From the NCBI GenBank assembly GCA_965222075.1, contig OZ244937.1:4864001-4928000 (forward strand): DNA of 64,000 nt. The letters are read 5' to 3'. The notes under the pieces were generated by a model. That model saw only the letters and a program-made list of their open reading frames with translations, did not search any database and had not been told where the DNA came from. This stretch comes from Candidatus Latescibacterota bacterium. Its GTDB lineage: Bacteria > Latescibacterota > UBA2968 > GCA-2709665. The position numbers and the translations under genes are program-made. Shown here in pieces: positions 1 through 64,000 of the stretch (positions within the stretch are counted from its first letter, which is position 1; each line of letters begins with the position of its first letter).

Positions 1-2
1 GG

Positions 3-605
3 ATGGTCCTGGGCGACGCCTACATCAAGTGGTTCCGCCCTCAGGCGTATTATGACAGCGCAGATTGGCGGGGCAACTGGGCACTGGAGGGCGGTGGGGC
101 GCTAATGACCCAGGGCAGCCACAACGTAGACCTGCTCCAGTGGATTATGGGACCGATCAAGCGGGTTTACGCGCGGATGGGGACGCTTGTGCACGATATC
201 GAAGTGGAAGATACCCTTGTGGCTGCCCTCGAATACGAGAGCGGCGCGTTGGGCGTGATTGAGGCCACGACGTCGTCCCACCCCGGCCTGCCCGCAAAGT
301 TAGAGTTCTCCGGGAGCGAGGGGACGGTTGTGATGGAGGCCGATCAGATTACCGTGTGGGATATCAAAGGGGAAGCTTCCGAAGCCGCGGATGCCCAGTT
401 GACCGATCTGGCGAAGGCCGCCTCGGACTCGAAGACCTTCGGCACTGAGGGGCACAAGGCCCAGATCGCCGAGATGGTCCGGATTCTAAATGAGGGCGGC
501 GAACCGGCGATCGACGGTCTGGAGTCGCGCAGTGCCATTGAACTCATCCTGGCCATTTACAAGTCGGCCAGGACCGGAAAGCCTGTGGACCTTCCGCTGG
601 GTTGA
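3..605 (+). CDS. Gfo/Idh/MocA family oxidoreductase (5'-truncated by window edge)
   Basis: GGGALMTQGSHNVDLLQW and EVEDTLVA motifs of the GFO_IDH_MocA C-terminal domain. Confidence 0.85.
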   Translation: MVLGDAYIKWFRPQAYYDSADWRGNWALEGGGALMTQGSHNVDLLQWIMGPIKRVYARMGTLVHDIEVEDTLVAALEYESGALGVIEATTSSHPGLPAKLEFSGSEGTVVMEADQITVWDIKGEASEAADAQLTDLAKAASDSKTFGTEGHKAQIAEMVRILNEGGEPAIDGLESRSAIELILAIYKSARTGKPVDLPLG

Positions 606-641
606 CGGCCCGGGCGTTTTTGTTATGTGAAGGAGCGTTTT

Positions 642-1631
642 ATGCAACCGACCAGGATCTTCGTGACCGATTATATAGAACCGGATTTGAAGTGGGAGGA
701 AGAGCAACTTGCCAAATACGCGCATGTGACGTTCAAGTACGATCAGCTGAAATTCAAGCCGGAAGAGGAACTGGTTGCCGCGATCGGGGATGCGGACATG
801 GTCCTTGTGAATATGGTGAAGATGACGGAGAACGTGATCAACCGGCTGGAGAAGTGCAAGCTCATTCTCCGGCACGGGGTGGGGTACGACAATGTGGATG
901 TTGAGGCGGCTACGGCCAGGGGCATCCGGGTGGCCTACGAACCGGATTACTGTATGGACGAGGTGGCCGAGCATGCGATTACACTGATGCTGGCCGGCTG
1001 GCGGAAGCTCAATGTGGGGCGAAAGATTCTGGAGGCGTCAAGCGAGAACGGGATCTGGGATTTTAACGCGATTTATCCGGTCTATTCCGTGAAGGGGAAG
1101 ACGGTCGGCATTATCGGCTGCGGCCGGATCGGCAGTTTAACGCTGAAAAAGCTGAGCGGGTTCGATGTGGATATTCTGGTCTGCGATCCGTATCTGACCG
1201 AGGAGCGGCAGGCGGAGTTGGGTATCGAGACCGTGGATCTGGAACCGCTGCTGAAAGCGTCGGATATGATCACCCTTCATTCCACCCTCAACGACGAGAC
1301 GTACCACATCATCGGTGAGGAACAGCTCCAGCTGATGAAGCCGACAGTCTACCTGGTCAACACGGCCCGGGGGGGGCTTATCGATACCGAGGCTTTAAGC
1401 CGGGCGCTTAAGGAGAACCGAATTGCCGGTGCCGCCATCGATGTATATGACAAGGAGCCGCCCGATCCGAATTTTGAGCTTTTCAAACTTGAAAACGCCC
1501 TGCTTTCACCGCATCTGTCCTGGTATTCCGAAGAGGCGAACTGGAGCATGCGGGAGAAGGTGATGGAGGACTTCGTCCGTTTTATCGAGGGGCGCCCGCC
1601 CCGGTTTCTGATTAACAAGGAACTGGCGTAG
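642..1631 (+). CDS. D-2-hydroxyacid dehydrogenase (CtBP/SerA-like)
   Basis: RHGVGYDNVD, GIIGCGRIG, VNTARGGLID, SPHLSW motifs; ATG 642 follows AAGGAG. Confidence 0.9.
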   Translation: MQPTRIFVTDYIEPDLKWEEEQLAKYAHVTFKYDQLKFKPEEELVAAIGDADMVLVNMVKMTENVINRLEKCKLILRHGVGYDNVDVEAATARGIRVAYEPDYCMDEVAEHAITLMLAGWRKLNVGRKILEASSENGIWDFNAIYPVYSVKGKTVGIIGCGRIGSLTLKKLSGFDVDILVCDPYLTEERQAELGIETVDLEPLLKASDMITLHSTLNDETYHIIGEEQLQLMKPTVYLVNTARGGLIDTEALSRALKENRIAGAAIDVYDKEPPDPNFELFKLENALLSPHLSWYSEEANWSMREKVMEDFVRFIEGRPPRFLINKELA

Positions 1632-1653
1632 TCGTCAGGATCTGGAGTCGGAT

Positions 1654-2970
1654 ATGAAAGCGTTGAAGAAGCGAGAGGTCCCGGGTCCCAAGTCGGCGGA
1701 GCTGCTTGCGCTTTCCAAACAGTACGAGCCTCCGTGTATGGCCGATCAACTGCCCGTGGTGTGGGACCACGGAGAGGGGGTCTGGGTGATCGATGTGGAC
1801 GGCAACGAGTACATCGATTTCACCTCGGGGGTGCTTGTGGCCAACCTGGGGCACGCGCATCCGCTCCACGTAGAGGCCATCCGGAATCAAGCCGGCCGCC
1901 TGATGAACTGCTATTCGTTCCCCACGCCCGAGCGGGTGACTTTCTCCAGGCGGCTGGTCGATTTGCTGCCCGAGAACCTGGACCAGGCCTTTCTGCTGAC
2001 CACTGGCGCGGAGGCCACGGAGGCGGCCCTGCGCATTGCTAAGCGATACACCGGCAAGCACGAGATTCTGTCGTTTTACGGCGGCTTCCACGGGCGGACC
2101 TATGGGCCGATCAGCGTGGCGGGGAGTATGAAGACGAAGCGCCAGTTCGGGCCTCAACTGCCGGGCGCGGTTCTGGCGCCCTTCCCCTATTTCTACCGAG
2201 ATTTTTACAACAGTAAGACCGAGGAGGAGTGCGGAGAGCGGTGTATTGAGCGTCTGGACCGCATCATCGAGTCGGCCTCCACGGGGGATCTGGGGGCGGT
2301 GATTACCGAGCCCTACCAGGGTGGGGCGGGGTTTATCTTTCCGCCGGACGGGTGGCTGAAGAAGCTGGAAAAGTGGGCCTACGATCGCGGTCTTCTCTTT
2401 ATCTTAGATGAGGTTCAGTCTTCTTTCGGCAGGACGGGGAGGATGTTTGCCTTAGAGTGGGAAGACCTGCGGCCCAGCATGGTCTGCCTGGGCAAGGGGA
2501 TCGGCAGCGGGATGCCCGCCTCTGCGCTGGTGGGCGAGCGCCGGATTTTTGAGTGCATGGGGGTCGGAGAGATGTCCAGTACCTGCGGGGGGAATCCCTT
2601 AGCCAGCGCTGCTTCGCATGCGGTGCTGGACGTGATGGCGCAGGAAAAGCTGCCGGAGAACGCCCTGCGGATCGGGGAGTATATGATGGCCCGGTTCAAG
2701 GAGCTTCAGAAGAAGCATGAGCGCCTGGGCGACGTGCGGGGAAAAGGCCTCGTGTTGGGGCTGGAGTTTGTGGAAGACAGGCAGAGCCGGACGCCCGCGC
2801 CCGAGCTGACCGGAAAGATGATGCTGAAGGCAGGCGAATACGGCCTGCTCCTGGGCCGCGTTGGCATTTACGGGAATGTGGTGCGCATTGCGCCCCCGCT
2901 GGTGGTCACCGAGGAGGAGGCGGGGATGGGGATCGATATTATCGACCGGGCGTTGACCGAAATGACCTGA
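1654..2970 (+). CDS. Class III PLP aminotransferase (GabT-like)
   Basis: GFHGRT, FILDEVQSSFGRTG, LGKGIGSG, DVRGKGL motifs. Confidence 0.9.
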   Translation: MKALKKREVPGPKSAELLALSKQYEPPCMADQLPVVWDHGEGVWVIDVDGNEYIDFTSGVLVANLGHAHPLHVEAIRNQAGRLMNCYSFPTPERVTFSRRLVDLLPENLDQAFLLTTGAEATEAALRIAKRYTGKHEILSFYGGFHGRTYGPISVAGSMKTKRQFGPQLPGAVLAPFPYFYRDFYNSKTEEECGERCIERLDRIIESASTGDLGAVITEPYQGGAGFIFPPDGWLKKLEKWAYDRGLLFILDEVQSSFGRTGRMFALEWEDLRPSMVCLGKGIGSGMPASALVGERRIFECMGVGEMSSTCGGNPLASAASHAVLDVMAQEKLPENALRIGEYMMARFKELQKKHERLGDVRGKGLVLGLEFVEDRQSRTPAPELTGKMMLKAGEYGLLLGRVGIYGNVVRIAPPLVVTEEEAGMGIDIIDRALTEMT

Positions 2971-3008
2971 CCCCCCCGGCCCTTTTTCCCGCGCCGGAAA
3001 GGGGGGAG
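2971..3008 (+). repeat. C-rich/G-rich intergenic hairpin (REP-like or terminator)
   Basis: CCCTTTTTCC...GGAAAGGGGGG right after the stop; similar element at 5470-5505. Confidence 0.45.
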
Positions 3009-3053
3009 AAAATCGCCTGTCGACGGACTGGGGGATTAACGGAGAAATCCGCT

Positions 3054-4325
3054 TTGGAACTGGACAGCCAACAACTCAGGGCCGCGCTTGATGCGCATCA
3101 AGATGCGGCAGTTGCCCTGCTGCGCGACCTGATCGGATTTTCCTCCACGCGAGGCGAGGAAGGCCCTGTGGTGCGCTGCCTTCACGACAGGATGGAGGCA
3201 GTGGCTGAGACAAGTGAGCTCGTTCAGATTTCCGATGAGATTCAGGACGATCCCGATTATTCGTTTAAGCTGGAGGATTGTACGTACGCAGATCGGCCCA
3301 ACCTCCGGGTTGTGAAGCGCGGGTCCGGGGGTGGGAAGTCGTTGATTATCAATACGCATTTAGATGTTGTGCCTCCGTCTCCGGGACAGGAGAAGCCGTT
3401 TGAGGCACAGGTTAAAGACGGGGTTGTGTACGGGCGGGGGGCGTGCGACTGCAAGGGGCAGGCCGCGATGTTCTATCTGTCTCTGGCGGCGCTCAAGGAA
3501 ATGGGGGTGGGCCTGAAGGGGGACGTGACCGGGCACCTGGTGATCGAAGAGGAGTGCGGGGGCAACGGTACGCTGGCCTTCGTTCGGGGGGAGGACCGGG
3601 CCGATGCCGCGATTGTCTTAGAGCCGTCCGAGTTGAAAATCCTGCCTTCGATTCGGGGCGCGGTCTGGTTTACAGTGAATTGTTACGGACGCGCCGGACA
3701 CAGCGGGCAGGCCGGGCGGACGGTGAGCGCGCTGAAGGAGGCGATCCGGGCGATCGAGATCTTAGAGGGCTACCACGCACGTCTGCTGGCGGCCTCTAAA
3801 GGATATCCGCTTTACGATCAATACGAGAACCCGATGCCGATTACGTTTGGTACGATGGAGGCGGGGGACTGGCCGGCGATGGCGCCCAACAGGGCGACGT
3901 TTGAGGGGGTGCTGGGGTTTTTGCCCAATAAGGTCAAGGAAGAGATTATGCAGGAGATGGGAGAGGCGCTGAAGGCGGAGGGGGGGGACTGGCTGTCGGA
4001 CCACTTCGATATCGATTTTATGTACCGGCACGACTGCAACGAGGTTCCGGTTGACCACCCGCTGGTGCAGACGATGGCGTCCGCCTGCCGGGACAGCGGA
4101 CACGATCCTGAGGTTTCGGCCATGCCGGCCTCCTGCGACGCCTGGTTTTATACCAACCTCCTGCACATCCCGACGGTGGTGATCGGCTCGGGCAGCCTGG
4201 GCGTGGCGCATTCGAGCCAGGAGCAGATTCCGGTTGAGAGCCTGGTAAAGGGGGCGGAAATCTTAGCGCGGACGATTGCTTCGTGGTGTGGGACCACCCT
4301 AAACTCCGGTTATCGTCCAAGATGA
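3054..4325 (+). CDS. M20 family deacylase (ArgE/DapE-like)
   Basis: NTHLDVVP, YGRGACDCKG, IEEE, LEPS and C-terminal AHS metal-ligand motifs. Confidence 0.9.
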   Translation: MELDSQQLRAALDAHQDAAVALLRDLIGFSSTRGEEGPVVRCLHDRMEAVAETSELVQISDEIQDDPDYSFKLEDCTYADRPNLRVVKRGSGGGKSLIINTHLDVVPPSPGQEKPFEAQVKDGVVYGRGACDCKGQAAMFYLSLAALKEMGVGLKGDVTGHLVIEEECGGNGTLAFVRGEDRADAAIVLEPSELKILPSIRGAVWFTVNCYGRAGHSGQAGRTVSALKEAIRAIEILEGYHARLLAASKGYPLYDQYENPMPITFGTMEAGDWPAMAPNRATFEGVLGFLPNKVKEEIMQEMGEALKAEGGDWLSDHFDIDFMYRHDCNEVPVDHPLVQTMASACRDSGHDPEVSAMPASCDAWFYTNLLHIPTVVIGSGSLGVAHSSQEQIPVESLVKGAEILARTIASWCGTTLNSGYRPR

Positions 4326-4403
4326 GAAGAAGGGGTCGGCTGTCTGACCTGATGTGACAATTCTCAACCTCTATTGTGAAGGGAAAAAGGAGAATCCGAA
4401 TCC

Positions 4404-5465
4404 ATGCAGACGCTCGGCGTCGGAATCATCGGTCTGCATCACCTCCATCCGGTCGATTACCTGCCCCACTTCGAGGCGATTCCCCAGACGGAGGTGCGGG
4501 CGATTGCGGAGGCGGACGGAGCGTACCTGGATCGGGTCTGCGGGGAGACCGGCCTTCCGGGGTATGCCGATTACAAGGCGCTTCTGGAGCGGGACGATAT
4601 CGGCCTGGTGGTGATCTTTCTGCCGCACTCGGAATGCCCGGAGGCTGTGGAGCGGGCGGCGAATGCGGGGGTGCATACGGTTGTGGAGAAGCCGATGGCG
4701 GACACGTCGGACGGCATCCGCCGGATGATCGCCGCGACAGAGAAGGCCGGTGTTCTTCTGTCCTCCCCCTATACCTGGCGCGCCCATCCAGTCGCTCGAC
4801 AGATCAAACGGCTCATTGACGACGGTGTTTTGGGCGAGATCGTTGCCTTAGAGGGCCGGTGCGCGGCCGGGTCTCCAATGCGCTATCTGGAGAACGGGAT
4901 TTCCCCCTGGCTGGTCCGGAAGGCGGCGGCAGGCGGGGGACCGCTGCACAACTTAGGGGTGCACTGGATTGACCTGTTCCGATGGTTCCTGAAGGAGGAG
5001 GTAGCGTCGGTGACGGGGATGGTAAGCCATATTCAGCATCGTCTGGATGTGGAGGACAACAGCTTCGGGATTCTGCGGTTTACAGGCGGTGCGACCGCTG
5101 CACTGGATATCAGCTATTCTGTACCACAATTCTTCCCCGCAGGTCGGGACCTGTTCATCAGCGTTCGGGGTACGCAGGGCGCCCTGTCCTGGAGTCCTGC
5201 GTGGGGGGGCACCGCGGATGAGGTGTTCATTGTCAGCGACCATCCCGATTATATTGACGGGCCGGTGAGCACACTGCAGATCGGCTCCCGGGCCGTGCCG
5301 GGCTACGGCGGAATCTCGGGCCTGGCTTACCTGCGCGAGACAGCCGAGGCGATCCTTGCCGGCCGCCGGCCTGAAGTGACCGGCATTGATGGGCTGCGGG
5401 CCCTGGAGGTCGTCGAAGCACTCTATGAATCGTCAGAGACGGGGCGGGCGGTGAGCGTGGGCTGA
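4404..5465 (+). CDS. Gfo/Idh/MocA family oxidoreductase
   Basis: N-terminal GIIGL, VEKPMA, GGGPLHNLGVHWIDL; AAGGAG RBS. Confidence 0.9.
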   Translation: MQTLGVGIIGLHHLHPVDYLPHFEAIPQTEVRAIAEADGAYLDRVCGETGLPGYADYKALLERDDIGLVVIFLPHSECPEAVERAANAGVHTVVEKPMADTSDGIRRMIAATEKAGVLLSSPYTWRAHPVARQIKRLIDDGVLGEIVALEGRCAAGSPMRYLENGISPWLVRKAAAGGGPLHNLGVHWIDLFRWFLKEEVASVTGMVSHIQHRLDVEDNSFGILRFTGGATAALDISYSVPQFFPAGRDLFISVRGTQGALSWSPAWGGTADEVFIVSDHPDYIDGPVSTLQIGSRAVPGYGGISGLAYLRETAEAILAGRRPEVTGIDGLRALEVVEALYESSETGRAVSVG

Positions 5466-5469
5466 CCTA

Positions 5470-5550
5470 CCCCCCCTCCCCCCTTCCCTGCGAGGGAAAG
5501 GGGGAACAAAAACCGTAGGTGAAAGCGGCCTACCTCCGGTTTTTTTATTT
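5470..5550. terminator. GC hairpin plus probable bidirectional terminator between convergent genes
   Basis: CCCCCTTCCCT-GCG-AGGGAAAGGGGG followed by AAAAACCG...CGGTTTTTTT. Confidence 0.6.
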
Positions 5551-5568
5551 CTGATGTCGTTTTCAGCC

Positions 5569-6627
5569 TTACCACTCGTCGAGCAGGATTTCCTGTCCGG
5601 TCTTTGCGGATTCATAGATGGCCAGGATGAGGTCCACGGCTTTGCGGGCGCTTTCGCCGGGGATGTAGGGGGCGCGGTCTTCCCTGATAGCGCTGACCAT
5701 GTCGTTGACCAGGTAGATGTGGCCGGCGCTGCTGATGGCCTTTGGGTCGGCTACGGAGCCAGCGACCTCGAAGGATTTGGGGGGAAATCTGTCCTGGGCG
5801 AGGCCGTCCTCTTCATCGGTGACGGCCCAGCGGGTGGTCTGCGCGTCGCTGATGGTGATGGTGCCATACTTGCCGTGCAGTTCGATGCGGGAGGACTCGC
5901 CGGGGTTGCAGGAGGTGGTGCCGATGATGGTCCCGAAAGCGCCGCTTTTGTATTTGAGACAGGCGACCGCCGTGTCTTCGACTTCGATGTCGCGGACCTT
6001 GTGGTCGGCACGGGCGAAAACGGATTCCACGTCGTCGTTCATCAGCCAAAGGAGGAGGTCCACGCCGTGGACGCCCTGATTCATGAGGGCGCCGCCGCCG
6101 TCTAAGGCCAGGGTGCCTTTCCAGCCGGCCTCATTGTAGTAAGCCTGGGAGCGGTAGGTTTTCAGAAAGGCGTCGCCCAGGACCATTTTGCCCAGTTCGC
6201 CGCTTTGAATGGCGCTGTGGATCTTGATCATGTCTTCCTTCGTGCGGCTCTGGAAGACACAGCCGAGCTTGACGTTGGCCTCCCGGCAGGCCCGGATCAT
6301 AGCGGTCATCTTCTCGCGGGAGATGTCTAAGGGCTTTTCGCAGAAGGAATGTTTGCCGGCCTGTGCCGCGGCAATGACGTTGTGGGCATGCAGGCCGGAG
6401 GGGGTGGTCACGCCCACGATGTCGACGTCGGGGTCTTTGACCAGCTTTTCGTAGTCGCTGTAGAATTTGACGCTGCCGGATTCTTCGGCAAACCGCCTGC
6501 CCTTCTCTTCGGTGCGGTTGCAAACGGCGACGAGTTCCGCATCCTTACAGGCTTCGATGCCTGCTCGAAAGTGGGCAGCGATCATGCCGGTGCCGATGAT
6601 GCCCCAGCCGAATTTTCCGTCTTTCAT
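5569..6627 (-). CDS. Gfo/Idh/MocA family oxidoreductase
   Basis: WGIIGTGMIA, CEKPL, GGGALMNQGVHGVDL; start MKDGK at 6627 after AGGAGG. Confidence 0.9.
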   Translation of the reverse strand: MKDGKFGWGIIGTGMIAAHFRAGIEACKDAELVAVCNRTEEKGRRFAEESGSVKFYSDYEKLVKDPDVDIVGVTTPSGLHAHNVIAAAQAGKHSFCEKPLDISREKMTAMIRACREANVKLGCVFQSRTKEDMIKIHSAIQSGELGKMVLGDAFLKTYRSQAYYNEAGWKGTLALDGGGALMNQGVHGVDLLLWLMNDDVESVFARADHKVRDIEVEDTAVACLKYKSGAFGTIIGTTSCNPGESSRIELHGKYGTITISDAQTTRWAVTDEEDGLAQDRFPPKSFEVAGSVADPKAISSAGHIYLVNDMVSAIREDRAPYIPGESARKAVDLILAIYESAKTGQEILLDEW

Positions 6628-6812
6628 GGGATGTCCTCCTGTTCTGCGCGTTTGCCGGCGCAGGTGAGGCTGCGCCATTTCGGGTGTATTTTCGACGTTA
6701 CTTGTAGGAAAGTTGCTGGCGAATCGTCCCAAACGTCCACTGGTGGCGCTTCTGGTTCATCTTCTTGCCGTAGTCCAGGTCCGTATCCCGGGTCAAAAAA
6801 GGGCGTTCATCC

Positions 6813-8036
6813 TCACACCAGATTCCCTTCCGCGCGGCTGTTCCTGCCCACAGTGACCACCGCCTCTTCCGTCCCCACGCAGAGGTTTCCGCTGATCAGG
6901 TTGTAATCGCTCGTCCCGCTCTCGACAATGCCCTTCTTCTGCGTGGGCGTATCCTGATCGTCGGCGCAGCGGTTGCCCTGCACGATCGCCCGCTGAAGGT
7001 CGTCGAGGCGGATGCCCGGCCATCTGCCCGGCGCTTCCTGGGAGTTGCCCAGCAGCAGGTTGCCGGTAATCACCTGCTCCTCCCCCCGGTTGGCATCGAT
7101 CCCACAGCGGCCGTTGTACGAACAGACGTTGTCGCTGATGATATTGTGGTGGTCGCCCCCGTTCGCCACGCCCCCGATCCCGTGCTGCACATTCTCCGAA
7201 AAAACACTGTCGCTGCACACCGTATGGTGCACCCGGGCGCAGAAGAAGAACCCGTCGCCCCCGTTTCCCCTGCCAATATTGTGCGACCAGACGCTCCTGC
7301 CCAGTCCGGTACCCGGATGAAAACCGTGCCCGCGACACCCGTGCGCCTGGCACTGTATCACCTGCGCATCGCATCCCCTCTGCACCCCGATGCCGTCGCT
7401 GGGCCACTCGATCAGCGTACAGTTGATCACGCGCACCCGTGCACAACTCACTAAGTGGATGCCCGAATACGTAAAGTCCCACCAGGGGCCGTCGTAGTCC
7501 ACAGGCCCCTGAACCGTAAGATCACGAACCTCGATATCGGCCTCGTCCTGCGCCCAGATCGCCGGGAACAGGCTGACCGCTCTGGCCTGCCGCTCGACCT
7601 TGAGCCCGCGGTTGAACGGCACGCTTATCCACACCCGGCGTCCCTCAATACGCTCAACAATACCGTGCGTGCCCCACCACCCCCTCCGCTTCTCATCGCT
7701 CACCCCGATCTCGTCCCCCACCTTGAAGGGAGGACATCCCGAACATTCCAGAACACGACGCCCTTTTCGCAGATCCCGTTTAAGCGGAACCACACGCGGC
7801 TCGTGAACCGTAAGCACCGTGGCGGGCCCCTCTCCGACCAGGCTGACACGGCTGGGCACATAGACCGACCGGCGCAGCAAATAGGTCCCGGCGGGCACCC
7901 GCACCCGGCCTCCTCCCGGTGGAAGCGAAGCAATCGCCTCGGCAATGCCGCATGTCGGCAGCTCGGGATCGTAAAAATCGCCGGCATTCGCCTCATAGCT
8001 GGAAGTGGTGAGAATAGGCATCGCGGTCGCAGGCAT
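6813..8036 (-). CDS. Right-handed parallel beta-helix protein (pectate-lyase-like fold), no signal peptide
   Basis: IAEAIASLPPGGGRVRVPAGTY followed by repeated N/G-x-G-I beta-helix coils. Confidence 0.8.
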   Translation of the reverse strand: MPATAMPILTTSSYEANAGDFYDPELPTCGIAEAIASLPPGGGRVRVPAGTYLLRRSVYVPSRVSLVGEGPATVLTVHEPRVVPLKRDLRKGRRVLECSGCPPFKVGDEIGVSDEKRRGWWGTHGIVERIEGRRVWISVPFNRGLKVERQARAVSLFPAIWAQDEADIEVRDLTVQGPVDYDGPWWDFTYSGIHLVSCARVRVINCTLIEWPSDGIGVQRGCDAQVIQCQAHGCRGHGFHPGTGLGRSVWSHNIGRGNGGDGFFFCARVHHTVCSDSVFSENVQHGIGGVANGGDHHNIISDNVCSYNGRCGIDANRGEEQVITGNLLLGNSQEAPGRWPGIRLDDLQRAIVQGNRCADDQDTPTQKKGIVESGTSDYNLISGNLCVGTEEAVVTVGRNSRAEGNLV

Positions 8037-8098
8037 GGGAACTTCCTTTCTTAACTTACCAGAATAATATGGGGATTTTGACCCTTTCTTAGAAGCTG

Positions 8099-8126
8099 TC
8101 TGCGCCCTCTGCGTCTCTGCGGTGAA
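8099..8126. repeat. Short (CTCTGCG)n intergenic repeat
   Basis: TCTGCGCCCTCTGCGTCTCTGCGGTGAA. Confidence 0.5.
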
Positions 8127-8158
8127 CGATCTGAAGCGCTACGGAAGATCCAACTGTT

Positions 8159-9424
8159 TTATCGCCCCTGTCCCTCACCCTCCTTCTCCGATACCTCCAC
8201 CAGCTCCCTGGCATGGTCACGGACCTTCTCAAAGGCCCGCGCCACATCCCGCATCCGTTCCTCGGAGGCCAGCATCACCGTTTGAGACAGGCTGATCCGC
8301 TCCTTACAGTACTGCTCCACCCCGGGCAGGTACAGGTCCCGGTAATCGGGCGCGTCTTCCCATGCAAAGGGCTTGTAAGGGTTCGCCTTCCAGTCCTGCT
8401 GAAAAACGGGATTCCGGTACACCGGTTCGGAATATCCCCCGCCCACCGAAACCCCTTCGGCACGCAGCGCCTTCATAAACAGATCCCGCGAAACCCCCTC
8501 GAATTCCTCCTGGACAAACCGGGCCCCGTAGATGTGCCAGCTCACCCGTGTCGCCTCCGGCAGGCGCCTGATCGGCTTGATCCCCTCAAGCCGCGAAAGC
8601 GTCCGGGTTAGCATCGCCGCATTTTGTTCCCGAATCTCCGTCTGCTCTACCACGCGCTCCAGCTGACACAGGAGGACCGCCGCTGTCAAATCGTTCATCC
8701 GGTGATTCGCCCCCCAGCGCAGGTGCTCCGGCGCCCTGTCGTAGCGCGAACGCCCGGCGTAGAGCGCGCAGTGGATGATATCGGCCACCGTCTCGTCGTT
8801 CGTCAGCGCGATACCTCCCTCCCCGCTGGTCATATTCTTGCTCTGCTGGAAACTGACCCCGGACGCCAGCCCCCAGCTCCCCAGCCCCCGCCCCGCATAC
8901 TGGGCGCCCCAGCCGTGGCACGCGTCCTCCAAGACGGCCAGCCCGTGCCGGTCGGCAATCTCCTGGATACGCGCCATATCGCAGGCCAGCCCCCCGAAAT
9001 GCACCACCATAACCGCCTTCGTCCGGGGCGTAATTGCCGCCTCGATCTCATCCGGATCGATATTGTTCGTCTCCGGATCGATATCGGCAAATGTCACCAC
9101 AGCCCCCGCCCTCAGAATGCCCAGGCATGTGGCGTGGAACGTGTACGGACTGGTAATCACCTCGTCTCCCACACCAATCTGCGCGCCCCGGCAAACCGCC
9201 TCCAGCGCCGACGTTCCCCCGCTGCAAACCACCCCGTATTTCGCATCCTGAAACCGGGCGAATTCCTCTTCAAACTCCTGGCACTTCGGCCCGTAATTCC
9301 ACACCCGGCTCTCCAGCACCTCCATCAGCGCCTCCGCCTCCGTCTCATCGTAGTGCGGCCACGGCTCGGCCACGGGCCCTTCCACAACCGGCCTGCCGCC
9401 CATCAGCGCAAGTTTGTCGGCCAT
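8159..9424 (-). CDS. DegT/DnrJ/EryC1/StrS aminotransferase
   Basis: VLEDACHGWG, SFQQSKNMTSGEGG (PLP lysine). Confidence 0.92.
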   Translation of the reverse strand: MADKLALMGGRPVVEGPVAEPWPHYDETEAEALMEVLESRVWNYGPKCQEFEEEFARFQDAKYGVVCSGGTSALEAVCRGAQIGVGDEVITSPYTFHATCLGILRAGAVVTFADIDPETNNIDPDEIEAAITPRTKAVMVVHFGGLACDMARIQEIADRHGLAVLEDACHGWGAQYAGRGLGSWGLASGVSFQQSKNMTSGEGGIALTNDETVADIIHCALYAGRSRYDRAPEHLRWGANHRMNDLTAAVLLCQLERVVEQTEIREQNAAMLTRTLSRLEGIKPIRRLPEATRVSWHIYGARFVQEEFEGVSRDLFMKALRAEGVSVGGGYSEPVYRNPVFQQDWKANPYKPFAWEDAPDYRDLYLPGVEQYCKERISLSQTVMLASEERMRDVARAFEKVRDHARELVEVSEKEGEGQGR

Positions 9425-9465
9425 ATAAGCTCCCTTTTTTCGAATAACCCACCAGCATCGTCAGC

Positions 9466-10338
9466 TTAAGCGCCGCGCACATCCTCAACTTCCTCTCTCT
9501 TCCTCACAATACCGCCCTCCGGCCACCGGATCTCCCGGTCCCAATCGGCCAGATAGGGCGCCGCCGTCTCCCGCCATCGGGGCGCCAGGGAAAGATCGAC
9601 CTCTGCAACCGCCACCCCTTCGCCTGAGGGGATCTCCGCCAAGATCTCCCCCCAGGGCGCAATCACCGCCGACTGTCCGACCCCCCGCAAATACCCGTCC
9701 GGATCGCAGATCCCGCAGTGGTTGGACGAGGCGAAATAGACCGAATTCTCCAGCGCCCGCGTCAGGCACTGCGCCCGGTACGCCTGGGGCGAATAGTGCC
9801 ACTCCTCGCAGTCGTCCGTGGTCACCCAGGCCGTGGGGTGCAGCAGCAATTCCGCCCCCCGCTCGACCAGTCCATGGATGTAGTGCGCGAAGATATAATC
9901 GTAACAGATCGCCACCCCCGCCCGGGCAAACCCCAGGTCCACCAGACAGGCCTCGTCCCCCCGGCTCAGCACATCCCGTTCTCCCAGGTAGAGGTAGACC
10001 TTCCGGTAGCGGGACACCAACGCCCTGTCGGGCCCCATAACCACAGCCGCATTGTACATCGCCCCCGTCTGGGGATCGACCTCCGCCATCCCCGCAACCA
10101 CATAAATCCCGTGCTCGGCCGCTACCGCGCCGAAGCGCTCCGTGGTTGGCCCCGGGATCGGCTCGGCCAACCGGTCCATCTCATCCAGCGCAAACCCCGT
10201 GGTAAACACTTCCGGCAGCAGGATCAGGTCCGCCCCCTGCCCGGCCGCCTCCGCAACCATCTCGCAGGCCCTGGAGACGTTGGCGTCCACATTCCCCACC
10301 GCGCACTCGATCTGAGTAATCGCAAGCTTTGGCATCAT
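9466..10338 (-). CDS. Carbon-nitrogen hydrolase (nitrilase/amidase family)
   Basis: E-K-C triad: LLPEVF, YRKVYL, AICYD. Confidence 0.9.
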   Translation of the reverse strand: MMPKLAITQIECAVGNVDANVSRACEMVAEAAGQGADLILLPEVFTTGFALDEMDRLAEPIPGPTTERFGAVAAEHGIYVVAGMAEVDPQTGAMYNAAVVMGPDRALVSRYRKVYLYLGERDVLSRGDEACLVDLGFARAGVAICYDYIFAHYIHGLVERGAELLLHPTAWVTTDDCEEWHYSPQAYRAQCLTRALENSVYFASSNHCGICDPDGYLRGVGQSAVIAPWGEILAEIPSGEGVAVAEVDLSLAPRWRETAAPYLADWDREIRWPEGGIVRKREEVEDVRGA

Positions 10339-10349
10339 CCTGCCCTCCT

Positions 10350-11366
10350 TCACTCCTCTAAGACCTCATCCGCATACGCAAACAGCGCGGGTGTCCCTCC
10401 CGTATGCACGAACACCACCGCCTGATCCTTTGTAAACTGTCCCTTCCGGATGTGGTCGACCATCCCGCTAAAGGCCTTGCCCGTATAGACCGGATCCAGC
10501 ACCAGCCCCTCCGTCCGAGCCGCCAGCACCAGCCCCTCCCGGCTCTCTGGTGTTACCACCCCGTATGCCTCCCCACCGTACTCCCCGTAGCTCTCAAAAT
10601 CCTCCGCCGAAAAACTTAGCTTCAATCCGAGTAGCCCGGCGACCTCATTCGCCGCCCCGGCCAACATTGCATTCGCCGTCGCATTGTCTCGGGGGCTCGG
10701 GCTCACCCCCACAATCCGCACCGGGATGCCCAATACCCGGGCGCCCACCGCCAACCCCACGTGCGTGTGCAGCCCCGAACAGACGTAGAGCGCATCCGGC
10801 CGGATGCCCCGCTCCTGGAGCTGTCCCCACAGTTCTAAAAACCCGTCCACGTAGGACACCCCCCGCAGGTAGTACCCATCGCTGCTCGTATTGTAGACCC
10901 TGTGCCCCTCCGCCTTCAGCCGCTCGATCACCGCCTCCTTCTCCTCCGGGCCCTCCACCAGGTGTACCTCTGCACCAAACAGGTGAGCAAGCAGCAGGTT
11001 CCCGTTTACCGGCTCGGATTGTGCGTCCTTCCGCCCCACCATCACCGACTTCAGCCCCAGTCTGGCCGCCAAGGCTGCCGTTAGCCGCGACTGGTTCGAC
11101 TGCGACGCCGCCCCATGCAGCAGCACATCGTAGCCCTCCTCCACCGCCGGCGCCACCGAATACTCAAACTCCCGCACCTTGTTCCCCCCAAACGCCATCC
11201 CCGTCTGGTCCTCTCGCTTCACCAGGAGCCGGGGTCCCCCCAAGGCCTCGGAAAGCCGGGGACAGTCCAGCAGCGGCGTCGGCAGATCTGCCAGCGAAAG
11301 CCGCGAAAACCGGTCAAGACGCGCCCGCAGCTCATCCACGGTCACAACAGGTTTCAGGTCTGACAT
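10350..11366 (-). CDS. D-cysteine desulfhydrase / ACC deaminase family PLP enzyme
   Basis: KREDQTG..GGNKVR, QSNQSR, LDPVYTGKA, VHTGG. Confidence 0.9.
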   Translation of the reverse strand: MSDLKPVVTVDELRARLDRFSRLSLADLPTPLLDCPRLSEALGGPRLLVKREDQTGMAFGGNKVREFEYSVAPAVEEGYDVLLHGAASQSNQSRLTAALAARLGLKSVMVGRKDAQSEPVNGNLLLAHLFGAEVHLVEGPEEKEAVIERLKAEGHRVYNTSSDGYYLRGVSYVDGFLELWGQLQERGIRPDALYVCSGLHTHVGLAVGARVLGIPVRIVGVSPSPRDNATANAMLAGAANEVAGLLGLKLSFSAEDFESYGEYGGEAYGVVTPESREGLVLAARTEGLVLDPVYTGKAFSGMVDHIRKGQFTKDQAVVFVHTGGTPALFAYADEVLEE

Positions 11367-11397
11367 CGAAACTCCTTTCATCAATGCGGAATGCGGA

Positions 11398-11422
11398 GCA
11401 GGGGCGATCTTTGTGATCGCCC
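11398..11422. repeat. REP-like palindrome
   Basis: GCAG-GGGCGATC-TTTGT-GATCGCCC, perfect 8-bp stem; resembles GTAG-type REP elements. Confidence 0.55.
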
Positions 11423-11446
11423 ATTTTTTGTGATGAGAGGGGCATC

Positions 11447-13171
11447 TTACACTTGGCTGCGCTGGCCTCTGAGGGCCTCGGTCCGGTCGCGGTCGACGGT
11501 CCAGGTCCGGGGGTCGATGGCGACGCCGTAGTCGCGTTCGGCGGCAGCGAGGGTGAGTTTTTCATTTCGGACGTCTTCCAAGACGCGCTCCGGGCCGCGT
11601 TCCAGGGGGTCGCCCCATCCGCCGGCACCGGCAAGAACGTGGTGGAGGACATCGCCTTTGCGGATGGTGAGGAGGGTTTTAGAGGGGAGGATGCGGGCCT
11701 CGCCGTCGGGATTCAGGATGTTCCGGGACAGGGTGCCGGGACTGCCGCCGGAGAGGCCGTAGGGACGGGACCGGTGGCGGTCGGAGCGGATCTGGAGGGT
11801 GCCTTCTGCCTCGGTGAAGCGGTATTCACGGACAAGGGCGAGGCCTCCACGGTGTTTGCCCGGGCCGCCGGTGTCGGGGAGGAAGCCGTAGCGGAGGATC
11901 TGGAGGGGGTATTCGGCCTCGATGACTTCGGCGGGGTTGTTGGAGAAGTTGACGACGATGCTGGTGCAGGCGTCCACGGCCTCCTGGGTGGGCCGTCCGC
12001 CCCAGCTGCCGTAGAGGAATTCTAAGAAGACGAAGGGGGTGCGGTCGGCCCGGTAGCCGCCTATGGAGATGCCGGTGTCGCCGCCGACTTCGCAGGCGGG
12101 GACGACGTTTGGAGCCATCTGCGCCAGAGCGCCCATGATAGCGTTGGCCAGGCGGAAGCCGGTGAGGCCGCGGGCGGCCACAGGGGCAGGGGGGACGGGG
12201 TTGGCCAGGGTGGCGGGAGGGATCACGATGTTTAAGGCGCGGAAGAATCCGGAGTTGGTGGGGATGCTGGCGCGCATGAGGCAGCGGAGGCAGGCGTAGA
12301 CGGCCGATTTGGTGAAGGCGAGGGCGCAGTTGAGGGCGCCTTTGACCTGGGGGGCGGTGCCTTCGAAGTCGGCAACGAAGCGGTCGCCCGAAACGGTGAT
12401 ATTGACGGCGATAGGGATGGGGTCGGGGTCTATGCCGTCGTCGTCGAGGACGTCAGTGAAGCGGTAGACGCCGTCGGGGAAGGCGGCGATTTCGGACTTT
12501 GTGAGGCGCTCGGCGTAGTCCAAGAGCTGTGCGAAGCCGGACTGGAGGCGGGAGACGCCGTGGCTGCTGGCGAGTTTGTGGAGTTCGCGCTCACAGATGT
12601 GGCAGGCGGCAAGCTGGGCGCGGAGGTCGCCCAGGGCGTTTCGGGGCACGCGGACATTGCGTTCGATGAGGTCGAAAATGGCAGCCACCGGTCGGCCGGC
12701 TTCGTAGAGTTTGAGGGGGGGAATGCGCAGACCTTCCTGGTAGATTTCGGTGGAGTCGCAGGCATTGCCCCCCGCAACCCGGCCGCCGATGTCGGTGTGG
12801 TGGGCGATGGCGGCGGCAAAGCCGAGGAGGCCGCCGTTGACGAAGACGGGTTTGTAGAGGTAGATGTCGGGCAGGTGGGTGCCGCCTTCGTAGGGGTCGT
12901 TGAGGATGAAGAGGTCACCGTCATCGATCCGGTCCCGATATCGGTTGAGGATTGCCGCCATGCCATTGGGCAGGCTGCCCAGGTGGAGGGGAATACAGAG
13001 GCCCTGGGCGACGAGGGCGCCCCCGGCATCGCAGAACCCGGTGGAGAAATCCATGGAGTTTCTCAGGTTCGTGGAGTAGGCGGTTCTCACGACAGTGAGT
13101 GCCATTTCGTCCACGATGGATTCGAGAGTATTTTTTAAGAGCTCAAGTTCGATGGGGCTGTAGGCTGGCAT
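11447..13171 (-). CDS. Hydantoinase B/oxoprolinase family protein
   Basis: IVDEM..VVRTAYS, LNDPYEGGTHLPD, HHTDIGG, EIYQEGLRIPP, GAGGWGDP; probable start 13171 or 13183, shorter than the ORF track. Confidence 0.9.
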   Translation of the reverse strand: MPAYSPIELELLKNTLESIVDEMALTVVRTAYSTNLRNSMDFSTGFCDAGGALVAQGLCIPLHLGSLPNGMAAILNRYRDRIDDGDLFILNDPYEGGTHLPDIYLYKPVFVNGGLLGFAAAIAHHTDIGGRVAGGNACDSTEIYQEGLRIPPLKLYEAGRPVAAIFDLIERNVRVPRNALGDLRAQLAACHICERELHKLASSHGVSRLQSGFAQLLDYAERLTKSEIAAFPDGVYRFTDVLDDDGIDPDPIPIAVNITVSGDRFVADFEGTAPQVKGALNCALAFTKSAVYACLRCLMRASIPTNSGFFRALNIVIPPATLANPVPPAPVAARGLTGFRLANAIMGALAQMAPNVVPACEVGGDTGISIGGYRADRTPFVFLEFLYGSWGGRPTQEAVDACTSIVVNFSNNPAEVIEAEYPLQILRYGFLPDTGGPGKHRGGLALVREYRFTEAEGTLQIRSDRHRSRPYGLSGGSPGTLSRNILNPDGEARILPSKTLLTIRKGDVLHHVLAGAGGWGDPLERGPERVLEDVRNEKLTLAAAERDYGVAIDPRTWTVDRDRTEALRGQRSQV

Positions 13172-13230
13172 AGGATCATCCATAGCAGGGGCACGGTATG
13201 CACGGAGGCGGATCGCGGTCGCATGTTCGT

Positions 13231-14418
13231 TTACAGGGGCGGCCTGTACGGTACAGGCTTCGGGTCGGTTTCGGGCAGGCCGATGGTTTCCCAGAAGGTG
13301 GTACCAGTATAGGGCGTCCGGCGCAGGTCGGGGATGGCAATGGGGGCACCGCCCAGGTCGGCGGAGCGGGCGGCGAGGATGCCCGGGAGCGCGTATTCGA
13401 TGGCGCGGTAGACGTCGATGGGAGAGGGCCTGCCCTCGATCAGGGTGCCGGCAAAGTGGCGGGCGAGTTTCATGTCGGTGCCGCCGTGGCCGCCGGTTGG
13501 ATCGTCGTCTACGGCGGACCTGCTGGCGGGGAGGACCTTCCATCCGTCCCTGTGGTCGTCGTTTCGATCAAAGACGCGGGTGCATCCTTCGTATGAGAAC
13601 ATTTCGGTGCTGCCTCCAGTTCCGAAGAGGCGGTAGCGGTGTTCGGAGGGCCGACGGGTGTTGAGGGTGACCATGATCTTGATGAGGGCGCCCCCGGCAG
13701 TGTGGAAGAGGGCGATCTGGCCGTCGGACCTCAAGGGTGCCTCAGTGCAGCGCCAGGGGGCGCTGAGGCAGGTGACGGATACGCAGCGGTCGTCCAGGAC
13801 TTCCAGGAGGGGCCCCAGGTCGTGGGTGAGATACTGGATGGGGGGCTGGTCGGCCCGCCAGATCGGTTTGACGCCGTGGGTGCGTCCGGAGGCTTCGCTG
13901 GGGGAGAGGCGCACGCCGTTGGAGAGGCAGAGCGTCTGGGGCAGGTAGTGGAGGTACTCGGCCTCGGCGATGGAGATGGGGCCGAAGCGGTTTTCCAGGA
14001 TCCACTTTCGCCAGTAGCCAAGGAAGCCAGAATAACAGGAGTTCTCGCCCAGCATATAGGTTTTGCCGGTGCGTTCGACGGTGTCCCGCAGGCGGATCAG
14101 TTCCTCCTGGGTGTCGGCACCGGGGATTTCGGAGAGGACGTGGCACCCGGCCTCCATCGCCTGGCAGGCGTGGTCGACCTGGCGCTTGCCGTTGCTGGCG
14201 ATGACGACGGCGTCGGGGTTCATTTCCAGGAGGTCGCCGAATTCGGGGATGCATTTTGTTTGTGCGCCCGCAGCGGCGATGTGCTCTTCGGCCCGTTCGC
14301 GGCAGAGCGGGAAACGGTCGCACGCGCCGATAACTTCGACCTCATCCATGGCCAGGAAGTTTCGCAGGTGGGAGAGGCCGCGGCGGAGGCCGAGGACGCC
14401 GATTTTGAGCTTTTCCAT
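13231..14418 (-). CDS. Gfo/Idh/MocA family oxidoreductase
   Basis: IGVLGLRRG, HVLSEIP, GGHGGTD. Confidence 0.85.
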   Translation of the reverse strand: MEKLKIGVLGLRRGLSHLRNFLAMDEVEVIGACDRFPLCRERAEEHIAAAGAQTKCIPEFGDLLEMNPDAVVIASNGKRQVDHACQAMEAGCHVLSEIPGADTQEELIRLRDTVERTGKTYMLGENSCYSGFLGYWRKWILENRFGPISIAEAEYLHYLPQTLCLSNGVRLSPSEASGRTHGVKPIWRADQPPIQYLTHDLGPLLEVLDDRCVSVTCLSAPWRCTEAPLRSDGQIALFHTAGGALIKIMVTLNTRRPSEHRYRLFGTGGSTEMFSYEGCTRVFDRNDDHRDGWKVLPASRSAVDDDPTGGHGGTDMKLARHFAGTLIEGRPSPIDVYRAIEYALPGILAARSADLGGAPIAIPDLRRTPYTGTTFWETIGLPETDPKPVPYRPPL

Positions 14419-14478
14419 CGTTCCTTTTCCTTGAGGGACTTAAGAAACTGCTTGGAAAATAAGCTTTCTTTTACTTTT

Positions 14479-14510
14479 GGCCTTTTTCTTGCACGCCCAA
14501 GAAAAAGGCC
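14479..14510. repeat. Perfect 13-bp inverted repeat in a long intergenic spacer
   Basis: GGCCTTTTTCTTG-CACGCC-CAAGAAAAAGGCC. Confidence 0.7.
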
Positions 14511-14656
14511 GCTCAGACGCCGCCTGTCTGCGTGCGTGTTAGGCGGGTTCTCCCGTCGGCGCTGCGCGCCCCTCGCGCTCCTTGTGTGAGATGTAGAAGG
14601 TGAAAGTAAATAAGATACTAAAAAGTCTGGTATACCGTAGGGAAATTTGTAAGGGC

Positions 14657-15658
14657 TTAAACCGCGGGGACCTCGACCCATTGGCCCGTTTTGTTCGATT
14701 CGTAGCAGGCCTCGACGATGGAGACGGCGTCGGCGGCGCAGACGAGGTCCTGTTCAAGCTCATCGGGGCTGAGGTTGCCTTCGATGGCGGTGACGAGGCG
14801 GTCGATGCGGGTGGGGCGGGCCTCTGCTCCGGGAACGGGTTGGGGATCACCACGGGGGGCGGCGGTGACATAGCCCAGGTGCGGGTGCTCGTAGAGGGTG
14901 GTGTTGCTGCCGGTGATTTCCAGGCCACCCGGGCCGCCGGTCTGCACCCAGGAGGCCTCGATTGTGGCCAGGGCGCCGTTTTTGAACCGGAAGAGGGCGA
15001 CGCCGTTGTCGTCCACCCCGGGGTAGATGCCCGAGGCGTTGCCGATGGCGGCGGTGACCCGGTCGACCGGACCGAGCAGGGTGCGGAGGAGATGGACGGC
15101 GTGGGTGCCCATGTCCATGAAGGCGCCGCCGCCGGCGAGGTCGGGATCGGTGAACCAGGCGACGTCGGGAGCATCGAACCAGCGGCCGTAGGCGGCGTGG
15201 TGGGCGTTGCGGTACCGGGCGTGGGTGATGGTTCCAAGCGCGCCGGCGGCCAGGTGGGCGATCACGCCCTGCATCTGTGCGGAGAAGGGCTGGGAGTAGC
15301 CCATGTGGACGACCGTTCCGTGCTCCCGGATGAGGGCGAGGGCCTCGGCGGCCTCGGCGGTTGTGGTGGTGAAGGGTTTTTCGCAGAATATCGGTTTGCC
15401 TGTAGGGACCGAGGCCTTCAAGAGGGGGAGGTGTCGGGTGTTTTCGGCGCAGATGACGAAGCCGTCTATATCGCTGCGTGCGACGGTTGCGGCAAGGTCG
15501 CTGGAATAGTCGACGCCGTATTCGCCTGCGAACCGCTGCCCCCGGTCTGCGACATCGTCCCAGAGGACGGTGAGCGTGCAGGCGTCCTTCTCGGCGATGG
15601 TTTTGAGGAACCCACGGGTGTGGGTGTGGGCGGCGGAGAGGAGGGCGAGGTTGATCAT
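14657..15658 (-). CDS. Gfo/Idh/MocA family oxidoreductase
   Basis: FCEKPF, GGGAFMDMGTHAVHL. Confidence 0.88.
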   Translation of the reverse strand: MINLALLSAAHTHTRGFLKTIAEKDACTLTVLWDDVADRGQRFAGEYGVDYSSDLAATVARSDIDGFVICAENTRHLPLLKASVPTGKPIFCEKPFTTTTAEAAEALALIREHGTVVHMGYSQPFSAQMQGVIAHLAAGALGTITHARYRNAHHAAYGRWFDAPDVAWFTDPDLAGGGAFMDMGTHAVHLLRTLLGPVDRVTAAIGNASGIYPGVDDNGVALFRFKNGALATIEASWVQTGGPGGLEITGSNTTLYEHPHLGYVTAAPRGDPQPVPGAEARPTRIDRLVTAIEGNLSPDELEQDLVCAADAVSIVEACYESNKTGQWVEVPAV

Positions 15659-15669
15659 GGGGGTCTCCT

Positions 15670-16935
15670 TCAGATTTGGTTTGCAGATGGCTGCCGGGCA
15701 AATTCCCCTCGCGGGGTGCGGAAGTAGGCCCAGAAAATCAAGGTGCCGAGGGCGGTGAAAGCGGCGCCGGTCAAGAAGAGAGCACCATAGCCGACGGTGG
15801 TGATGGTGTAACCGCCGCCCAGGGCAATGAGGGAATAGCCGATGCCAGACATCATGGCGGAGGCGCCGGACATGGTTGCCCGCCAGCGTGCAGGTACGAT
15901 CTCCTGGTTATAGACGACGAAGGCCGGGCGCCGGACCGCGGCCAAGGCCATGATGCTCATAAAGCAGAAGCCGGCGGGACCCCAGTGCGGGAAGAAGGCC
16001 ATCGGCACGAGCATGAGGGGGGTGCCGGTCGCGCTGATGACGACGGTGTGGTGGTTGCCGAAGCGCCCCGTAAACAGGGGCACCGCCAGGGCGGCCGGTA
16101 CCGCCAGGAGCTGTCCGGTGGCTATCAAGGTGCCGATGAGGGATGTGGATACGTTCAGGCCGGCGTCCAGGTAGACATTGAAGAAGGTGCGAACGGCGCC
16201 CTCTCCGGCGACGTGCAGCAGGGAGACGAAAGCGGCCAGCGTAATGAGTTCCAGCGGGAACGGCGCATGATGATCGGCGGCGGTTTCCTGTTTTTGTTCG
16301 GTCTGAGGCTTCCGTGTGGCCGTCAGGATGAACAGAGCCGGAACAAGCAGGGCGGAGGCAATCAGCAGGGTGTAGCGGTAGGGCATGGGATGGTCCAGGG
16401 TGACGTTCATCAGATCGGCGAAGCGCCCGGGCAGGAATCCGCCAACCAGGCTGCCAAAAAATCCGGCCAGCGGGAAGAGGGCGCCCTGCATGGAAAAGAC
16501 GTGGTTGCGTTCCTGCGCTCCGGCAACACCCATCAGGTAGGGAGCGCCGTTGACAATGTAGAGGGCCACGCCGAACAGCCCCAGCGCGTTGGTGGCCAGG
16601 ATAAAGGCGTCTCTGGGGCCGGGCCGGATGAGTTCGGCCTGGGAGAGCAGGCCATTGCCGATGATGGCAATACCAATGCCCGTGATCATAAGACGTCGGC
16701 TATCCCAGCGGGCACCCAGGAGGCCGGCGGGCAGGCTGCAGATTGCAAAGGAAAAGGCGCCGGTCGCATTCACCCAGCCGACAAATGTGGGGCCGTATCC
16801 CATCCGCAGCAGATAGAGGTTGAGCAGCAAGGAGGAAATGCCGCCGAAGAGGTTGAAGCCGAACAGGATCGATGCAGCGAGATAAAGCCTTACATCGCGG
16901 TTGAATAGACGCAGGGTGTGCAGGTAGTTTTGCAT
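15670..16935 (-). CDS. MFS transporter
   Basis: About 12 hydrophobic segments; LPAGLLGARWDSRRLM motif-A-like loop. Confidence 0.88.
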   Translation of the reverse strand: MQNYLHTLRLFNRDVRLYLAASILFGFNLFGGISSLLLNLYLLRMGYGPTFVGWVNATGAFSFAICSLPAGLLGARWDSRRLMITGIGIAIIGNGLLSQAELIRPGPRDAFILATNALGLFGVALYIVNGAPYLMGVAGAQERNHVFSMQGALFPLAGFFGSLVGGFLPGRFADLMNVTLDHPMPYRYTLLIASALLVPALFILTATRKPQTEQKQETAADHHAPFPLELITLAAFVSLLHVAGEGAVRTFFNVYLDAGLNVSTSLIGTLIATGQLLAVPAALAVPLFTGRFGNHHTVVISATGTPLMLVPMAFFPHWGPAGFCFMSIMALAAVRRPAFVVYNQEIVPARWRATMSGASAMMSGIGYSLIALGGGYTITTVGYGALFLTGAAFTALGTLIFWAYFRTPRGEFARQPSANQI

Positions 16936-17156
16936 GGATTCAGGACTCGATGCCGGAGGCGTCAGCCTCTTCCGAAAAACGCGGTTCAACTGGGTGAAGG
17001 GCTTGAATGGGTTGTGTTTTGAGCTGCCGGTGTGTTAACCCCATATCGGCGATGATTCCCGACGGTGAGACTTATCAGGAGGGCAACACCCAGCAGGCCT
17101 ACGGCCTGTCGGATGCCGGGATAGTGCGTTTGGATGTCTGGGGACAAAAGATTCTC

Positions 17157-18227
17157 CTATTCAAGCAGGCGTTTTTTACGGGATTTGAAGGAGGCCGCCA
17201 AGCGTTTTTTCACAGGGCTTCGTGTTTCTCCGAACGGTGGGTTCAGGGCCAGCGCGGCGCAGAGGTCAACCATGCCGGCTGCATCAAAGGCGGAGATGTA
17301 TTCTTCGGCCGGCCAGCGTTTGCCAATGTTATGATAATTGCCCAGGGGGAAAGCGAGGGCGCCCACGGCCATGTCGTAGAGGATGTAGAGGGTGGCTTCG
17401 CAGACACCGCCACTCATGAGCTGGCGCTGGAATTTGAATTTTCGATTTTTTTCCCGCAGGCCCTGAGCAATGCTGTGGATGGTGTACTCAACCCGGGGGT
17501 CGAAGACGCTCATGGCATCACCCACACGGATGACGGGCCCGGCGCCGATTTCAGCGCCGGGCAGAGCTTTGCTGGTTTCCAGTACGATGATGGGTACCCG
17601 TTTGGGTACGGTTTGGGCCTGTACAATGCCGCCGGCGCCAAGCAGGCCAACCTCTTCGGCGCGGGTGAAAACACCCCACAGGTCGGCGCTGGCTTTTGTG
17701 CGATGAAGCCGGTCCAGCGCAGCCAGGATGGCGGCGCAGCTTGCCAGATTGTCCGCGCCCTTGGTTCGGATGAGGTCGCCGTCGAAGACAACCGGTTTGA
17801 GCCGCCAGTAGCCAAAGGCGCCTTCAGGTTGGGGCAGCGGGCGGGCGGCACGGACGGCAAAGGTTTTGTCATCGCTCAAGGGCGAGGCGGCTTTGCCGGG
17901 GATCTCTTCTTCACCGGAGATGAGGGTGATGCGGCCGCCGGGAAAATGGCGTGCATCACATGCGCCCAGCCAGCGGGCGGTGAGGTCGCGTCCGTTGGCG
18001 CCGAGGATTTCACAGCCGGGGTGGTCCATGTGGGCAGTCAAGGCAACCGATTTGGGACGGTTGCCGTTTTTGTAGCGGAAGACCATGTTGCCGTACGGGT
18101 CTGTTTTGATCGGGATGTTTCGTCGCTTGGCAAAGGCCCGGATAAAAGCGGCAACAGCGTCTTCATGATAGGGCGCAGTGGGGAGAGAGAGGACGTTCCG
18201 GAAGATTTTTTTGAGGGATTTGTTCAC
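17157..18227 (-). CDS. M20/M28/M42 family metallo-hydrolase
   Basis: TAHMDHPG, GADNL, RAEEVGL, GNYHN zinc-ligand motifs. Confidence 0.8.
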   Translation of the reverse strand: MNKSLKKIFRNVLSLPTAPYHEDAVAAFIRAFAKRRNIPIKTDPYGNMVFRYKNGNRPKSVALTAHMDHPGCEILGANGRDLTARWLGACDARHFPGGRITLISGEEEIPGKAASPLSDDKTFAVRAARPLPQPEGAFGYWRLKPVVFDGDLIRTKGADNLASCAAILAALDRLHRTKASADLWGVFTRAEEVGLLGAGGIVQAQTVPKRVPIIVLETSKALPGAEIGAGPVIRVGDAMSVFDPRVEYTIHSIAQGLREKNRKFKFQRQLMSGGVCEATLYILYDMAVGALAFPLGNYHNIGKRWPAEEYISAFDAAGMVDLCAALALNPPFGETRSPVKKRLAASFKSRKKRLLE

Positions 18228-18325
18228 TGAGAGATTCCTTTAGAGCGTGAGGCGGCAGACGTGTGCCGCATCCACCCCGCAGGCCTGGGCGGTTCTTCCC
18301 TTTACGCTTCGCCCACTGCCTGCTA

Positions 18326-19795
18326 TTAAGCGCTTTTGGTCCAGCGGGTGATGGTGACTTTTTGACGGGTGAAAAAGGAGATGCCTTCGTGGCCCTGGAC
18401 GTGCAGGTCGCCAAAAAAGGAGTTGTTCCAGCCGGAGAAGGGAAAAAAGGCCATGGGAGCTGGAACGCCGGTGTTGATGCCGACCATGCCGGCGTTGATG
18501 TTGTGGCGGAATTTGCGTGCGGCGCCTCCGCTTTCGGTAAAGACTACGGCGGCGTTGCCGTAGCCGCTGTTATTACAGTTTTGGATGGCGGCGTCCAGGT
18601 CATCGGCTCGCATGACCGAGAGGACGGGGCCAAAGATTTCGTCTCGGGCGACTTGCATTTGCGGTTGAACGTGGTCGAAGATGGTGGGGCCCAGGTAGAA
18701 GCCGTTCGGGCATGTGTGTACGACCACTTCCCGGCCGTCTACAATCAGATTGGCGCCTTCGGAGAGGCCGGTGTGGATGGAGGCGCGTACTTTTTCGAGG
18801 TGCTGGGGAGTGACGAGTGGACCCATCTGGGCATTGGGATCTCTGTCGGTGGGACCCACACGAAGACCGCGGGCGGCGTTGCTGAGGAGGGGGAGAAAGC
18901 GTTCGGCGGCATCGTGCGTGCAGACGAGGACACTGCCGGCCATGCAGCGTTCGCCGGCACAGCCATAAGCGGAGCCCATGACGGCGTCTACGGTGGCGTC
19001 CGGTTCGGCATCCGGCAGGACGATCATGTAATTTTTGGCACCCCCGGCAGATTGTACTCGTTTGCCGTTTCGGGTGGCGGTTTCGTAGATGTATTTGGCA
19101 ACGGGGGTGGAGCCGACAAAGGAGACGGTGCGTACGTCCGGATGGCTGAGCAGGGTATCGACGGCTTCACGGCCTCCGTGTACGAGGTTCAGAACACCAG
19201 GGGGCAGGCCGGCTTCGGATAAGAGTTGGACCATACGGATGGCGCTTAAGGGCACTTTTTCGGAGGGTTTGAGCACAAAGGTATTGCCACAGACGAGGGC
19301 GATCGGTAGGGTCCAGAGGGGGACCATGACGGGGAAGTTGAAGGGGGTGATGGCCACGGAGACGCCCAGGGGCTGGCGGATGGTGTCGCAGTCGATGTCC
19401 CGGGCGATGTTTTCCAGGGCTTCGCCCATCAGGAGGGAGGGCGCGCCGCAGGCGAATTCGACGACTTCGATGCCCCGGCGGACCGAGCCTCTGGATTCGT
19501 CCAGGGTTTTGCCGTGTTCGCGGGTGACGATTTGGGAAAGGTCTTCGTAGTGTTTCTCCAGAAGTTCTTTAAAGCGAAACATGAGCCGGGCGCGTTCGAG
19601 GGCGGGGGTTTCGGCCCAGGCCGGGAAGGCGGCGCTTGCGGCTTTGACGGCGCGGTCGATTTCACCGGCGCCGCACATGGGAGTGGCGGAGATCTGGACG
19701 CCTTCCGAGGGGTTGTAGACCGGTTCGGTTTCGGTTTGGGTGGAGGTGATCCATTCGCCGTTGATGAATAGAGGACAGGGTTCGAGTGTTGGCAT
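18326..19795 (-). CDS. mmsA: CoA-acylating (methyl)malonate-semialdehyde dehydrogenase (MmsA/IolA)
   Basis: ITPFNFP, SFVGST, GGAKN, GCAGERCMA, FFPFSGWNNSFFGDLHVQG; ATG 19795 after AGGAG. Confidence 0.9.
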   Translation of the reverse strand: MPTLEPCPLFINGEWITSTQTETEPVYNPSEGVQISATPMCGAGEIDRAVKAASAAFPAWAETPALERARLMFRFKELLEKHYEDLSQIVTREHGKTLDESRGSVRRGIEVVEFACGAPSLLMGEALENIARDIDCDTIRQPLGVSVAITPFNFPVMVPLWTLPIALVCGNTFVLKPSEKVPLSAIRMVQLLSEAGLPPGVLNLVHGGREAVDTLLSHPDVRTVSFVGSTPVAKYIYETATRNGKRVQSAGGAKNYMIVLPDAEPDATVDAVMGSAYGCAGERCMAGSVLVCTHDAAERFLPLLSNAARGLRVGPTDRDPNAQMGPLVTPQHLEKVRASIHTGLSEGANLIVDGREVVVHTCPNGFYLGPTIFDHVQPQMQVARDEIFGPVLSVMRADDLDAAIQNCNNSGYGNAAVVFTESGGAARKFRHNINAGMVGINTGVPAPMAFFPFSGWNNSFFGDLHVQGHEGISFFTRQKVTITRWTKSA

Positions 19796-20011
19796 TGGAG
19801 TATCTCCTGCTTTATTACGAAAAGGAAAAAACGCCACGGAAGCACACAGAAAGGGCCTTCGGAGGATCATTCAGGCTCTGAGCCAGAGGATAGAAAAGGG
19901 CGGAATACGCGCCACTCACAACTCGCTACGGGTTTCAACCGTATCCGGACGGCTTCCCACGGAGGGTGGTGCCATGAGGCAAGGGACGGTTCCGTATCTG
20001 TTTTTCGTTCT

Positions 20012-21133
20012 TCAGTGTACTCGAAATGCCGGGACTTCGCCGGGAACCGGGGAGTTATCGAAGGCGCCCCGGTTTCGTACGGCTTCTTCGCCGCCGAAGG
20101 TTTCGATTCTGGCCTGCTGGCCGGCTTTTGCGCGGGCGTCCGTGGCTTCGGGGTTCAGAAGGTCGCGGAGCTGCCGGTCAAAATTTCTTAAGGTGGTTTG
20201 ATGGTCCGGTGAGGCCGAGAGGTCGTTTGTTTCATCCGGGTCGGTTTCGAGGTTGAAGAGCTGGTGTGGGTTATTGACATAATATATGTATTTGCAGGTT
20301 TGATTGCGAAGCATGTAGATGGCGTTTTGGGAGCCGACGGCGTGATATTCGCTGAAGACGGTTCGATCCGTTTCGGGCTGTTGGGCGATTTGCCAGAGGG
20401 AACTGCCGGGAAGGTTATGGCCTTCGGATTCGCCGGTGACGGATTCGAGTACGGTGGGAAAGCAGTCCACGAGGGATACGGGTGTGTTGACAATATGGCC
20501 CTGTGGAACGTCCGGGCCCGCAAGGATGAGGGGGATGGAAGCGGCTTCTTCGTACATCGTGAATTTGCCGAAGAGGCCACGGGCGCCCAGGGATTCGCCG
20601 TGGTCCGAGGTATAGAGGATGCGGGTGGTGTTGTCCAGGTTGTGTTCTGCGAGTGTGTTCAGGACACGGCCGATCTGGCGGTCCAGGTGGGTGCAAATGC
20701 CGTAATAGGCGGCGGTGAGGTTGCGCAGTTCGGTTTCGGTAAAGGGCTGATCGAAGTGGAAGAAGCGCCGGAAATAGTGGATGTCCGGATGGTCGGGCCA
20801 TGCGTCGGGCTGCCACTGGGCGGGTAGAGGGAGTTGATCTGGAGGATAGCTATCATAAAGATCGGGGGGGGAGATGTAGGGCGGATGGGGGCAGACGAAG
20901 GAGAGAAAGAGCACCCAGGGTTTGTGGTCGTTTTTATGCTCGGCCAGCCAGCGGCAGGCACGGTCGGCGTTGGAGATGTCGTACTGGAGATAGGTGGAGT
21001 CACTGGTGAAGCGTGTGCCGCGTTCGGCTAAGCGGTCGATGTTGGGCGTTTGGACAACCGGGTGGCCGTAGCAGCCGGTGATGTCGCGTGTGTGCTGGTC
21101 GGAGAGGATGAAGAGCAGGTTGGTGGGGTTCAT
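20012..21133 (-). pseudogene. Sulfatase (choline-sulfatase-like) with an in-frame internal deletion that removes the catalytic motif
   Basis: ILSDQH, TPNIDRLA, PHPP, YTSDHGE and GKFTMYE are present, but there is no C/S-x-P-x-R or GKxH; TRFT runs directly into SDSTYLQYD; only 373 aa. Confidence 0.65.
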
Positions 21134-21307
21134 CCGTTTTGTTCCTCAGTAGCATCCATTTCTAGCTCTCCCAACTATAATTTGGTTGTTATATAATGGC
21201 TCAGGAGTATGGTGTTCGAGTGTGTTCAGACCGGGGGCCGGTTTCTGGCACGCAGGTAAAAGAGAGGTATACACCCCGATGGACGGCGTGCGACAGTACG
21301 ACAGCCG

Positions 21308-21904
21308 TTATCGGGGGCCTCGCTCCCAGTGGTGGATGAATGTTTCCATGTCCACACCCAGCGCATCCGCTACCCGGTTGATGTAATTGAAATAGCCGAT
21401 AATCTGCGTGGCGTCGTGAATGGCGGCATCGTCAAAACCGTGGCGGCGCAATGTGGCGATATCCGCTTCGGCCATGGTTTCCGGATGCCTGGTCAGCTTT
21501 TCGGCATATGTGCACAAGGCCTGGTCGGCCGGGCTCAGGCCGGCCTGCCGCCAGTCGGTGGCGATCCGGTGTACGTACAGGTCCACGGCTGCCTCATCCT
21601 CCAATCCGAAATCGTGTACGGCCTCTGCCCGGAGGTCGTGTGCATGCGAGCGAATTCAGTAGACGCAGCAGTTTTGGGCCGAGACCACCACGGCCAGCAC
21701 CTCGCGCTGACCCCGGCTGAGCGGAGAGGGGCCGTGCATCAGGACACTGTAGAAATCCATTGACGCTTTCAGGGCACGTGGATTCTGGCTCATTGCACTG
21801 ACGATGTTCCAGACTCGACCCGCCCGTTTCAAGGCCGCGTCATACTGTTTCTTGAGAAACCCCGCTGCCTTGTTTATCGAAATGACTTCAATCCACATGG
21901 TCAT
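21308..21904 (-). CDS. AhpD/CMD-family peroxidase-related protein, probable selenoprotein (CVYU), 198 aa
   Basis: In-frame TGA at 21656-21658 joins the 82-aa and 98-aa ORFs: ..QNCCVY-U-IRSHAHDLR..YAEKLTRHP..GYFNYINRVADALG. Confidence 0.85.
21618..21639 (-). promoter_or_regulatory. Candidate bacterial SECIS hairpin
   Basis: ACGACCUC-CGGGCA-GAGGCCGU; loop begins 24 nt after UGA, with G at loop position 2. Confidence 0.6.
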
Positions 21905-22025
21905 ACCCGGTTTCAGGAACTTATGGCGGTTTGAGGTATCTAATCGGTTGGTTGCATAATATATGTCTCCAGTGCGTGTCAGACCAAAGACTTTTCAAGC
22001 CGGGCAATCCCATAGGAGGCAGCTG

Positions 22026-24263
22026 GTGAGGCGAACGCTGTTTGCCTTTATGGTGGCGCTGATGCCCTTACAGGTTTCGGCTGCAACGTTGAGCGGGTTT
22101 ATTACGGATAAAGGCAGTGGGGAGTCCCTGCCTTACTCCAATGTGGTTTTAAAGTGGGACGGCCCAATGCTGGGGGCTTTAAGCAATGTGGACGGATATT
22201 ATGCCATCAAGAACATACCGCCCGGCGTCTATACGCTGGTCGTCTTCTACATCGGTTATACAGATTTCCAGGATACCCTCAGGTTTGAGGGTCCCGAGGA
22301 GGTGCAGCTGGAGATTTCCCTGACGCCCGAACCGATTGTGACCGAGGAGATTGTGGTTGAGGCCGACCCATATGAAGAGGAGCGGGTCGTGCAGACGGGG
22401 TTTGTTGCGCTGGAGGCCCAGAAACTGCAGGAACTGCCGTCAATCGGGGAGCCCGATATTCTGCGCAGTTTGCAGTTGCTGCCGGGAATTCAATCAGCCT
22501 CGGATATCAGCACCGGGCTTTATATCCGCGGGGGAGGACCGGATCAGACTCTGATTTTGCTGGATCAGATCCCGCTTTACAATCCGTCTCACGCGTTCGG
22601 GTTTTTTTCCACGTTTAATCCGGATGCGATCAAGGATATGAGCCTGCACAAGGGGGCCTATCCGGCCCGGTACGGCGGACGGCTGGGGTCGGTGTTGGAC
22701 GTGCACAACCGGGACGGAAACCGGAAGGATTTTCAGGGTACGGGTGGGGTGAGCCTGATTTCAGCGCGGCTGACGCTGGAGGGGCCGGTTCGGAAGGGGT
22801 CCTGGATGGTGTCGGGCCGCCGGACCTATATGGAGCCGATTCTGTCATTGATTCGGAATGACAGCACGGATGTGCCGTCCTACTTTTTTTACGATTTGAA
22901 CGCCAAGCTCAATCAGGATCTGACCGAACGAGACAAGCTGATGTTGAGCGGGTATTTCGGCCGGGACGATCTGAATTTCGATCTGGACGAAGGGACTTTT
23001 TTCAACATCCGCTGGGGGAACTCGGCCTTTACGGGGCGGTGGACCCACGTTTTCTCTCCGGCGGTGTTCGGAAATTTTATGGTGGCCGGCAGCAAGTATA
23101 CCAGCACGACATCGCTGAGTATTTTCAAGACGCCCATCCTGTTTTTCAACAGCATCCGGGATGTGACGGTGAAGGGGGACCTGGACTATTTTGCCAGCAG
23201 CCGGCATGCGCTTACGGCCGGCGTTCTGGCTACGTGGTATGACTTTACGTTCAAACAGGTGTTCAACCAGGAACCCCTGCTCGACCTTCAGGAGCGGCCT
23301 TTTCTGTTCGCGTTCTACGCGCAGGATCTGTGGCAGCCTTATTCGCACACCAGCATCCGGCTGGGGGTGCGGTCCAACTATTTCAGCGAAGGAGAGCGTT
23401 TCCAGGTGGAGCCGCGTTTCTCCCTGAGCCATCAACTGAAGCCCGATATGAGGGTCAAGTTGGGCGGCGGGTTCTACCACCAGTACCTGCATCTGGTAAC
23501 GAGCGAAGGGTTCAGCGGGGGCGATTTCTGGGTGCCGCTGGACCATACGGTGCAGCCGGGGCGTTCCTGGCAGGGGGTGGCCGGTTTTGAGTGGGAGCCT
23601 TCCAAACGCTACCAGTTGTCTTTAGAGGGATATTATACGGACCTGGTAAATCTGGTTGTGCTGGACAACAGGGTCGCCGTAGACAGTCGGGATACGACCT
23701 CTGACGATGTTTTTGTATCCGGCGGGAAGGGCTTCGCCACCGGGGTGGAGGTCTTTCTGCAGCGGCGTACCGGGGCGCTGACCGGGTGGGTGGGGTATAC
23801 GCTGGGATGGACGCGGCGGACGTTTACAGAGCTGAACGGGGGACGCCGGTTTCCGCCCAAGTACGACCGGCGTCACGACCTCTCCTTTGTGACCAGCTAT
23901 AAGGTGGACCGGTGGTCCTTTGGCGCAAACCTGCTCTATGGCACCGGGCAGGCCTATACCCCGGCCTCGGTGCGGTATACGCTGCGTTCGCCGGCGACGG
24001 GGGCGTTTTTGAAGGACGATTTTGTGCTCCCCGCAGACCGCAACAGCGCCCGCCTGCTGCCCTACCACCGCGTCGATCTGAACATCAAGCGGCGGTTCCG
24101 GCTCTTCGGCAGCGAGGCCGAGGCATTTCTCCAGGTCTTTAATGTGTACAACCGCCGGAATGAGTGGTTTGTGCAGTACAATGCAGACGATCCGGAGACC
24201 GAGCCGGAGGTGATCAAGATGCTGCCGATTGTGCCGACGCTGGGGATCAATTTTGCGTTTTAG
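22026..24263 (+). CDS. TonB-dependent receptor with N-terminal carboxypeptidase-regulatory-like domain
   Basis: Signal peptide, LQLLPGI..GLYIRGG plug, YPARYGGRL, C-terminal F; GTG 22026 after AGGAGG. Confidence 0.9.
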   Translation: MRRTLFAFMVALMPLQVSAATLSGFITDKGSGESLPYSNVVLKWDGPMLGALSNVDGYYAIKNIPPGVYTLVVFYIGYTDFQDTLRFEGPEEVQLEISLTPEPIVTEEIVVEADPYEEERVVQTGFVALEAQKLQELPSIGEPDILRSLQLLPGIQSASDISTGLYIRGGGPDQTLILLDQIPLYNPSHAFGFFSTFNPDAIKDMSLHKGAYPARYGGRLGSVLDVHNRDGNRKDFQGTGGVSLISARLTLEGPVRKGSWMVSGRRTYMEPILSLIRNDSTDVPSYFFYDLNAKLNQDLTERDKLMLSGYFGRDDLNFDLDEGTFFNIRWGNSAFTGRWTHVFSPAVFGNFMVAGSKYTSTTSLSIFKTPILFFNSIRDVTVKGDLDYFASSRHALTAGVLATWYDFTFKQVFNQEPLLDLQERPFLFAFYAQDLWQPYSHTSIRLGVRSNYFSEGERFQVEPRFSLSHQLKPDMRVKLGGGFYHQYLHLVTSEGFSGGDFWVPLDHTVQPGRSWQGVAGFEWEPSKRYQLSLEGYYTDLVNLVVLDNRVAVDSRDTTSDDVFVSGGKGFATGVEVFLQRRTGALTGWVGYTLGWTRRTFTELNGGRRFPPKYDRRHDLSFVTSYKVDRWSFGANLLYGTGQAYTPASVRYTLRSPATGAFLKDDFVLPADRNSARLLPYHRVDLNIKRRFRLFGSEAEAFLQVFNVYNRRNEWFVQYNADDPETEPEVIKMLPIVPTLGINFAF

Positions 24264-24311
24264 CCTGGTTTTAAAAAGCGCTACGGAAAGACACGGAAGG
24301 TCAGGTATAGG

Positions 24312-25238
24312 ATGATGATGCGATGGGCACTTATGCTTTGCTGTTTGCTGGCGGCTGGCTGTGCGGCAAATCGGGAGCCGGGTGAACTTTTTGGGCCTTC
24401 GGAAGCCGGTACGCTGGTGGTGGATGCGCTGTTGATTGTGGACCATCCGCTGCCCGATCTGTTTGTGCGGCAGACGGTTGCGCCGGGGGTGAGGTATATC
24501 GATGCGGTCTCGGCGGTGACGGACGCCCAGGTAGAGGTCCGGCAGGGAGCGCAGGTGTTCCGGTACCGGGCCGATCCCGATTCCCTGGGGCGGTACCTGC
24601 CGCCGGAGGGTCCTCCGCCGGTGATGCCGAATACGGAGTATGAGCTGAGGGTTCGGTCGGAGGAACGGGAGGCGCGCGCAGCCACGCGAACGCCGGGTCG
24701 TTTTCAGATCCGGGAAGCGGTTTTGCTGGATGGGAAGCCCCTGGAGGTAAGGCGAAAATTCAAGACATTTATCGACGGGGCCGACCAGGTTTTCACGGCG
24801 CCCGAGAACCAGGTGATTTACCAGGACGGTCTGTTAGAGATCCGGTTCCAGCCGATTGATGTGCCCGGCTACCAGGTGGGGATTATCAGCTTAGACCGAA
24901 ATTCGGAACGCGTGCTTGAGGCGGATTTCTTAGAAGAGGAGGACTACGAGGATCTGGAGCGACAGGCAAGCTCCCCGGCGTTCGTGGCGCCGGACGGGAA
25001 GCTGCGCCTGCCCTGGTTCGCGGTCTTTTTTTTGGGCCGGCACATGATCAGGGTTTATGCGCTGGACAAAAACTGGTTTGACTTTGTGCGCTCCAGTCCG
25101 GAGAACCAGGAGGGCAATTTCGGCGGGCTGGCCGGGGACAATTTTGAACGGCCTCTGTTTCACGTAGAGGGAGGAATCGGCCTGTTCGGGTCGGCATCGA
25201 TGGATTCGCTGGGGTTTATGGTGGTGCCGAAAGAATGA
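24312..25238 (+). CDS. Lipoprotein partner of the TonB receptor (DUF4249-like)
   Basis: Lipobox LAAGC, LVVDALL, C-terminal HVEGGIGLFGS. Confidence 0.7.
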   Translation: MMMRWALMLCCLLAAGCAANREPGELFGPSEAGTLVVDALLIVDHPLPDLFVRQTVAPGVRYIDAVSAVTDAQVEVRQGAQVFRYRADPDSLGRYLPPEGPPPVMPNTEYELRVRSEEREARAATRTPGRFQIREAVLLDGKPLEVRRKFKTFIDGADQVFTAPENQVIYQDGLLEIRFQPIDVPGYQVGIISLDRNSERVLEADFLEEEDYEDLERQASSPAFVAPDGKLRLPWFAVFFLGRHMIRVYALDKNWFDFVRSSPENQEGNFGGLAGDNFERPLFHVEGGIGLFGSASMDSLGFMVVPKE

Positions 25239-25243
25239 GTAGG

Positions 25244-25306
25244 AGTCGCGAGTCCCCTGCCCCTCCGCCGCTTTTGACTTTGACTTGCGACTCACGACTT
25301 GTGACT
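25244..25306. repeat. Heptamer (GACTYRY)n repeats with inverted arm between convergent genes
   Basis: AGTCGCGAGTC (25244-25254) pairs with GACTTGCGACT (25282-25292); GACTTGC/GACTCAC/GACTTGT tandem. Confidence 0.55.
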
Positions 25307-25330
25307 GGGGTGGTGGAGAAAGGGGAGGCA

Positions 25331-27322
25331 TTATGCCCATCCGTGGACGCCGTGGCCGCTGCCGGGGAACCAGACGAGGTCGACGATGAAGGAGACGAGC
25401 ACACCGGCCGCGCGGCCGACGATGATGCCGAAGAAGAGGGGACAGAATTTGCGGTAAAGCCGGACCCCGCCCACCCGCATGACAATGGCTTTGAACATCC
25501 AGACGATGAACAGGGAGGTGATTTCGTGGAGGATGCTGGTGGTGGTAACGATGAAACCCACCGGGTGGATCGGCCACCGGGGGAGGCGATAGCGGAGTGC
25601 GGTGAAGATGACGATGAGGATGGCCCCAAACCCAAAGAGGGCCAGGCGTTCCCAGGAGGCGGGCTCGGGGGATTTGATGTTGGTGATGATGCTGTCGTAG
25701 CGTCTGGGGGCATAGCGGGTGAAGGGGTATTCGGTGAAGTTGAATGCGCCGTGGGTGTAGCCCAGGTAGAGGACTAAGCCGATGTTGACGACCAGGGCGG
25801 CGAGCAGACCCAGGAGGAGGGCCCAGAAGACGCGGCGCTTGCCGGTGGGGATGCCGTCGAGGGCCTTGGCCCCCTGGGAGAGGGCGGGCAGGAAGTACAT
25901 CCAGCGGACAGCGTGGGATGTGGTGGACGCGGTAATGGTTTGCGCCGAGAGGGTTTCGGTACCCAGGATCTGATATCCGACGTCAAGAGGGCTGGTGGGA
26001 ATGCCCAGATAGAGGGTGCCGGATTCACAGATGAAGCGGGCAAGGGCGATGTAGATGACGATGGAGGCGGGGATGGTGATGGCGATGAGCCGGGCTTCCA
26101 CCCCGGCCTGATGGAGCCACCCGACGATGTAGAGCGTGCCCAGAGTGAGTCCGACCACAGCGGTCCGATAGGAGAAGATCTCTCCGGCGTCGTCCACGTC
26201 CGGATCGCCGGTGACGGCCTTGCGGAAGACGGCTTTGAGGTGACGGCGCGTGATCCAGAGGCCCCAGCCCACGAAGGCGAAGAGGGCGCCAAGGCTTTGC
26301 CATTTGATGAGGGGGTCGCCCCAGCTCCCTCCCGACTTGTGCATCTGCCCAAGCTGGAAGCCGGTTTTGCGGATGAGGGCGATTTCAGACATCAAGAGGA
26401 AGTGGAAGAACCAGATGGAGAAGAGGATTTCGAGTTTGACGAAGTAGCCGAAGCCGATGGTGTAGGTGTTGATGTGCGTCAGCAGGGGGGGGAAGAGGCG
26501 GGCGAAGTAGAAGAGTCCGCGGTTGGGGCTTACGCTGATGCGGGGCCAGGTGGGCTGGAAGTAGGTGATGATGTTCCACCCGATGATGCCGAAGGCGAGG
26601 GCAAATCCGGTCCAGAAGAGCCGCCCCTTGAAGAGGTCCGGCCATTTGGGACGGCCGGAATCGTCCCGGGCGTCATCCTTCAGGTCGAGGATGGGGGCGA
26701 GGAGGGGGTAGTCGAGACGTTCGTGTTCGATCCACTGTTTGCGCAGGATGACCACAATGCAGGCGCACACAATGAAGCCGGCCAGGATGAGGGTGAGCCA
26801 CCAGAAGAGGGGAAAGAACCAGGCGTTCCAGGGGATGTTAGCCCCTGTGGGCAGGCCTTCGTAGAGAAAGGTGGTCTGGAGGCCCTCGTTTGTGGGGAAG
26901 AGATGGGATGGGAGGTGGGGGTAGACGTGTTCGATCCAGCCGTTTTCGGGGGTGCCCCGGTAGTAAGGCACGGCCATCAGGCCCAGCCAGATGCCGGTCA
27001 GACCCCGGGCCGGGATCATGGCGGCCGTCAGGCCCATGGCGAGGATGGTGGACAGCTCTGAAGGGGTAAGCCCCACCACACCGGGTCGGGTGCGAAGGAT
27101 GAGGTTGGCCGTGACGATGAGCATGAAGAGGACGAAGAAGGAGATGGGGAGGTGGGTGATGTTGATAGCCGAGGTATTCGCCGCGGTGCGCGAGTAGGTG
27201 ATCCAGGCGCTGATGAGGGCCGATGCCAGGATGCCGATGCCAACCCCTCGCAGGGTGATCCCCTGGCCCTCTGCCTGGGGAGTGGGCGCAGGCCGGGCCT
27301 CTGCAGATACTGAAAGTGCCAT
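25331..27322 (-). CDS. DUF6785/DUF6784-like polytopic membrane protein (putative transporter), paralog 1
   Basis: TPENGW, LRKQWIEHERLDYPL, SYRTAV, WPIHPVGF, PLFFGIIVG. Confidence 0.75.
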   Translation of the reverse strand: MALSVSAEARPAPTPQAEGQGITLRGVGIGILASALISAWITYSRTAANTSAINITHLPISFFVLFMLIVTANLILRTRPGVVGLTPSELSTILAMGLTAAMIPARGLTGIWLGLMAVPYYRGTPENGWIEHVYPHLPSHLFPTNEGLQTTFLYEGLPTGANIPWNAWFFPLFWWLTLILAGFIVCACIVVILRKQWIEHERLDYPLLAPILDLKDDARDDSGRPKWPDLFKGRLFWTGFALAFGIIGWNIITYFQPTWPRISVSPNRGLFYFARLFPPLLTHINTYTIGFGYFVKLEILFSIWFFHFLLMSEIALIRKTGFQLGQMHKSGGSWGDPLIKWQSLGALFAFVGWGLWITRRHLKAVFRKAVTGDPDVDDAGEIFSYRTAVVGLTLGTLYIVGWLHQAGVEARLIAITIPASIVIYIALARFICESGTLYLGIPTSPLDVGYQILGTETLSAQTITASTTSHAVRWMYFLPALSQGAKALDGIPTGKRRVFWALLLGLLAALVVNIGLVLYLGYTHGAFNFTEYPFTRYAPRRYDSIITNIKSPEPASWERLALFGFGAILIVIFTALRYRLPRWPIHPVGFIVTTTSILHEITSLFIVWMFKAIVMRVGGVRLYRKFCPLFFGIIVGRAAGVLVSFIVDLVWFPGSGHGVHGWA

Positions 27323-27615
27323 GGGGCAGGCGCTCCGTGGTTTTTTTGTGGGTGAAAGATCGGGTTTAAGGTTTTCCAACATATATAGATTGCTGTTCCC
27401 CGTCAAGGAAGGAAGAGAGCGGTGGTAAGCGACCCCAGGGGTGTTGTGGGCAGGTGACGCGGAAGGATAACCATAACTTTACAGAGGCAGAAAAGGAGTG
27501 TATATTATATCCAAGTTACGTTGTTTGGCCCATTCATATCCTAATCGTTAGCGTCTTTCACCCTGGCGATATCCCCGGCGAGTTTTCTTACCGACCTTAC
27601 AAAAGGAGGTCCGAG

Positions 27616-28842
27616 ATGAGATACATGCTTTCTCTGATTTGTGTGATTGCCGTGTCGTTCGCCCTCGCCGGCTGCGGCGGCAAAGGCGGGTCGCCTTCCG
27701 GGCCGTCGAACGGAGGCACGGGGAGTACAGGCGGCAGCACAGGTGAGAGCACAACAGGCAGCGGCAGTTCCGCCCGGGATGCGCAACAGGGTGGAAATTT
27801 CTTAGATGTTAACACGTTTCCCCAGAATCTCCTCATACAGGGCTGCCCCGGCGTGGACTGTATTCCGGCGCTGACCGATCCGACCTTTGTGGATGCATCT
27901 TCGGCGGACGCCGGCTATCTCAGAGATACCGACCTGGTGATGGGGGTGGTGGCCAACGGAGAGGCGAAGGCCTACCCCCACAACATCGGGTGGTGGCACG
28001 AGGTCGTGAACGACAAGGTGGGCGAGCAGCCGGTCGTGGTCAGCCTCTGTCCGCTGACAGGCACGGGCATGGTGTTCGACGGCAAGTGGGAGGACGGCGA
28101 GCGGCTTTACACCGGGGTGTCGGGTCTGCTGTTTAACAACAATCTGGTGATGTACGACCGGCCTTTGGAAGGGTCCTCGACCCTCTTCCCGCAGATGACC
28201 TATAAGGGAATCGTGGGCCCCCGGGAGGGGCAGGCGCTGAGGCTGATACCGGTGGTGGAGACGACCTGGGGCTACTGGAGGGCGCTTTATCCCAATACCA
28301 AGGTCATCAGCGGCAATACGGGGGTATATTCCGTGAACCAGTACACGGCGTACCCCTACATCCAGGGAGGGGCAGACTACCGGATTGTCGACGATTTTGT
28401 TATTTATCCCCTGTCTCCATCCTACGACGAGAATCAGACCAGCCGGTTCTTCAGGCCCAAGCATATGACCCTGGGCGTCCGGTTCGACGATTTGGCCAAG
28501 GCCTACCCCTTCCCGTCGCTGGGAACCGAGTCGGTGATTAACGACCGGTTGGCCGGGAATGACCTTGTGGTGGTCTATTACGCCCGGGAGGAGCTGGCCA
28601 TTCCCTACTACCGAAAGATTGTGGATAACAACACCGAACGCATCCTGACCTTTGAGAAGGTGGCTTCCAGCACGACTCTTTACCCCTTTATGATGAAAGA
28701 TAAGGAGACCGGGTCCACCTGGAACCTGAAGGGTGAGGCGGTGAGCGGAGCGCTCAGCGGAAAGCAGCTGACGCAGATTCCGGCACACAACGCCTTCTGG
28801 TTTGCCTGGTCGACCTTCTGGCGGAATACGGGCGTCTTTTAG
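27616..28842 (+). CDS. DUF3179-like lipoprotein with G/S-rich linker
   Basis: Lipobox LAGC, DCIPAL..P.FV, HEVVND, LCPLTG, SGLLFNNNLVMYDR, FWFAW. Confidence 0.8.
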   Translation: MRYMLSLICVIAVSFALAGCGGKGGSPSGPSNGGTGSTGGSTGESTTGSGSSARDAQQGGNFLDVNTFPQNLLIQGCPGVDCIPALTDPTFVDASSADAGYLRDTDLVMGVVANGEAKAYPHNIGWWHEVVNDKVGEQPVVVSLCPLTGTGMVFDGKWEDGERLYTGVSGLLFNNNLVMYDRPLEGSSTLFPQMTYKGIVGPREGQALRLIPVVETTWGYWRALYPNTKVISGNTGVYSVNQYTAYPYIQGGADYRIVDDFVIYPLSPSYDENQTSRFFRPKHMTLGVRFDDLAKAYPFPSLGTESVINDRLAGNDLVVVYYAREELAIPYYRKIVDNNTERILTFEKVASSTTLYPFMMKDKETGSTWNLKGEAVSGALSGKQLTQIPAHNAFWFAWSTFWRNTGVF

Positions 28843-28892
28843 AGTATTGAAGATTGCAAATTGGTCCCGCCATCTCTATTGTGAGGTGAAGG

Positions 28893-30704
28893 ATGCTTGA
28901 CAGGTCGCACCGGGGAATCGCCGTGTTGACTGGCGCGCTGGGGCTTTTGTGGCTGGGGTGTTTTTCGTCTGCAAGCCAGGGCGCTTCCAGGGCCGAGGTA
29001 GACATAGAGCCTGATCCAAAAATCAGGGCGCTGCTGGAGCGGATCGTATGGCTCGCCTGGCGCAACGGGGAAGAGGCGACACGGTTGATTGAGGAGGCGC
29101 TTGAACAGGCGGAGCAGCTCCCCACAGAGGAGGATCGAACGGTTTCCCGTATGCGCGTCCTGGCGCTTAAGAGGCACGTTGCGAGGGACCGGAAAGGGCA
29201 GGTTCAGGCGTATGAGGAGGCGCTGAAGCTGGCCCGTAAACTGGGGGGGCGCCGGCTGGAAGCCCGCATGGTCAAGGAGATCGGCTTTGCAGGGTATCGC
29301 GCAAGAAGGCTGGAGGACGCTGTTTTGATACTCGACGAGGCGGCCCGGCGGCTTCGGCGCGTTGGCAATGGACAGGGGGCAGGGGAGGCGCTTCAGTGGA
29401 AGGGCAGCGCACTCCTGAGTATGGGGCAGTTTGCCGAGGCAAGGGAGGCGTATCTGCGGGCCCGGGACCTGCTGGTCAAATCGAAGTCCTTTTCGTGGGT
29501 TGCCATGTGCGACGCCGCACTCGGGTTCATCGGCCGCGTTGACCATGCCAGGGTGCCCGTTTTTATGACCAGCCACAGCTGGGCCTGTGAGATGGTCCAG
29601 GAGGTGGACGGGGTGCTGACCTATACGGGGCGTACACGGGCGGGGGGCTATGCCGCCCGGGGGGAAGAACGGGTGTTTCGGACCCTGCTGTTCGACGAGG
29701 CCGGATATATGGAAGAACTGGTGAATGCGTCCAGGCAGGCGGGGGAGGTATGGGAGGAGGACACCCGGTCCTTCGGCCGGCATCCGCTTCGAACCGTGGG
29801 TACCATTGTTGGTGATCGGGAACGCGTGACGGTGCCCGTCGGGACGTTCACAAACTGCCGCGTGATCCGCACGGTGACCCGGGAGACGGAGCAGACGCTG
29901 TCTGAGAGTGCCAGGACGCGCCGGTTGAACCGACGGTACTGCGGGGTAAGGGAGGTGTGCTATGCGCCGGGTGTGGGCATTGTTCGCGTGCGCGTTGCGC
30001 GAAAAGACGGCATCAACACGGCCCTTGTACTGAAAGATTACTCGATCCACGGCAAGACAAAGGATTACCTGCCTTTGGATGTGGGCAACCGGTGGGTTTA
30101 CGGCTGGCAGGGGACAGACGGGGAGGACCACTCTGCCGAACAGGTCTTTGAGGTCCGTTTCAACGTCGCCAACAGGGTAAGCTACCTGTCTTTCTACGCT
30201 TATGCGCACCGCATGGATGCCCCCCCCAGGTTCAGAGCCGATTCGCGGGCGGTCCAGGCGGGGTATACGCCGCAGGATCTGCCGTTGGGCGAACCGTCCT
30301 ATGTGGTCGCCCACGAACGGTTTGCGCAGTGGACCGATCACACCCGGTTTATCGCTCGAAGCGGCGAGATGGTGCGGGTGCTTGTGGGGGAGAACAATGC
30401 GGGGGTTCACGCGGTTCAGGTGACGCCCACGGTCAGGGGCGAGAGGGTGGATTTCAGGTTTGAGGCGATCGACAGGGGACAGCGTGTGGTGGCGGCATGG
30501 CACCTTGACGATGCAAGGCCGGGAAAGGGGGTTACCACTTCGGCCCGGTCCGTGTTTCGGCTTGAATATATGATCAAATTGCAGGTGAAACCCACGGTGA
30601 CGCCCGTAGGAGAGGTGGACATCGAATTCAGTGCGCTGGTTGCCATCCCCCCCACGCGAGAGGAGGCGAGACAGTGGAGGGCCGCCTCGAGGCGTGAAGG
30701 ATGA
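28893..30704 (+). CDS. Exported hypothetical protein (TPR-like N-terminus, beta-rich C-terminus)
   Basis: Signal-like N-terminus, helical A/L/R repeats, VTVPVGTF..C..YAPGVGIV motif. Confidence 0.6.
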   Translation: MLDRSHRGIAVLTGALGLLWLGCFSSASQGASRAEVDIEPDPKIRALLERIVWLAWRNGEEATRLIEEALEQAEQLPTEEDRTVSRMRVLALKRHVARDRKGQVQAYEEALKLARKLGGRRLEARMVKEIGFAGYRARRLEDAVLILDEAARRLRRVGNGQGAGEALQWKGSALLSMGQFAEAREAYLRARDLLVKSKSFSWVAMCDAALGFIGRVDHARVPVFMTSHSWACEMVQEVDGVLTYTGRTRAGGYAARGEERVFRTLLFDEAGYMEELVNASRQAGEVWEEDTRSFGRHPLRTVGTIVGDRERVTVPVGTFTNCRVIRTVTRETEQTLSESARTRRLNRRYCGVREVCYAPGVGIVRVRVARKDGINTALVLKDYSIHGKTKDYLPLDVGNRWVYGWQGTDGEDHSAEQVFEVRFNVANRVSYLSFYAYAHRMDAPPRFRADSRAVQAGYTPQDLPLGEPSYVVAHERFAQWTDHTRFIARSGEMVRVLVGENNAGVHAVQVTPTVRGERVDFRFEAIDRGQRVVAAWHLDDARPGKGVTTSARSVFRLEYMIKLQVKPTVTPVGEVDIEFSALVAIPPTREEARQWRAASRREG

Positions 30705-30760
30705 AGTGTGTTTTTTCAATATTCATCCTGGCAATATTATAACTTAAGGAGGAGATTGCT

Positions 30761-32089
30761 TTGGGAGATGCACCGTTTGATCAGAAGGCGCTGGTGGCCG
30801 CGTTTACACGGTTCGACAACGGGCAGAACGGGGGCCGCGGTTCGTCGGATAATCCGGACTCGGGGGCCCTGGGATGGGGGGAGAGCGGGGTGCTGGACGC
30901 GTATGTCAAGCTCTACGAGGCGACCGGAAACAGCAGGTGGTTGAATAAAATCGTGGCGCATTTTGACCGGATGGTCGCCAATATGGAGGATCACTTCAAA
31001 GACGGGTACGGCACCTGGGTGACGAAGACGTATTCGGTGGCCCTGGTGCGGACGGGGCGAATGCTCAACCGGGGGACGGCGCGGATTGTCCCGGAAGAGG
31101 AGCGCATCTGGACAACCCGGGGCGGCGATGCAATTGAAGACCGGGAGTGGATTGTTGAGTTTCAACCGGGGCGGCAGTACCGGGTGTTTGAGTACGGGAC
31201 CCGAAGGCCGGTGGGGAAAGGGACCTACCGGTCGGGGGCACCGATTGAGACGTTCGCGCCGTTTAAGGTCTCGATTGAGGGGAAGCCGCAGCCGGGCGAC
31301 CGGTTCTGGGTGCAGACGTTTGGGGGAGAGTTGATGGAGTACATTATCCACCAGGGCATGTTTCTGCATCCGGTGAGCCGGTTTGTGGCGTGTGTGCTGA
31401 GAGACCGGAAGCTGAAGGTCCGGTACGGGAAAAAAGCCAGGGAGTACCTGGATCTGATCGGGAAGATTGCCGGGAAGCACGAGCGGGATTGGGTGGATAT
31501 GACGCGTACGGCCGGGGGCTACCGGTTTCCGCCGTTGAAGACGGACCGCTTCCCCAACCGGATCCTGCCGCACAACCAGTACCTGGCCATCGGACGCGCC
31601 TATCTGTATCTGCAGTCGGTTTCCCGAAAGCGGCTTTTTGCAGACCGCGCAGAGCGGATGGCGCGGAATTTCAAGCGGCATCTGTGGAAGACGGGCCGGG
31701 CCTATACCTGGCACTACTGGGACTGGATCGAGGAGGGCGAGCCCGGGCACAGCGGGGTAGAGGATACGAGCCACGGGCACATCGACATCGGGTTCGCCGT
31801 GGATGCCTGCCGGAGGGGCGTGGTGTTCACCAACAGCGATCTGAAGCGGTTTGCGCATACGCTGCTGGACCAGATGTGGAACGGGTCGCTGGAGGATCCG
31901 GTGATCGGGGGCCGGGTGGACACCCGGGAGGGGGATGCGATGAACCCGGGGGACTGGATTGATCTGTGCCAGTGGCACCCGAAGGTGTGGGATGTGCTGT
32001 GGGCGGTGTTCTGCAAAGCGGGCCAGCCTGTACAGGCGGCGCCGTCGATTCTGCAGGGATGGGCGAGGCTGCAGGAGGGAAGAAGATAG
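30761..32089 (+). CDS. Hypothetical protein, probably alpha/alpha-barrel glycosidase/epimerase-like
   Basis: AYVKLYEATG..RWL helices, YTWHYW, EDTSHG; TTG after AAGGAGG. Confidence 0.55.
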   Translation: MGDAPFDQKALVAAFTRFDNGQNGGRGSSDNPDSGALGWGESGVLDAYVKLYEATGNSRWLNKIVAHFDRMVANMEDHFKDGYGTWVTKTYSVALVRTGRMLNRGTARIVPEEERIWTTRGGDAIEDREWIVEFQPGRQYRVFEYGTRRPVGKGTYRSGAPIETFAPFKVSIEGKPQPGDRFWVQTFGGELMEYIIHQGMFLHPVSRFVACVLRDRKLKVRYGKKAREYLDLIGKIAGKHERDWVDMTRTAGGYRFPPLKTDRFPNRILPHNQYLAIGRAYLYLQSVSRKRLFADRAERMARNFKRHLWKTGRAYTWHYWDWIEEGEPGHSGVEDTSHGHIDIGFAVDACRRGVVFTNSDLKRFAHTLLDQMWNGSLEDPVIGGRVDTREGDAMNPGDWIDLCQWHPKVWDVLWAVFCKAGQPVQAAPSILQGWARLQEGRR

Positions 32090-32109
32090 GGCGCACGACT
32101 GTGCGCCCT
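32088..32109. repeat. REP-like palindrome
   Basis: AGGGCGCAC-GACT-GTGCGCCCT, perfect 9-bp stem. Confidence 0.6.
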
Positions 32110-32153
32110 GTGCGCGGAACTATCAAGGTAAAGGAGACTTAGGGAGGTTTTAT

Positions 32154-35100
32154 ATGGACACATCCTGGGTTCCACCGGAGGAGAAAGGACACCGGGTGGT
32201 GCGGTTTCCGGAGCGGCCGAACGTGTTGATCGATCGGCGACCGTTCGAGGCGTTTCGCCTCGGGTTTGAGTCGGGGGACGAGGGATGCCGCGGGCGCGTT
32301 GAAAGGGCGATTGAAGAAGCTGAAAAGTGGGCCGGCAGATCGGATGCGTGGTTTCTGAGTACGATTTGGGACCAGGAACCGCGGGGGCTGTTTACCTGCG
32401 CGTGCCCGATCCACCCGTTTCTGGTGCGGTATTACAGCTATTTTGAGTGGTCGCTGGAAGACCCGTGGCGGCTCTACTGCTCCTACTGCAAGGAGGAGGG
32501 GCGGGAATACGACTATTATCCCAACCCCCGGTATTCGGACGATGGAGGGGGATGCTTTCCTACGGACGAGGTGTGGCGGGAAGACCACGACGAGGCGTGG
32601 AGCCAGGCGCACAACGGGATTCCGTGGGACCACTGGGACGGGGAGACGCACGGATACATGGAGCCCACAAACGCCTACTACTTCAAGGGGCTCTGCTGGA
32701 TGAACGCCTTCCGGGCGCTGTCGGGAGGCGTGCTGCACCGGCTGGGGGAGGCGTATCAGTTTGCGCTGAAGCTGCGCTCGGACGAGGCGGCCGCCGGGCG
32801 GTTTGCACACAAAGCAAAGGCGATTCTGGTCACGTTGTCGCGGGCATTTCTGGGCGATGGGTATCTGGCCGGGGTGCTGGAGATTTCAGAGGCGGAGTTC
32901 CTGGGACGGCTGGCGGATTTCTATGAGCCAGGGACCGAGGTAGGCGCCTATCCGGGGTATCGGCTCAACACGCCGCAGGATTATATGGCAGGCGATCCGA
33001 AGCGGCCGTTAGACACGTCCGGAAGCCGCTACGGCGTCAGAGGGGCGTCGATCTATCCTGGGGTGTGGAACTGGAAGGCGTCAGAGGCAGACGATCTGAT
33101 GGTGGGCTACGGGCTGATCGCCGAGGCGTTTGATGAGGCGGAATGCGCGCAGGGGCTCAAAGACGCCGCGCTTCGGATCGTGACGTCGGTGGAGGGCGAT
33201 GCGGAGCGGCTGAAGCAGGCGGGGCAGCGGCTGAAGCGGGGCATCGTGGAGTATACGCTGCATCCCTATACGCTTGTGACGGGCGCGGACAACCTCTCCC
33301 CATCGACGCAGATGCCCAGGCTGGCGCTGGGACGACTGGTGGGAGAGGACGAGATTGTGGAGAATGTGGCGAGAGATATCGTCTGCTTTCTCCACAATTT
33401 CTTCACGGGCGACGGCCTGGGCAAGGAGGGTTCGCCCTCTTATACGACCTGGGGGATCGGAGAGGTGATGGCGGCGCTGCACGGCGAGGTGGGCAATTTC
33501 GACCGGACGGCGCCCTATTTTGATGGGGCCCTGGGGGGCCTGAATCTGCTTTCGATGCCGATCTTTCGATACGGTCTGGGGAACTACCTCTACACGGGGT
33601 TCCCCAACGGCCGGCCGGTTACGTGGGAGGATTGCGTGATTCGGGCAAGCATGCCCCTTCATCAACTTGAGCAGGTGGAGGCGATGGGCGGGGGCGTGCC
33701 GGAGGTCTACCGGGAGTATCTGAATTTTAAACGCAATGAGGCGGGGGAGCCGGTTGTGACCCTCAAGCTGCCTATGGTTCTGCCCTCCCGCCTGCTGGGG
33801 GAAAACCGGAAGGGGGTGCTTAGAAGTGGTGCGGGTGAGAACACCCGGGCGCTGTCGGTCGATTTTACGGAGCGTGTGGGACACTACCACATGGCGCCGC
33901 TGAACCTGACGCTGTTTGCGAAAGGACACGAACTGGCGACCGACCTGGGGTACCTGGGGTCGACACACTTTATGACGGTGGACTGGATCAAGACGTTTCC
34001 GGCGCACAATACGGTGGTGATCCGTACAGAGGATGGGGACCCGATGGTTACGGACAACCTGCGGGGAGATGTGCGCTATTTCAAGGATCTGCCGGGTGTG
34101 GTGGCGATGGATGCGGCAGAGGAGGACGCGTCGGAGCTGGCGAAGGCGCCGGGGACGGATCGGTATCAGCGGACGGTGGCGATGATCGACGTGGACGAGA
34201 CGGACGCCTATGTGGTGGATATTTTCCGGGTGAACGGCGGGCGCCTGCACGACTGGACGTTTCACAGCAACGGGCATCGGTTCGAGACGGAGGGCGTGGA
34301 ATTGGCCGAGCGCCCGGACCGGGAGGAGACGCTTTACGAGTACAGCGGGTTCAGCTTTACGCCAGGCCGGCGGACACCGGGGCAGGGTGCCAGGTGGGGG
34401 TCAGAGCGGGTCTCCGCTTTGAGGGCGGGTAAGAGCAGCGGCGGCTGGACGGCGACATGGGGGGATGTGACGGAGTTTCCAGGTGAGGATGGAACGCCGG
34501 AGGTGGACCGAGAGGTATTTTTGAAGCTGCACATGCTCGATGAGGTTGGATCGGAAGTGATCGTGGGCACAGGTCCGGCGCAGCGGTGGATAGACAACCG
34601 GGATATGGGCGAGGAGATGTCGATTGTGACGGTGAGGCGGCAGAACGGAGAAGGGCTGGATACGTTTGCGGCGGTGTACGAGCCTTACCGGCAGGCGACG
34701 TTTATCGAGCAGGTCGCACGCGTGGAGGTGACATCGGCAGACCCGGAAGCGGTCGGTCTGAAGGTGGTGCACAGGAGGGGAACGGATCTGATCCTGAGCG
34801 GGAATGCGGCCGACGGCCGGTCGGAGGTTCTGCAGGTCGAGACGGCCGGGCACGTGCTGCAAACGGACGGAGAACTGGCCGCCGCGTCGTTCGACGGGGA
34901 GGGGCTGCGGTCGGTTTCGGTGATTGGAGGAACATTTGCCCAGGCCGACGGGCAGCGGGTGGAGGTCGCCCCGACGGTTGAGGGAACGCTGGTGGGGTTC
35001 GACGATGTGGAGAAGTCGCTGACGGTGAAGCCGGACGGAGAACTGCCCGGTGGGGATGCGCTTGCGGGGGAGGTTGTGACGATCAGGCACCGGGAGCGGA

Positions 35101-35540
35101 CGTCGGCTTATACGATCCGGTCGGTCGAAGAGGTGGGGGACGGGACGGTGAAGCTGCACCTGGACGGCTGGCCGCATCTGGCGATCGGCTACCTGCTGGT
35201 GACCGGTGTGGAGGCGGACCGGGTGTGGGTGGAGCCGCCGCCGGTGCTGCAGGGGAAGGTGGAAAACGTCAATCTGTTCAAGGTGGAGGCAGACCGGAGC
35301 CTGCGTTTTCTGCAGCCGTCGGGTGAGCGAACCAACCCCGGTATTTTCTGGATGTGGAGCGGCGAGCGGGGCGCGGACGGGATCTTAGATGAGTGGGGCA
35401 CACTGATTCGCAGCCGACACTATCTGACGCTGGAGGAGGCCGAGCAGGTGAGCGCGGGCGAGGAGGTCGCGTTTTCTCTTCTGCACCCGGGTGTGGACCG
35501 GTTTGGAATTATGGGGTCCGGACATGATGTAACGCAGTGA
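32154..35540 (+). CDS. Heparinase II/III-like (lyase-fold) protein with CxxH/CxxC N-terminal region
   Basis: EGSPSY, GHYH..LNL.LFAKG..LATDLGY, AHNTVVI, YVVDIFRV.GG..HDW.FH; ATG 32154 after GGAGG. Confidence 0.75.
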   Translation: MDTSWVPPEEKGHRVVRFPERPNVLIDRRPFEAFRLGFESGDEGCRGRVERAIEEAEKWAGRSDAWFLSTIWDQEPRGLFTCACPIHPFLVRYYSYFEWSLEDPWRLYCSYCKEEGREYDYYPNPRYSDDGGGCFPTDEVWREDHDEAWSQAHNGIPWDHWDGETHGYMEPTNAYYFKGLCWMNAFRALSGGVLHRLGEAYQFALKLRSDEAAAGRFAHKAKAILVTLSRAFLGDGYLAGVLEISEAEFLGRLADFYEPGTEVGAYPGYRLNTPQDYMAGDPKRPLDTSGSRYGVRGASIYPGVWNWKASEADDLMVGYGLIAEAFDEAECAQGLKDAALRIVTSVEGDAERLKQAGQRLKRGIVEYTLHPYTLVTGADNLSPSTQMPRLALGRLVGEDEIVENVARDIVCFLHNFFTGDGLGKEGSPSYTTWGIGEVMAALHGEVGNFDRTAPYFDGALGGLNLLSMPIFRYGLGNYLYTGFPNGRPVTWEDCVIRASMPLHQLEQVEAMGGGVPEVYREYLNFKRNEAGEPVVTLKLPMVLPSRLLGENRKGVLRSGAGENTRALSVDFTERVGHYHMAPLNLTLFAKGHELATDLGYLGSTHFMTVDWIKTFPAHNTVVIRTEDGDPMVTDNLRGDVRYFKDLPGVVAMDAAEEDASELAKAPGTDRYQRTVAMIDVDETDAYVVDIFRVNGGRLHDWTFHSNGHRFETEGVELAERPDREETLYEYSGFSFTPGRRTPGQGARWGSERVSALRAGKSSGGWTATWGDVTEFPGEDGTPEVDREVFLKLHMLDEVGSEVIVGTGPAQRWIDNRDMGEEMSIVTVRRQNGEGLDTFAAVYEPYRQATFIEQVARVEVTSADPEAVGLKVVHRRGTDLILSGNAADGRSEVLQVETAGHVLQTDGELAAASFDGEGLRSVSVIGGTFAQADGQRVEVAPTVEGTLVGFDDVEKSLTVKPDGELPGGDALAGEVVTIRHRERTSAYTIRSVEEVGDGTVKLHLDGWPHLAIGYLLVTGVEADRVWVEPPPVLQGKVENVNLFKVEADRSLRFLQPSGERTNPGIFWMWSGERGADGILDEWGTLIRSRHYLTLEEAEQVSAGEEVAFSLLHPGVDRFGIMGSGHDVTQ

Positions 35541-35615
35541 ACGCCGGTGTGAAAAGGGATTATTCCCGGGGGAAGAGCTCTTCAACTTCAAGCAACCCGT
35601 CACCGGTTGACAGGC

Positions 35616-37643
35616 TCAAAACCACTGATGCACCCGGTGCCCGTGGTTTGGAAACCAGATGCTATCCACAACGATCCCCAAGGCTACGGCAAGTATATAG
35701 CCGATGAGTACGCCGTAGAAGAACGGCTTCGTCTCACGGTAGAAGGACGCCCCGGCGATCCGGATTGTCAGGTATTTTGCCGCCCAGGCAATGAATATGG
35801 TCGTGCTGGTCAGCCGTGTGAGCGACATCCCCGACAGGGCGAAACCGACCGGGTGCAGTGGCCACCAGGAAAACCGGTAGCGCATCAGATTGATCAACAC
35901 CATACCGGCTGCACCGCCCAGGAAAAACCCGTAGTCCGCCGGTACTACCGGAGTGGGGCTCAACACCTCGCTTACCGCCTTCTGGTACTGCCAGGGGCCA
36001 TTGCCGATGATCAACCAGTTGGGTCGAAAGTTGTAGCCGCCGATCGTATATCCCAGCCAGATGTTGTAAAGCGTGGAGGTAACCATCCCGACGACGAAGG
36101 CCGAGCTTAACGCCCAGAATAGTCGGCGTTTTCCCTGGGTCATGGAATCTGCCAGACGGTTGATATGGACCAGCGGCATCATCAGGAAAGCTCGATAGTG
36201 GGTCATCGGAAACCATGCCAGGCAAGAGACCGCGTTTGTGGGGCCCTTGAGGGCCTCTGCTCCACCCAGCAGCGTCACAGAAAGATTCCAGGCGGAGGTC
36301 GGTGGATTCGTGTAGATGAGTCCGGAATCCACCACGACCTTGGTCACGCCAAGAAACAGAATCAGCATAAAGGGAATCAGGAGCAGAATAAGTCTCAAAT
36401 CGATCCCGATCCGGTTCAGCCAGGTTGCAACATAAAGGCAGCTGAGAACCAAACCGATCAGTGCGGTCCGATAGGAGAGCAGCTCCCTGCTGTCGTCTGT
36501 GGGAGAGCGATCCGGATGGAGGGCCTTTTGAAAGACCTCGCGCAGATGCGGACGAGAGATCCAGACCCACCACAGGACCAGCGCCACGAACGCCCCGGTG
36601 GTCTGCCATCGGAACGACCCCGTCGTGTAGTGAGGGGAGGTGGCCGCCAGCCCCAGGCGATTCAGGGCCCCGGCCTCGAAAATGTAGAGGATGTCAAAAA
36701 ACCAGATGCTGAAGAGGACCTCCAGACTGGCGAAATAGGAGAAACAGATTACTACCGTGCTGAGATTGATGAAGATGGGAGGGTAGTATTCGGAATAGAA
36801 GATCCAGTTCCACTGGGCCACCGGAAAGGTCGGAACGTGAGGATAGAACCAGGAAATCATGTTCCAGCAAAAGATCGTCAGAATCAGGATGAAACCGGTC
36901 CAGAAGGCTTTTCCCACCATGATCTCCGGCACCACTCTCCTCCCGGTGCCCGCCTGAGCCGTCAACTCCGCAATTGGGGTGATCATGGGATAGATCAGCT
37001 TCTCATTGTCCGACCATTGCCGGTGAATGATTACCGATGCGCACACACAGGCGAATCCCACGGCACAGATCAGTATAAACCACGAGATGAGTGGTACCGT
37101 CCATACATTCCACGGGATGGCAGCCCCTCCTGGCAGCCCCTCGTAAAACCAGCTCATGGCTCCACTCTCGTTGGTTGGTACAAGCCAACTCGGGAGGTAG
37201 GGATGAAGATACTCGGACCACTGGTTTTCCGGACTCGCGAAGTAGTAAGGCGCTGAAATGATCCCGACAAGATAGCCGCTCACGCCGTAGGTGGGACCGT
37301 AAGCCCCGACAAGCCCCATCGAGAAGATCGTGATCCATTCCGTTTGCGAGAACACAAACCACCGCCCGAACCAGCGGGCCAGGGCCGCAAAGAGGAGCAT
37401 GGACAGCAGAAAGAGGACAAAGTTCGACATCGGCATGTGGCTGAAGGCCATATAGGATCCATGTTGCGCAAAACGGACCGTATTGGCCAGCATGCCCACG
37501 GCCGCAGAAAGTAAAATTCCGAACGTGAACGCCCGGGGCGTGACCCCTCGCCCGGGATGTCTTCCCGCAGTACCCCCCAGATCTTTTTCCAGCGCGCCTC
37601 CAGATCGTCCCCGAGATACATTCCGCTCCTGGGATTCGCTCAT
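35616..37643 (-). CDS. DUF6785/DUF6784-like membrane protein, paralog 2
   Basis: YFASPENQW, HRQWSDNEKLIYP, SYRTAL, WWPLHPVGF, PFFYGVLIG. Confidence 0.75.
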   Translation of the reverse strand: MSESQERNVSRGRSGGALEKDLGGTAGRHPGRGVTPRAFTFGILLSAAVGMLANTVRFAQHGSYMAFSHMPMSNFVLFLLSMLLFAALARWFGRWFVFSQTEWITIFSMGLVGAYGPTYGVSGYLVGIISAPYYFASPENQWSEYLHPYLPSWLVPTNESGAMSWFYEGLPGGAAIPWNVWTVPLISWFILICAVGFACVCASVIIHRQWSDNEKLIYPMITPIAELTAQAGTGRRVVPEIMVGKAFWTGFILILTIFCWNMISWFYPHVPTFPVAQWNWIFYSEYYPPIFINLSTVVICFSYFASLEVLFSIWFFDILYIFEAGALNRLGLAATSPHYTTGSFRWQTTGAFVALVLWWVWISRPHLREVFQKALHPDRSPTDDSRELLSYRTALIGLVLSCLYVATWLNRIGIDLRLILLLIPFMLILFLGVTKVVVDSGLIYTNPPTSAWNLSVTLLGGAEALKGPTNAVSCLAWFPMTHYRAFLMMPLVHINRLADSMTQGKRRLFWALSSAFVVGMVTSTLYNIWLGYTIGGYNFRPNWLIIGNGPWQYQKAVSEVLSPTPVVPADYGFFLGGAAGMVLINLMRYRFSWWPLHPVGFALSGMSLTRLTSTTIFIAWAAKYLTIRIAGASFYRETKPFFYGVLIGYILAVALGIVVDSIWFPNHGHRVHQWF

Positions 37644-37865
37644 AGAAAGCCTCCGAGGATAAGGAGGGTGGGTGTTGACCTGGGATTGTCTCACATCGCT
37701 TGGCCTGACCAACGAATCTGCTCATGGGCTGATGCCACAGTATAGCTGTCATGCGCTCACAGTCAACCTTTTTTTGTCCCTTAACTCAGCTGTTCGGGAA
37801 AATTTTTTGTTGATCCGGGTGAAGCAATGTATTAACATTCAGGCCTTAGCATAGCAGATAAACGA

Positions 37866-37965
37866 CCGCCGGAGACCAACTTCCTGGTAGAGGTAGGGCC
37901 GGCGGCCTGCAGGGTGATGCGAGGCGGCTCTACAGTCTTCTCAGATGTCCGATAGAGAAGGCTGT
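37866..37965 (+). ncRNA. Candidate structured cis-regulatory leader, copy 1
   Basis: 68/83 identity to 53504-53586; conserved stems; lies between a promoter-like TTGATC..TAACAT and ATG 38005. Confidence 0.6.
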
Positions 37966-38004
37966 CCGGATGACGATGCCACATTTTTGAAAGGGGGTTC
38001 CTGT

Positions 38005-40083
38005 ATGGGAACGTCTGAGACCTATCGCAGGAAAATAGCCGTTGATCACACGAAGGTCTCAGATGAGGATCTGACCGACTTTCCACTGCTCATTGTCTTA
38101 GAGGACAGCGCGTTGAAGGGTGTGGCTTACGGCGGCGCCCAGCAGAAGGGTGAGGATATCCACTTTATCGGGGCCGACGGCAGTCGGCTGGACGGCGAGA
38201 TCGAGCGTTACGATGCCGCTACAGGCTCTTTGAGGGCGTGGGTGAGGATTCCGAGGCTTTCGCATACTGCGGATACGGAGATTTTCCTCTGTTACGGTCA
38301 GGGGAGCAGTGCTGGTGAGGGGTCGGTTTGGGGCTCGGGCTACCGGCTGGTCCGGCATTCGAATACCGCGCCGGGGGGGCATGAGATCGTTCTCCACGCC
38401 GAGGATTTGAACCTCAGGGATGCGATTACGGTGGAGGCCTGGTTTCACAGTGAAGAGGGGAGGTCAGACGCGTTTCAGGCGCTGGTGTCGAAGTGGTCGC
38501 TGCGTTCTGAGATGGATGCGTTTGAGACTTACGATGCTGAAAATACGGATGGCCTGGACACCAGGGGATTCTTCGGGGCGGTGTGCGACGGGCGGTATAT
38601 CTATTTTTCGCCTCAGTCCAACAGCAGCGGGCGCCACGGGGAGGCGCTGAGGTACGATTCTTATGGCGCATTTACGGATCCGGCGAGTTGGGTGGGGTAT
38701 TCTGCGGGAAGAACGGGGGAGATGAATACCAGAGGCTATTACGGGGCCGTCTACGACGGGCGGTACGTTTACTATATTCCGCGCAGGGACAATGACGGTT
38801 TTCACAACCGGGTGCTGCGGCACGATACGCGAGGAGACTTCAGAAGCCCGGAAAGCTGGTCCGCATTCGATGTAGGACATCAGATCTCCTATCAGAGCGG
38901 CGCGTTCGACGGGCGCTATGTGTACTGGGTTCCGGGGTTTGATGATTACGACCACGGCAACAGCGGCAGGGTGATGCGCTACGATACACAGGGCGCGTTT
39001 GACAATGCCCAGAGCTATGTCCTGTACGATGCGGGAAACACCTCCGGGCTGGGTTCGAAATGCTATGACGGGGCCTGCTTCGACGGGCGATACGTGTATT
39101 TTGCCCCGCTGGACGGCAATGAGAACAAGGGGATTGCGCTCCGGCTTGATACGGAAAGCGATTTCTCCTCGCCGGAGAGCTGGGCGGCTTTCGACGCGAA
39201 GGGGTCGGGGTTAGGCGTGTGTGTGGGCGCGATTTTCGACGGGCAGTATATCTACTATGTGCCTTATGCACACAGCGTGGTGGTTCGTTATGATCCCCAG
39301 GGAGATTTTCAAGACGTGGGAAGCTGGGAAGCGTACGATGCTGCGGATACGTCCGGTCTGGATACAACCGGATACGACGGCGCTGCGTTCGACGGACGCT
39401 ACGTCTATTTTATTCCCTTCCGGTACGGAAAGCAGAAGTTCACAACACCCCATGCCTGCCTGCTGCGTTACGATACGGAGGCGGGTTTCACAGATCCGGC
39501 AGGCTGGGACGCCATGGATGCAGGGGCGCACACGTCCAATCCGGGGGGGTTTAACGGGGGGACGTTTGATGGGCGCTACGTTTATTTTGCTCCCTGGCGG
39601 TTGGGCACCGATGAAAACGGCGGCATTATCAGCCACGGACAGGTGCTGAGGTACGATACCACAGATTCGGATGCTTCGTTTATCCTTAAATACGCGGAGT
39701 GCGGACATAACGGAGGGCTGTGCGCTGCCCTGCCGGGGCCGACGTTTTCGGTGAATACGTCCGAAGGGGTGCGCAATGTGCGGGCAAATCGCTCGCCCGG
39801 TCCGGGCTGGCACCACGTGGCGGGGGTTTACGACGGCGCCCGGCTTACTCTCTACGTAGACGGTGTCCCGGTGAACGAAGCGGAGGGAACGGGTTCCATC
39901 CAGGCCGGGCAGGCAGATGTTGGCATCGGCCGGATTGCGGGCGGGGGGGCGCAGTTCAAAGGGAGGGTATCCGAGGCCCGGATTTCGGATACGGCCAGGT
40001 CCGGGGCGTGGATTCAGACGACGTACCGGAATCTGAAGGCGCCTCATACGTTTGTCAGGGTTGGAGAGGAAGAACAGGAATAG
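38005..40083 (+). CDS. DUF2341 + LamG-like domain with inserted 7-repeat (FDGRY) beta-propeller, paralog 1
   Basis: DFPLL..GEDIHF..LDGEIERYD..AWVRIP; seven DGRY-type repeats; WHHVAGVYDG..LYVDG..EARIS..WI. Confidence 0.75.
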   Translation: MGTSETYRRKIAVDHTKVSDEDLTDFPLLIVLEDSALKGVAYGGAQQKGEDIHFIGADGSRLDGEIERYDAATGSLRAWVRIPRLSHTADTEIFLCYGQGSSAGEGSVWGSGYRLVRHSNTAPGGHEIVLHAEDLNLRDAITVEAWFHSEEGRSDAFQALVSKWSLRSEMDAFETYDAENTDGLDTRGFFGAVCDGRYIYFSPQSNSSGRHGEALRYDSYGAFTDPASWVGYSAGRTGEMNTRGYYGAVYDGRYVYYIPRRDNDGFHNRVLRHDTRGDFRSPESWSAFDVGHQISYQSGAFDGRYVYWVPGFDDYDHGNSGRVMRYDTQGAFDNAQSYVLYDAGNTSGLGSKCYDGACFDGRYVYFAPLDGNENKGIALRLDTESDFSSPESWAAFDAKGSGLGVCVGAIFDGQYIYYVPYAHSVVVRYDPQGDFQDVGSWEAYDAADTSGLDTTGYDGAAFDGRYVYFIPFRYGKQKFTTPHACLLRYDTEAGFTDPAGWDAMDAGAHTSNPGGFNGGTFDGRYVYFAPWRLGTDENGGIISHGQVLRYDTTDSDASFILKYAECGHNGGLCAALPGPTFSVNTSEGVRNVRANRSPGPGWHHVAGVYDGARLTLYVDGVPVNEAEGTGSIQAGQADVGIGRIAGGGAQFKGRVSEARISDTARSGAWIQTTYRNLKAPHTFVRVGEEEQE

Positions 40084-40207
40084 GAGAGGCCGTATGCACA
40101 GTGAAAAGCCCTTACGCGTCCGGAACCGAAAACAGATGTTTATCGATGACAGCGGTTTCTTGAGCGGTTTGGAGTTTTGTGATACAGATTGAGGTTAGAA
40201 CAGGCCT

Positions 40208-42148
40208 ATGACACGGCGCGCATTTATTATCGGACTTATCATATCCGCACTCACCACCCTCTGGCCGACCTATTCCAGCCTGATCGTCGGCTCTTCTCGG
40301 GCCGATTTTGCGCATCTGTCGGATGCGCTCCTCATCCCCTTTATCTGTCTGCTGGGGATTAACCTGATGCTGAGCCGGCGGAGGGACGGGCTGTCTCCGT
40401 CCGAACTTCTGACCATCTGCTGCATGGGGATGATCGCCGGGATGATGCAGGGGGAATGGCTCTCGGGCTATCTCTTAGGTGTGATTACGGCTCCCACCTA
40501 TTTTGCCACGCCTGAAAATCGATGGGCCGAAGTTATTATTCCCCATATGCCCGACTGGAGCATTGTGGCGGACAGGCCGGCCAGCATCGGATTTTACGAG
40601 AGCCTGCCGAAGGGGGCGAACATTCCGTGGGCGCCCTGGATCGCTCCGTTCCTGTGGTGGGGAGGCTTTATGGCCGCCGTGCTCCTGGCCGGCTTCTGTT
40701 CGATGATCCTTCTCCGGAAGCAGTGGATGGAGAACGAGCGGCTGGCCTTTCCGATTGCGACGGCCGTGCTGGAGCTGACCGGCGTTTCCGGTTCGGAGGG
40801 GACGCTTTCGAACCTGGTCCGGTCCCGGCTGTTCCGGATTGGCTTCTGGGCTGTGCTGCTTCTGTTTTTCTGGACGATCGCTACCTGGTTTATGCCGACG
40901 ATTCCCCTGCTTGAGTTTCCGATGACTTCGCTGTCGGCCAAGCGAATCCTGCTGGGGAAGGGGTTTCCCCCGTTCATGTTCTCGGTCCATCCGATGACGA
41001 TTGCGTTCAGCTATTTCACCAAGTCGGAGGTGCTGCTGAGCATCTGGTTCTTCCACTTGCTGGCCATCCTGCAGGTGGGGATTTTCAGCCGGATCGGCTT
41101 CGACATCGGAGGCTCGGACCCCTGGTGTTCGTTCGATCCGGCGATCGGATGGCAGAGTTTTGGGGGGATGATCGTGTTCGTGGGCTGGGGGCTGTGGACC
41201 GCCCGGGCGCATTTGAAGGAGGTCTTCCGGAAGGCATTTACCAGAAGGGGAGAGATCGACGATTCCGAGGAGCTGCTTTCCTACCGCACGGCGGTCTATC
41301 TGCTGCTCGCATCTGTGATGTATCTGATTTTCTTTCTGCGCCGGGCCGGAATGGACTGGGGGCCGCTTCTCGCCTTCTGGTTCGGGACGTTTATCCTCTA
41401 TATGGGGCTTGCGCGGATTATCGTGGAGAGCGGGCTGGTCTACCTGCGGGGGCCGATCACCGCGCAGGCGTTTACCTGGCACCTTTTCGGGATTGCCGGA
41501 TTGGGACCGCCCAGTGCGGTGGCCCTGGGGCTGACGTACACTTTTTTCTGTGATGCCAAGACGTTTGGCGTCACCGCGCTTGCCCACATTCCCCGATTTG
41601 GCGTTGCGATGAATCCGAGGCGCCGGCGGCTCCTGGTGCCGGCCGTTCTTGCAGGCGGGCTGGTGGGTGCGGTGACCGTTATCGGATATATCCTCCACCA
41701 GGGATACCACGTGCTGGGGAGTTACAATTTCGGTGTGGTCAGTTTCAACGGATCCAGCGACGGCGCAGTGGGGATCTGGTCGCTTACCACCAGCCGCATT
41801 CTGGAGGGGACGTTCGGAACGGACTGGAACCGGCTGAGCTTCTTAGGGATCGGCGCACTGGTTACCTGTCTGCTATTTTATTTCAGGTATCGGTTTCCCA
41901 CCTTTCCGATCCATCCGATCGGGTTTACGATTTCCGCTTCGGGCGTTCTGAGAAGCAGCGTGGCTTCGATTTTCCTGGTGTGGGTTACCAAGATCCTGCT
42001 GCTGAAGCTGGGAGGCTTAGACCTCTACCGCCGGACGGCTGTGCTTTTTCTGGGGATGGTGTTGGGGTATCTGACGGGGGTCGGGCTGGGGATTATCGTG
42101 GATACCATCTGGTTTAACGGGAATGGGCATAAGCTCAACGATTGGTAG
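40208..42148 (+). CDS. DUF6785/DUF6784-like membrane protein, paralog 3
   Basis: YFATPENRW, LRKQWMENERLAFP, SYRTAV, FPIHPIGF. Confidence 0.75.
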   Translation: MTRRAFIIGLIISALTTLWPTYSSLIVGSSRADFAHLSDALLIPFICLLGINLMLSRRRDGLSPSELLTICCMGMIAGMMQGEWLSGYLLGVITAPTYFATPENRWAEVIIPHMPDWSIVADRPASIGFYESLPKGANIPWAPWIAPFLWWGGFMAAVLLAGFCSMILLRKQWMENERLAFPIATAVLELTGVSGSEGTLSNLVRSRLFRIGFWAVLLLFFWTIATWFMPTIPLLEFPMTSLSAKRILLGKGFPPFMFSVHPMTIAFSYFTKSEVLLSIWFFHLLAILQVGIFSRIGFDIGGSDPWCSFDPAIGWQSFGGMIVFVGWGLWTARAHLKEVFRKAFTRRGEIDDSEELLSYRTAVYLLLASVMYLIFFLRRAGMDWGPLLAFWFGTFILYMGLARIIVESGLVYLRGPITAQAFTWHLFGIAGLGPPSAVALGLTYTFFCDAKTFGVTALAHIPRFGVAMNPRRRRLLVPAVLAGGLVGAVTVIGYILHQGYHVLGSYNFGVVSFNGSSDGAVGIWSLTTSRILEGTFGTDWNRLSFLGIGALVTCLLFYFRYRFPTFPIHPIGFTISASGVLRSSVASIFLVWVTKILLLKLGGLDLYRRTAVLFLGMVLGYLTGVGLGIIVDTIWFNGNGHKLNDW

Positions 42149-42244
42149 ACATGGACAGACAGCGAACGGTCGAGGGCAGCAATGGATGGCCAGGATATGG
42201 GGCTGGAGAATGAAACCAGCCCCAGGCTATTTGAAGCGTTTTCT

Positions 42245-43963
42245 ATGAAAATCGGTGGTGTCACGTTCATTCTTTTTCTGCTCCTGGCCATTCTGTCAGG
42301 CTGCTCACCTGATGCGCCCCCGGGTGTTGAGAAGGAAAAGATCGGCGAGGCGGGCGTTGCCGCCGGTCTGGGAACGCCCACCAAAGGCGGCACGTACGTT
42401 CTGGCCTACGGGGCTCCGGCCAACGCGTGGACGCTTGCGCCGATCTGGGATGGCTTCGATTTTCAACTCCTGCTCTACCCGTTTATCTACAATGCGCTGG
42501 CCGAGATGGGCGAAGACCTGCTGGCGTTCAGGCCGGGTCTGGCCGAACGCTGGGAGATCTCCGAAGACGGCCTGGAGGCCACCTTTCACCTGCGCAGGGA
42601 CGTGAAATGGCAGGACGGTCAGCCCTTTACGGCCGAGGACGTGGTGTTCTCAGTGAGGGCGTGGTTCTTAGTTGAGGATGCGTTTATCAACGATCCTCTG
42701 CTGGCGCTCCTGAAGGGCGCGCCGAAGTATCGCGAGGGCAAGGCTGAGGAACTGCCGGGGGTTGCGGTGGTGAGCCGGTACACGGTCCGGTTCTCCTTCG
42801 CACAGTCCAATCCGCTGTTTTTGTACGAGCTGAACCGGCGGCCGATCATGCCGAAGCACCTGCTGGAGGGAAAGATCCGGCGGGGGATGACCTTAGCCGA
42901 TGTGGGCGAGCTCGCGTTCGCCAAAAGGCCGGTGGGCACAGGACCCTTCAGGGTTGCGGCTTTTAAACCGGACGAGTATGTGGAACTCGAAAGGAATCCG
43001 GGTTATTTCCGGGGCGGACCCTATCTGGACAGGATTGTTATCCGTCTGGTTTCGACAGAGACGGTCATCGCGACGGGGCTGGAAACGGGTGAGATCCATT
43101 CGGCAGTGATCTGGAACAAGGAGCACTACCCGCGCCTGTTCTCGCTGGATCAGATCCGGGTCTGGGAAGATCCGGCAGCCACCGGCACTTTCAGTTTGAT
43201 TCCCAACCTGCGCTCCGAACGGAAAGGCCATCCGCTGCACGATGCGCGGTTCCGCAAGGCGATTCTGTATGCGATTCCCCGGAAGAAGATCTGCGATCAC
43301 CTGAGGATGGTCAGCCACCCGGCGCCGAATCAGGCGTATTCTCCCCGGTTTTTAGAGGGCCTTTCGTTGACGGATTACAGGTATAATCCGGAGAAGGCCA
43401 GGGAACTGCTGGCGGAGATGGGTTACGATCCAAAGACGGCGCCGGAGCTTATCTTAGCGCATCTGATTTTCGATAAGAGTCCGGAGCAACCGGCCATGCA
43501 GCAGGCCTTAGCTGAGGTGGGTATTAAGGTGAAACTGCTGGCGCTGGAGCCTCCGGCGGTGGTCAAGATGGTGGCGAATGCCGAGGGATGGGACCTGTTT
43601 CAAAGGTACCTGTCCCAGCACCCTGACCCGGGGTGGATGATCGGCGATCTCATCAAGTGCCAGGGGCCGCCGTGGGAGGTGTGCGGAATGGGGGCGATGT
43701 TCACCTGGAAGCCCACGCGTCGATACGTTGAAATCGAGCAGCTGCAGAGGGCAGAGCTGGATGCAGAGAGGCGGAAGGCGCTGCTGCAGGAGGGGATTCT
43801 GATTCTGGATCGGGAGATGCCCACGATTCCGCTGTGGACCGAGCCGAATGTCTACTTCATCAGCAAACGGGCGCACGGGAAGCACAACGGGGTGTACAAA
43901 TACGGCGCCGAGGTACACGTCAACATCGGGGCGGAGACGTGGTGGCTGGAACCGGAGGGCTAA
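42245..43963 (+). CDS. ABC substrate-binding lipoprotein, family 5 (peptide/nickel type), copy 1
   Basis: Lipobox LSGC; PGLAERWEISEDG..TFHLR.DVKWQDG.PFTAEDV.F; PVGTGPF. Confidence 0.9.
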   Translation: MKIGGVTFILFLLLAILSGCSPDAPPGVEKEKIGEAGVAAGLGTPTKGGTYVLAYGAPANAWTLAPIWDGFDFQLLLYPFIYNALAEMGEDLLAFRPGLAERWEISEDGLEATFHLRRDVKWQDGQPFTAEDVVFSVRAWFLVEDAFINDPLLALLKGAPKYREGKAEELPGVAVVSRYTVRFSFAQSNPLFLYELNRRPIMPKHLLEGKIRRGMTLADVGELAFAKRPVGTGPFRVAAFKPDEYVELERNPGYFRGGPYLDRIVIRLVSTETVIATGLETGEIHSAVIWNKEHYPRLFSLDQIRVWEDPAATGTFSLIPNLRSERKGHPLHDARFRKAILYAIPRKKICDHLRMVSHPAPNQAYSPRFLEGLSLTDYRYNPEKARELLAEMGYDPKTAPELILAHLIFDKSPEQPAMQQALAEVGIKVKLLALEPPAVVKMVANAEGWDLFQRYLSQHPDPGWMIGDLIKCQGPPWEVCGMGAMFTWKPTRRYVEIEQLQRAELDAERRKALLQEGILILDREMPTIPLWTEPNVYFISKRAHGKHNGVYKYGAEVHVNIGAETWWLEPEG

Positions 43964-43977
43964 GGGTGAGATTCAGG

Positions 43978-45678
43978 ATGAAGATTAGCGCGGTGGTATG
44001 GACGCTTTCTCTGTTCTTAATCGCGCTCTCGGGTTGTGCATCAGAACCGTCCCGGGAGGAGCGGGCTGGCGTTGTCGACCGCCCGAAGATGCCCGTTAAA
44101 GGCGGCACGTACGTGATGGCCTACCACGGGCCGCGCCACGCCTGGACGCTTTCGCCCTTCTGGGACGGGTTCGGGCATCAGATTGTGATCAACCAGTTCC
44201 ACTACAATACGCTGGCCGAGCTGGATGAGGATATGCAGACGTTTGCGCCGGGTCTGGCCGAACGCTGGGAGGTTTCCAACGACAGGAGAGAGGTGACCTT
44301 TCACCTGCGCAGGGACGTGAAATGGCAGGACGGTCAGCCCTTTACGGCCGAGGACGTGGTGTTCACGGTGCGGGCGTGGTTCTTGGTTACAGACGCCTAT
44401 GTCGATGAGCCGATTCTGACGTTGCTGAAGGGCGCGAGGGCGTATTTCGAGGGTGCGACGGAAAAGCTGCCGGCGGTTGCGGCGCTGGACCGGCATACGG
44501 TCCGGTTTACTTTTGCACAGCCCAGCCCGCTGTTTATGGACGAGCTGAACCGGCGGCCGATGATGCCCAAACACCTGCTGGAGGGCAAGGTCCGGCGGGG
44601 GATGACCTTAGCGGATGCAGGTGCGTTGGATTTTGCTAAAAAGCCGGTGGGAACCGGTCCTTTCAAGGTGGTCGATTACAAGGCGGACGAGTATATCCTT
44701 TACGAGAAGAATCCGCACTATTTCCGGGGAGAACCCTATCTGGATAAACTTATCGTGCGGCTGGTGTCGTCGGAAACGCCGATTGCCACCGGTTTGGAGA
44801 CGGGGGAGATTCACGCGGCGGTGATGTGGAACAAGGAGCACTTTCCACGCCTGTTTTCGCTGGATCACCTCACGGCGTGGGAGGATTCGATCGCGTTTGG
44901 TTCGTTCAGTCTGATGCCCAACATGCGCCCCGAGCGCAAAGACCATCCGCTGCACGATGTGCGGTTCCGGAAGGCGATGCTGTACGCGATTCCCCGGAAG
45001 AAGATTGCGGAGAACCTGCGGGTGGTAAGCCGTGGCGTGCCCAACCAGGTCTATTCACCCCGGTTTTTGGAAGGACTGCCGCTGACGGATTACAGGTACA
45101 ATCCGGAAAAGGCCAGGGAACTGCTGGCGGAGATGGGCTACGACCCGGAGGGGGCGCCGGAGCTTATCTTGGCGCACCTGATTTTCGACAAGAGTCCGGA
45201 GCAGCCGGCGATGCAGCAGGCCTTAGCTGAGGTGGGCATCAAGGTGAAGCTCCTGGCGGTTGAGACCGCAGGGGCGATCAGCCTGGTGGCGAACGCCGAG
45301 GGGTGGGACCTGTTTCAAAAGTACTCGCCGCAGTATCCGGATGCGGGATGGATGGTCAGCGATATGCTGAGGTGCTCCGGTCCGCCGTGGGAGCCGTGCG
45401 GGTGGGGAGCCATGCACACGTGGAAGCCGCCACCACGTTATGCGGAGATCGAAAAATTACAGCGGCAGGAGCTGGATCCGGAGAGGCGCAAGGCGCTGCT
45501 GCAGGAGGCGATTTTGATCCTGGATGAGGAGGTACCGGCGCTTCCGCTTTGGACGGAACCGAACGTCTATTTTATCAACAAACGGGTGCACGGGATGCAC
45601 AACGGGGTGTACAAATACGGGGGCCGCGTTCAGATTTACGTTGGGGCGGAGACATGGTGGCTGGAGCCGGAAGGTTGA
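43978..45678 (+). CDS. ABC substrate-binding lipoprotein, family 5, copy 2 (tandem paralog)
   Basis: Same motifs; long identical stretches with copy 1. Confidence 0.9.
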   Translation: MKISAVVWTLSLFLIALSGCASEPSREERAGVVDRPKMPVKGGTYVMAYHGPRHAWTLSPFWDGFGHQIVINQFHYNTLAELDEDMQTFAPGLAERWEVSNDRREVTFHLRRDVKWQDGQPFTAEDVVFTVRAWFLVTDAYVDEPILTLLKGARAYFEGATEKLPAVAALDRHTVRFTFAQPSPLFMDELNRRPMMPKHLLEGKVRRGMTLADAGALDFAKKPVGTGPFKVVDYKADEYILYEKNPHYFRGEPYLDKLIVRLVSSETPIATGLETGEIHAAVMWNKEHFPRLFSLDHLTAWEDSIAFGSFSLMPNMRPERKDHPLHDVRFRKAMLYAIPRKKIAENLRVVSRGVPNQVYSPRFLEGLPLTDYRYNPEKARELLAEMGYDPEGAPELILAHLIFDKSPEQPAMQQALAEVGIKVKLLAVETAGAISLVANAEGWDLFQKYSPQYPDAGWMVSDMLRCSGPPWEPCGWGAMHTWKPPPRYAEIEKLQRQELDPERRKALLQEAILILDEEVPALPLWTEPNVYFINKRVHGMHNGVYKYGGRVQIYVGAETWWLEPEG

Positions 45679-45736
45679 GTGGGAACTGCAAATTGGTTTT
45701 GGCGACCCCCATCCCGGGGTACGGCATGCCATGCCC

Positions 45737-46585
45737 TTACATATCTTCCACCCAGTGGCGGTAGAGGGGCTTTACATCGTCGGGCAGGGACTCGTAGACA
45801 TCCCTTTTTACGGGCGTGGATTCGTAGTTTTTCTCTCCTGTTTCAACCACCATGCGGGTGTGCTCCGGGGCGCCGATCATGGTGGGATTCAGGTTCAGCC
45901 ACCAGGGCGCATAGCGGACGATGAGGGCTACGCGCGGCCTGTCACTGCGGTTGGGCGCGACCGCGTGCCAGAGCCGGCTGTCGTAGAGAAGCACGCTGCC
46001 TGCGCTGCCGGAGACCTGGATCTCAGCCGGATGTGGGGCATCGGCGTCAACGCCCTCCATCCCTCCTGCCGAGGGATTGTTGTTCATCCGGTGGCTGCCG
46101 GGCAGGACGAACGTGCCGCCCGTTTGGGGACTGAAGGGTGAGAGCATCCAGATGGTGGACAGGTGCATGATCGCGTCTGGGTAGGGCGCCGGGATGCGCG
46201 ACGCGTTGGTCTGATTGAAGGGCCAGTCCGCATGCCAGTAGCCGCGCTCGTTTCCGGGATGGTTGATAACACAGTCGGTGCAGGAGATCCGCACGTATGG
46301 ACCGAACACGGCCTCGGCGATGTCCAGAATTCGCCGGTCTGCCAGATAGGGGGCGAAGGTCTGAGTGTGGTTGATGACCTGATTCAGGTTTCCGACGCCT
46401 TTGACGCCTACACGGTGACCGCGAGCTCTGGTCTTTTCCAGTTTCGCCCGCGATTTTTCATCATGGGCCGCCTGCGCTGCCACCACGCTGTCCCGCAGGT
46501 TGTCCATCCTGTCTTCGGAGATGACGCCTTCGATCACGCAAAACCCGTTCATCTCCAACTGGAGCGATTTTTCACTGACAGACAT
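45737..46585 (-). CDS. Phytanoyl-CoA dioxygenase family Fe(II)/2OG oxygenase
   Basis: WHADWP (HxD), GGTFVLPGSH, GSVLLYDSRLWHA, R.ALI. Confidence 0.9.
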   Translation of the reverse strand: MSVSEKSLQLEMNGFCVIEGVISEDRMDNLRDSVVAAQAAHDEKSRAKLEKTRARGHRVGVKGVGNLNQVINHTQTFAPYLADRRILDIAEAVFGPYVRISCTDCVINHPGNERGYWHADWPFNQTNASRIPAPYPDAIMHLSTIWMLSPFSPQTGGTFVLPGSHRMNNNPSAGGMEGVDADAPHPAEIQVSGSAGSVLLYDSRLWHAVAPNRSDRPRVALIVRYAPWWLNLNPTMIGAPEHTRMVVETGEKNYESTPVKRDVYESLPDDVKPLYRHWVEDM

Positions 46586-46677
46586 TGTTCCCTCTGCGGT
46601 TTTCAGGCTCGTAGCGTGTTGACCGTTTCCCGTTTGATAGTCAATATATCACGGCACAACGGAGAGTCAAGCATTTA

Positions 46678-46731
46678 ATGTGCGTCAACATTATCGGCGC
46701 GGAGACCTGGTGGATGGAGCCGCAGCTTTAG
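46678..46731 (+). pseudogene. C-terminal relic (17 codons) of a third substrate-binding protein
   Basis: MCVNIIGAETWWMEPQL* versus VNIGAETWWLEPEG* and IYVGAETWWLEPEG* at the ends of the two SBPs. Confidence 0.75.
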
Positions 46732-46741
46732 GGGGGGTGTT

Positions 46742-47713
46742 GTGAACCACTTTTTAATTCGACGGTTGCTGGTGCTGATTCCGGTTTTTCTGGGGGTTAC
46801 GTTTCTGAATTTCGTGCTGATGAATCTGCTGCCGGGAGATGCGGTGGACGCGATGATCAACCCCCGGGACTCGCAGCGCTGGACGCCGGAACAGATCCAG
46901 GCGAGGCGCGTTTCGCTGGGCCTGGACAAGCCCTGGTCCGTGCGATATGTGATCTGGCTGAAGGAGCTGGGGAAAGGGAACCTGGGGTATTCTTACTTCA
47001 CCAAGAAGCCGGTGATCGAGGAGCTGATCGCGCGTATGGGAGCGACGCTGAAGCTCCAGGTCGTTTCGTTCACGGTGGCCATCATATTTGGTATTGCGCT
47101 GGGTGTGTATTCCGCGCTCAGACAGTATTCTTTTTTTGATTACCAGTTCACGCTGTTCACCTATATGGGGATTTCCATCCCCACGTTCTTTTCCGCGCTG
47201 GTGATTATCTACGTGTTCGCCGTGAACCTGCGCTGGTTTCCCACCTCCGGCCTGCGGGTATACGGTGGGGAATCGTCCATTCTGGAGCAGCTGTGGTATA
47301 TGGCGCTGCCCACTTTTACCTTAGCCATCGGGAGCTGGGCAACGGTTATGCGCTTCTGTCGCACGAGCATGCTGGAGGTTTTGCAACAGGACTTTCTGAG
47401 GACCGCGCGGGCCAAGGGGCTGGCGAATCGCTCGGTGATCCTCCGCCACGCGCTGCGCAATGCGCTGCTACCGGTGATTACGATTATCGGGTTGAGCATC
47501 CCCAGACTCATTACCGGCTCCATCCTGGTTGAGACGGTTTTCGACTGGCCGGGGATGGGACAGTACAGCGTGCTGTCTATCGGACGGCGAGACTACCCCG
47601 TTTTGATGGGGGTGACGGTGATTTTCTCACTGGTTGTCCTGTTGAGTAATCTGTTGACGGATATTGCTTATGCGGTGGCCGATCCACGCATTCGGTACGA
47701 CCAGGCGAGGTAG
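46742..47713 (+). CDS. ABC permease, OppB/DppB-like
   Basis: LIRRLL, LPGDAV, RTSMLEVLQQDFLRTARAKGL..HALRNA EAA loop. Confidence 0.92.
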   Translation: MNHFLIRRLLVLIPVFLGVTFLNFVLMNLLPGDAVDAMINPRDSQRWTPEQIQARRVSLGLDKPWSVRYVIWLKELGKGNLGYSYFTKKPVIEELIARMGATLKLQVVSFTVAIIFGIALGVYSALRQYSFFDYQFTLFTYMGISIPTFFSALVIIYVFAVNLRWFPTSGLRVYGGESSILEQLWYMALPTFTLAIGSWATVMRFCRTSMLEVLQQDFLRTARAKGLANRSVILRHALRNALLPVITIIGLSIPRLITGSILVETVFDWPGMGQYSVLSIGRRDYPVLMGVTVIFSLVVLLSNLLTDIAYAVADPRIRYDQAR

Positions 47714-47732
47714 GTTTTTTGGGGGGAGTTGG

Positions 47733-48671
47733 ATGGAGACAGAGCCGCGCAAAGATCAGATGGCGCAAATAGATTTACACACAACGGAAGCCGAATCGGT
47801 CCGGGAGAAGGACTATTCCCTCGCGGCCTTGACGTGGCGGCGGTTTCTGCGTCACAGGATGGCGGTGGTTTCGTGCGGTTTGCTCGGGCTGGTGGTCCTG
47901 ATGGCCGTTCTGGCCGATTTCATCGCGCCCCGGGGGCCATACGCGGTGGACTACGAACAGGTTCTGGCTCCTCCCGGCGCCGAACACACTCTGGGGACGG
48001 ACCGGGTGGGGCGAGACGTGTGGGCCAGGCTGTGCGTGGGCTCCAGGGTGTCTCTGGCGGTGGGGCTGGTGGCGGTGGTGATCGCACAGTTTCTGGGCAT
48101 TGTTTTCGGTTCTCTTGCGGGCTACTACGGGCGTATGGCCGACAGTGTGATTATGCGGTTGACCGATGTGATGCTCTGCTTTCCCTGGCTGATCCTGATG
48201 CTGGTGGTTGCGGCTGCCTTTGGGCCGGGGCTTTCGCGCACGATGCTCGTGATCGGGTTGATCAGCTGGCCCAGGCTGGCCCGGATTGTGCGCGCGGAGT
48301 TTCTTTCTTTGAGGGAGCGGGATTTTGTTCTGGCTGCATCCTGCCTCGGGGCGTCCGGCGGCAGGTTGATTCTGTATCACTTTTTTCCCAATGTGGTGCC
48401 TTATATGATTGTAGAGGCGACCTTTGGCATGGCCGACGCGATTTTGAGTGAGGCCGCGTTGAGCTTTCTGGGCATGGGGGTGGCGGTTCCCACGCCCAGT
48501 TGGGGCAATATGCTCCGGGATGCCCAGTCTCTCCATGTGCTGACCAACGCCCCCTGGTTCTGGCTGCCGCCGGGCATTGCGATTTCGCTGACGGTTCTGG
48601 CCATCCAGTTTATCGGCGACGGGCTCCGGGATGCGCTGGATCCCCGGGCGCTGGTCGAGTCGAGGAGGTAA
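47733..48671 (+). CDS. ABC permease, OppC/DppC-like
   Basis: WRRF.RH, LGTDRVGRDV, EAALSFLG.G..PSWG, GDGLRDALDP. Confidence 0.92.
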   Translation: METEPRKDQMAQIDLHTTEAESVREKDYSLAALTWRRFLRHRMAVVSCGLLGLVVLMAVLADFIAPRGPYAVDYEQVLAPPGAEHTLGTDRVGRDVWARLCVGSRVSLAVGLVAVVIAQFLGIVFGSLAGYYGRMADSVIMRLTDVMLCFPWLILMLVVAAAFGPGLSRTMLVIGLISWPRLARIVRAEFLSLRERDFVLAASCLGASGGRLILYHFFPNVVPYMIVEATFGMADAILSEAALSFLGMGVAVPTPSWGNMLRDAQSLHVLTNAPWFWLPPGIAISLTVLAIQFIGDGLRDALDPRALVESRR

Positions 48672-50647
48672 TGACACAAAGCCGCCCATCCCCATCCGCT
48701 CCACACGATGCTGCGCCGCCGAGCAGGCGTATTCTGACGGGCAGGGCGACGGCGGTGGGCCTGATGGCTGTGGTGACGGTTACGCTGGCCGGTCCTTATT
48801 CGGAATGGGTCGTCCGTTCTTCTTATATGACGACCAATTATTTTCCGCTGGGGCTGGCTTTTGTTTTTATTTTTTTGGTGGCCGCGCTCAATCCTTTGCT
48901 GAAGCTGTTCGGGCGCTGTTACGGGCTTGGGGGAGACGAGCTGGGCGTGGTCTATATGATGCTGATTGCAGCGGTGTCCGTGCCGACGTACGGGATTACG
49001 GGGTACGTGATTTCGATTGCGGCGTCGCCCTTTTATTACGCTACCACGGAGAACGGGTGGGCGGAGTATCTGCATCATGATATTCCCCACTGGGTCGTTC
49101 CGGGAGGCGGGCCCGAGGTGGCCTGGTTTTTTGAGGGGCTGCCTGCTGGAGCGTCGATTCCCTGGCGGATCTGGCTTGCGCCCCTGTTCTGGTGGGGGAC
49201 GCTAATTGCGGCCACGCTGGCGCTGTGTGTCTGCCTGGTGGCGATTTTCCGGAAGCAGTGGGTGGAGCAGGAGCGGCTGAGTTTTCCGGTGGTGCACGTG
49301 CCTCTGGCGATGATGGAGGGGGCCGAGGACGAGCGGCTTTTGCCCCGGTTTATGCGCAGTCGGCTGTTCTGGGTCGGGTTTGGGATTGCGGCTTTCAAGA
49401 TCATCTGGAATATTCCAGGCTATTTCAACAGCGGATGGCCCGGCCTGCCGCCGGTTATTTTGCGGATCCCTCAGGGACAGATTTTCCCGGGGATTTCGAC
49501 GATTCTCTCACTGCCCTTAGTAGGGGTTACCTATTTTGCGAATGTGGATGTGATTTTCAGCATCTGGGTGTTTTACCTGGTCAACCTGGCGGAGGTGACG
49601 CTGTTCAACCGGACCGGCTTCAGCATCGGCCCTCCGGAGATGCATTCCATCCGGCCTTCGGCGCTGTCCTGGCAGGCGTTTGGAGCGTTTGCGGCGATTG
49701 TGCTGGGCGGAATCTGGGTGGCCCGGGAGCACCTGCGGGAGGTGCTGCACAAGGCGTTTTTGAACGATGCTTCCGTGGACGATGGGGAAGAGATTCTGTC
49801 CTATCGGACAGCGGTTTTCGGGTGCCTGGCGTCGGTTGTTTACATTTTGTTGTGGTTGCACGCGATCGGGATTGCGCTTTCCATAGCGATGCTACTGGTG
49901 TATGCGGTCGTTACCGTTTACCTGGGGCTGACCCGGATGGTAATCGAGGGGGGGCTGATGTTCGTGCTGGGACCGCTGGTGCCCCAGGCATTTCCCATGC
50001 ATATGGTGGGTCCGGCGGCGCTGAGCGGGTCTACGATGACGGGGCTGGCGCTTTCTTACGGGTGGGTGTGCGATCCGATTATCGCTTTTTTGCCCTGCGG
50101 GGCCAATGCCGCGAAGGTGCACAGCGACCGACGGTTTCCCAGGGGGACCTACCTGCGGGCGGTTGCGCTGGCGCTGGGGGTGAGTCTGGCGCTTTCTTTC
50201 TGGTTTTCGCTGAAGCTGGGGTACGGGTTCGGGAGCTACAACTTCGGGGATTTTGTATTCCGGCGGGGAGGGCAGGTGCCCTTCGATACGGTGATCAGCA
50301 AGATGAAGGCGGCGGAGGGGTTCACGTTCAACCGGTTTGCGTTTCTGGGGTTGGGCGCGCTGGCCACGTTCGGGCTGACGTATCTGCGGCACCGGTTTGC
50401 GTGGTGGCGGCTGCACCCGATCGGGTTTGCGGTGGCGCTGACGTCGCCGGTGCGGTGGACGGTGCTGTCGTTTTTTGTGGTGTGGGCCGTGAAGGTGCTG
50501 ATCGACCGGCTGGGGGGATTGATTCTGTACAATCGGGCCAGGCCGTTTTTCATCGGGTTGGTTGTGGGGCATTTTGCGGCCGCAGGGATTTCTTTTGTGG
50601 TGGATGTGATCTGGTTCCAGGGCCAGGGACACATTCTTTATTTTTAG
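48671..50647 (+). CDS. DUF6785/DUF6784-like membrane protein, paralog 4, overlapping the OppC-like stop (TAATG)
   Basis: YYATTENGW, FRKQWVEQERLSFP, SYRTAV, WWRLHPIGF, RPFFIGLVVG. Confidence 0.75.
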   Translation: MTQSRPSPSAPHDAAPPSRRILTGRATAVGLMAVVTVTLAGPYSEWVVRSSYMTTNYFPLGLAFVFIFLVAALNPLLKLFGRCYGLGGDELGVVYMMLIAAVSVPTYGITGYVISIAASPFYYATTENGWAEYLHHDIPHWVVPGGGPEVAWFFEGLPAGASIPWRIWLAPLFWWGTLIAATLALCVCLVAIFRKQWVEQERLSFPVVHVPLAMMEGAEDERLLPRFMRSRLFWVGFGIAAFKIIWNIPGYFNSGWPGLPPVILRIPQGQIFPGISTILSLPLVGVTYFANVDVIFSIWVFYLVNLAEVTLFNRTGFSIGPPEMHSIRPSALSWQAFGAFAAIVLGGIWVAREHLREVLHKAFLNDASVDDGEEILSYRTAVFGCLASVVYILLWLHAIGIALSIAMLLVYAVVTVYLGLTRMVIEGGLMFVLGPLVPQAFPMHMVGPAALSGSTMTGLALSYGWVCDPIIAFLPCGANAAKVHSDRRFPRGTYLRAVALALGVSLALSFWFSLKLGYGFGSYNFGDFVFRRGGQVPFDTVISKMKAAEGFTFNRFAFLGLGALATFGLTYLRHRFAWWRLHPIGFAVALTSPVRWTVLSFFVVWAVKVLIDRLGGLILYNRARPFFIGLVVGHFAAAGISFVVDVIWFQGQGHILYF

Positions 50648-50735
50648 GCTCAGAATACAGGTTTTGATTGCCCAGGTCTGCTGGATGGCCTATCTTGGAA
50701 ATGATCGGACAGGTTGTCTTTTTTAGAGGACTGCC

Positions 50736-52520
50736 ATGCAAAGGACTGACAAACAGGAAGCCAGGCTCCGGGAGATAGACCGCCGGTACCGGGCAATCGT
50801 ACGGATCGTTTCGGCGCTGAATACGGACCGTCCGATTGAGGATGTGGTGCAGGAGATAGGGAAAGTACTGCAAGCGCTGATTCCCTGCGACCGCTTCAGC
50901 CTGGGGTTGGTCTCCTGGAACCGCTGGTATTTTCTGGAGGACGGCCGTCTCACTTCACAGAACTTCTCCTTTCCCCTTGTTTCGGACAACTCCGCCAGCG
51001 AATGGGTGATCCACAACCGCCGGCCCCTGCTTCGTCGGGATATCTCGAAGGAACACCGGTTCAAGCACGATGTGATCAGGATGGAGCAGGGGGACCGTTC
51101 GGATCTGATCGTGCCGCTGGTTGTGGACGGCGAGGTGATGGGCACCTTCAATTTCACCAGCCGGGTGTCGAAACGCTACGACGAGGGGTGTTTAGAGGGC
51201 GCTCAGTCGGTGGCCGATGCGGTCGCCGTGGCCGTCAAGCAGTTTCAGATCCGGCTGGAGACGGAGGCCATCCGGGAGATTTCCGATGCGGTGTTGAGGC
51301 CGCTGGAACTGGACGAAATCCTGAAGATGGTCCTGACGCATATCCAGTCTCAGGGTTACGACCGGGTGAGGCTATACCTGTACGACCAGGCGCGGCATGC
51401 GATGGTAGGGGCTCTGCTGGTGGGGATGGAATACGAGCCTGCGTCTATTGTGTACCCTTTGAAAAACGATCCGTATTCGAAACAGACACTGGCTTCCGAT
51501 CGCCCCCGGATCTATCGGGCCGGGACGCCGGAATATGAGGAGGTGGTCCGTAGAAGGAGGGAGGTAGGTGAATTCCTCTATTCGAATCCTGATATTCTGG
51601 TGTGGTGCGAAATGCCCTTGAAGGTTGTCGAAGAGGGTCAGGAGGTTATTGTCGGAAAGATCGCTCTGGACAATAGCCTCAGCAGGCGCCCCCTGGCGCA
51701 GGAACGTCTGGATCGGTTGATGGTGTATGCCTCCCAGGCGGCCATTGCCATCCGGCACGCGCAATTGTACCGGCAGATGGCCGAGCAGGTGGAGAGCCGT
51801 ACGGCCGAGTACAAGCAGGCGGAGGAACGGCTTTTGGAGTATCAGGCGCAGCTCCGGTCTTTGGCGTCCGAATTGACATTGATCGAAGAGCGGGAACGGC
51901 GTCGCCTTGCAACGGATTTGCACGACCGGATCGGACAGACCCTGGCCGTGTCCAAGATCAAATTGGGCGCGCTGGGGACGTCGGCTGCCTCCACCGATTT
52001 TGCCGGACCTCTGGACGAGGTCCGCGAGCTTATCGACCAGACGATTCAGGATACGCGGTCGTTGACTTTTGAGCTGAGCCTGCCGGTGCTTTACGAACTG
52101 GGGTTTAAGGCCGCAATGGAGTGGCTTGCCGAGCAGGTCCAGGAACAGCACGGCGTTCGGGTTGAACTGGAGAGCGAGGGGCAGGTCCGGCTGTCGGACG
52201 AGGGCCTCCGGGTGCTTCTCTTCCGGGCGGTGCAGGAGCTGCTGGTCAATGTTGTAAAGCACGCTCAGGCGCATACCGCAAAGGTTTCCGTTCGGGAAGA
52301 TGGGGACAGCATACGAATCGAGGTTGAAGATGACGGCATTGGATTTGAGCCCTCCAAAGCAGGCAGAAACGGTGGATTCGGCTTTTTCAGCGTCCGGGAG
52401 CGATTGCGTTTTCTGGGAGGCGATTTTGACGTTGAATCCGAGCCCGGCCGCGGGACCCGGGCCGTGCTGGTGGCGCCGCTGAAGGGCAGTGGGGCGTCCC
52501 CGGAGGGTGGCGTGAGGTGA
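50736..52520 (+). CDS. Cytoplasmic sensor histidine kinase (2 GAF + HisKA_3 + HATPase)
   Basis: EERERRRLATDLHDRIGQ, QELL.NVVKHA, DDGIGF, GFGF; no transmembrane segments. Confidence 0.9.
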   Translation: MQRTDKQEARLREIDRRYRAIVRIVSALNTDRPIEDVVQEIGKVLQALIPCDRFSLGLVSWNRWYFLEDGRLTSQNFSFPLVSDNSASEWVIHNRRPLLRRDISKEHRFKHDVIRMEQGDRSDLIVPLVVDGEVMGTFNFTSRVSKRYDEGCLEGAQSVADAVAVAVKQFQIRLETEAIREISDAVLRPLELDEILKMVLTHIQSQGYDRVRLYLYDQARHAMVGALLVGMEYEPASIVYPLKNDPYSKQTLASDRPRIYRAGTPEYEEVVRRRREVGEFLYSNPDILVWCEMPLKVVEEGQEVIVGKIALDNSLSRRPLAQERLDRLMVYASQAAIAIRHAQLYRQMAEQVESRTAEYKQAEERLLEYQAQLRSLASELTLIEERERRRLATDLHDRIGQTLAVSKIKLGALGTSAASTDFAGPLDEVRELIDQTIQDTRSLTFELSLPVLYELGFKAAMEWLAEQVQEQHGVRVELESEGQVRLSDEGLRVLLFRAVQELLVNVVKHAQAHTAKVSVREDGDSIRIEVEDDGIGFEPSKAGRNGGFGFFSVRERLRFLGGDFDVESEPGRGTRAVLVAPLKGSGASPEGGVR

Positions 52521-52566
52521 GTGCCGGGACGCGCCCGGATGACCACAGGATCGCACAGATTCCGTT

Positions 52567-52632
52567 TCAGGTATTTCGAAGCCCGGAATCGGGGATTTCC
52601 CCGGTTGCGCTTTTATTTATGGGGCGTACATT
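52567..52632 (+). promoter_or_regulatory. Operator + sigma70-like promoter, copy 1 (upstream of the response regulator)
   Basis: TCAGGTATTTCGAAG-N5-AATCGGGGA-TT-TCCCCGGTT overlapping TTGCGC, then N16 and TACATT. Confidence 0.7.
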
Positions 52633-52685
52633 GGCAATCTCTTGGATATTTTTGGCGTGCGACGGCAGACTACAGGAGGTGCGAG

Positions 52686-53339
52686 GTGAGGATCAGGATT
52701 CTCCTGGCCGATGATCACAAGATCGTGCGGGACGGCCTTCGCGCCCTGATCGAGCAGCAGGCCGACATGGCGGTGGTGGCCGAGGCGGAGGACGGGCGAA
52801 CGGCGGTGGGGCTGGTGCAGGATCTGTCGCCGGATGTGGTTGTGATGGATATCGGCATGCCGGATTTGAACGGGATCGAGGCCACCCGCCAGATTATCGC
52901 CAAGACCTCCGGCGTGAAGGTGATCGCCCTGTCGATGCATTCCGACAGGCGGTTTGTGGCGGGTATGCTCGGCGCAGGGGCGTCGGGTTATCTGCTGAAA
53001 GACGGCGCGTTCGAGGAACTGGCCGATGCGGTTCGCCTGGTGTTTGCAGATCAGACTTACCTGAGCCCCGGGATAACCGGCGTTGTGATCGAAGATTACG
53101 TACATCACGTGTCGGCGGCCCAAGACACGGTTTTGGCCGCGCTGACAGCCAGGGAACGCGAGGTGCTTCAGCTCCTGGCGGAAGGCAGATCGACCAAGCA
53201 GATTGCTTCGGATCTGGAGGTGAGTGTGAAGACGGTTGAGACGCATCGCCAGAAGGTTATGCAAAAACTAAATTTACACAGTATTGCCGATCTAACCAAA
53301 TACGCCATTCGCGAAGGGCTGACCACCCTCGAACGCTGA
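52686..53339 (+). CDS. NarL/LuxR family response regulator
   Basis: LADDH, VMDIGMP, GYLLK, LT.REREVL.LLAEG.S.KQIA..L.VS.KTVETHR; GTG 52686 after AGGAGG. Confidence 0.93.
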   Translation: MRIRILLADDHKIVRDGLRALIEQQADMAVVAEAEDGRTAVGLVQDLSPDVVVMDIGMPDLNGIEATRQIIAKTSGVKVIALSMHSDRRFVAGMLGAGASGYLLKDGAFEELADAVRLVFADQTYLSPGITGVVIEDYVHHVSAAQDTVLAALTAREREVLQLLAEGRSTKQIASDLEVSVKTVETHRQKVMQKLNLHSIADLTKYAIREGLTTLER

Positions 53340-53373
53340 CGCGCACCGGCGAAATCGTCTCATTGACGCCGGC

Positions 53374-53438
53374 TCAGGTATTTCGAAGTCAAAAATCAGG
53401 AATTTCCTGATTGCGCTTTTTTTTTTGTGATATAGATT
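53374..53438 (+). promoter_or_regulatory. Operator + sigma70-like promoter, copy 2 (upstream of the DUF2341/TonB locus)
   Basis: TCAGGTATTTCGAAG-N5-AATCAGGAA-T-TTCCTGATT (perfect palindrome) overlapping TTGCGC, then N16 and TAGATT. Confidence 0.7.
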
Positions 53439-53503
53439 GAATGTGTTATCTTACGTTATGTTATCTTATGAAATATAATGATTTACTGAAAAAATTCGTA
53501 AAG

Positions 53504-53586
53504 CCGCTGGTTACCAAACTTCCTGGTAGAGGTAGGGCTAACGGCTCGCAGGGCGATGCGAGAAGGCTCTACAGTCCCCTCACATG
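53504..53586 (+). ncRNA. Candidate structured cis-regulatory leader, copy 2
   Basis: 68/83 identity to 37866-37947; TATAAT at 53474 upstream. Confidence 0.6.
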
Positions 53587-53627
53587 CACAGATTTAATCA
53601 GCAGCCGATGTGAAGAAAGGAGCGGGC

Positions 53628-55757
53628 TTGGGCGGATTGTTTGAGAAGCGGCTGGTGGTCGATCACACGCGGGTTTCGGGGGATGGTCTGGCCGGTCTGC
53701 CTTTGCTCATTTCACTCGAAGATGAGGATTTGAAGGATAAGACGTACGGCGGCCAGGTGGCACAGGCGGGCGGTCAGGATATCCGGTTTATCGGCGCCGA
53801 TGGAGAGAGGAAATTCGGCCACGAGATTGAAGCCTACGACCCGGCAGAGGGTGCGCTGAGAGCCTGGGTGCGCGTTGAAACGCTTTCCGGGTCGGCCGAT
53901 ACGGAGCTGTATCTGCGCTGCGGAGATCCAGGGTGTGAACCCCAGCAGAACCGGAAGGGGGTGTGGGATGCGGATTACCGGCTGGTGGTCCACGATGCCG
54001 CATCGCCTGAGGACGCGACCGCCAATCCCACCGGTGCAGCCGCCGAAGAGGCGTCGGACGGGCAGCGCTGGGCGAGGGTCGCGCATGCCCAGAAGCTGAA
54101 CGTGCGCGATGCGATTACCGTAGAGGCGTGGGTGGAGAGCGATGAGGCGCGGGCCGAGGCGATGCAGTCGGTGGTGTCCAAGTGGACGCCCAGGACGCGC
54201 TTCGACCTGTTCGACGCCTACGACGCCGGCAATACCGACGGATTGGAGACCAAGGGGTTTTTCGGCGCGGTGTTCGACGGGCGTTATCTCTACTTTTCCC
54301 CCCAGCACAACAGGCAAGGCCGTCACGGTCAGGCGCTACGATACGATACGCAGGGGGCGTTCAAAGATCCGGAAAGCTGGGCGGGGTACGATGCGGGCCA
54401 CACCGACGGGCTGAATACGAAGGGGTACTACGGGGCGGTTCACGCGGGGGATTACATTTACTATATCCCGCGCACCGACGGAGAGGTGATGCACAGCCGG
54501 TTTCTGCGGTACGACCGGGGGGGGGATTTCAGGAGCCCGGAGAGCTGGAGCGCATACGATATCGGGCATCCGATTTCCTATCAAAGCGCGGCGTTCGACG
54601 GGCGCTACATCTATCTGGTTCCAGGCTCCGAGCAGGCAGGTGGTGGCAGCGGGAAGGTGGTGCGCTACGATACGCAGGGGGCGTTCAAAGATCCGGCCAG
54701 TTACACGACATACGACGCTGCAAACACATCGGGGCTGGATACGAGGTCGTACGACGGGGCGGTGTTTGACGGCCGATACGTCTATTTCTCTCCACTGGAC
54801 GCCGATGGTGTGGTGTTGCGCTACGATACGGAAGGGGATTTTGAGGATGCGGACAGCTGGGTCGCTTACGGCGCAAAGAAAGCGAGCCTGAAGCGCTGCG
54901 TGGGGGCGGTGTTCGACGGCCGATATGTCTACATTGTGCCCTACGGCCAGTCCGACCAGGCGGTGCGCTACGATACGGCGGGCGCGTTTACTGACGAGAA
55001 CAGCTGGGAGGTTTTTTACCTTCTCGACGTGCCCGGCCTGAATACGCTGGGGTTTGACGGTGCGTTTTTCGACGGGCGCTACATTTACTACAACCCGTAC
55101 TGGGACGAGACGAGCGATGCGGATGAGACCTTCCACGGCGTGGTGGTGCGCTACGATACGCAGGGCGCGTTCACCGATCCGGAAAGCTGGGACTGCGCCG
55201 ACGCCGGTTTGACGGACGGCCTCAAGACCGTGGGGTTCAACGGGGGCGCAACCGACGGCCGGTTCCTCTATTTTGGCGCGTGGATGGACAGCAGAGACGA
55301 GACGGGCAAGATTCTCGGCCACGGCCGGGTGCTGCGCTACGATGCGGTGGGCGACCAGGGCATGTTCAGCCTTCGGTACTGCGATTTGGGACACAACGGC
55401 GGCCTGTGCGCCGCCCTGCCGGGCGCGCGGTTTCTTGTGAATACGGAGAAAGGGGCCATCAGCATCGCCGCCAACCGCAGGCCGGAGCCGGGGCGGCATC
55501 ACCTGGCGGGGGTGTACGACGGAAAGACGATCCGGCTGTACATCGACGGCGAGCTTGTGAACGAGCAGGCGGGCTCGGGTGCGATTGTGAACAACCGGGA
55601 GGATGTGGCGGTCGGCCGGATCCTGAATGGCCTGGGCGGATTTGTGGGCCGGGTTAACGAGGTGCGGATCTCCGGGTGCGCAAGAAGCGGGGATTGGATT
55701 CGCACCCAGTATGCCAACCAGAGCGATCCGGCCCGGTTTTGCCGCATCGCACCGTGA
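53628..55757 (+). CDS. DUF2341 + LamG-like domain with inserted 7-repeat (FDGRY) beta-propeller, paralog 2
   Basis: Collinear with 38005-40083; TTG 53628 after AAAGGAG. Confidence 0.75.
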   Translation: MGGLFEKRLVVDHTRVSGDGLAGLPLLISLEDEDLKDKTYGGQVAQAGGQDIRFIGADGERKFGHEIEAYDPAEGALRAWVRVETLSGSADTELYLRCGDPGCEPQQNRKGVWDADYRLVVHDAASPEDATANPTGAAAEEASDGQRWARVAHAQKLNVRDAITVEAWVESDEARAEAMQSVVSKWTPRTRFDLFDAYDAGNTDGLETKGFFGAVFDGRYLYFSPQHNRQGRHGQALRYDTQGAFKDPESWAGYDAGHTDGLNTKGYYGAVHAGDYIYYIPRTDGEVMHSRFLRYDRGGDFRSPESWSAYDIGHPISYQSAAFDGRYIYLVPGSEQAGGGSGKVVRYDTQGAFKDPASYTTYDAANTSGLDTRSYDGAVFDGRYVYFSPLDADGVVLRYDTEGDFEDADSWVAYGAKKASLKRCVGAVFDGRYVYIVPYGQSDQAVRYDTAGAFTDENSWEVFYLLDVPGLNTLGFDGAFFDGRYIYYNPYWDETSDADETFHGVVVRYDTQGAFTDPESWDCADAGLTDGLKTVGFNGGATDGRFLYFGAWMDSRDETGKILGHGRVLRYDAVGDQGMFSLRYCDLGHNGGLCAALPGARFLVNTEKGAISIAANRRPEPGRHHLAGVYDGKTIRLYIDGELVNEQAGSGAIVNNREDVAVGRILNGLGGFVGRVNEVRISGCARSGDWIRTQYANQSDPARFCRIAP

Positions 55758-55912
55758 GGCTGTGTGAAGGGGACGTTTTGAGACACAGGAAAGGGGGGAT
55801 GCTGACTTATGGTTTAGGAGATAACGATTTTTCGCGTTCGGACAACACGCCTTCTGGTCCGGACAGATGTTTAACCTTTCTTAGGTTATTGATTGTAAGA
55901 AAGGAGGGAAGC

Positions 55913-56629
55913 GTGAAGACAAAATTATGGGTAGTGATCACAGCCGGTCTGATTCTTCTGACCTCTACGTTTACAGCGGAGGCGCAGCAGCCGGTACGAA
56001 GGTGGGGCGTCGGTACGTTTCTGGCCTACAACAGCGCGCTTTTCTCGCTGCGGGACCAGTACACCGGTGGGGCCAAGTACGGGTTGAACTGGCATTACAG
56101 CCTCAGCCCCAGGGTATATATCGAGGCGGAGTATCACCGTTCGGAGTTCGAACGCGGCAAGCTGGAGGACGCGATGTTTACGTGGACGGTGGACGGGAAG
56201 GACTACAGGAGCCCCAATGCGAGTGCGGAGATGAGGTTTTCCAGCGGGGTGGTGAACCTGCTGATTTTCCACCAGGCGCAGCCGTCGTTCAAGTCTGGCG
56301 ATTTTGTGTATTACTTCCAGGTTGGCGGCGGGTTCTACGATTACAAATCGGAGCGCCGGAACTTCGTCTACCCGGGGCAGAAGACGAAGCCGCTGGACGT
56401 GTCGGTGGTGCTTCCGCTTCAGATTGACGCGCGCGCAGCGCTGTCTGCGCACGCCGGGTTCGGCGTTCAGGCGTTTGCGTTTGATAAGATCGCGGTGGAC
56501 TTGCGGGCGCGCTATCATATTGTGATGGGCGATGTGAGGCCGATGATCGCCTTTGGGGTTGAGAAGAAGACGTTCCCGATCCAGTTGCTCGATCTGGTCG
56601 CGGGATTGAAGTTCTACTTCTGGAAATAG
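55913..56629 (+). CDS. Outer-membrane beta-barrel protein (OmpA-like 8-stranded)
   Basis: Signal peptide (AEA), amphipathic strands, C-terminal AGLKFYFWK; GTG after AAGGAGG. Confidence 0.75.
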   Translation: MKTKLWVVITAGLILLTSTFTAEAQQPVRRWGVGTFLAYNSALFSLRDQYTGGAKYGLNWHYSLSPRVYIEAEYHRSEFERGKLEDAMFTWTVDGKDYRSPNASAEMRFSSGVVNLLIFHQAQPSFKSGDFVYYFQVGGGFYDYKSERRNFVYPGQKTKPLDVSVVLPLQIDARAALSAHAGFGVQAFAFDKIAVDLRARYHIVMGDVRPMIAFGVEKKTFPIQLLDLVAGLKFYFWK

Positions 56630-56642
56630 AGGAGGATGAGAT

Positions 56643-59600
56643 ATGAAGTCAAACAGGCGTTTAACTATTCTTGCCGGGATGCTGGCCCTGGTACTTGCCC
56701 TGTCCACCCCGGCCGTGTTTGCGGGTTCGACGGGGAAAATTAACGGGCGGGTCACCGGCGCAGACGGGTCACCGTTGCCCGGAGCCAGTTTGGTGATAGA
56801 GGACCGTCAGCAGGGGACTGTTACAGACACGGAAGGCTTCTACGTGATTGTAGCGGTAGACCCGGGGTCCTATACTTTGACCGCGTCGCTGGTGGGGTAT
56901 ACGACGGTGACGAAGAAGGACGTGAACATTACGGTCGATTATACCACGCCGGTGAATTTCACGCTGAAGGAAGAGGCGATCGAGGCGGCCGAGATCGTGG
57001 TGACGGCCGAGCGCCCGCCGGTGGAGCTGGACAAGACTTCGACCCGCTATGTGCTGTCGCCCGCCGATATTGACGAAGCCCCGCTTGTGAAGTCGACGGC
57101 GGAATTGATCGGCCTGCAGCCGGGCGTGGACATGGGCGGGACCTTTTCGATCCGCGGGTCGGACGTGACCTGGGGCGAGCAGAAGTTCGCGGATAACGCG
57201 ACCTGGTCTTATGCCGGCACCGATGTCAAAGTGCTGATTGACGGTGTGCCCGTTCCCGGCAACGACGGCGACCAGGCCAACATTTTTACGGGGGTGAACA
57301 AGAGCGCGGTGCAGCAGATCTCGATCGAGACAGGCGTGACCCCGGCGGAGTACGGAGATGCTCAGGGCGGCACGATCAACATCGTGACGCAGGATGGGGC
57401 GAAGGAGTACCGCGGGTGGATCGAGGGCAACTACGAGCCTGCGGGTCAGAAGCACTGGGGGGCGAACCTGTACGACGCTCCCATACACAGGGACCGGATG
57501 CGGTGGGACGACCCGGAGTGGCTGGCGGAGACCGACCCTGTTTCGGGCCGGGTTATCCATGTGCGGGACAACTATGACGAGGTGAGTGGATGGCTTGTGG
57601 AGGGTAGCCTGTCCGGGCCGATCGGTCCGCGGGCCTCCTTTCTTGGATCGATAAAGCACCAGGCGTTTGCGGCGCCCTTTCCGCAGCCCTCGGAGCGCGG
57701 CTTCTACAACGACCGAGGGCGCTTTATGAACGCGGACGACTTTATCCAGGGGTCAGGCAGCGTGACCCTCAAGCCCACGCCCGGCACGAAGGTGAAGGTG
57801 GGCGTGGTGCTGCAGCACTGGACGGGGTTCCAGAACGAGCTCAATGAGTGGGGCTTCTTCAAAAACGGGTACAACCGCGGGCTGCTGGCCAACGGCCGCA
57901 ACGTGTTTATGCCGAAGAATTTTTCAACAATGGGCCGACAGCTGCGGCGGGAGGACCTGGAGTACGTGACGTTCACCCATACGCTCACGCCCAAGACCTT
58001 CTACGAGGTGCGCTTCGGACGCAGCCGGACGCTCCAGGATACCATGGACACCGTTGGCGCCACGATTGACGGGCGGAAGGACGCGGACGGCTGGTTCAAC
58101 ACCTACAAAGAGATCAAGATGTGGATGCTTTCGGACCGGACGCGTTACAGCTTTAAGGTCGACCTGTCCAGCCAGATCACCAAGGGAAACTTTGTGAAGA
58201 CCGGCTTCGAGATCGTTCGCTGGAGTGCCTGGTCCCAGTACTGGGCGGGGTTGAGGCGGGCCGACAACTGGTGGACGATGTACGCAGGCGGGGACACCCC
58301 CTGGGTGCCGGGCACGCCGGCCAAGCCGATCCGAGGGGCGATCTATGTGCAGGACAAGATGGAATTCGAGGGGTTGATCGTGAATGCGGGCGTGCGCTTA
58401 GACTTCAACAAGCACACGCACAGAGAGCTGAAGACCTCGGCGTTTCACTGGGCGCCGATGTGGCGGATGTACAACAACCGGCATTTCGGCTACGGCCAGG
58501 GTTCGGCGCCCGCCGGGCTGAGGGTGTCGGACGACTTTATCGCCACCCCGCCGACGCAGTTTGCGATCAGCCCCAGATTGGGGGTTTCGCATCCGATCAC
58601 GGACCGGGCGAAGCTGCACTTCTCGCTTGGACGGTTCGTGCAGTGGCTGGAAGTGCGCGACCAGTACTCCAAGTCGTGGCGGGACTACGGCAGGATCGGC
58701 CCGGACGGAGACCCCACCTGGCAGGACTTAAACAGCGACGGGGTGCGGCAGGCGTCTGAGAATATGTCCAACATGGAGCCCCTCTACTTCGGGCCGGGGG
58801 GCGAACCCTGGGTGAATCCGGAGGAGACGCTGACGTTCGAGGTGGGGATGGACTGGAACTTCGTGGCCGACTATAACGCGTCGCTGACGATGTTCTACCG
58901 GAACGAGACGAACCAGATCGTTCGCGGGGCCACCACCTGGAACGGGGCGAAGCGGGGCCGGCGGAACACCCAGGGCTCGATGAACGGGCGAATAGCCTAC
59001 GGCAAGGGCCTCGAACTGGCGGTGGGGAAGCGGCTGAGCAACTACTTCTCCTTCCGCGTGGCCTGGACGGGGATGTGGGGGGCGCGGGGCGGCACCGGGA
59101 TCTCGAACCACGGCGCGCATATTATCGCGGACTCCAACTTTGTGGTCAGCCCGAATTTCTGGTATGACTTCACCTACGGCGCAGACGGGTCGGCCACGCC
59201 GGTTCCGCTGACGGCCCAGGAGAAGGTGGAGTTCGGCGGCGAGAACAACAGGTACATCCAGGGCTTGCGGGACGCCGCCACGGAGAACCTGTACCTGTAC
59301 TTTGGCGGGTACGATGATGCGACGCTCAACAACCTGGGGATAAACGTCCGCTACAATTCCTACGGCGGGCGCTGGTACGGCCCGTTCGGGATCCGCGGCG
59401 AGCCGGTGGTGGGCGGTGTCATCGGCCAGGCGAGCGTGCAGTTCGTGCTGAATACCCCCTCGAACGTAAACTTCGGCGGCCGGTTTCTGAGCTGGCTGGT
59501 CAGCGACTTAAGCGCCACCACGCTCTGGACGATGCGTTCTGGCGCCAACGTCAACTGGCAGCCGCCTGAAGGGGGCGGGGCCAAGATCACGAAGGGCCCG

Positions 59601-59876
59601 ATCGAGTCGGCGACGGATCTGAGTGTCGAGAAGGTGTTCAACGCGAAGGGCCGCCTGAAGCCGGCGCTCTTCGTCGAGATCCGGAACGTGTTCAACGACA
59701 AGATCGACATCAACCCGGTCAGCAGCCGGGGAACCACCGGGACGGACTACATGCTCTGGGGCCTGGATATGGCCCGGCCGGACAATCCGGATTTCCTCAA
59801 TTACGGCGACTTCGGTGACCGGGGCTATTTCAGCACGCCCAGGCAGACGAACATGGGCCTGCGCCTGACCTTTTAG
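56643..59876 (+). CDS. Large TonB-dependent receptor with carboxypeptidase-regulatory-like N-domain
   Basis: AGSTGKI.G.V, LQPGV, PAEYGDAQGG.IN, YVQDKMEFEGLIVNAGVR.D, SPRLG.SHPI, C-terminal LRLTF. Confidence 0.9.
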   Translation: MKSNRRLTILAGMLALVLALSTPAVFAGSTGKINGRVTGADGSPLPGASLVIEDRQQGTVTDTEGFYVIVAVDPGSYTLTASLVGYTTVTKKDVNITVDYTTPVNFTLKEEAIEAAEIVVTAERPPVELDKTSTRYVLSPADIDEAPLVKSTAELIGLQPGVDMGGTFSIRGSDVTWGEQKFADNATWSYAGTDVKVLIDGVPVPGNDGDQANIFTGVNKSAVQQISIETGVTPAEYGDAQGGTINIVTQDGAKEYRGWIEGNYEPAGQKHWGANLYDAPIHRDRMRWDDPEWLAETDPVSGRVIHVRDNYDEVSGWLVEGSLSGPIGPRASFLGSIKHQAFAAPFPQPSERGFYNDRGRFMNADDFIQGSGSVTLKPTPGTKVKVGVVLQHWTGFQNELNEWGFFKNGYNRGLLANGRNVFMPKNFSTMGRQLRREDLEYVTFTHTLTPKTFYEVRFGRSRTLQDTMDTVGATIDGRKDADGWFNTYKEIKMWMLSDRTRYSFKVDLSSQITKGNFVKTGFEIVRWSAWSQYWAGLRRADNWWTMYAGGDTPWVPGTPAKPIRGAIYVQDKMEFEGLIVNAGVRLDFNKHTHRELKTSAFHWAPMWRMYNNRHFGYGQGSAPAGLRVSDDFIATPPTQFAISPRLGVSHPITDRAKLHFSLGRFVQWLEVRDQYSKSWRDYGRIGPDGDPTWQDLNSDGVRQASENMSNMEPLYFGPGGEPWVNPEETLTFEVGMDWNFVADYNASLTMFYRNETNQIVRGATTWNGAKRGRRNTQGSMNGRIAYGKGLELAVGKRLSNYFSFRVAWTGMWGARGGTGISNHGAHIIADSNFVVSPNFWYDFTYGADGSATPVPLTAQEKVEFGGENNRYIQGLRDAATENLYLYFGGYDDATLNNLGINVRYNSYGGRWYGPFGIRGEPVVGGVIGQASVQFVLNTPSNVNFGGRFLSWLVSDLSATTLWTMRSGANVNWQPPEGGGAKITKGPIESATDLSVEKVFNAKGRLKPALFVEIRNVFNDKIDINPVSSRGTTGTDYMLWGLDMARPDNPDFLNYGDFGDRGYFSTPRQTNMGLRLTF

Positions 59877-59946
59877 CTGAAGAGGGGGGCACAGCCCGGG
59901 GTTGCGCCCTCTTATTTACCGGGAACGAGACGGAAGGAGGATTGTG

Positions 59947-62313
59947 ATGAAGTATATCCGAACGTGGGGGCTGGTTGTCGCTGTGGCGCTGCTTACTGTG
60001 GGGGCGGCCGACCTCTTCGCGCAGTCGTTTCAGTCGCCGGCGGCGTGGCTGAACCGGCCGATGCTGACGGCGCCTTTTCGCAACTACGCCGTGCAGGGCC
60101 AGTGGTTCAATTCGGGTGCGGGAAATTCGCCGTATCTGACATATCCGAACAATCTTTCGGGCGGCGGAGGCTACGGCAGCCCCGGGAATGTTGGAAACTA
60201 TACGCTTACCATGCGAAACGGTCACGGGTTCTGGAGCCTGACGCCGGACGGAAGGGTGGTCTATTCGGGCCCCCGGCTGGACATGGTGGACCAGCACTTC
60301 AGCGCCATGCAATACGATGTGAGCGCCGATCCGGAGCTATCGAAGCTGGGTACGCAGTGGTACCAGGTCCGCAGGCCGGAGGTTAAGATGGGCAACGGGG
60401 CTGCGTTCACCGGCGGGATTTCAGAGACGAGCCTGGGCGGGAACTGGTGGCCGGGTTCGGATCTGATTGAGGAGGGGAAAAAGACGGGGGGCGTTGCCCT
60501 GGTGCCGGTGCACATCAATAACTTCAACTTAGGCGCTTACCCGACCGTGGACGAGTGGCCCGAAGAGATTATCATCACGAAGACCACGAATTCGCAGGGG
60601 CTGACGATTACGGAGCGGGCGATGGCCTGGAGCCACCCCGACTTCGACGATTTCTTCATCGATGAGTATATCATCGAGAACACGGGGGATACGGATGGAG
60701 ACGGGGAGCGGGACCTGCCGATGGTCCCTTTAAACGACGTGTACTTAGGCTTAGAGGATATGTTCAACAACAGCTGCGTGGGGCAGGAGGCCTACCAGCG
60801 CTACTGGCACAACCACATCGAAGACGCCGAAGACGATCACTACGCCTACGATGGGGATGTCAAGCTGCTCTACAACTGGGACGGGGACCACGTTACCATC
60901 AATACCTGGGACGACACGGGGGACCCGTACAGAGACGCGTTTGCGTGGCAGGGTTCGAAGGGCACTCAGGCCGAAAGCCAGCTGAATTCGCCTGCGCACC
61001 TGGGTGTGGCCGTGCTGGCGTATACGGACGATCCGACGAGCCCCTACAGGTTCAATGCCCGCGATATGGCCGAGGGTTACATCGCGCCCGCTGGGGAGCA
61101 GCCATTTGCGGTGCGGTTCTGGCAGGTGTTTGGCGTGGTGGGCTTTCTGCAAAGCACAGGTACGGGCAAAATTGCGATGCCCTACCAGGCGCTGGATCCC
61201 AACTTGGGGGCGATGACAGAAGCGGAGATCTTCTCCGCGGTGCTGGGGGCCGGACCGCAGTTCGACCCGAGCCCGTCCCGGCCGAGTTCCCAGTTTTCCA
61301 TGATGCTGTTCGGGCCGTATGACCTGCCCGCCGGCGGCAAGGCCAAGATCGTGGTGGCGTATGCGGCGGGGCATCCCGGGCAGGTGCTGGGGAATACGGA
61401 CATCTGGACGTGGGCGAGGAAGGGCAACCAGGGCGAACTGCCCAAGGGCTTAGATGCGCTCAAGCAGAACGTGGAGGCTGCCCGATTCGCTTATGCCAAT
61501 ACCTATGATATCCCGGACGCGCCGCCGGATGCGAACTTCCGCACGGGCAGCAATGCGACGGCGAATATGCAGGTCGAATGGTCGAACGGGGTGGAAAGTT
61601 CTGCGCATCCGGACTACGGATCGGCCGATGTTGCGGGCTACCGGGTCTATCGGTCCACCATTGTTTCCGACGGGCCGTGGGAGCTGATCGCGGACATCCC
61701 GAAAGGGACCTCGAGCCTGGAAACGCCGACGTACGGGGTGTTCGGCAGTGGCAGCAATTATGTGATTGAGGACAAGCGGTCCGTGGCCGGGTTCTTCTAC
61801 CACTACAGCGTGCGCCCCTACGCCAGCGGCCATACGGACTGGACGCCTGGGGGCAACCCGAACGCCCCGCTGGGGTTAAACGACCTCCCCTCCCATATCG
61901 CTTCGCGCGTGCAGGTGGGGCAGGAGGGGGGCTGGTCTGCGAAGACGCAGCGGGTCTATGCGGCCGAGTCGCCCTTTGCGGTGCCGTCGTCGGAGACGGA
62001 GTCGTTGAATGCCGAGGTGTGGGTGGTGCCCACGCCCTATTACGAAAAAGGGGAGGCGCACCAGTATCCGGGATCGGAGAAGATCCGGTTTGTGGGCATC
62101 CCGTCCAAGTGCCGGATTCGGATCTACTCCGTGTCCGGGGAGCTGGTAGGCGACATCAGTGTGAACAACCCGGGCAAGGCGGAGAGCGACTTCGACCAGG
62201 TGACGTGGAACAACAGCGGGCAGCTCGTTTCGGGGGTCTACTTCTGGGTGGTGGAGAATCTGACCGGCAGCGGCCAAGCGCTCCAGAAGGGCACTCTCAT
62301 GGTGATCCGATAG
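59947..62313 (+). CDS. Exported protein with FN3-like domain and T9SS/FlgD-type C-terminal domain
   Basis: Signal peptide, DTDGDG loop, GPYDL.AG, AGYRVYRS, VVPTPY..IRF..IP..C.IRIYSVSGELV..SGVYFWVVE..LMVIR. Confidence 0.7.
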   Translation: MKYIRTWGLVVAVALLTVGAADLFAQSFQSPAAWLNRPMLTAPFRNYAVQGQWFNSGAGNSPYLTYPNNLSGGGGYGSPGNVGNYTLTMRNGHGFWSLTPDGRVVYSGPRLDMVDQHFSAMQYDVSADPELSKLGTQWYQVRRPEVKMGNGAAFTGGISETSLGGNWWPGSDLIEEGKKTGGVALVPVHINNFNLGAYPTVDEWPEEIIITKTTNSQGLTITERAMAWSHPDFDDFFIDEYIIENTGDTDGDGERDLPMVPLNDVYLGLEDMFNNSCVGQEAYQRYWHNHIEDAEDDHYAYDGDVKLLYNWDGDHVTINTWDDTGDPYRDAFAWQGSKGTQAESQLNSPAHLGVAVLAYTDDPTSPYRFNARDMAEGYIAPAGEQPFAVRFWQVFGVVGFLQSTGTGKIAMPYQALDPNLGAMTEAEIFSAVLGAGPQFDPSPSRPSSQFSMMLFGPYDLPAGGKAKIVVAYAAGHPGQVLGNTDIWTWARKGNQGELPKGLDALKQNVEAARFAYANTYDIPDAPPDANFRTGSNATANMQVEWSNGVESSAHPDYGSADVAGYRVYRSTIVSDGPWELIADIPKGTSSLETPTYGVFGSGSNYVIEDKRSVAGFFYHYSVRPYASGHTDWTPGGNPNAPLGLNDLPSHIASRVQVGQEGGWSAKTQRVYAAESPFAVPSSETESLNAEVWVVPTPYYEKGEAHQYPGSEKIRFVGIPSKCRIRIYSVSGELVGDISVNNPGKAESDFDQVTWNNSGQLVSGVYFWVVENLTGSGQALQKGTLMVIR

Positions 62314-62335
62314 GGCGACGAAAGGAGGCAGGACC

Positions 62336-63319
62336 ATGAAAATTCGATTGACACTCCTGCTCGCCGCGATGGGGGTGCTCCTGTTTACGCCTCCGGGCGG
62401 CGCAGTGGTGGAGGACCCGATCAAGCGGCGGACCGACACGCAGAAGTTTGTTGGACTGGGCGGATATCAGTTTCTCAAGATCGGCCAGGCCGCACGGGCG
62501 GTGGGCATGGGGGATGCGTATACGGCCGTGGCCGAGGACGTCAACGCGATCTTCTGGAACCCGGCGGGGCTGACGGATATCCGCGGGACGGCCTGGATGG
62601 CCACCTATACGAAGTGGCTGGTGAGTTCCTACGCCTTTTCCGGCGCCTTCGCCTTCAATACGGGCTCGGACAAGGGGGGGGTGATCGGGGCCAGTGTGGT
62701 CGCGTTCCGGCCTTCGGATATCCCGGAGCGGACGATCTTCCAGCCTCAGGGCACGGGCAACACCGTGTCCGCCGGGGACCTGGCCATCGGCGTGGTCTAC
62801 GCGCTGAAGCTGACGAACAAGTTCTCGTTCGGCACCCGGGTGCAGCTGGTCAATCAGACGCTGCATACCGAGAGCCTCCGTTCGATCATCATCGACGTGG
62901 GGACGCGGTTCTACACGGGCTACAGGAGTCTGCGGGTGGCCATGGCGTTGAAGAACTTCGGCCCGGACAAGACGGTGAACGATCGGAAGTTCTTTACGCC
63001 GCTGTATTACAACGTGGCCATAGCGGCCGAGCTTTTCGCGGAGAAGGGCGATCCCACCTATCTGACGGTGACGGGAGAGACGGCGTTTGCTGCGGACTAC
63101 ACGCTGCGCGCGCACGTGGGCGCGGAGCTGTGGATGCAGAACATCATCGCGCTGCGGACGGGCTACAAGTTCAACTACGACTCGGACTCCTTCAGCGTGG
63201 GCGCGGGGTTGAACTACAAGATCACCGGGGACCGTTCGGTGACGGTGGACCTCTCGTATTCCGACATGGGCAATTATCTTATTGCGCCCATCCGGGTGAC
63301 GGTGGGGGGGACGTTTTAG
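62336..63319 (+). CDS. PorV/PorQ family outer-membrane protein
   Basis: QFLKIG..ARAVGMGDAYTA.A.D.NAIFWNPAGL; ALRTGY; C-terminal F. Confidence 0.85.
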   Translation: MKIRLTLLLAAMGVLLFTPPGGAVVEDPIKRRTDTQKFVGLGGYQFLKIGQAARAVGMGDAYTAVAEDVNAIFWNPAGLTDIRGTAWMATYTKWLVSSYAFSGAFAFNTGSDKGGVIGASVVAFRPSDIPERTIFQPQGTGNTVSAGDLAIGVVYALKLTNKFSFGTRVQLVNQTLHTESLRSIIIDVGTRFYTGYRSLRVAMALKNFGPDKTVNDRKFFTPLYYNVAIAAELFAEKGDPTYLTVTGETAFAADYTLRAHVGAELWMQNIIALRTGYKFNYDSDSFSVGAGLNYKITGDRSVTVDLSYSDMGNYLIAPIRVTVGGTF

Positions 63320-63372
63320 CGTGACCATTCAGCAGTCGGCCGTTGGGTGACGCCGACCGCCGATCGCATTTC

Positions 63373-63415
63373 AATGGCCGGGACTTCCTCCCAGGGGGGC
63401 TCGGCCATTCTCTTT
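63373..63415 (+). terminator. Probable intrinsic terminator after the PorV-like gene
   Basis: AATGGCCG...CGGCCATT stem followed by CTCTTT. Confidence 0.5.
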
Positions 63416-63546
63416 GTGGCCTTTTCTGCTGGCCGCTTTCGCTGGATTGCCAAATTCGGGCCGAGCAGAAAATTCCGGACTTTGGTGAAATTCGATAAAT
63501 GATTATATTCTCTTTAAGAGGCAGGATTCGACGCTGGAGATCGATT

Positions 63547-64000
63547 ATGGGAAAGAGGTGTTTGGGGGCCTATCGGGGGGTGCTGCTGGTGGTGCTGGTG
63601 CTGTTCTGTCCGGGCTGGCAGGGTGCGGAGGCATCGGAGGGGTCCGGCGCGGATTCCGTTTCGGTTCAGGAGCTGGAGCGGCGCCTGCAGTCGGACCCGG
63701 AGAGTGCGACCCTGTGGCTGCGGCTGGGCTACGCCCGTTTGCGCGGAGGGGATGCCAAGGGGGCGGAGGTGGCGTTTAAGAAGGCGGAGAAGGAGCAGCC
63801 TGCGAAGGCCTACAACGGGTTGGGGCTGGCCTATGCGGCCAGGCCCCGCGGGTTCCGGTCGGCCATTTATTTTTTTCAGATGGCCCTGAGCAAGGACCCG
63901 AAATTCGTGGAGGCGCACTATAACAAGGCCCTGACCTATTTCTCGGAGAACTGGCTGTCCCACGCCATCCGGGCAGCCAGGGAGGCCGTGGCGGTCGATT
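63547..64000 (+). CDS. Exported TPR protein (3'-truncated by window edge; absent from the ORF track)
   Basis: MGKRCLG..signal; DPESATLWLRLGY, AYNGLGLAY, DPKFVEAHYNKAL; frame open to window end. Confidence 0.8.
   Translation, partial: MGKRCLGAYRGVLLVVLVLFCPGWQGAEASEGSGADSVSVQELERRLQSDPESATLWLRLGYARLRGGDAKGAEVAFKKAEKEQPAKAYNGLGLAYAARPRGFRSAIYFFQMALSKDPKFVEAHYNKALTYFSENWLSHAIRAAREAVAVD

Follow-up and report, generated by a model that had tools for sequence, protein, structure and literature searches.

A repeat upstream of two uptake operons points to a probable new small RNA family in Latescibacterota

The closest described counterparts of the element reported here are small RNAs (sRNAs) of Bacteroides. 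The DonS RNAs are PUL-associated, cis-antisense sRNAs of 78–128 nt that are encoded divergent to SusC-like receptor genes, as far as the two reports describe them (PMC7366714, PMC11697453). The FopS family of B. thetaiotaomicron comprises, in the parts of the reports devoted to it, 14 paralogous sRNAs with canonical promoters that pair near the start codon and repress the translation of SusC-like transporters (PMC11697453, PMC13750123); these RNAs are about 65–70 nt long and begin with a single-stranded 5′ seed, behind which a terminator hairpin stands, and their structure has been deposited in Rfam, according to the section that covers them (PMC11697453). The family presented here resembles DonS in its size (about 95–105 nt from the predicted start to the U-run), in occurring several times per genome and in its divergent position to SusC-like TonB-dependent receptor genes, and it resembles FopS and GibS in forming a paralogous family of predicted sRNAs with promoters of their own and an intrinsic terminator, the predicted and tested targets of FopS being, to the extent its sources report them, SusC-like mRNAs. 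A more distant parallel is the micF–ompC arrangement of enterobacteria, in which the sRNA gene is divergent from an outer-membrane protein (OMP) gene and the sRNA acts on porin mRNAs by Hfq-dependent trans pairing; the divergent arrangement is the likeness, sequence and phylum are unrelated, and the comparison is an analogy only. Latescibacterota are a candidate phylum that belongs, together with the phylum of Bacteroides, to the FCB group, and they are represented here by MAG-titled records only. A full-text literature search found no report on small or structured RNAs in Latescibacterota or Latescibacteria.

The differences are equally clear. No sequence or Rfam relationship to DonS was found with the Rfam searches described below; the promoters here resemble TTGACA/TATAAT, whereas those of Bacteroides are of the sigma-ABfr type; and small OMP β-barrels occur as neighbours no less often than receptors. 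Unlike FopS, the Latescibacterota family begins with a hairpin at its 5′ end, and its large terminator stem bears an apical region that is conserved. With c-di-GMP-I aptamers (RF01051) and metabolite riboswitches it shares that a conserved structured RNA lies near the 5′ end of transport operons, but the motif matches no riboswitch model, lies mostly on the opposite strand and consists of two independent hairpins. The family is thus like DonS and FopS in kind and in genomic logic, and different from them in sequence, fold, promoter type and phylum.

The starting point was a repeat in the window, by which we mean the whole stretch of 64,000 nt that was analysed. The segment 37866–37947 (copy 1) recurs at 53503–53586 (copy 2) with 68 of 84 alignment columns identical (81%), which bears out the preliminary description, where 68 of 83 positions and an identical core of 22 nt had been counted. 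The core occurs exactly twice in the window (37878–37899 and 53517–53538) and in none of 100 shuffles, even with up to three mismatches allowed. When copy 1 was compared by BLAST with its own 5.36-Mb genome, the two window sites were the only ones at E<0.2; further short matches (L003–L015) were dropped because they lay in coding sequence or had chance E-values, and L018 and L021 were dropped on like grounds. The flanks had been called unrelated, which holds for the non-coding flanks (about 43% identical) but misses that the open reading frames (ORFs) downstream of both copies are paralogues, each combining DUF2341 and Laminin_G_3, with 54% amino acid identity over about 700 aa. The repeat is therefore a duplication of gene plus leader and not a motif common to unrelated loci. 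The element is nevertheless better kept than the coding sequences of the two downstream genes, which are 61.5% identical at the nucleotide level and reach 81% in only 0.19% of their 84-nt windows. The features of both loci, and the two further copies in the same genome that are introduced below, are given in Table 1; the TTG start of the gene behind copy 2 was picked via alignment with its paralogue.

Table 1 Positions of the two window copies, of their surroundings and of the two other copies in the genome (window numbering unless a contig is named).
Feature	Position	Strand	Remarks
Divergent DUF6785/DUF6784 gene	35616-37712	-	promoter-like TTGACT-16-TATACT at 37766-37739
Promoter-like TTGATC-N17-TAACAT	37810-37838	+	upstream of copy 1; read from sequence, putative function
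Copy 1 (a-type)	37859-37962		model R2 match, 73.1 bits, E 1.4e-15
Copy 1, P1	37866-37872 with 37899-37905		
Copy 1, P2	37879-37883 with 37890-37894		
Copy 1, 3′ domain	37906-37947		
Copy 1, a-type-specific hairpin	~37935-37962		
Shine-Dalgarno (SD) AAAGGGGG	37990-37997	+	ATG at 38005
DUF2341 + Laminin_G_3 gene	37990-40083	+	692 aa; SD to gene end
DUF6785/DUF6784 gene	40208-42148	+	downstream of copy 1
Two SBP_bac_5 solute-binding proteins	42182-43963, 43834-45678	+	downstream of copy 1
GAF-HisKA_3 kinase gene	50736-52520		two-component gene upstream of copy 2
NarL-type regulator gene	52521-53339		two-component gene upstream of copy 2
Terminator-like hairpin and T-run	53394-53412	+	ends the two-component genes
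Promoter-like TTACGT-N17-TATAAT	53451-53479	+	upstream of copy 2; read from sequence
Copy 2 (b-type)	53497-53601		model R2 match, 73.2 bits
Copy 2, P1	53503-53510 with 53538-53545		
Copy 2, P2	53518-53522 with 53529-53533		
Copy 2, P4	53556-53566 with 53576-53585		
Conserved TTTAAT	53593-53598	+	
SD AAAGGAG	53616-53622	+	probable TTG start at 53628
DUF2341 + Laminin_G_3 gene	53593-55757	+	709 aa; TTTAAT to gene end
OMP β-barrel gene	55676-56629	+	downstream of copy 2
TonB-dependent receptor gene (CarboxypepD_reg + Plug)	56643-59876	+	downstream of copy 2
803-aa protein without Pfam match	59902-62313	+	downstream of copy 2
Own copy c	G000:C1:5322609-5322708		model R2 match
Own copy d	G000:C1:4434151-4434247		model R2 match

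A search against Rfam, a check that the preliminary description had proposed, returned no family for the motif. With Rfam 15 there was no match at the gathering score in the whole window; on both copies, with E-values of up to 10 admitted, nothing fell on the motif save one chance 14-bit frameshift-site row; and among 20 homologous loci searched at the gathering score none was matched on the motif, the sole match being a c-di-GMP-I aptamer beside it. BLAST in 40 relatives brought up close copies in two more genomes, one of which holds a tandem pair 160 nt apart, and a first covariance model, based on six copies, matched diverged copies in the family and the order. Of 151 genomes taken from the phylum, 33 had matches to a second covariance model (R2), built from 25 sequences; by family these were 4 of 18 genomes in f1, 23 of 30 in f2, 3 of 64 in f3, 2 of 2 in f4 and none in the others, and 19 of 20 genomes in genus g6. 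The model search of related MAGs, likewise foreseen in the preliminary description, thus supplied homologues, and their covariation is strong. Genomes with the family carry one to seven copies. The own genome has four, namely the two window copies and those termed c and d. A stringent pattern scan, which covered 185,579 species with one genome apiece, gave nine loci, eight of them in records titled Latescibacterota or Latescibacteria MAGs; the ninth, in a record titled Planctomycetota, was rejected as a chance hit without a model match. Outside its own genome, the family was met only in records titled Latescibacterota, and we consider it probable, though by no means certain, that the repeat has revealed a new sRNA family restricted to this phylum.

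The family is a structured RNA element. Its covarying fold is made up of P1, a closing stem of 12 pairs with two inner pairs, of P2, a hairpin of 3 pairs, and of P4, a 3′ hairpin of 16 pairs; P1 spans 10–12 bp, commonly GCCGUUAGC/GCUAACGGC, and encloses a small hairpin with a conserved apical sequence, followed by the variable, covarying P4. In an independent MAFFT alignment of 25 sequences, 83.5% of the cells pair and both-sided changes are seen in 24 of 33 pairs; the covariation score of 0.358 is reached by none of 500 shuffles, and slid partners give 0.185 at most. The corresponding values for 62 distinct model-aligned sequences, an alignment that leans towards structure because it was fitted to the model, are 83.9% of the cells, 32 of 33 pairs and a score of 0.406 against at most 0.126, again with none of 500 shuffles reaching it. 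Covariation supports the P1, P2 and P4 hairpins only, and the conserved unpaired bases are those of the apical loop. Copy 1 represents the a-type and copy 2 the b-type of the family, which are carried by three genomes only. The 22-nt core of the window copies corresponds to the P2 hairpin and the inner part of P1; it is invariant in five of the six a/b copies, across two genera, and P1 differs between a and b copies and between the genera through compensatory changes, as seen for copy 1 in comparison with the a-type copy of genome G004.

This is not the fold that had been proposed for the two copies, which combined an ACCA/UGGU hairpin with a GUAGGGCY/GGCUCUAC stem and an inner hairpin. That fold can be drawn, and one minimum free energy fold of copy 2 shows it; across the 25 homologues, however, 73.7% of the cells are paired, 6 of 18 pairs change on both sides and 316 of 500 shuffles reach its score, so that its covariation equals that of shuffles, and its hairpin 53545–53550/53557–53562 competes with P4 of copy 2. 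The additional stem ascribed to copy 1 is present and is the a-type-specific hairpin of Table 1. By inspection, alternative pairings of the b-type have UGCGAG in common, without covariation. Single-sequence folds of both window copies are no stabler than shuffles (z of −0.01 to 0.24 on the + strand and −0.86 on the − strand).

The question of the transcribed strand was addressed with the 62 distinct sequences, taking as the + side the orientation of the model, which is that of the flanking gene. In this orientation an A-run stands just 5′ of P1 in nearly every member and a conserved TTGTCAAG lies about 25–35 nt 3′ of P4; on the other strand the former reads as a terminator tail and the latter as part of a sigma-70-type promoter. 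Promoter scores of at least 9/12 occurred on the opposite strand in 35 of the 62 and on the + side in 3 (2.3% of random windows), and scores of at least 10/12 in 25 and 1, respectively (0.8% of random windows). An exact TTGACA was present on the opposite strand in 38 of 62, representing 21 of 39 sequence clusters, compared with 3 on the + side, and a T-rich tail, defined as five or more T among the 8 nt past the last stem, in 51 compared with 5. The opposite-strand TTGACA-N16-18-TAnnnT ends mostly 5–13 nt ahead of P4 in the members that score. Promoters on the + strand upstream of members were considered and set aside, since scores of at least 9/12 occurred in 4.8% of cases and thus not more often than in shuffles (7.2%). 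Among the copies of the own genome, the promoter scan called TTGACT-17-TATATT on the opposite strand for copy c, and for copy d no promoter on that strand; the only site it called at copy d, TTGAAA-16-AATAAT, belongs to the + strand of the receptor gene and lies downstream of the motif. Together with an opposite-strand TTGACA, this site suggests a pair of back-to-back divergent promoters.

The pairing itself points in the same direction for P1, in which the ten core pairs of the 56 members outside the a/b types contain 36 A–C cells, which are wobbles on the opposite strand, against 5 G–U. The wobbles of P4 are strand-neutral (89 G–U versus 85 A–C), and those of P2 favour the + strand (33 versus 23). 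Opposite-strand folds are clean two-hairpin RNAs with a terminal U-run, and their z-scores against shuffles reach −5.94 for locus L067, −4.04 for own copy c and −3.14 for own copy d. By the folding energy of the whole element, the opposite strand comes out ahead in 41 of 62, and we did not rely on this thermodynamic test because the preference is only mild; certain members, tandem copies of genus g10 among them, have their better fold on the + strand and a U-run past P4. Directly beyond the terminator there is often the end of a convergent ORF (the ORF calls being mechanical), which argues that the element is probably not the leader of a co-directional gene. Small ORFs after strong SD-like elements, as expected for type I toxins, were not seen by eye in L056, L067 or L073. 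The marks of a stand-alone sRNA gene, a promoter of its own at a set distance and an intrinsic terminator, are thus found on the opposite strand in the family, the promoter being the one that copies 1 and 2 lack. With such signals the canonical elements cannot be sense-strand leaders, and we infer that the canonical members are stand-alone genes for sRNAs of about 100 nt on the strand opposite to the flanking gene.

The preliminary description had connected the repeat with membrane-uptake loci, and the neighbours agree with this. Pfam was used to scan 32 flanking proteins, taken as ORFs of at least 70–80 aa after the element, a sample that includes orthologous loci and is not random. OMP_b-brl was assigned to 10 of them and the CarboxypepD_reg plus Plug combination of TonB-dependent receptors to 4 (own copies c and d, L025 and L066), while the DUF2341/LamG proteins, 2 in number, are the window's own and head outer-membrane (OM) uptake operons. 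The remainder consists of transposase-like HTH proteins (2), GFO_IDH_MocA (2), NTP_transf_3 or CDP-OH_P_transf (2), single cases of MMPL, PhyH, methyltransferase and Temptin/Big_9, and 6 proteins without a Pfam match. TonB-receptor genes adjoin own copies c and d, and one lies in the operon of copy 2, but many other members have OMP_b-brl or unrelated genes beside them rather than receptors.

Against this background the two window copies are atypical. A convincing − strand promoter was not found at either of them, the best candidates scoring 8 for copy 1, where the site is misplaced by 32 nt, and 6 for copy 2. The + strand carries a promoter-like site before each copy, scoring 8/12 and located 24 nt before P1 at copy 1, and scoring 9/12, about 21 nt before P1 and called in a register one base leftward at copy 2; the SD follows 40–58 nt behind the motif. 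With the canonical promoter absent, a + promoter-like site before and an SD after, the window copies probably lie within mRNA leaders. The promoter-like block of copy 1 is kept in three genomes, as an alignment with the orthologous loci in G001 and G004 shows, whereas indels occur immediately behind it, and the promoter block of the divergent DUF6785/DUF6784 gene is kept in the same alignment; for the site of copy 2, conservation was not found in the G004 b locus. RNA evidence came from four metatranscriptome runs, available as unstranded contigs with a depth of 2–8. One unstranded contig spans 37977–38154 and covers the start of the DUF2341 gene at the copy 1 locus; none of the contigs from the four runs was seen on the copy 1 motif, the one mentioned beginning at 37977. 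At the other locus, contigs of the libraries X2 and X3 (unstranded, extents not given) cover position 53591, between the copy 2 motif and the start codon. As a separate observation, the small word shares in the four runs constitute no habitat evidence.

On the reading that we hold to be probable, the two window elements form a diverged a/b subtype, unusual within an undescribed small RNA family whose members measure about 100 nt, and transcription most likely includes them in the DUF2341 leaders, where they are an antisense image of the sRNA. Two observations on wobbles speak against the sRNA reading: the P1 core of the a/b types has 6 G–U against 3 A–C cells, and the extra a-type hairpin, examined by eye, retains its pairing through U–G wobbles on the + strand only. 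Genome G004 provides a related case. A c-di-GMP-I aptamer (RF01051; 40.7 bits against a gathering score of 35, E 1.2e-08 in a local search) lies upstream of its tandem elements b1 and b2 in the orientation of the DUF2341 gene and is followed, by inspection, by a terminator-like hairpin with a T-run, which makes sense transcription through b1 and b2 plausible.

It is possible, though less probable than not by a clear distance, that the window copies are still opposite-strand sRNAs, made from weak or extended −10 promoters and cis-antisense to the DUF2341 leaders, a reading that is compatible with the best explanation. The b1 and b2 elements of G004 lend themselves to it, since their opposite-strand promoter-like sites (TTGCCC-18-TACAAT and TTGACA-16-TAATTT) score 9/12 and end 7–8 nt before P4, and the b-type may therefore be an active sRNA gene in G004. 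In copy 2, P4 is a 10-bp helix with three G–U pairs on the − strand only, the same positions being, by inspection, three C–A mismatches on the + strand. T-containing tails follow P1 on the − strand, the tail of copy 1 being moderately T-rich, and a weak T(T/C)GTCA-N16-TATC(T/G)G, noted by eye, is correctly positioned in each of the three a-type loci. Against this stand the low scores and the misplacement of the best − strand promoters reported above, a candidate −10 that lacks the final T, and a − strand fold with a z-score of only −0.86.

A cis-acting leader on the + strand at the window loci, whether a riboswitch or a switch operated by a protein or the ribosome, for example with the CUUCC loop pairing with the SD, appears unlikely. 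The preliminary description had seen in the repeat a riboswitch-like translational switch, and part of the evidence can indeed be read in this way: the + promoter-like sites just upstream of both copies, with that of copy 1 kept in three genomes, the distance of only 40–58 nt to the SD, a 22-nt core that hardly varies while P1 covaries, U–G wobbles in P2 and in the a-type hairpin that work on the + strand only, the UGCGAG common to the alternative pairings and the lack of an Rfam match. The complementarity between loop and SD that had been pointed out (37878–85 with 37992–99) was seen by inspection as well, with 8 pairs of which 2 are G–U; such complementarity is expected, however, between any CU-rich and any purine-rich stretch. 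Furthermore, the other 56 distinct homologues mostly point the opposite way in promoter and terminator, the fold consists of two plain hairpin domains without a multi-helix junction, the fold once proposed lacks covariation, the single-sequence folds are no stabler than shuffles, and the a/b type, being confined to three genomes, is too small for a test of subtype-specific structure. The proposed switch had been held to be at odds with a start of transcription downstream of the motif, and at own copy d this is where the sole scanner-called promoter-like site lies. For the family as a whole, a riboswitch is an unlikely reading, and a metabolite riboswitch is far less likely still than a + strand cis role of any kind; the only recognised riboswitch near a homologous locus is the c-di-GMP-I aptamer of G004, an element of its own that precedes the motif pair.

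We consider it improbable that the window copies are no more than decaying remnants of sRNA genes, which the DUF2341 duplication brought with it and which now lack a function. The canonical promoter is gone, copy 2 is short by about 50 nt that contain two TTGTCAAG repeats in the b2 element of G004, and the thermodynamic signal is poor on both strands, but the elements are 81% identical against 61.5% for the coding sequences and 43% for the flanks, the core is kept across two genera and the changes in P1 are compensatory. A DNA-level element, such as a REP/MITE-like repeat, an operator or, with TGGC...GC inside P2/P1, a promoter of the sigma-54 type, is very improbable despite the GG and GC doublets that inspection showed in some members at a distance of 12 nt, the conserved sequence of P1 and copies that adjoin transposase-like HTH ORFs or stand in tandem, because 32 of 33 pairs with compensatory changes on both sides indicate a folded single strand rather than a DNA element, the spacing of the doublets shifts with indels between subfamilies (by inspection of the 62-sequence alignment), GAGC or GGGC replaces the −12 TTGC so that the sigma-54 consensus TGGCAC-N5-TTGC is not matched, a genome holds only 1–7 copies, and a consistent frame of promoter and terminator surrounds the element.

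On the preferred reading of a small RNA family whose window members lie in mRNA leaders, a canonical member would be transcribed from an opposite-strand TTGACA-N17-TAnnnT promoter that ends 5–13 nt before P4, P1 and the subsequent U-run would act as the intrinsic terminator, and the sRNA would be encoded back-to-back with an OMP β-barrel or SusC-like TonB-receptor gene. By analogy with DonS and FopS, these sRNAs would probably act through RNA–RNA pairing on mRNAs for outer-membrane uptake. On the sRNA strand the apical region is C/U-rich, for instance in own copy d, and it may pair, in cis or in trans, with the purine-rich regions at which translation of OMP or receptor mRNAs is initiated. The a/b leaders would then offer long complementarity to antisense or paralogous sRNAs and would not be ligand sensors, and no observation points to the sensing of a ligand. 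Duplexes of the predicted sRNAs c and d with the window leaders gave z-scores of −4.6, −5.5, −1.4 and −6.3 against shuffled leaders, values that do not count as independent evidence because they are expected from homology.

More speculatively, the sRNAs c and d and residual cis-antisense RNAs might pair over tens of bases with the DUF2341 leaders in a layered sense/antisense circuit that couples the uptake operons of the outer and the inner membrane, a proposal to which we attach rather little probability. If it were true, read-through controlled by c-di-GMP would meet antisense sRNAs head-on in the genus of G004, and a control of SusC-like transporters in the style of DonS and FopS would extend from Bacteroidota to another phylum of the FCB group.

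For those who annotate such genomes, the case is a caution against taking every conserved structured element ahead of a gene for a leader, as it may instead be an sRNA gene that belongs to the opposite strand. The family is a ready candidate for the post-transcriptional control of nutrient uptake in Latescibacterota, and it suggests that divergent sRNAs beside outer-membrane transporter genes, as found in Bacteroides, may be more widespread within the FCB group.

The element occurs in tandem, with copies 160-167 nt apart, in three genomes, and genus g10 carries an additional copy; between it and the tandem pair lies an HTH ORF of ~150 aa that resembles a transposase (domains HTH_32/HTH_29/HTH_23). 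In the relative genome G004, the tandem elements b1 and b2 lie ~45 nt downstream of a c-di-GMP-I riboswitch aptamer that is oriented as the DUF2341-b gene and is followed on its 3′ side by a terminator-like hairpin and a T-run; within the window, an Rfam scan at the gathering score yielded no c-di-GMP-I aptamer. When window positions 53587-53627, at copy 2, were compared with L023:1420-1500 (minus strand) at the G004 b2 locus, ~50 nt containing two direct TTGTTGTCAAGTT repeats in the G004 locus were found to be missing from copy 2. Beyond this gap, both the TTTAAT and the SD are retained.

A few bases past the predicted sRNA promoter, on the strand of the neighbouring gene, we noticed extended Shine-Dalgarno-like words, GAAAGGAGG(TGA), at a distance of 90-250 nt on the 5′ side of that gene's real SD and start codon. 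By inspection by eye, no ORF follows them in L056, L067 and L073. We take them to be reminiscent, as a likeness only, of the 5′ 'STAB-SD' mRNA stabilisers of Bacillus.

Coordinates of features in the window, its own genome (G000) and loci around element matches
Feature	Location	Strand	Remark
Tandem element copies	L023:1491-1755; L055:2401-2669; L059:2453-2721
Extended Shine-Dalgarno-like words, examples	L067:1630-1650; L056:1680-1700; L073:1640-1660	+ (model orientation)
c-di-GMP-I riboswitch aptamer	L023:1818-1960	- (of locus)	G004; RF01051, 40.7 bits vs gathering score 35
DUF6785/DUF6784 paralogues (n=3)	window 35616-37712; 40208-42148; 48500-50647	-; +; +
PorV-like (type IX secretion) ORF	window 62336-63319	+	3′ of copy 2 operon
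Similar stretches	L003:1350-1650; L004:1350-1650		G000:C1, about 3.2138 and 3.2221 Mb

Elsewhere in the own genome, two highly similar stretches ~8.3 kb apart, picked up solely through chance 20-nt matches to the motif, probably correspond to paralogous gene ends. Four RNA libraries that carry the label sponge metagenome contain contigs aligning to parts of the genes at window positions 37000-56500 with 95-100% identity and a depth of about 2-13, showing no strand or transcript ends; their patchy cover includes, among others, 40255-41556, 45463-46764 and 53783-56500. Three DUF6785/DUF6784 paralogues are found inside 15 kb of the window, interspersed with DUF2341/LamG and SBP_bac_5 genes and with those of a two-component system. 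This cluster looks like an expanded family of uptake loci.

Follow-up and report, generated by a model that had tools for sequence, protein, structure and literature searches.

A conserved leader module at a Latescibacterota outer-membrane locus, possibly a sense-embedded derivative of an undescribed small-RNA family

Two paralogous genes behind a repeated leader module

The window, i.e. the whole 64,000-nt stretch of Candidatus Latescibacterota DNA that was analysed, contains two paralogous genes coding for proteins with DUF2341 and Laminin_G_3 domains (DUF2341-LamG), 54% identical to each other and each preceded by one copy of a ~90-nt module. The gene behind copy 1 heads a DUF6785/SBP_bac_5/ABC permease cluster. 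The gene behind copy 2 is the first of an outer-membrane locus and is followed, in order, by genes for an OMP beta-barrel, a CarboxypepD_reg/Plug TonB-dependent receptor, an 803-aa protein with no family, and a PorV-like protein. The features of the two leaders are the following:

37810..37838, + strand: sense promoter-like boxes of copy 1, TTGATC-17-TAACAT, conserved in genomes G003 and G021 (three genomes)
37862..37950, + strand: copy 1 of the module, with helix P1 formed by CCGCCGG (37866-72) and CCGGCGG (37899-905)
38005..40083, + strand: paralogous DUF2341 + Laminin_G_3 gene, 692 aa
53394..53412, + strand: terminator-like hairpin with T-run, 3' of a response-regulator gene
53444..53479, + strand: sense promoter-like region of copy 2, with TGTTATCTTA repeats at 53444-53 and 53459-68 and a -10 box TATAAT at 53474-79
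53500..53590, + strand: copy 2 of the module, scoring 107.2 bits with covariance model R1 and 83.8 bits with model R2
53504..53545, + strand: P1 domain of copy 2, in which GCCGCUGG (53504-11) pairs with CUAACGGC (53538-45)
53546..53563, + strand: P2 hairpin, CUCGCA-GGGCGA-UGCGAG
53574..53588, + strand: C/U-rich tail GUCCCCUCACAUGCA, 3' strand of P3 or of a downstream pairing with AUGUGA (53608-13)
53589..53627, + strand: remaining leader, with the SD AAAGGAG at 53616-22
53628..55757, + strand: DUF2341 + Laminin_G_3 gene, 709 aa

The hairpin with T-run at 53394..53412 marks the start of a new transcription unit. The copy-2 gene starts at a TTG (53628) that is in frame and agrees with the paralogue, only 39 nt behind the end of the element. 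P1 of copy 2 has one C/A mismatch and one G-U pair, and encloses a tip hairpin (ACCA 53513-16 / UGGU 53524-27) and a block that is invariant between copies 1 and 2. The 3' strand of P2 has an alternative partner in the tail, forming P3 (53557-68 with 53574-85), for which 9 of 12 pairs are present in copy 2 and all 12 in G003_3a, one of the copies of G003.

Copies 1 and 2 share 82% identity over 83 nt (E 5e-16) and are the sole close matches in the 5.36-Mb genome; they have in common identical blocks of 23 nt and ~24 nt, while their flanks are unalignable. A 20-mer of copy 2, searched with up to three mismatches, matched only the sites of the two copies, as compared with 0 of 100 shuffles, so that this two-copy repeat is far beyond chance.

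Other features of the surroundings are worth recording. Upstream of copy 2 lie a GAF/HisKA_3 kinase gene (50736-52520) and then the gene of a NarL-type response regulator (52521-53339), and a ~80-nt segment made of a hairpin and a T-run is found twice (52551-52633 and 53358-53439, 73-74% identity), between the kinase and regulator genes and again 3' of the regulator gene. The copy-2 DUF2341-LamG gene has about six internal repeats spaced by 147-324 nt (window 54239-55353; RYDT...FDGRY.Y protein motifs), so that the middle of the protein, which has no match in Pfam, may be a repeat or propeller-like domain. In the copy-1 cluster, two SBP_bac_5 paralogues are 78% identical over 300 nt (42349-42648 and 44064-44363), and a contig of RNA library X15 connects 42580 to 44296, skipping 1715 nt; this jump is probably due to assembly across the paralogues.

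Covariation, fold and conservation

A sequence-only reading of the locus had proposed that copy 2 is a riboswitch-like leader with three helices and a loop able to mask the SD. We confirmed that copy 1 exists (37862-37950) and that all segments are in place: UUACCA (53511-16) and UGGUAG (53524-29); CUCGCA (53546-51), GGGCGA and UGCGAG (53558-63); UCACAU (53580-85) and AUGUGA (53608-13); the SD AAAGGAG (53616-22) and the UUCCU (53520-24) suggested to pair with it; and the AGGG (53534-37) and CCCU (53577-80) of a possible pseudoknot.

We then relied on close homologues of the two copies, present in G003 (three copies, including a tandem pair spaced by 160 nt) and in G021 (one full and two truncated copies), i.e. 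six full sequences of the copy-1/copy-2 subtype. The statement that most differences between the copies preserve pairing does not hold among these close homologues: the three proposed helices (16 pairs) have no double-sided changes, and the shuffle control gives the same value as that observed. The hairpin described as extended (UUACCA/UGGUAG) is present as a sequence, but its two outer pairs form in only three and two of the six sequences. A helix that had not been proposed, P1 (53504-11/53538-45), shows double-sided changes in six of its nine pairs, and is the sole covarying helix.

The fold of the element is not unusually stable, with z = -0.05 for 53500-53635 and z = -1.18 for copy 1 with respect to shuffles. 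Masking of the SD by the element does not exceed chance either. The mean unpaired probability from SD to start in copy 2 is 0.43 vs 0.54 +/- 0.17 with the element shuffled, a value as low being obtained in 30 of 100 shuffles, and in copy 1 it is 0.45 vs 0.36 +/- 0.09. Alternative pairings near the copy-2 SD do exist, with SD accessibility inside the shuffle range and no U-run after the element.

The element is conserved above silent codon sites, with identities of 0.92 vs 0.81, 0.89 vs 0.71, 0.83 vs 0.69 and 0.94 vs 0.89 with respect to the 4-fold sites of the adjacent gene; the first two values, which compare the window's own genome (G000) with G003, are clearly above the 4-fold sites. Copy 1 of G021 has changes inside otherwise invariant blocks. 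The copy-1 type lacks an opposite-strand promoter (see below) in three genomes, and its P1 changes are still compensated. P1 of copy 2 is imperfect, with a 5' strand like that of G003_3a and a 3' strand like that of G003_3b, the other G003 copy of this kind. What stands of the riboswitch-like leader is therefore a conserved, selected and structured element, and not its identity as a riboswitch.

Distribution of related modules

The covariance search that the sequence-only reading had recommended recovered 62 distinct family members in the order and class. Model R1, built from the five closest sequences, gave weaker matches in the order and class; nine of its 38 matches (L033, L034, L036, L037, L038, L044, L053, L054 and L041) were removed by eye as chance matches in coding sequence or as truncated, and model R2 was built from 29 sequences. 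With R2, matches at E<=1e-3 were obtained in 28 of the 53 genomes available for the order, and the window's own genome has five members. Those of them that carry the opposite-strand promoter box described below lie at G000:C1:5322610-5322695 and 4434152-4434234, and a further one, at G000:C1:62456-62659 including its surroundings, lies behind an aptamer. There are in total 65 matches in 60 loci, and the counts given below for 62 members take out only the three exact duplicates.

Across the 62 members, all nine P1 pairs show double-sided changes and 91% of cells are paired, the stem sequence itself being fairly conserved. The region enclosed by P1 and the second hairpin vary among subgroups, and the core is not kept across the family. 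Joint alignment folding, which had also been suggested as a check, does return a common structure, but one limited to P1 (RNAalifold, 29 members, both strands).

We could not find any gathering-level match to Rfam 15 in the window, nor any match at E<=1 in 36500-54000, including to c-di-GMP-I. E-value scans of 38 family loci returned only adjacent c-di-GMP-I-like aptamers, one tRNA, and chance-level matches to RybB (23.6 bits) and U6atac. A 19-mer of the invariant block occurs in eight stretches of genome contigs, of which the two in G003 are real and six are coding with unrelated flanks, and the palindromic P1 pattern occurs in at least 124 stretches from many phyla, approximately the number expected by chance according to our own estimate. 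The core pattern gave four stretches among metagenome contigs, none of which is a member (partial matches to R1 of at most 13.2 bits). Finally, the portions of the literature consulted on c-di-GMP riboswitches, TonB-dependent receptors and antisense, and on small RNAs of Latescibacteria, contain nothing on the element. Copy 2 thus belongs to an undescribed family of ~90-nt RNA modules made of two hairpins.

Promoter and terminator signals on the opposite strand

Reading the flanks of the family members showed that TTGTCAAG recurs ~30 nt beyond the module and that P1 is immediately preceded by an A-run. Read on the opposite strand, these become a -35 box and a U-run following a hairpin. An exact TTGACA is present on the opposite strand in 42 of 62 members (27-37 nt beyond the module in 41, and at 56 nt in one) and upstream on the sense strand in only two, leaving 20 members with no exact TTGACA. 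The spacer of the opposite-strand promoter is 17 nt in 26 of 39 cases, and, apart from one outlier, 4-14 nt lie between the end of the -10-like (TAnnnT-like) box and the module. Promoter matches of at least 9/12 occur in 35/62 members on the opposite strand vs 3/62 on the sense strand (8.8% in shuffles). A U-run of at least four follows P1 on the opposite strand in 48/62, while a sense-strand T-run of five or more follows the module in only three. For L032, a promoter scanner reported on the opposite strand both a terminator and TTGACA-17-TAAAAT with a TG (11/12), and for L047 it reported TTGACT-17-TATATT, missing a weaker box at L188. A promoter at a fixed distance, together with a P1 hairpin followed by a U-run, gives the typical member the anatomy of a small-RNA gene of ~95-105 nt on the opposite strand. 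No conserved small ORF is present on that strand among 29 members, either by frame or by start, and 13 of them have no ORF of at least 14 aa.

The strand tests based on pairing are mixed. There are 33 P1 pairs valid on the opposite strand only (A-C as written) vs 11 sense-only G-U pairs, six of which come from the subtype of copy 2. Of 29 members, 17 have a P3 domain that is more stable on the sense strand and 11 one that is more stable on the opposite strand, and copy 2 as a whole reaches -30.9 kcal/mol on the opposite strand vs -26.4 on the sense strand (4.5 better).

Four tandem members from two genomes (G024 and G025) depart from this arrangement, having no matching opposite-strand promoter:

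L025:2401-2489 and 2568-2655, sense-oriented: tandem modules of G024/G025
L026:2453-2541 and 2620-2707, sense-oriented: tandem modules of G024/G025

A sense-strand TTGACA-17-GTATAT, identified by eye, precedes the first L025 copy, and two of the four modules end in a sense-strand U8 run (3' of L025:2568 and L026:2620). Such sense signals in the absence of the opposite-strand promoter indicate that the module is used in both senses somewhere. The tandems adjoin a copy of the opposite-strand type (1501-1589) and a transposase-like HTH ORF, and have in common with this neighbouring copy an identical block of 22 nt, which would make their RNAs complementary.

Signals and transcription of the window copies

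We could not find an opposite-strand promoter at copies 1 and 2 by either scanner or box scoring. The best match for copy 2 is 1+4 of 12, located 47 nt away, and copy 1 has degenerate boxes. Alignment with copy 3b of G003 showed that copy 2 is missing a 49-nt segment; in G003_3b this segment includes the -10 box of the minus strand as well as one TTGACA box out of two. The A-run before P1, corresponding to the opposite-strand U-run, is three in both copies. G021, which belongs to the same genus, keeps a TTGTCAAG, and the 3' two-thirds of the module are lost in front of the orthologous gene. An inspection by eye for sigma-54-type boxes on the opposite strand of copy 1 gave none.

On the sense strand, copy 2 is preceded by CTTACG-18-TATAAT (3+6 matches), although a strict scanner for sigma-70 promoters reported none on either strand there, and no room exists for a promoter between either module and the start codon. 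Loss of the antisense promoter and of most of the U-run, together with the presence of sense boxes, makes it most likely that the two copies are transcribed only as 5' UTR. RNA run X16 has a contig spanning 53532-53772 that links copy 2 to the coding sequence, at a depth of 3.2 and unstranded. Four runs (X14-X17), labelled sponge metagenome, cover the copy-2 gene and leave the copy-1 gene (37924-39795) and many other parts uncovered; these are low-depth contigs from one study that could contain DNA, and they give no strand, ends or level. A contig of X14 may start near 53503, judging from bin depths. Location of copy 2 in the 5' UTR of the DUF2341-LamG gene is thus very probable, given the 39 nt to the start codon, the TATAAT 20 nt upstream of the module, and the X16 contig. 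Sense-only transcription of copy 2, the production of the family RNAs and any effect on expression are inferences.

The TGTTATCTTA direct repeats are 15 nt apart and overlap the -35 region of the copy-2 promoter, and TGTCATCTTA occurs twice at the equivalent site in G021. These repeats are likely an operator of the NarL-type regulator.

Neighbouring genes and c-di-GMP-I-like aptamers

In 57 of 62 members the module is followed by an ORF on the sense strand, so that the predicted small RNA lies head-to-head with it. From these 57 predicted ORFs (five members have none) we picked by eye one per near-identical group and searched the resulting 26 proteins against Pfam. Seven are TonB-dependent receptors and three are OMP beta-barrels, in addition to an MMPL protein, an Ig/dockerin protein and two Peptidase_MA/PD40 proteins. 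Others are cytoplasmic or of other kinds (oxidoreductase, acyl-CoA dehydrogenase, methyltransferase, PhyH, nucleotidyl transferase, transposase-like HTH), and six have no family. The predicted small RNAs do not preferentially pair with the start region of their own neighbour: among the 41 members in which both an exact box and an SD with start could be recognised, the cognate region beats at least 90% of non-cognate ones in three only, with no enrichment.

Four of the 38 loci scanned have a c-di-GMP-I-like aptamer and a terminator upstream in the same sense. This is a separate element that adjoins the module, once in the window's genome, and it was not found before copy 1 or copy 2:

L187:1384-1465 (G000:C1:62456-62537): c-di-GMP-I-like aptamer in the window's genome
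L055:1647-1772, - strand: c-di-GMP-I-like aptamer
L022:1814-1956, - strand: c-di-GMP-I-like aptamer
L058:1621-1702, - strand: c-di-GMP-I-like aptamer

The RF03167 scores are 60.7, 42, 39.2 and 34.8 bits, i.e. three of the four are below the gathering score of 59, and the aptamer of the window's genome also scores 33.7 bits with RF01051. Each has a CCGCAC...GUGCGG hairpin with a U-run, and they lie directly 5' of family modules and of TonB-dependent receptor or DUF2341-LamG genes. Were these aptamers functional, transcription in the sense direction would have to pass through the module to reach the gene, which would make the small RNA antisense to the leader.

Possible origin and role of the module

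Taken together, these data lead us to regard copy 2, with moderate confidence, as a sense-embedded derivative of an undescribed small-RNA family, and not as a ligand sensor. The typical module would be a stand-alone small-RNA gene on the strand opposite to that of the sequence-only reading, with a sigma-70-type promoter (TTGACA, ~17 nt, TAnnnT-like box). Its transcript, of ~95-105 nt, would start with the P3 hairpin, followed by a short linker, the long P1 hairpin and a U-run, where P1 and the U-run would serve as an intrinsic terminator. The genes that they face head-to-head would mostly code for TonB-dependent receptors, porin-like barrels and further exported proteins, and some of the small RNAs would be antisense to leaders that open with a c-di-GMP-I-like aptamer. 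The two window copies would be derived forms, in which the antisense promoter is gone, the U-run is reduced to three, and sense boxes of their own are present; most likely they make up the first ~100 nt of the 5' UTRs of the DUF2341-LamG genes. Copy 2 would then be a constitutive structured leader, whose 5'-end hairpins could affect mRNA stability or processing, and the leader module could offer a pairing surface to antisense RNAs of the same subtype where these are still made, as may be the case for copies 3a and 3b of G003. We could not find any partner small RNA with long complementarity in the window's genome, and therefore a pairing role cannot explain conservation there.

The element does resemble a riboswitch in its very probable 5' UTR position, in the covarying helix that closes it beside invariant unpaired blocks, and in the alternative pairings near the SD. 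Unlike riboswitches, it has no curated match in Rfam, a single covarying helix, a variable core, heterogeneous neighbouring genes, and an opposite-strand promoter and terminator in most of its relatives. On these grounds, and given the loss of two-thirds of the element in G021, a metabolite-sensing riboswitch is not supported. A broader possibility, which we regard as unlikely, is that of a sense cis-regulatory leader with a specific partner, be it an aptamer or a site for a protein or another RNA. P1 would then enclose a binding core consisting of the invariant blocks, and translation would depend on whether the tail pairs in P3 or in the AUGUGA stem next to the SD. Consistent with such a leader are the very probable 5' UTR position, the mutually exclusive pairings (P2 vs P3, tail vs AUGUGA), and the fact that P1 covaries between subtypes while the 23-nt and ~24-nt blocks are identical in front of proteins that are only 54% identical, invariant blocks beside a covarying P1 being also what one expects of an aptamer or protein site. 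A copy-1 hairpin between tail and downstream sequence, followed by eye, stays paired through a sense-strand G-U, and three more lineages keep the module in the absence of the opposite-strand promoter (the copy-1 type; L058/L187, where a c-di-GMP-I-like aptamer precedes it; and the tandems of G024/G025). However, besides the missing Rfam family and the core that is not kept family-wide, compensatory changes are absent from the helices first proposed, fold and SD masking fall within shuffles, downstream genes range from receptors to cytoplasmic enzymes, the metagenome scan gave no more copies, and in G021 two-thirds of the element are missing in front of a preserved orthologous gene. A two-sense device is likewise unlikely: one strand would give a terminator-ended small RNA and the other a structured leader segment, replaced in G024/G025 by an independent sense RNA that has a promoter and a terminator of its own. 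Sense/antisense pairs of paralogous copies would then link outer-membrane uptake loci, with c-di-GMP riboswitch control of the sense transcript at some of them; pairing would take place through the blocks that copies 1 and 2 share unchanged, and in G003 the 3a and 3b RNAs would pair with the copy-1-type leader.

The module may also have no function left in the window. Recombination between tandem copies would have removed the promoter, leaving a remnant carried along in the leader until it decays, as could be suggested by damage to the copy-2-type small-RNA gene in both species of the genus (promoter lost in G000, body lost in G021), by the mismatched P1 of copy 2 with its 5' strand resembling G003_3a and its 3' strand G003_3b, and by copy 1, whose identity between G000 and G021 is near that of silent sites (0.94 vs 0.89), with the G021 changes hitting invariant blocks. 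This is quite unlikely, since the element exceeds 4-fold-site identity in all four comparisons and the promoter-less copy-1 type keeps compensated P1 changes in three genomes. It is very unlikely that an opposite-strand small RNA is still transcribed at copy 2, from a promoter departing from the sigma-70 consensus, and acts as a cis-antisense regulator of the DUF2341-LamG mRNA: the promoter segment is absent (best match 1+4 of 12, 47 nt off, and a negative scanner), the U-run beside the stem is only three long, and three of four substitutions in the 5' strand of P1 with respect to G003_3b pair on the sense strand only. In its favour are the 92% identity of copy 2 to G003_3b, which has TTGACA-16/17 and a -10-like box, the UUUAC...UUUUUU that still follows the P1 hairpin on the opposite strand, and the better folding on that strand (-30.9 vs -26.4 kcal/mol).

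Enterobacteria have envelope small RNAs such as MicF, which is divergent from ompC, and RybB. The typical family member is similar to both in being ~90 nt long and non-coding, with its own promoter and an end made of a hairpin and a U-run, beside or head-to-head with outer-membrane protein genes. It differs in belonging to another phylum and in having no homology, the family shows no preferential pairing with neighbour starts, and the window copies are promoter-less; the match to RybB (RF00110) at L047 alone, of 23.6 bits against a gathering score of 40 (E 0.56), covers the terminator hairpin only. A further parallel comes from cis-antisense RNAs in 5' UTRs and antisense-acting riboswitches, as treated in PMC9943018, as at the loci with an upstream aptamer a riboswitch-controlled sense transcript would cross a predicted opposite-strand RNA gene; by comparison with these, the window copies have no antisense promoter.

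The riboswitch assignment is hence replaced by a testable picture, in which a lineage that has been little studied has a small-RNA family not described before. Provided that its RNAs are made, they would be candidate regulators of envelope and uptake functions in bacteria that have no genetic system. The promoter-less yet conserved leader copies would represent a natural case of a small-RNA gene that became part of an mRNA. More generally, strand assignment needs checking before a conserved 'leader' is taken as a cis element.

The two truncated modules of G021, L010 (G021:C56:1288-1360) and L012 (G021:C94), are both interrupted right after ...CCTGGTA. Behind a copy-2-type promoter, one of them is joined to a GntR-like gene, and the other precedes the orthologous DUF2341-LamG gene. 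The shared breakpoint would fit either recombination within the apical loop or an artefact of assembly.
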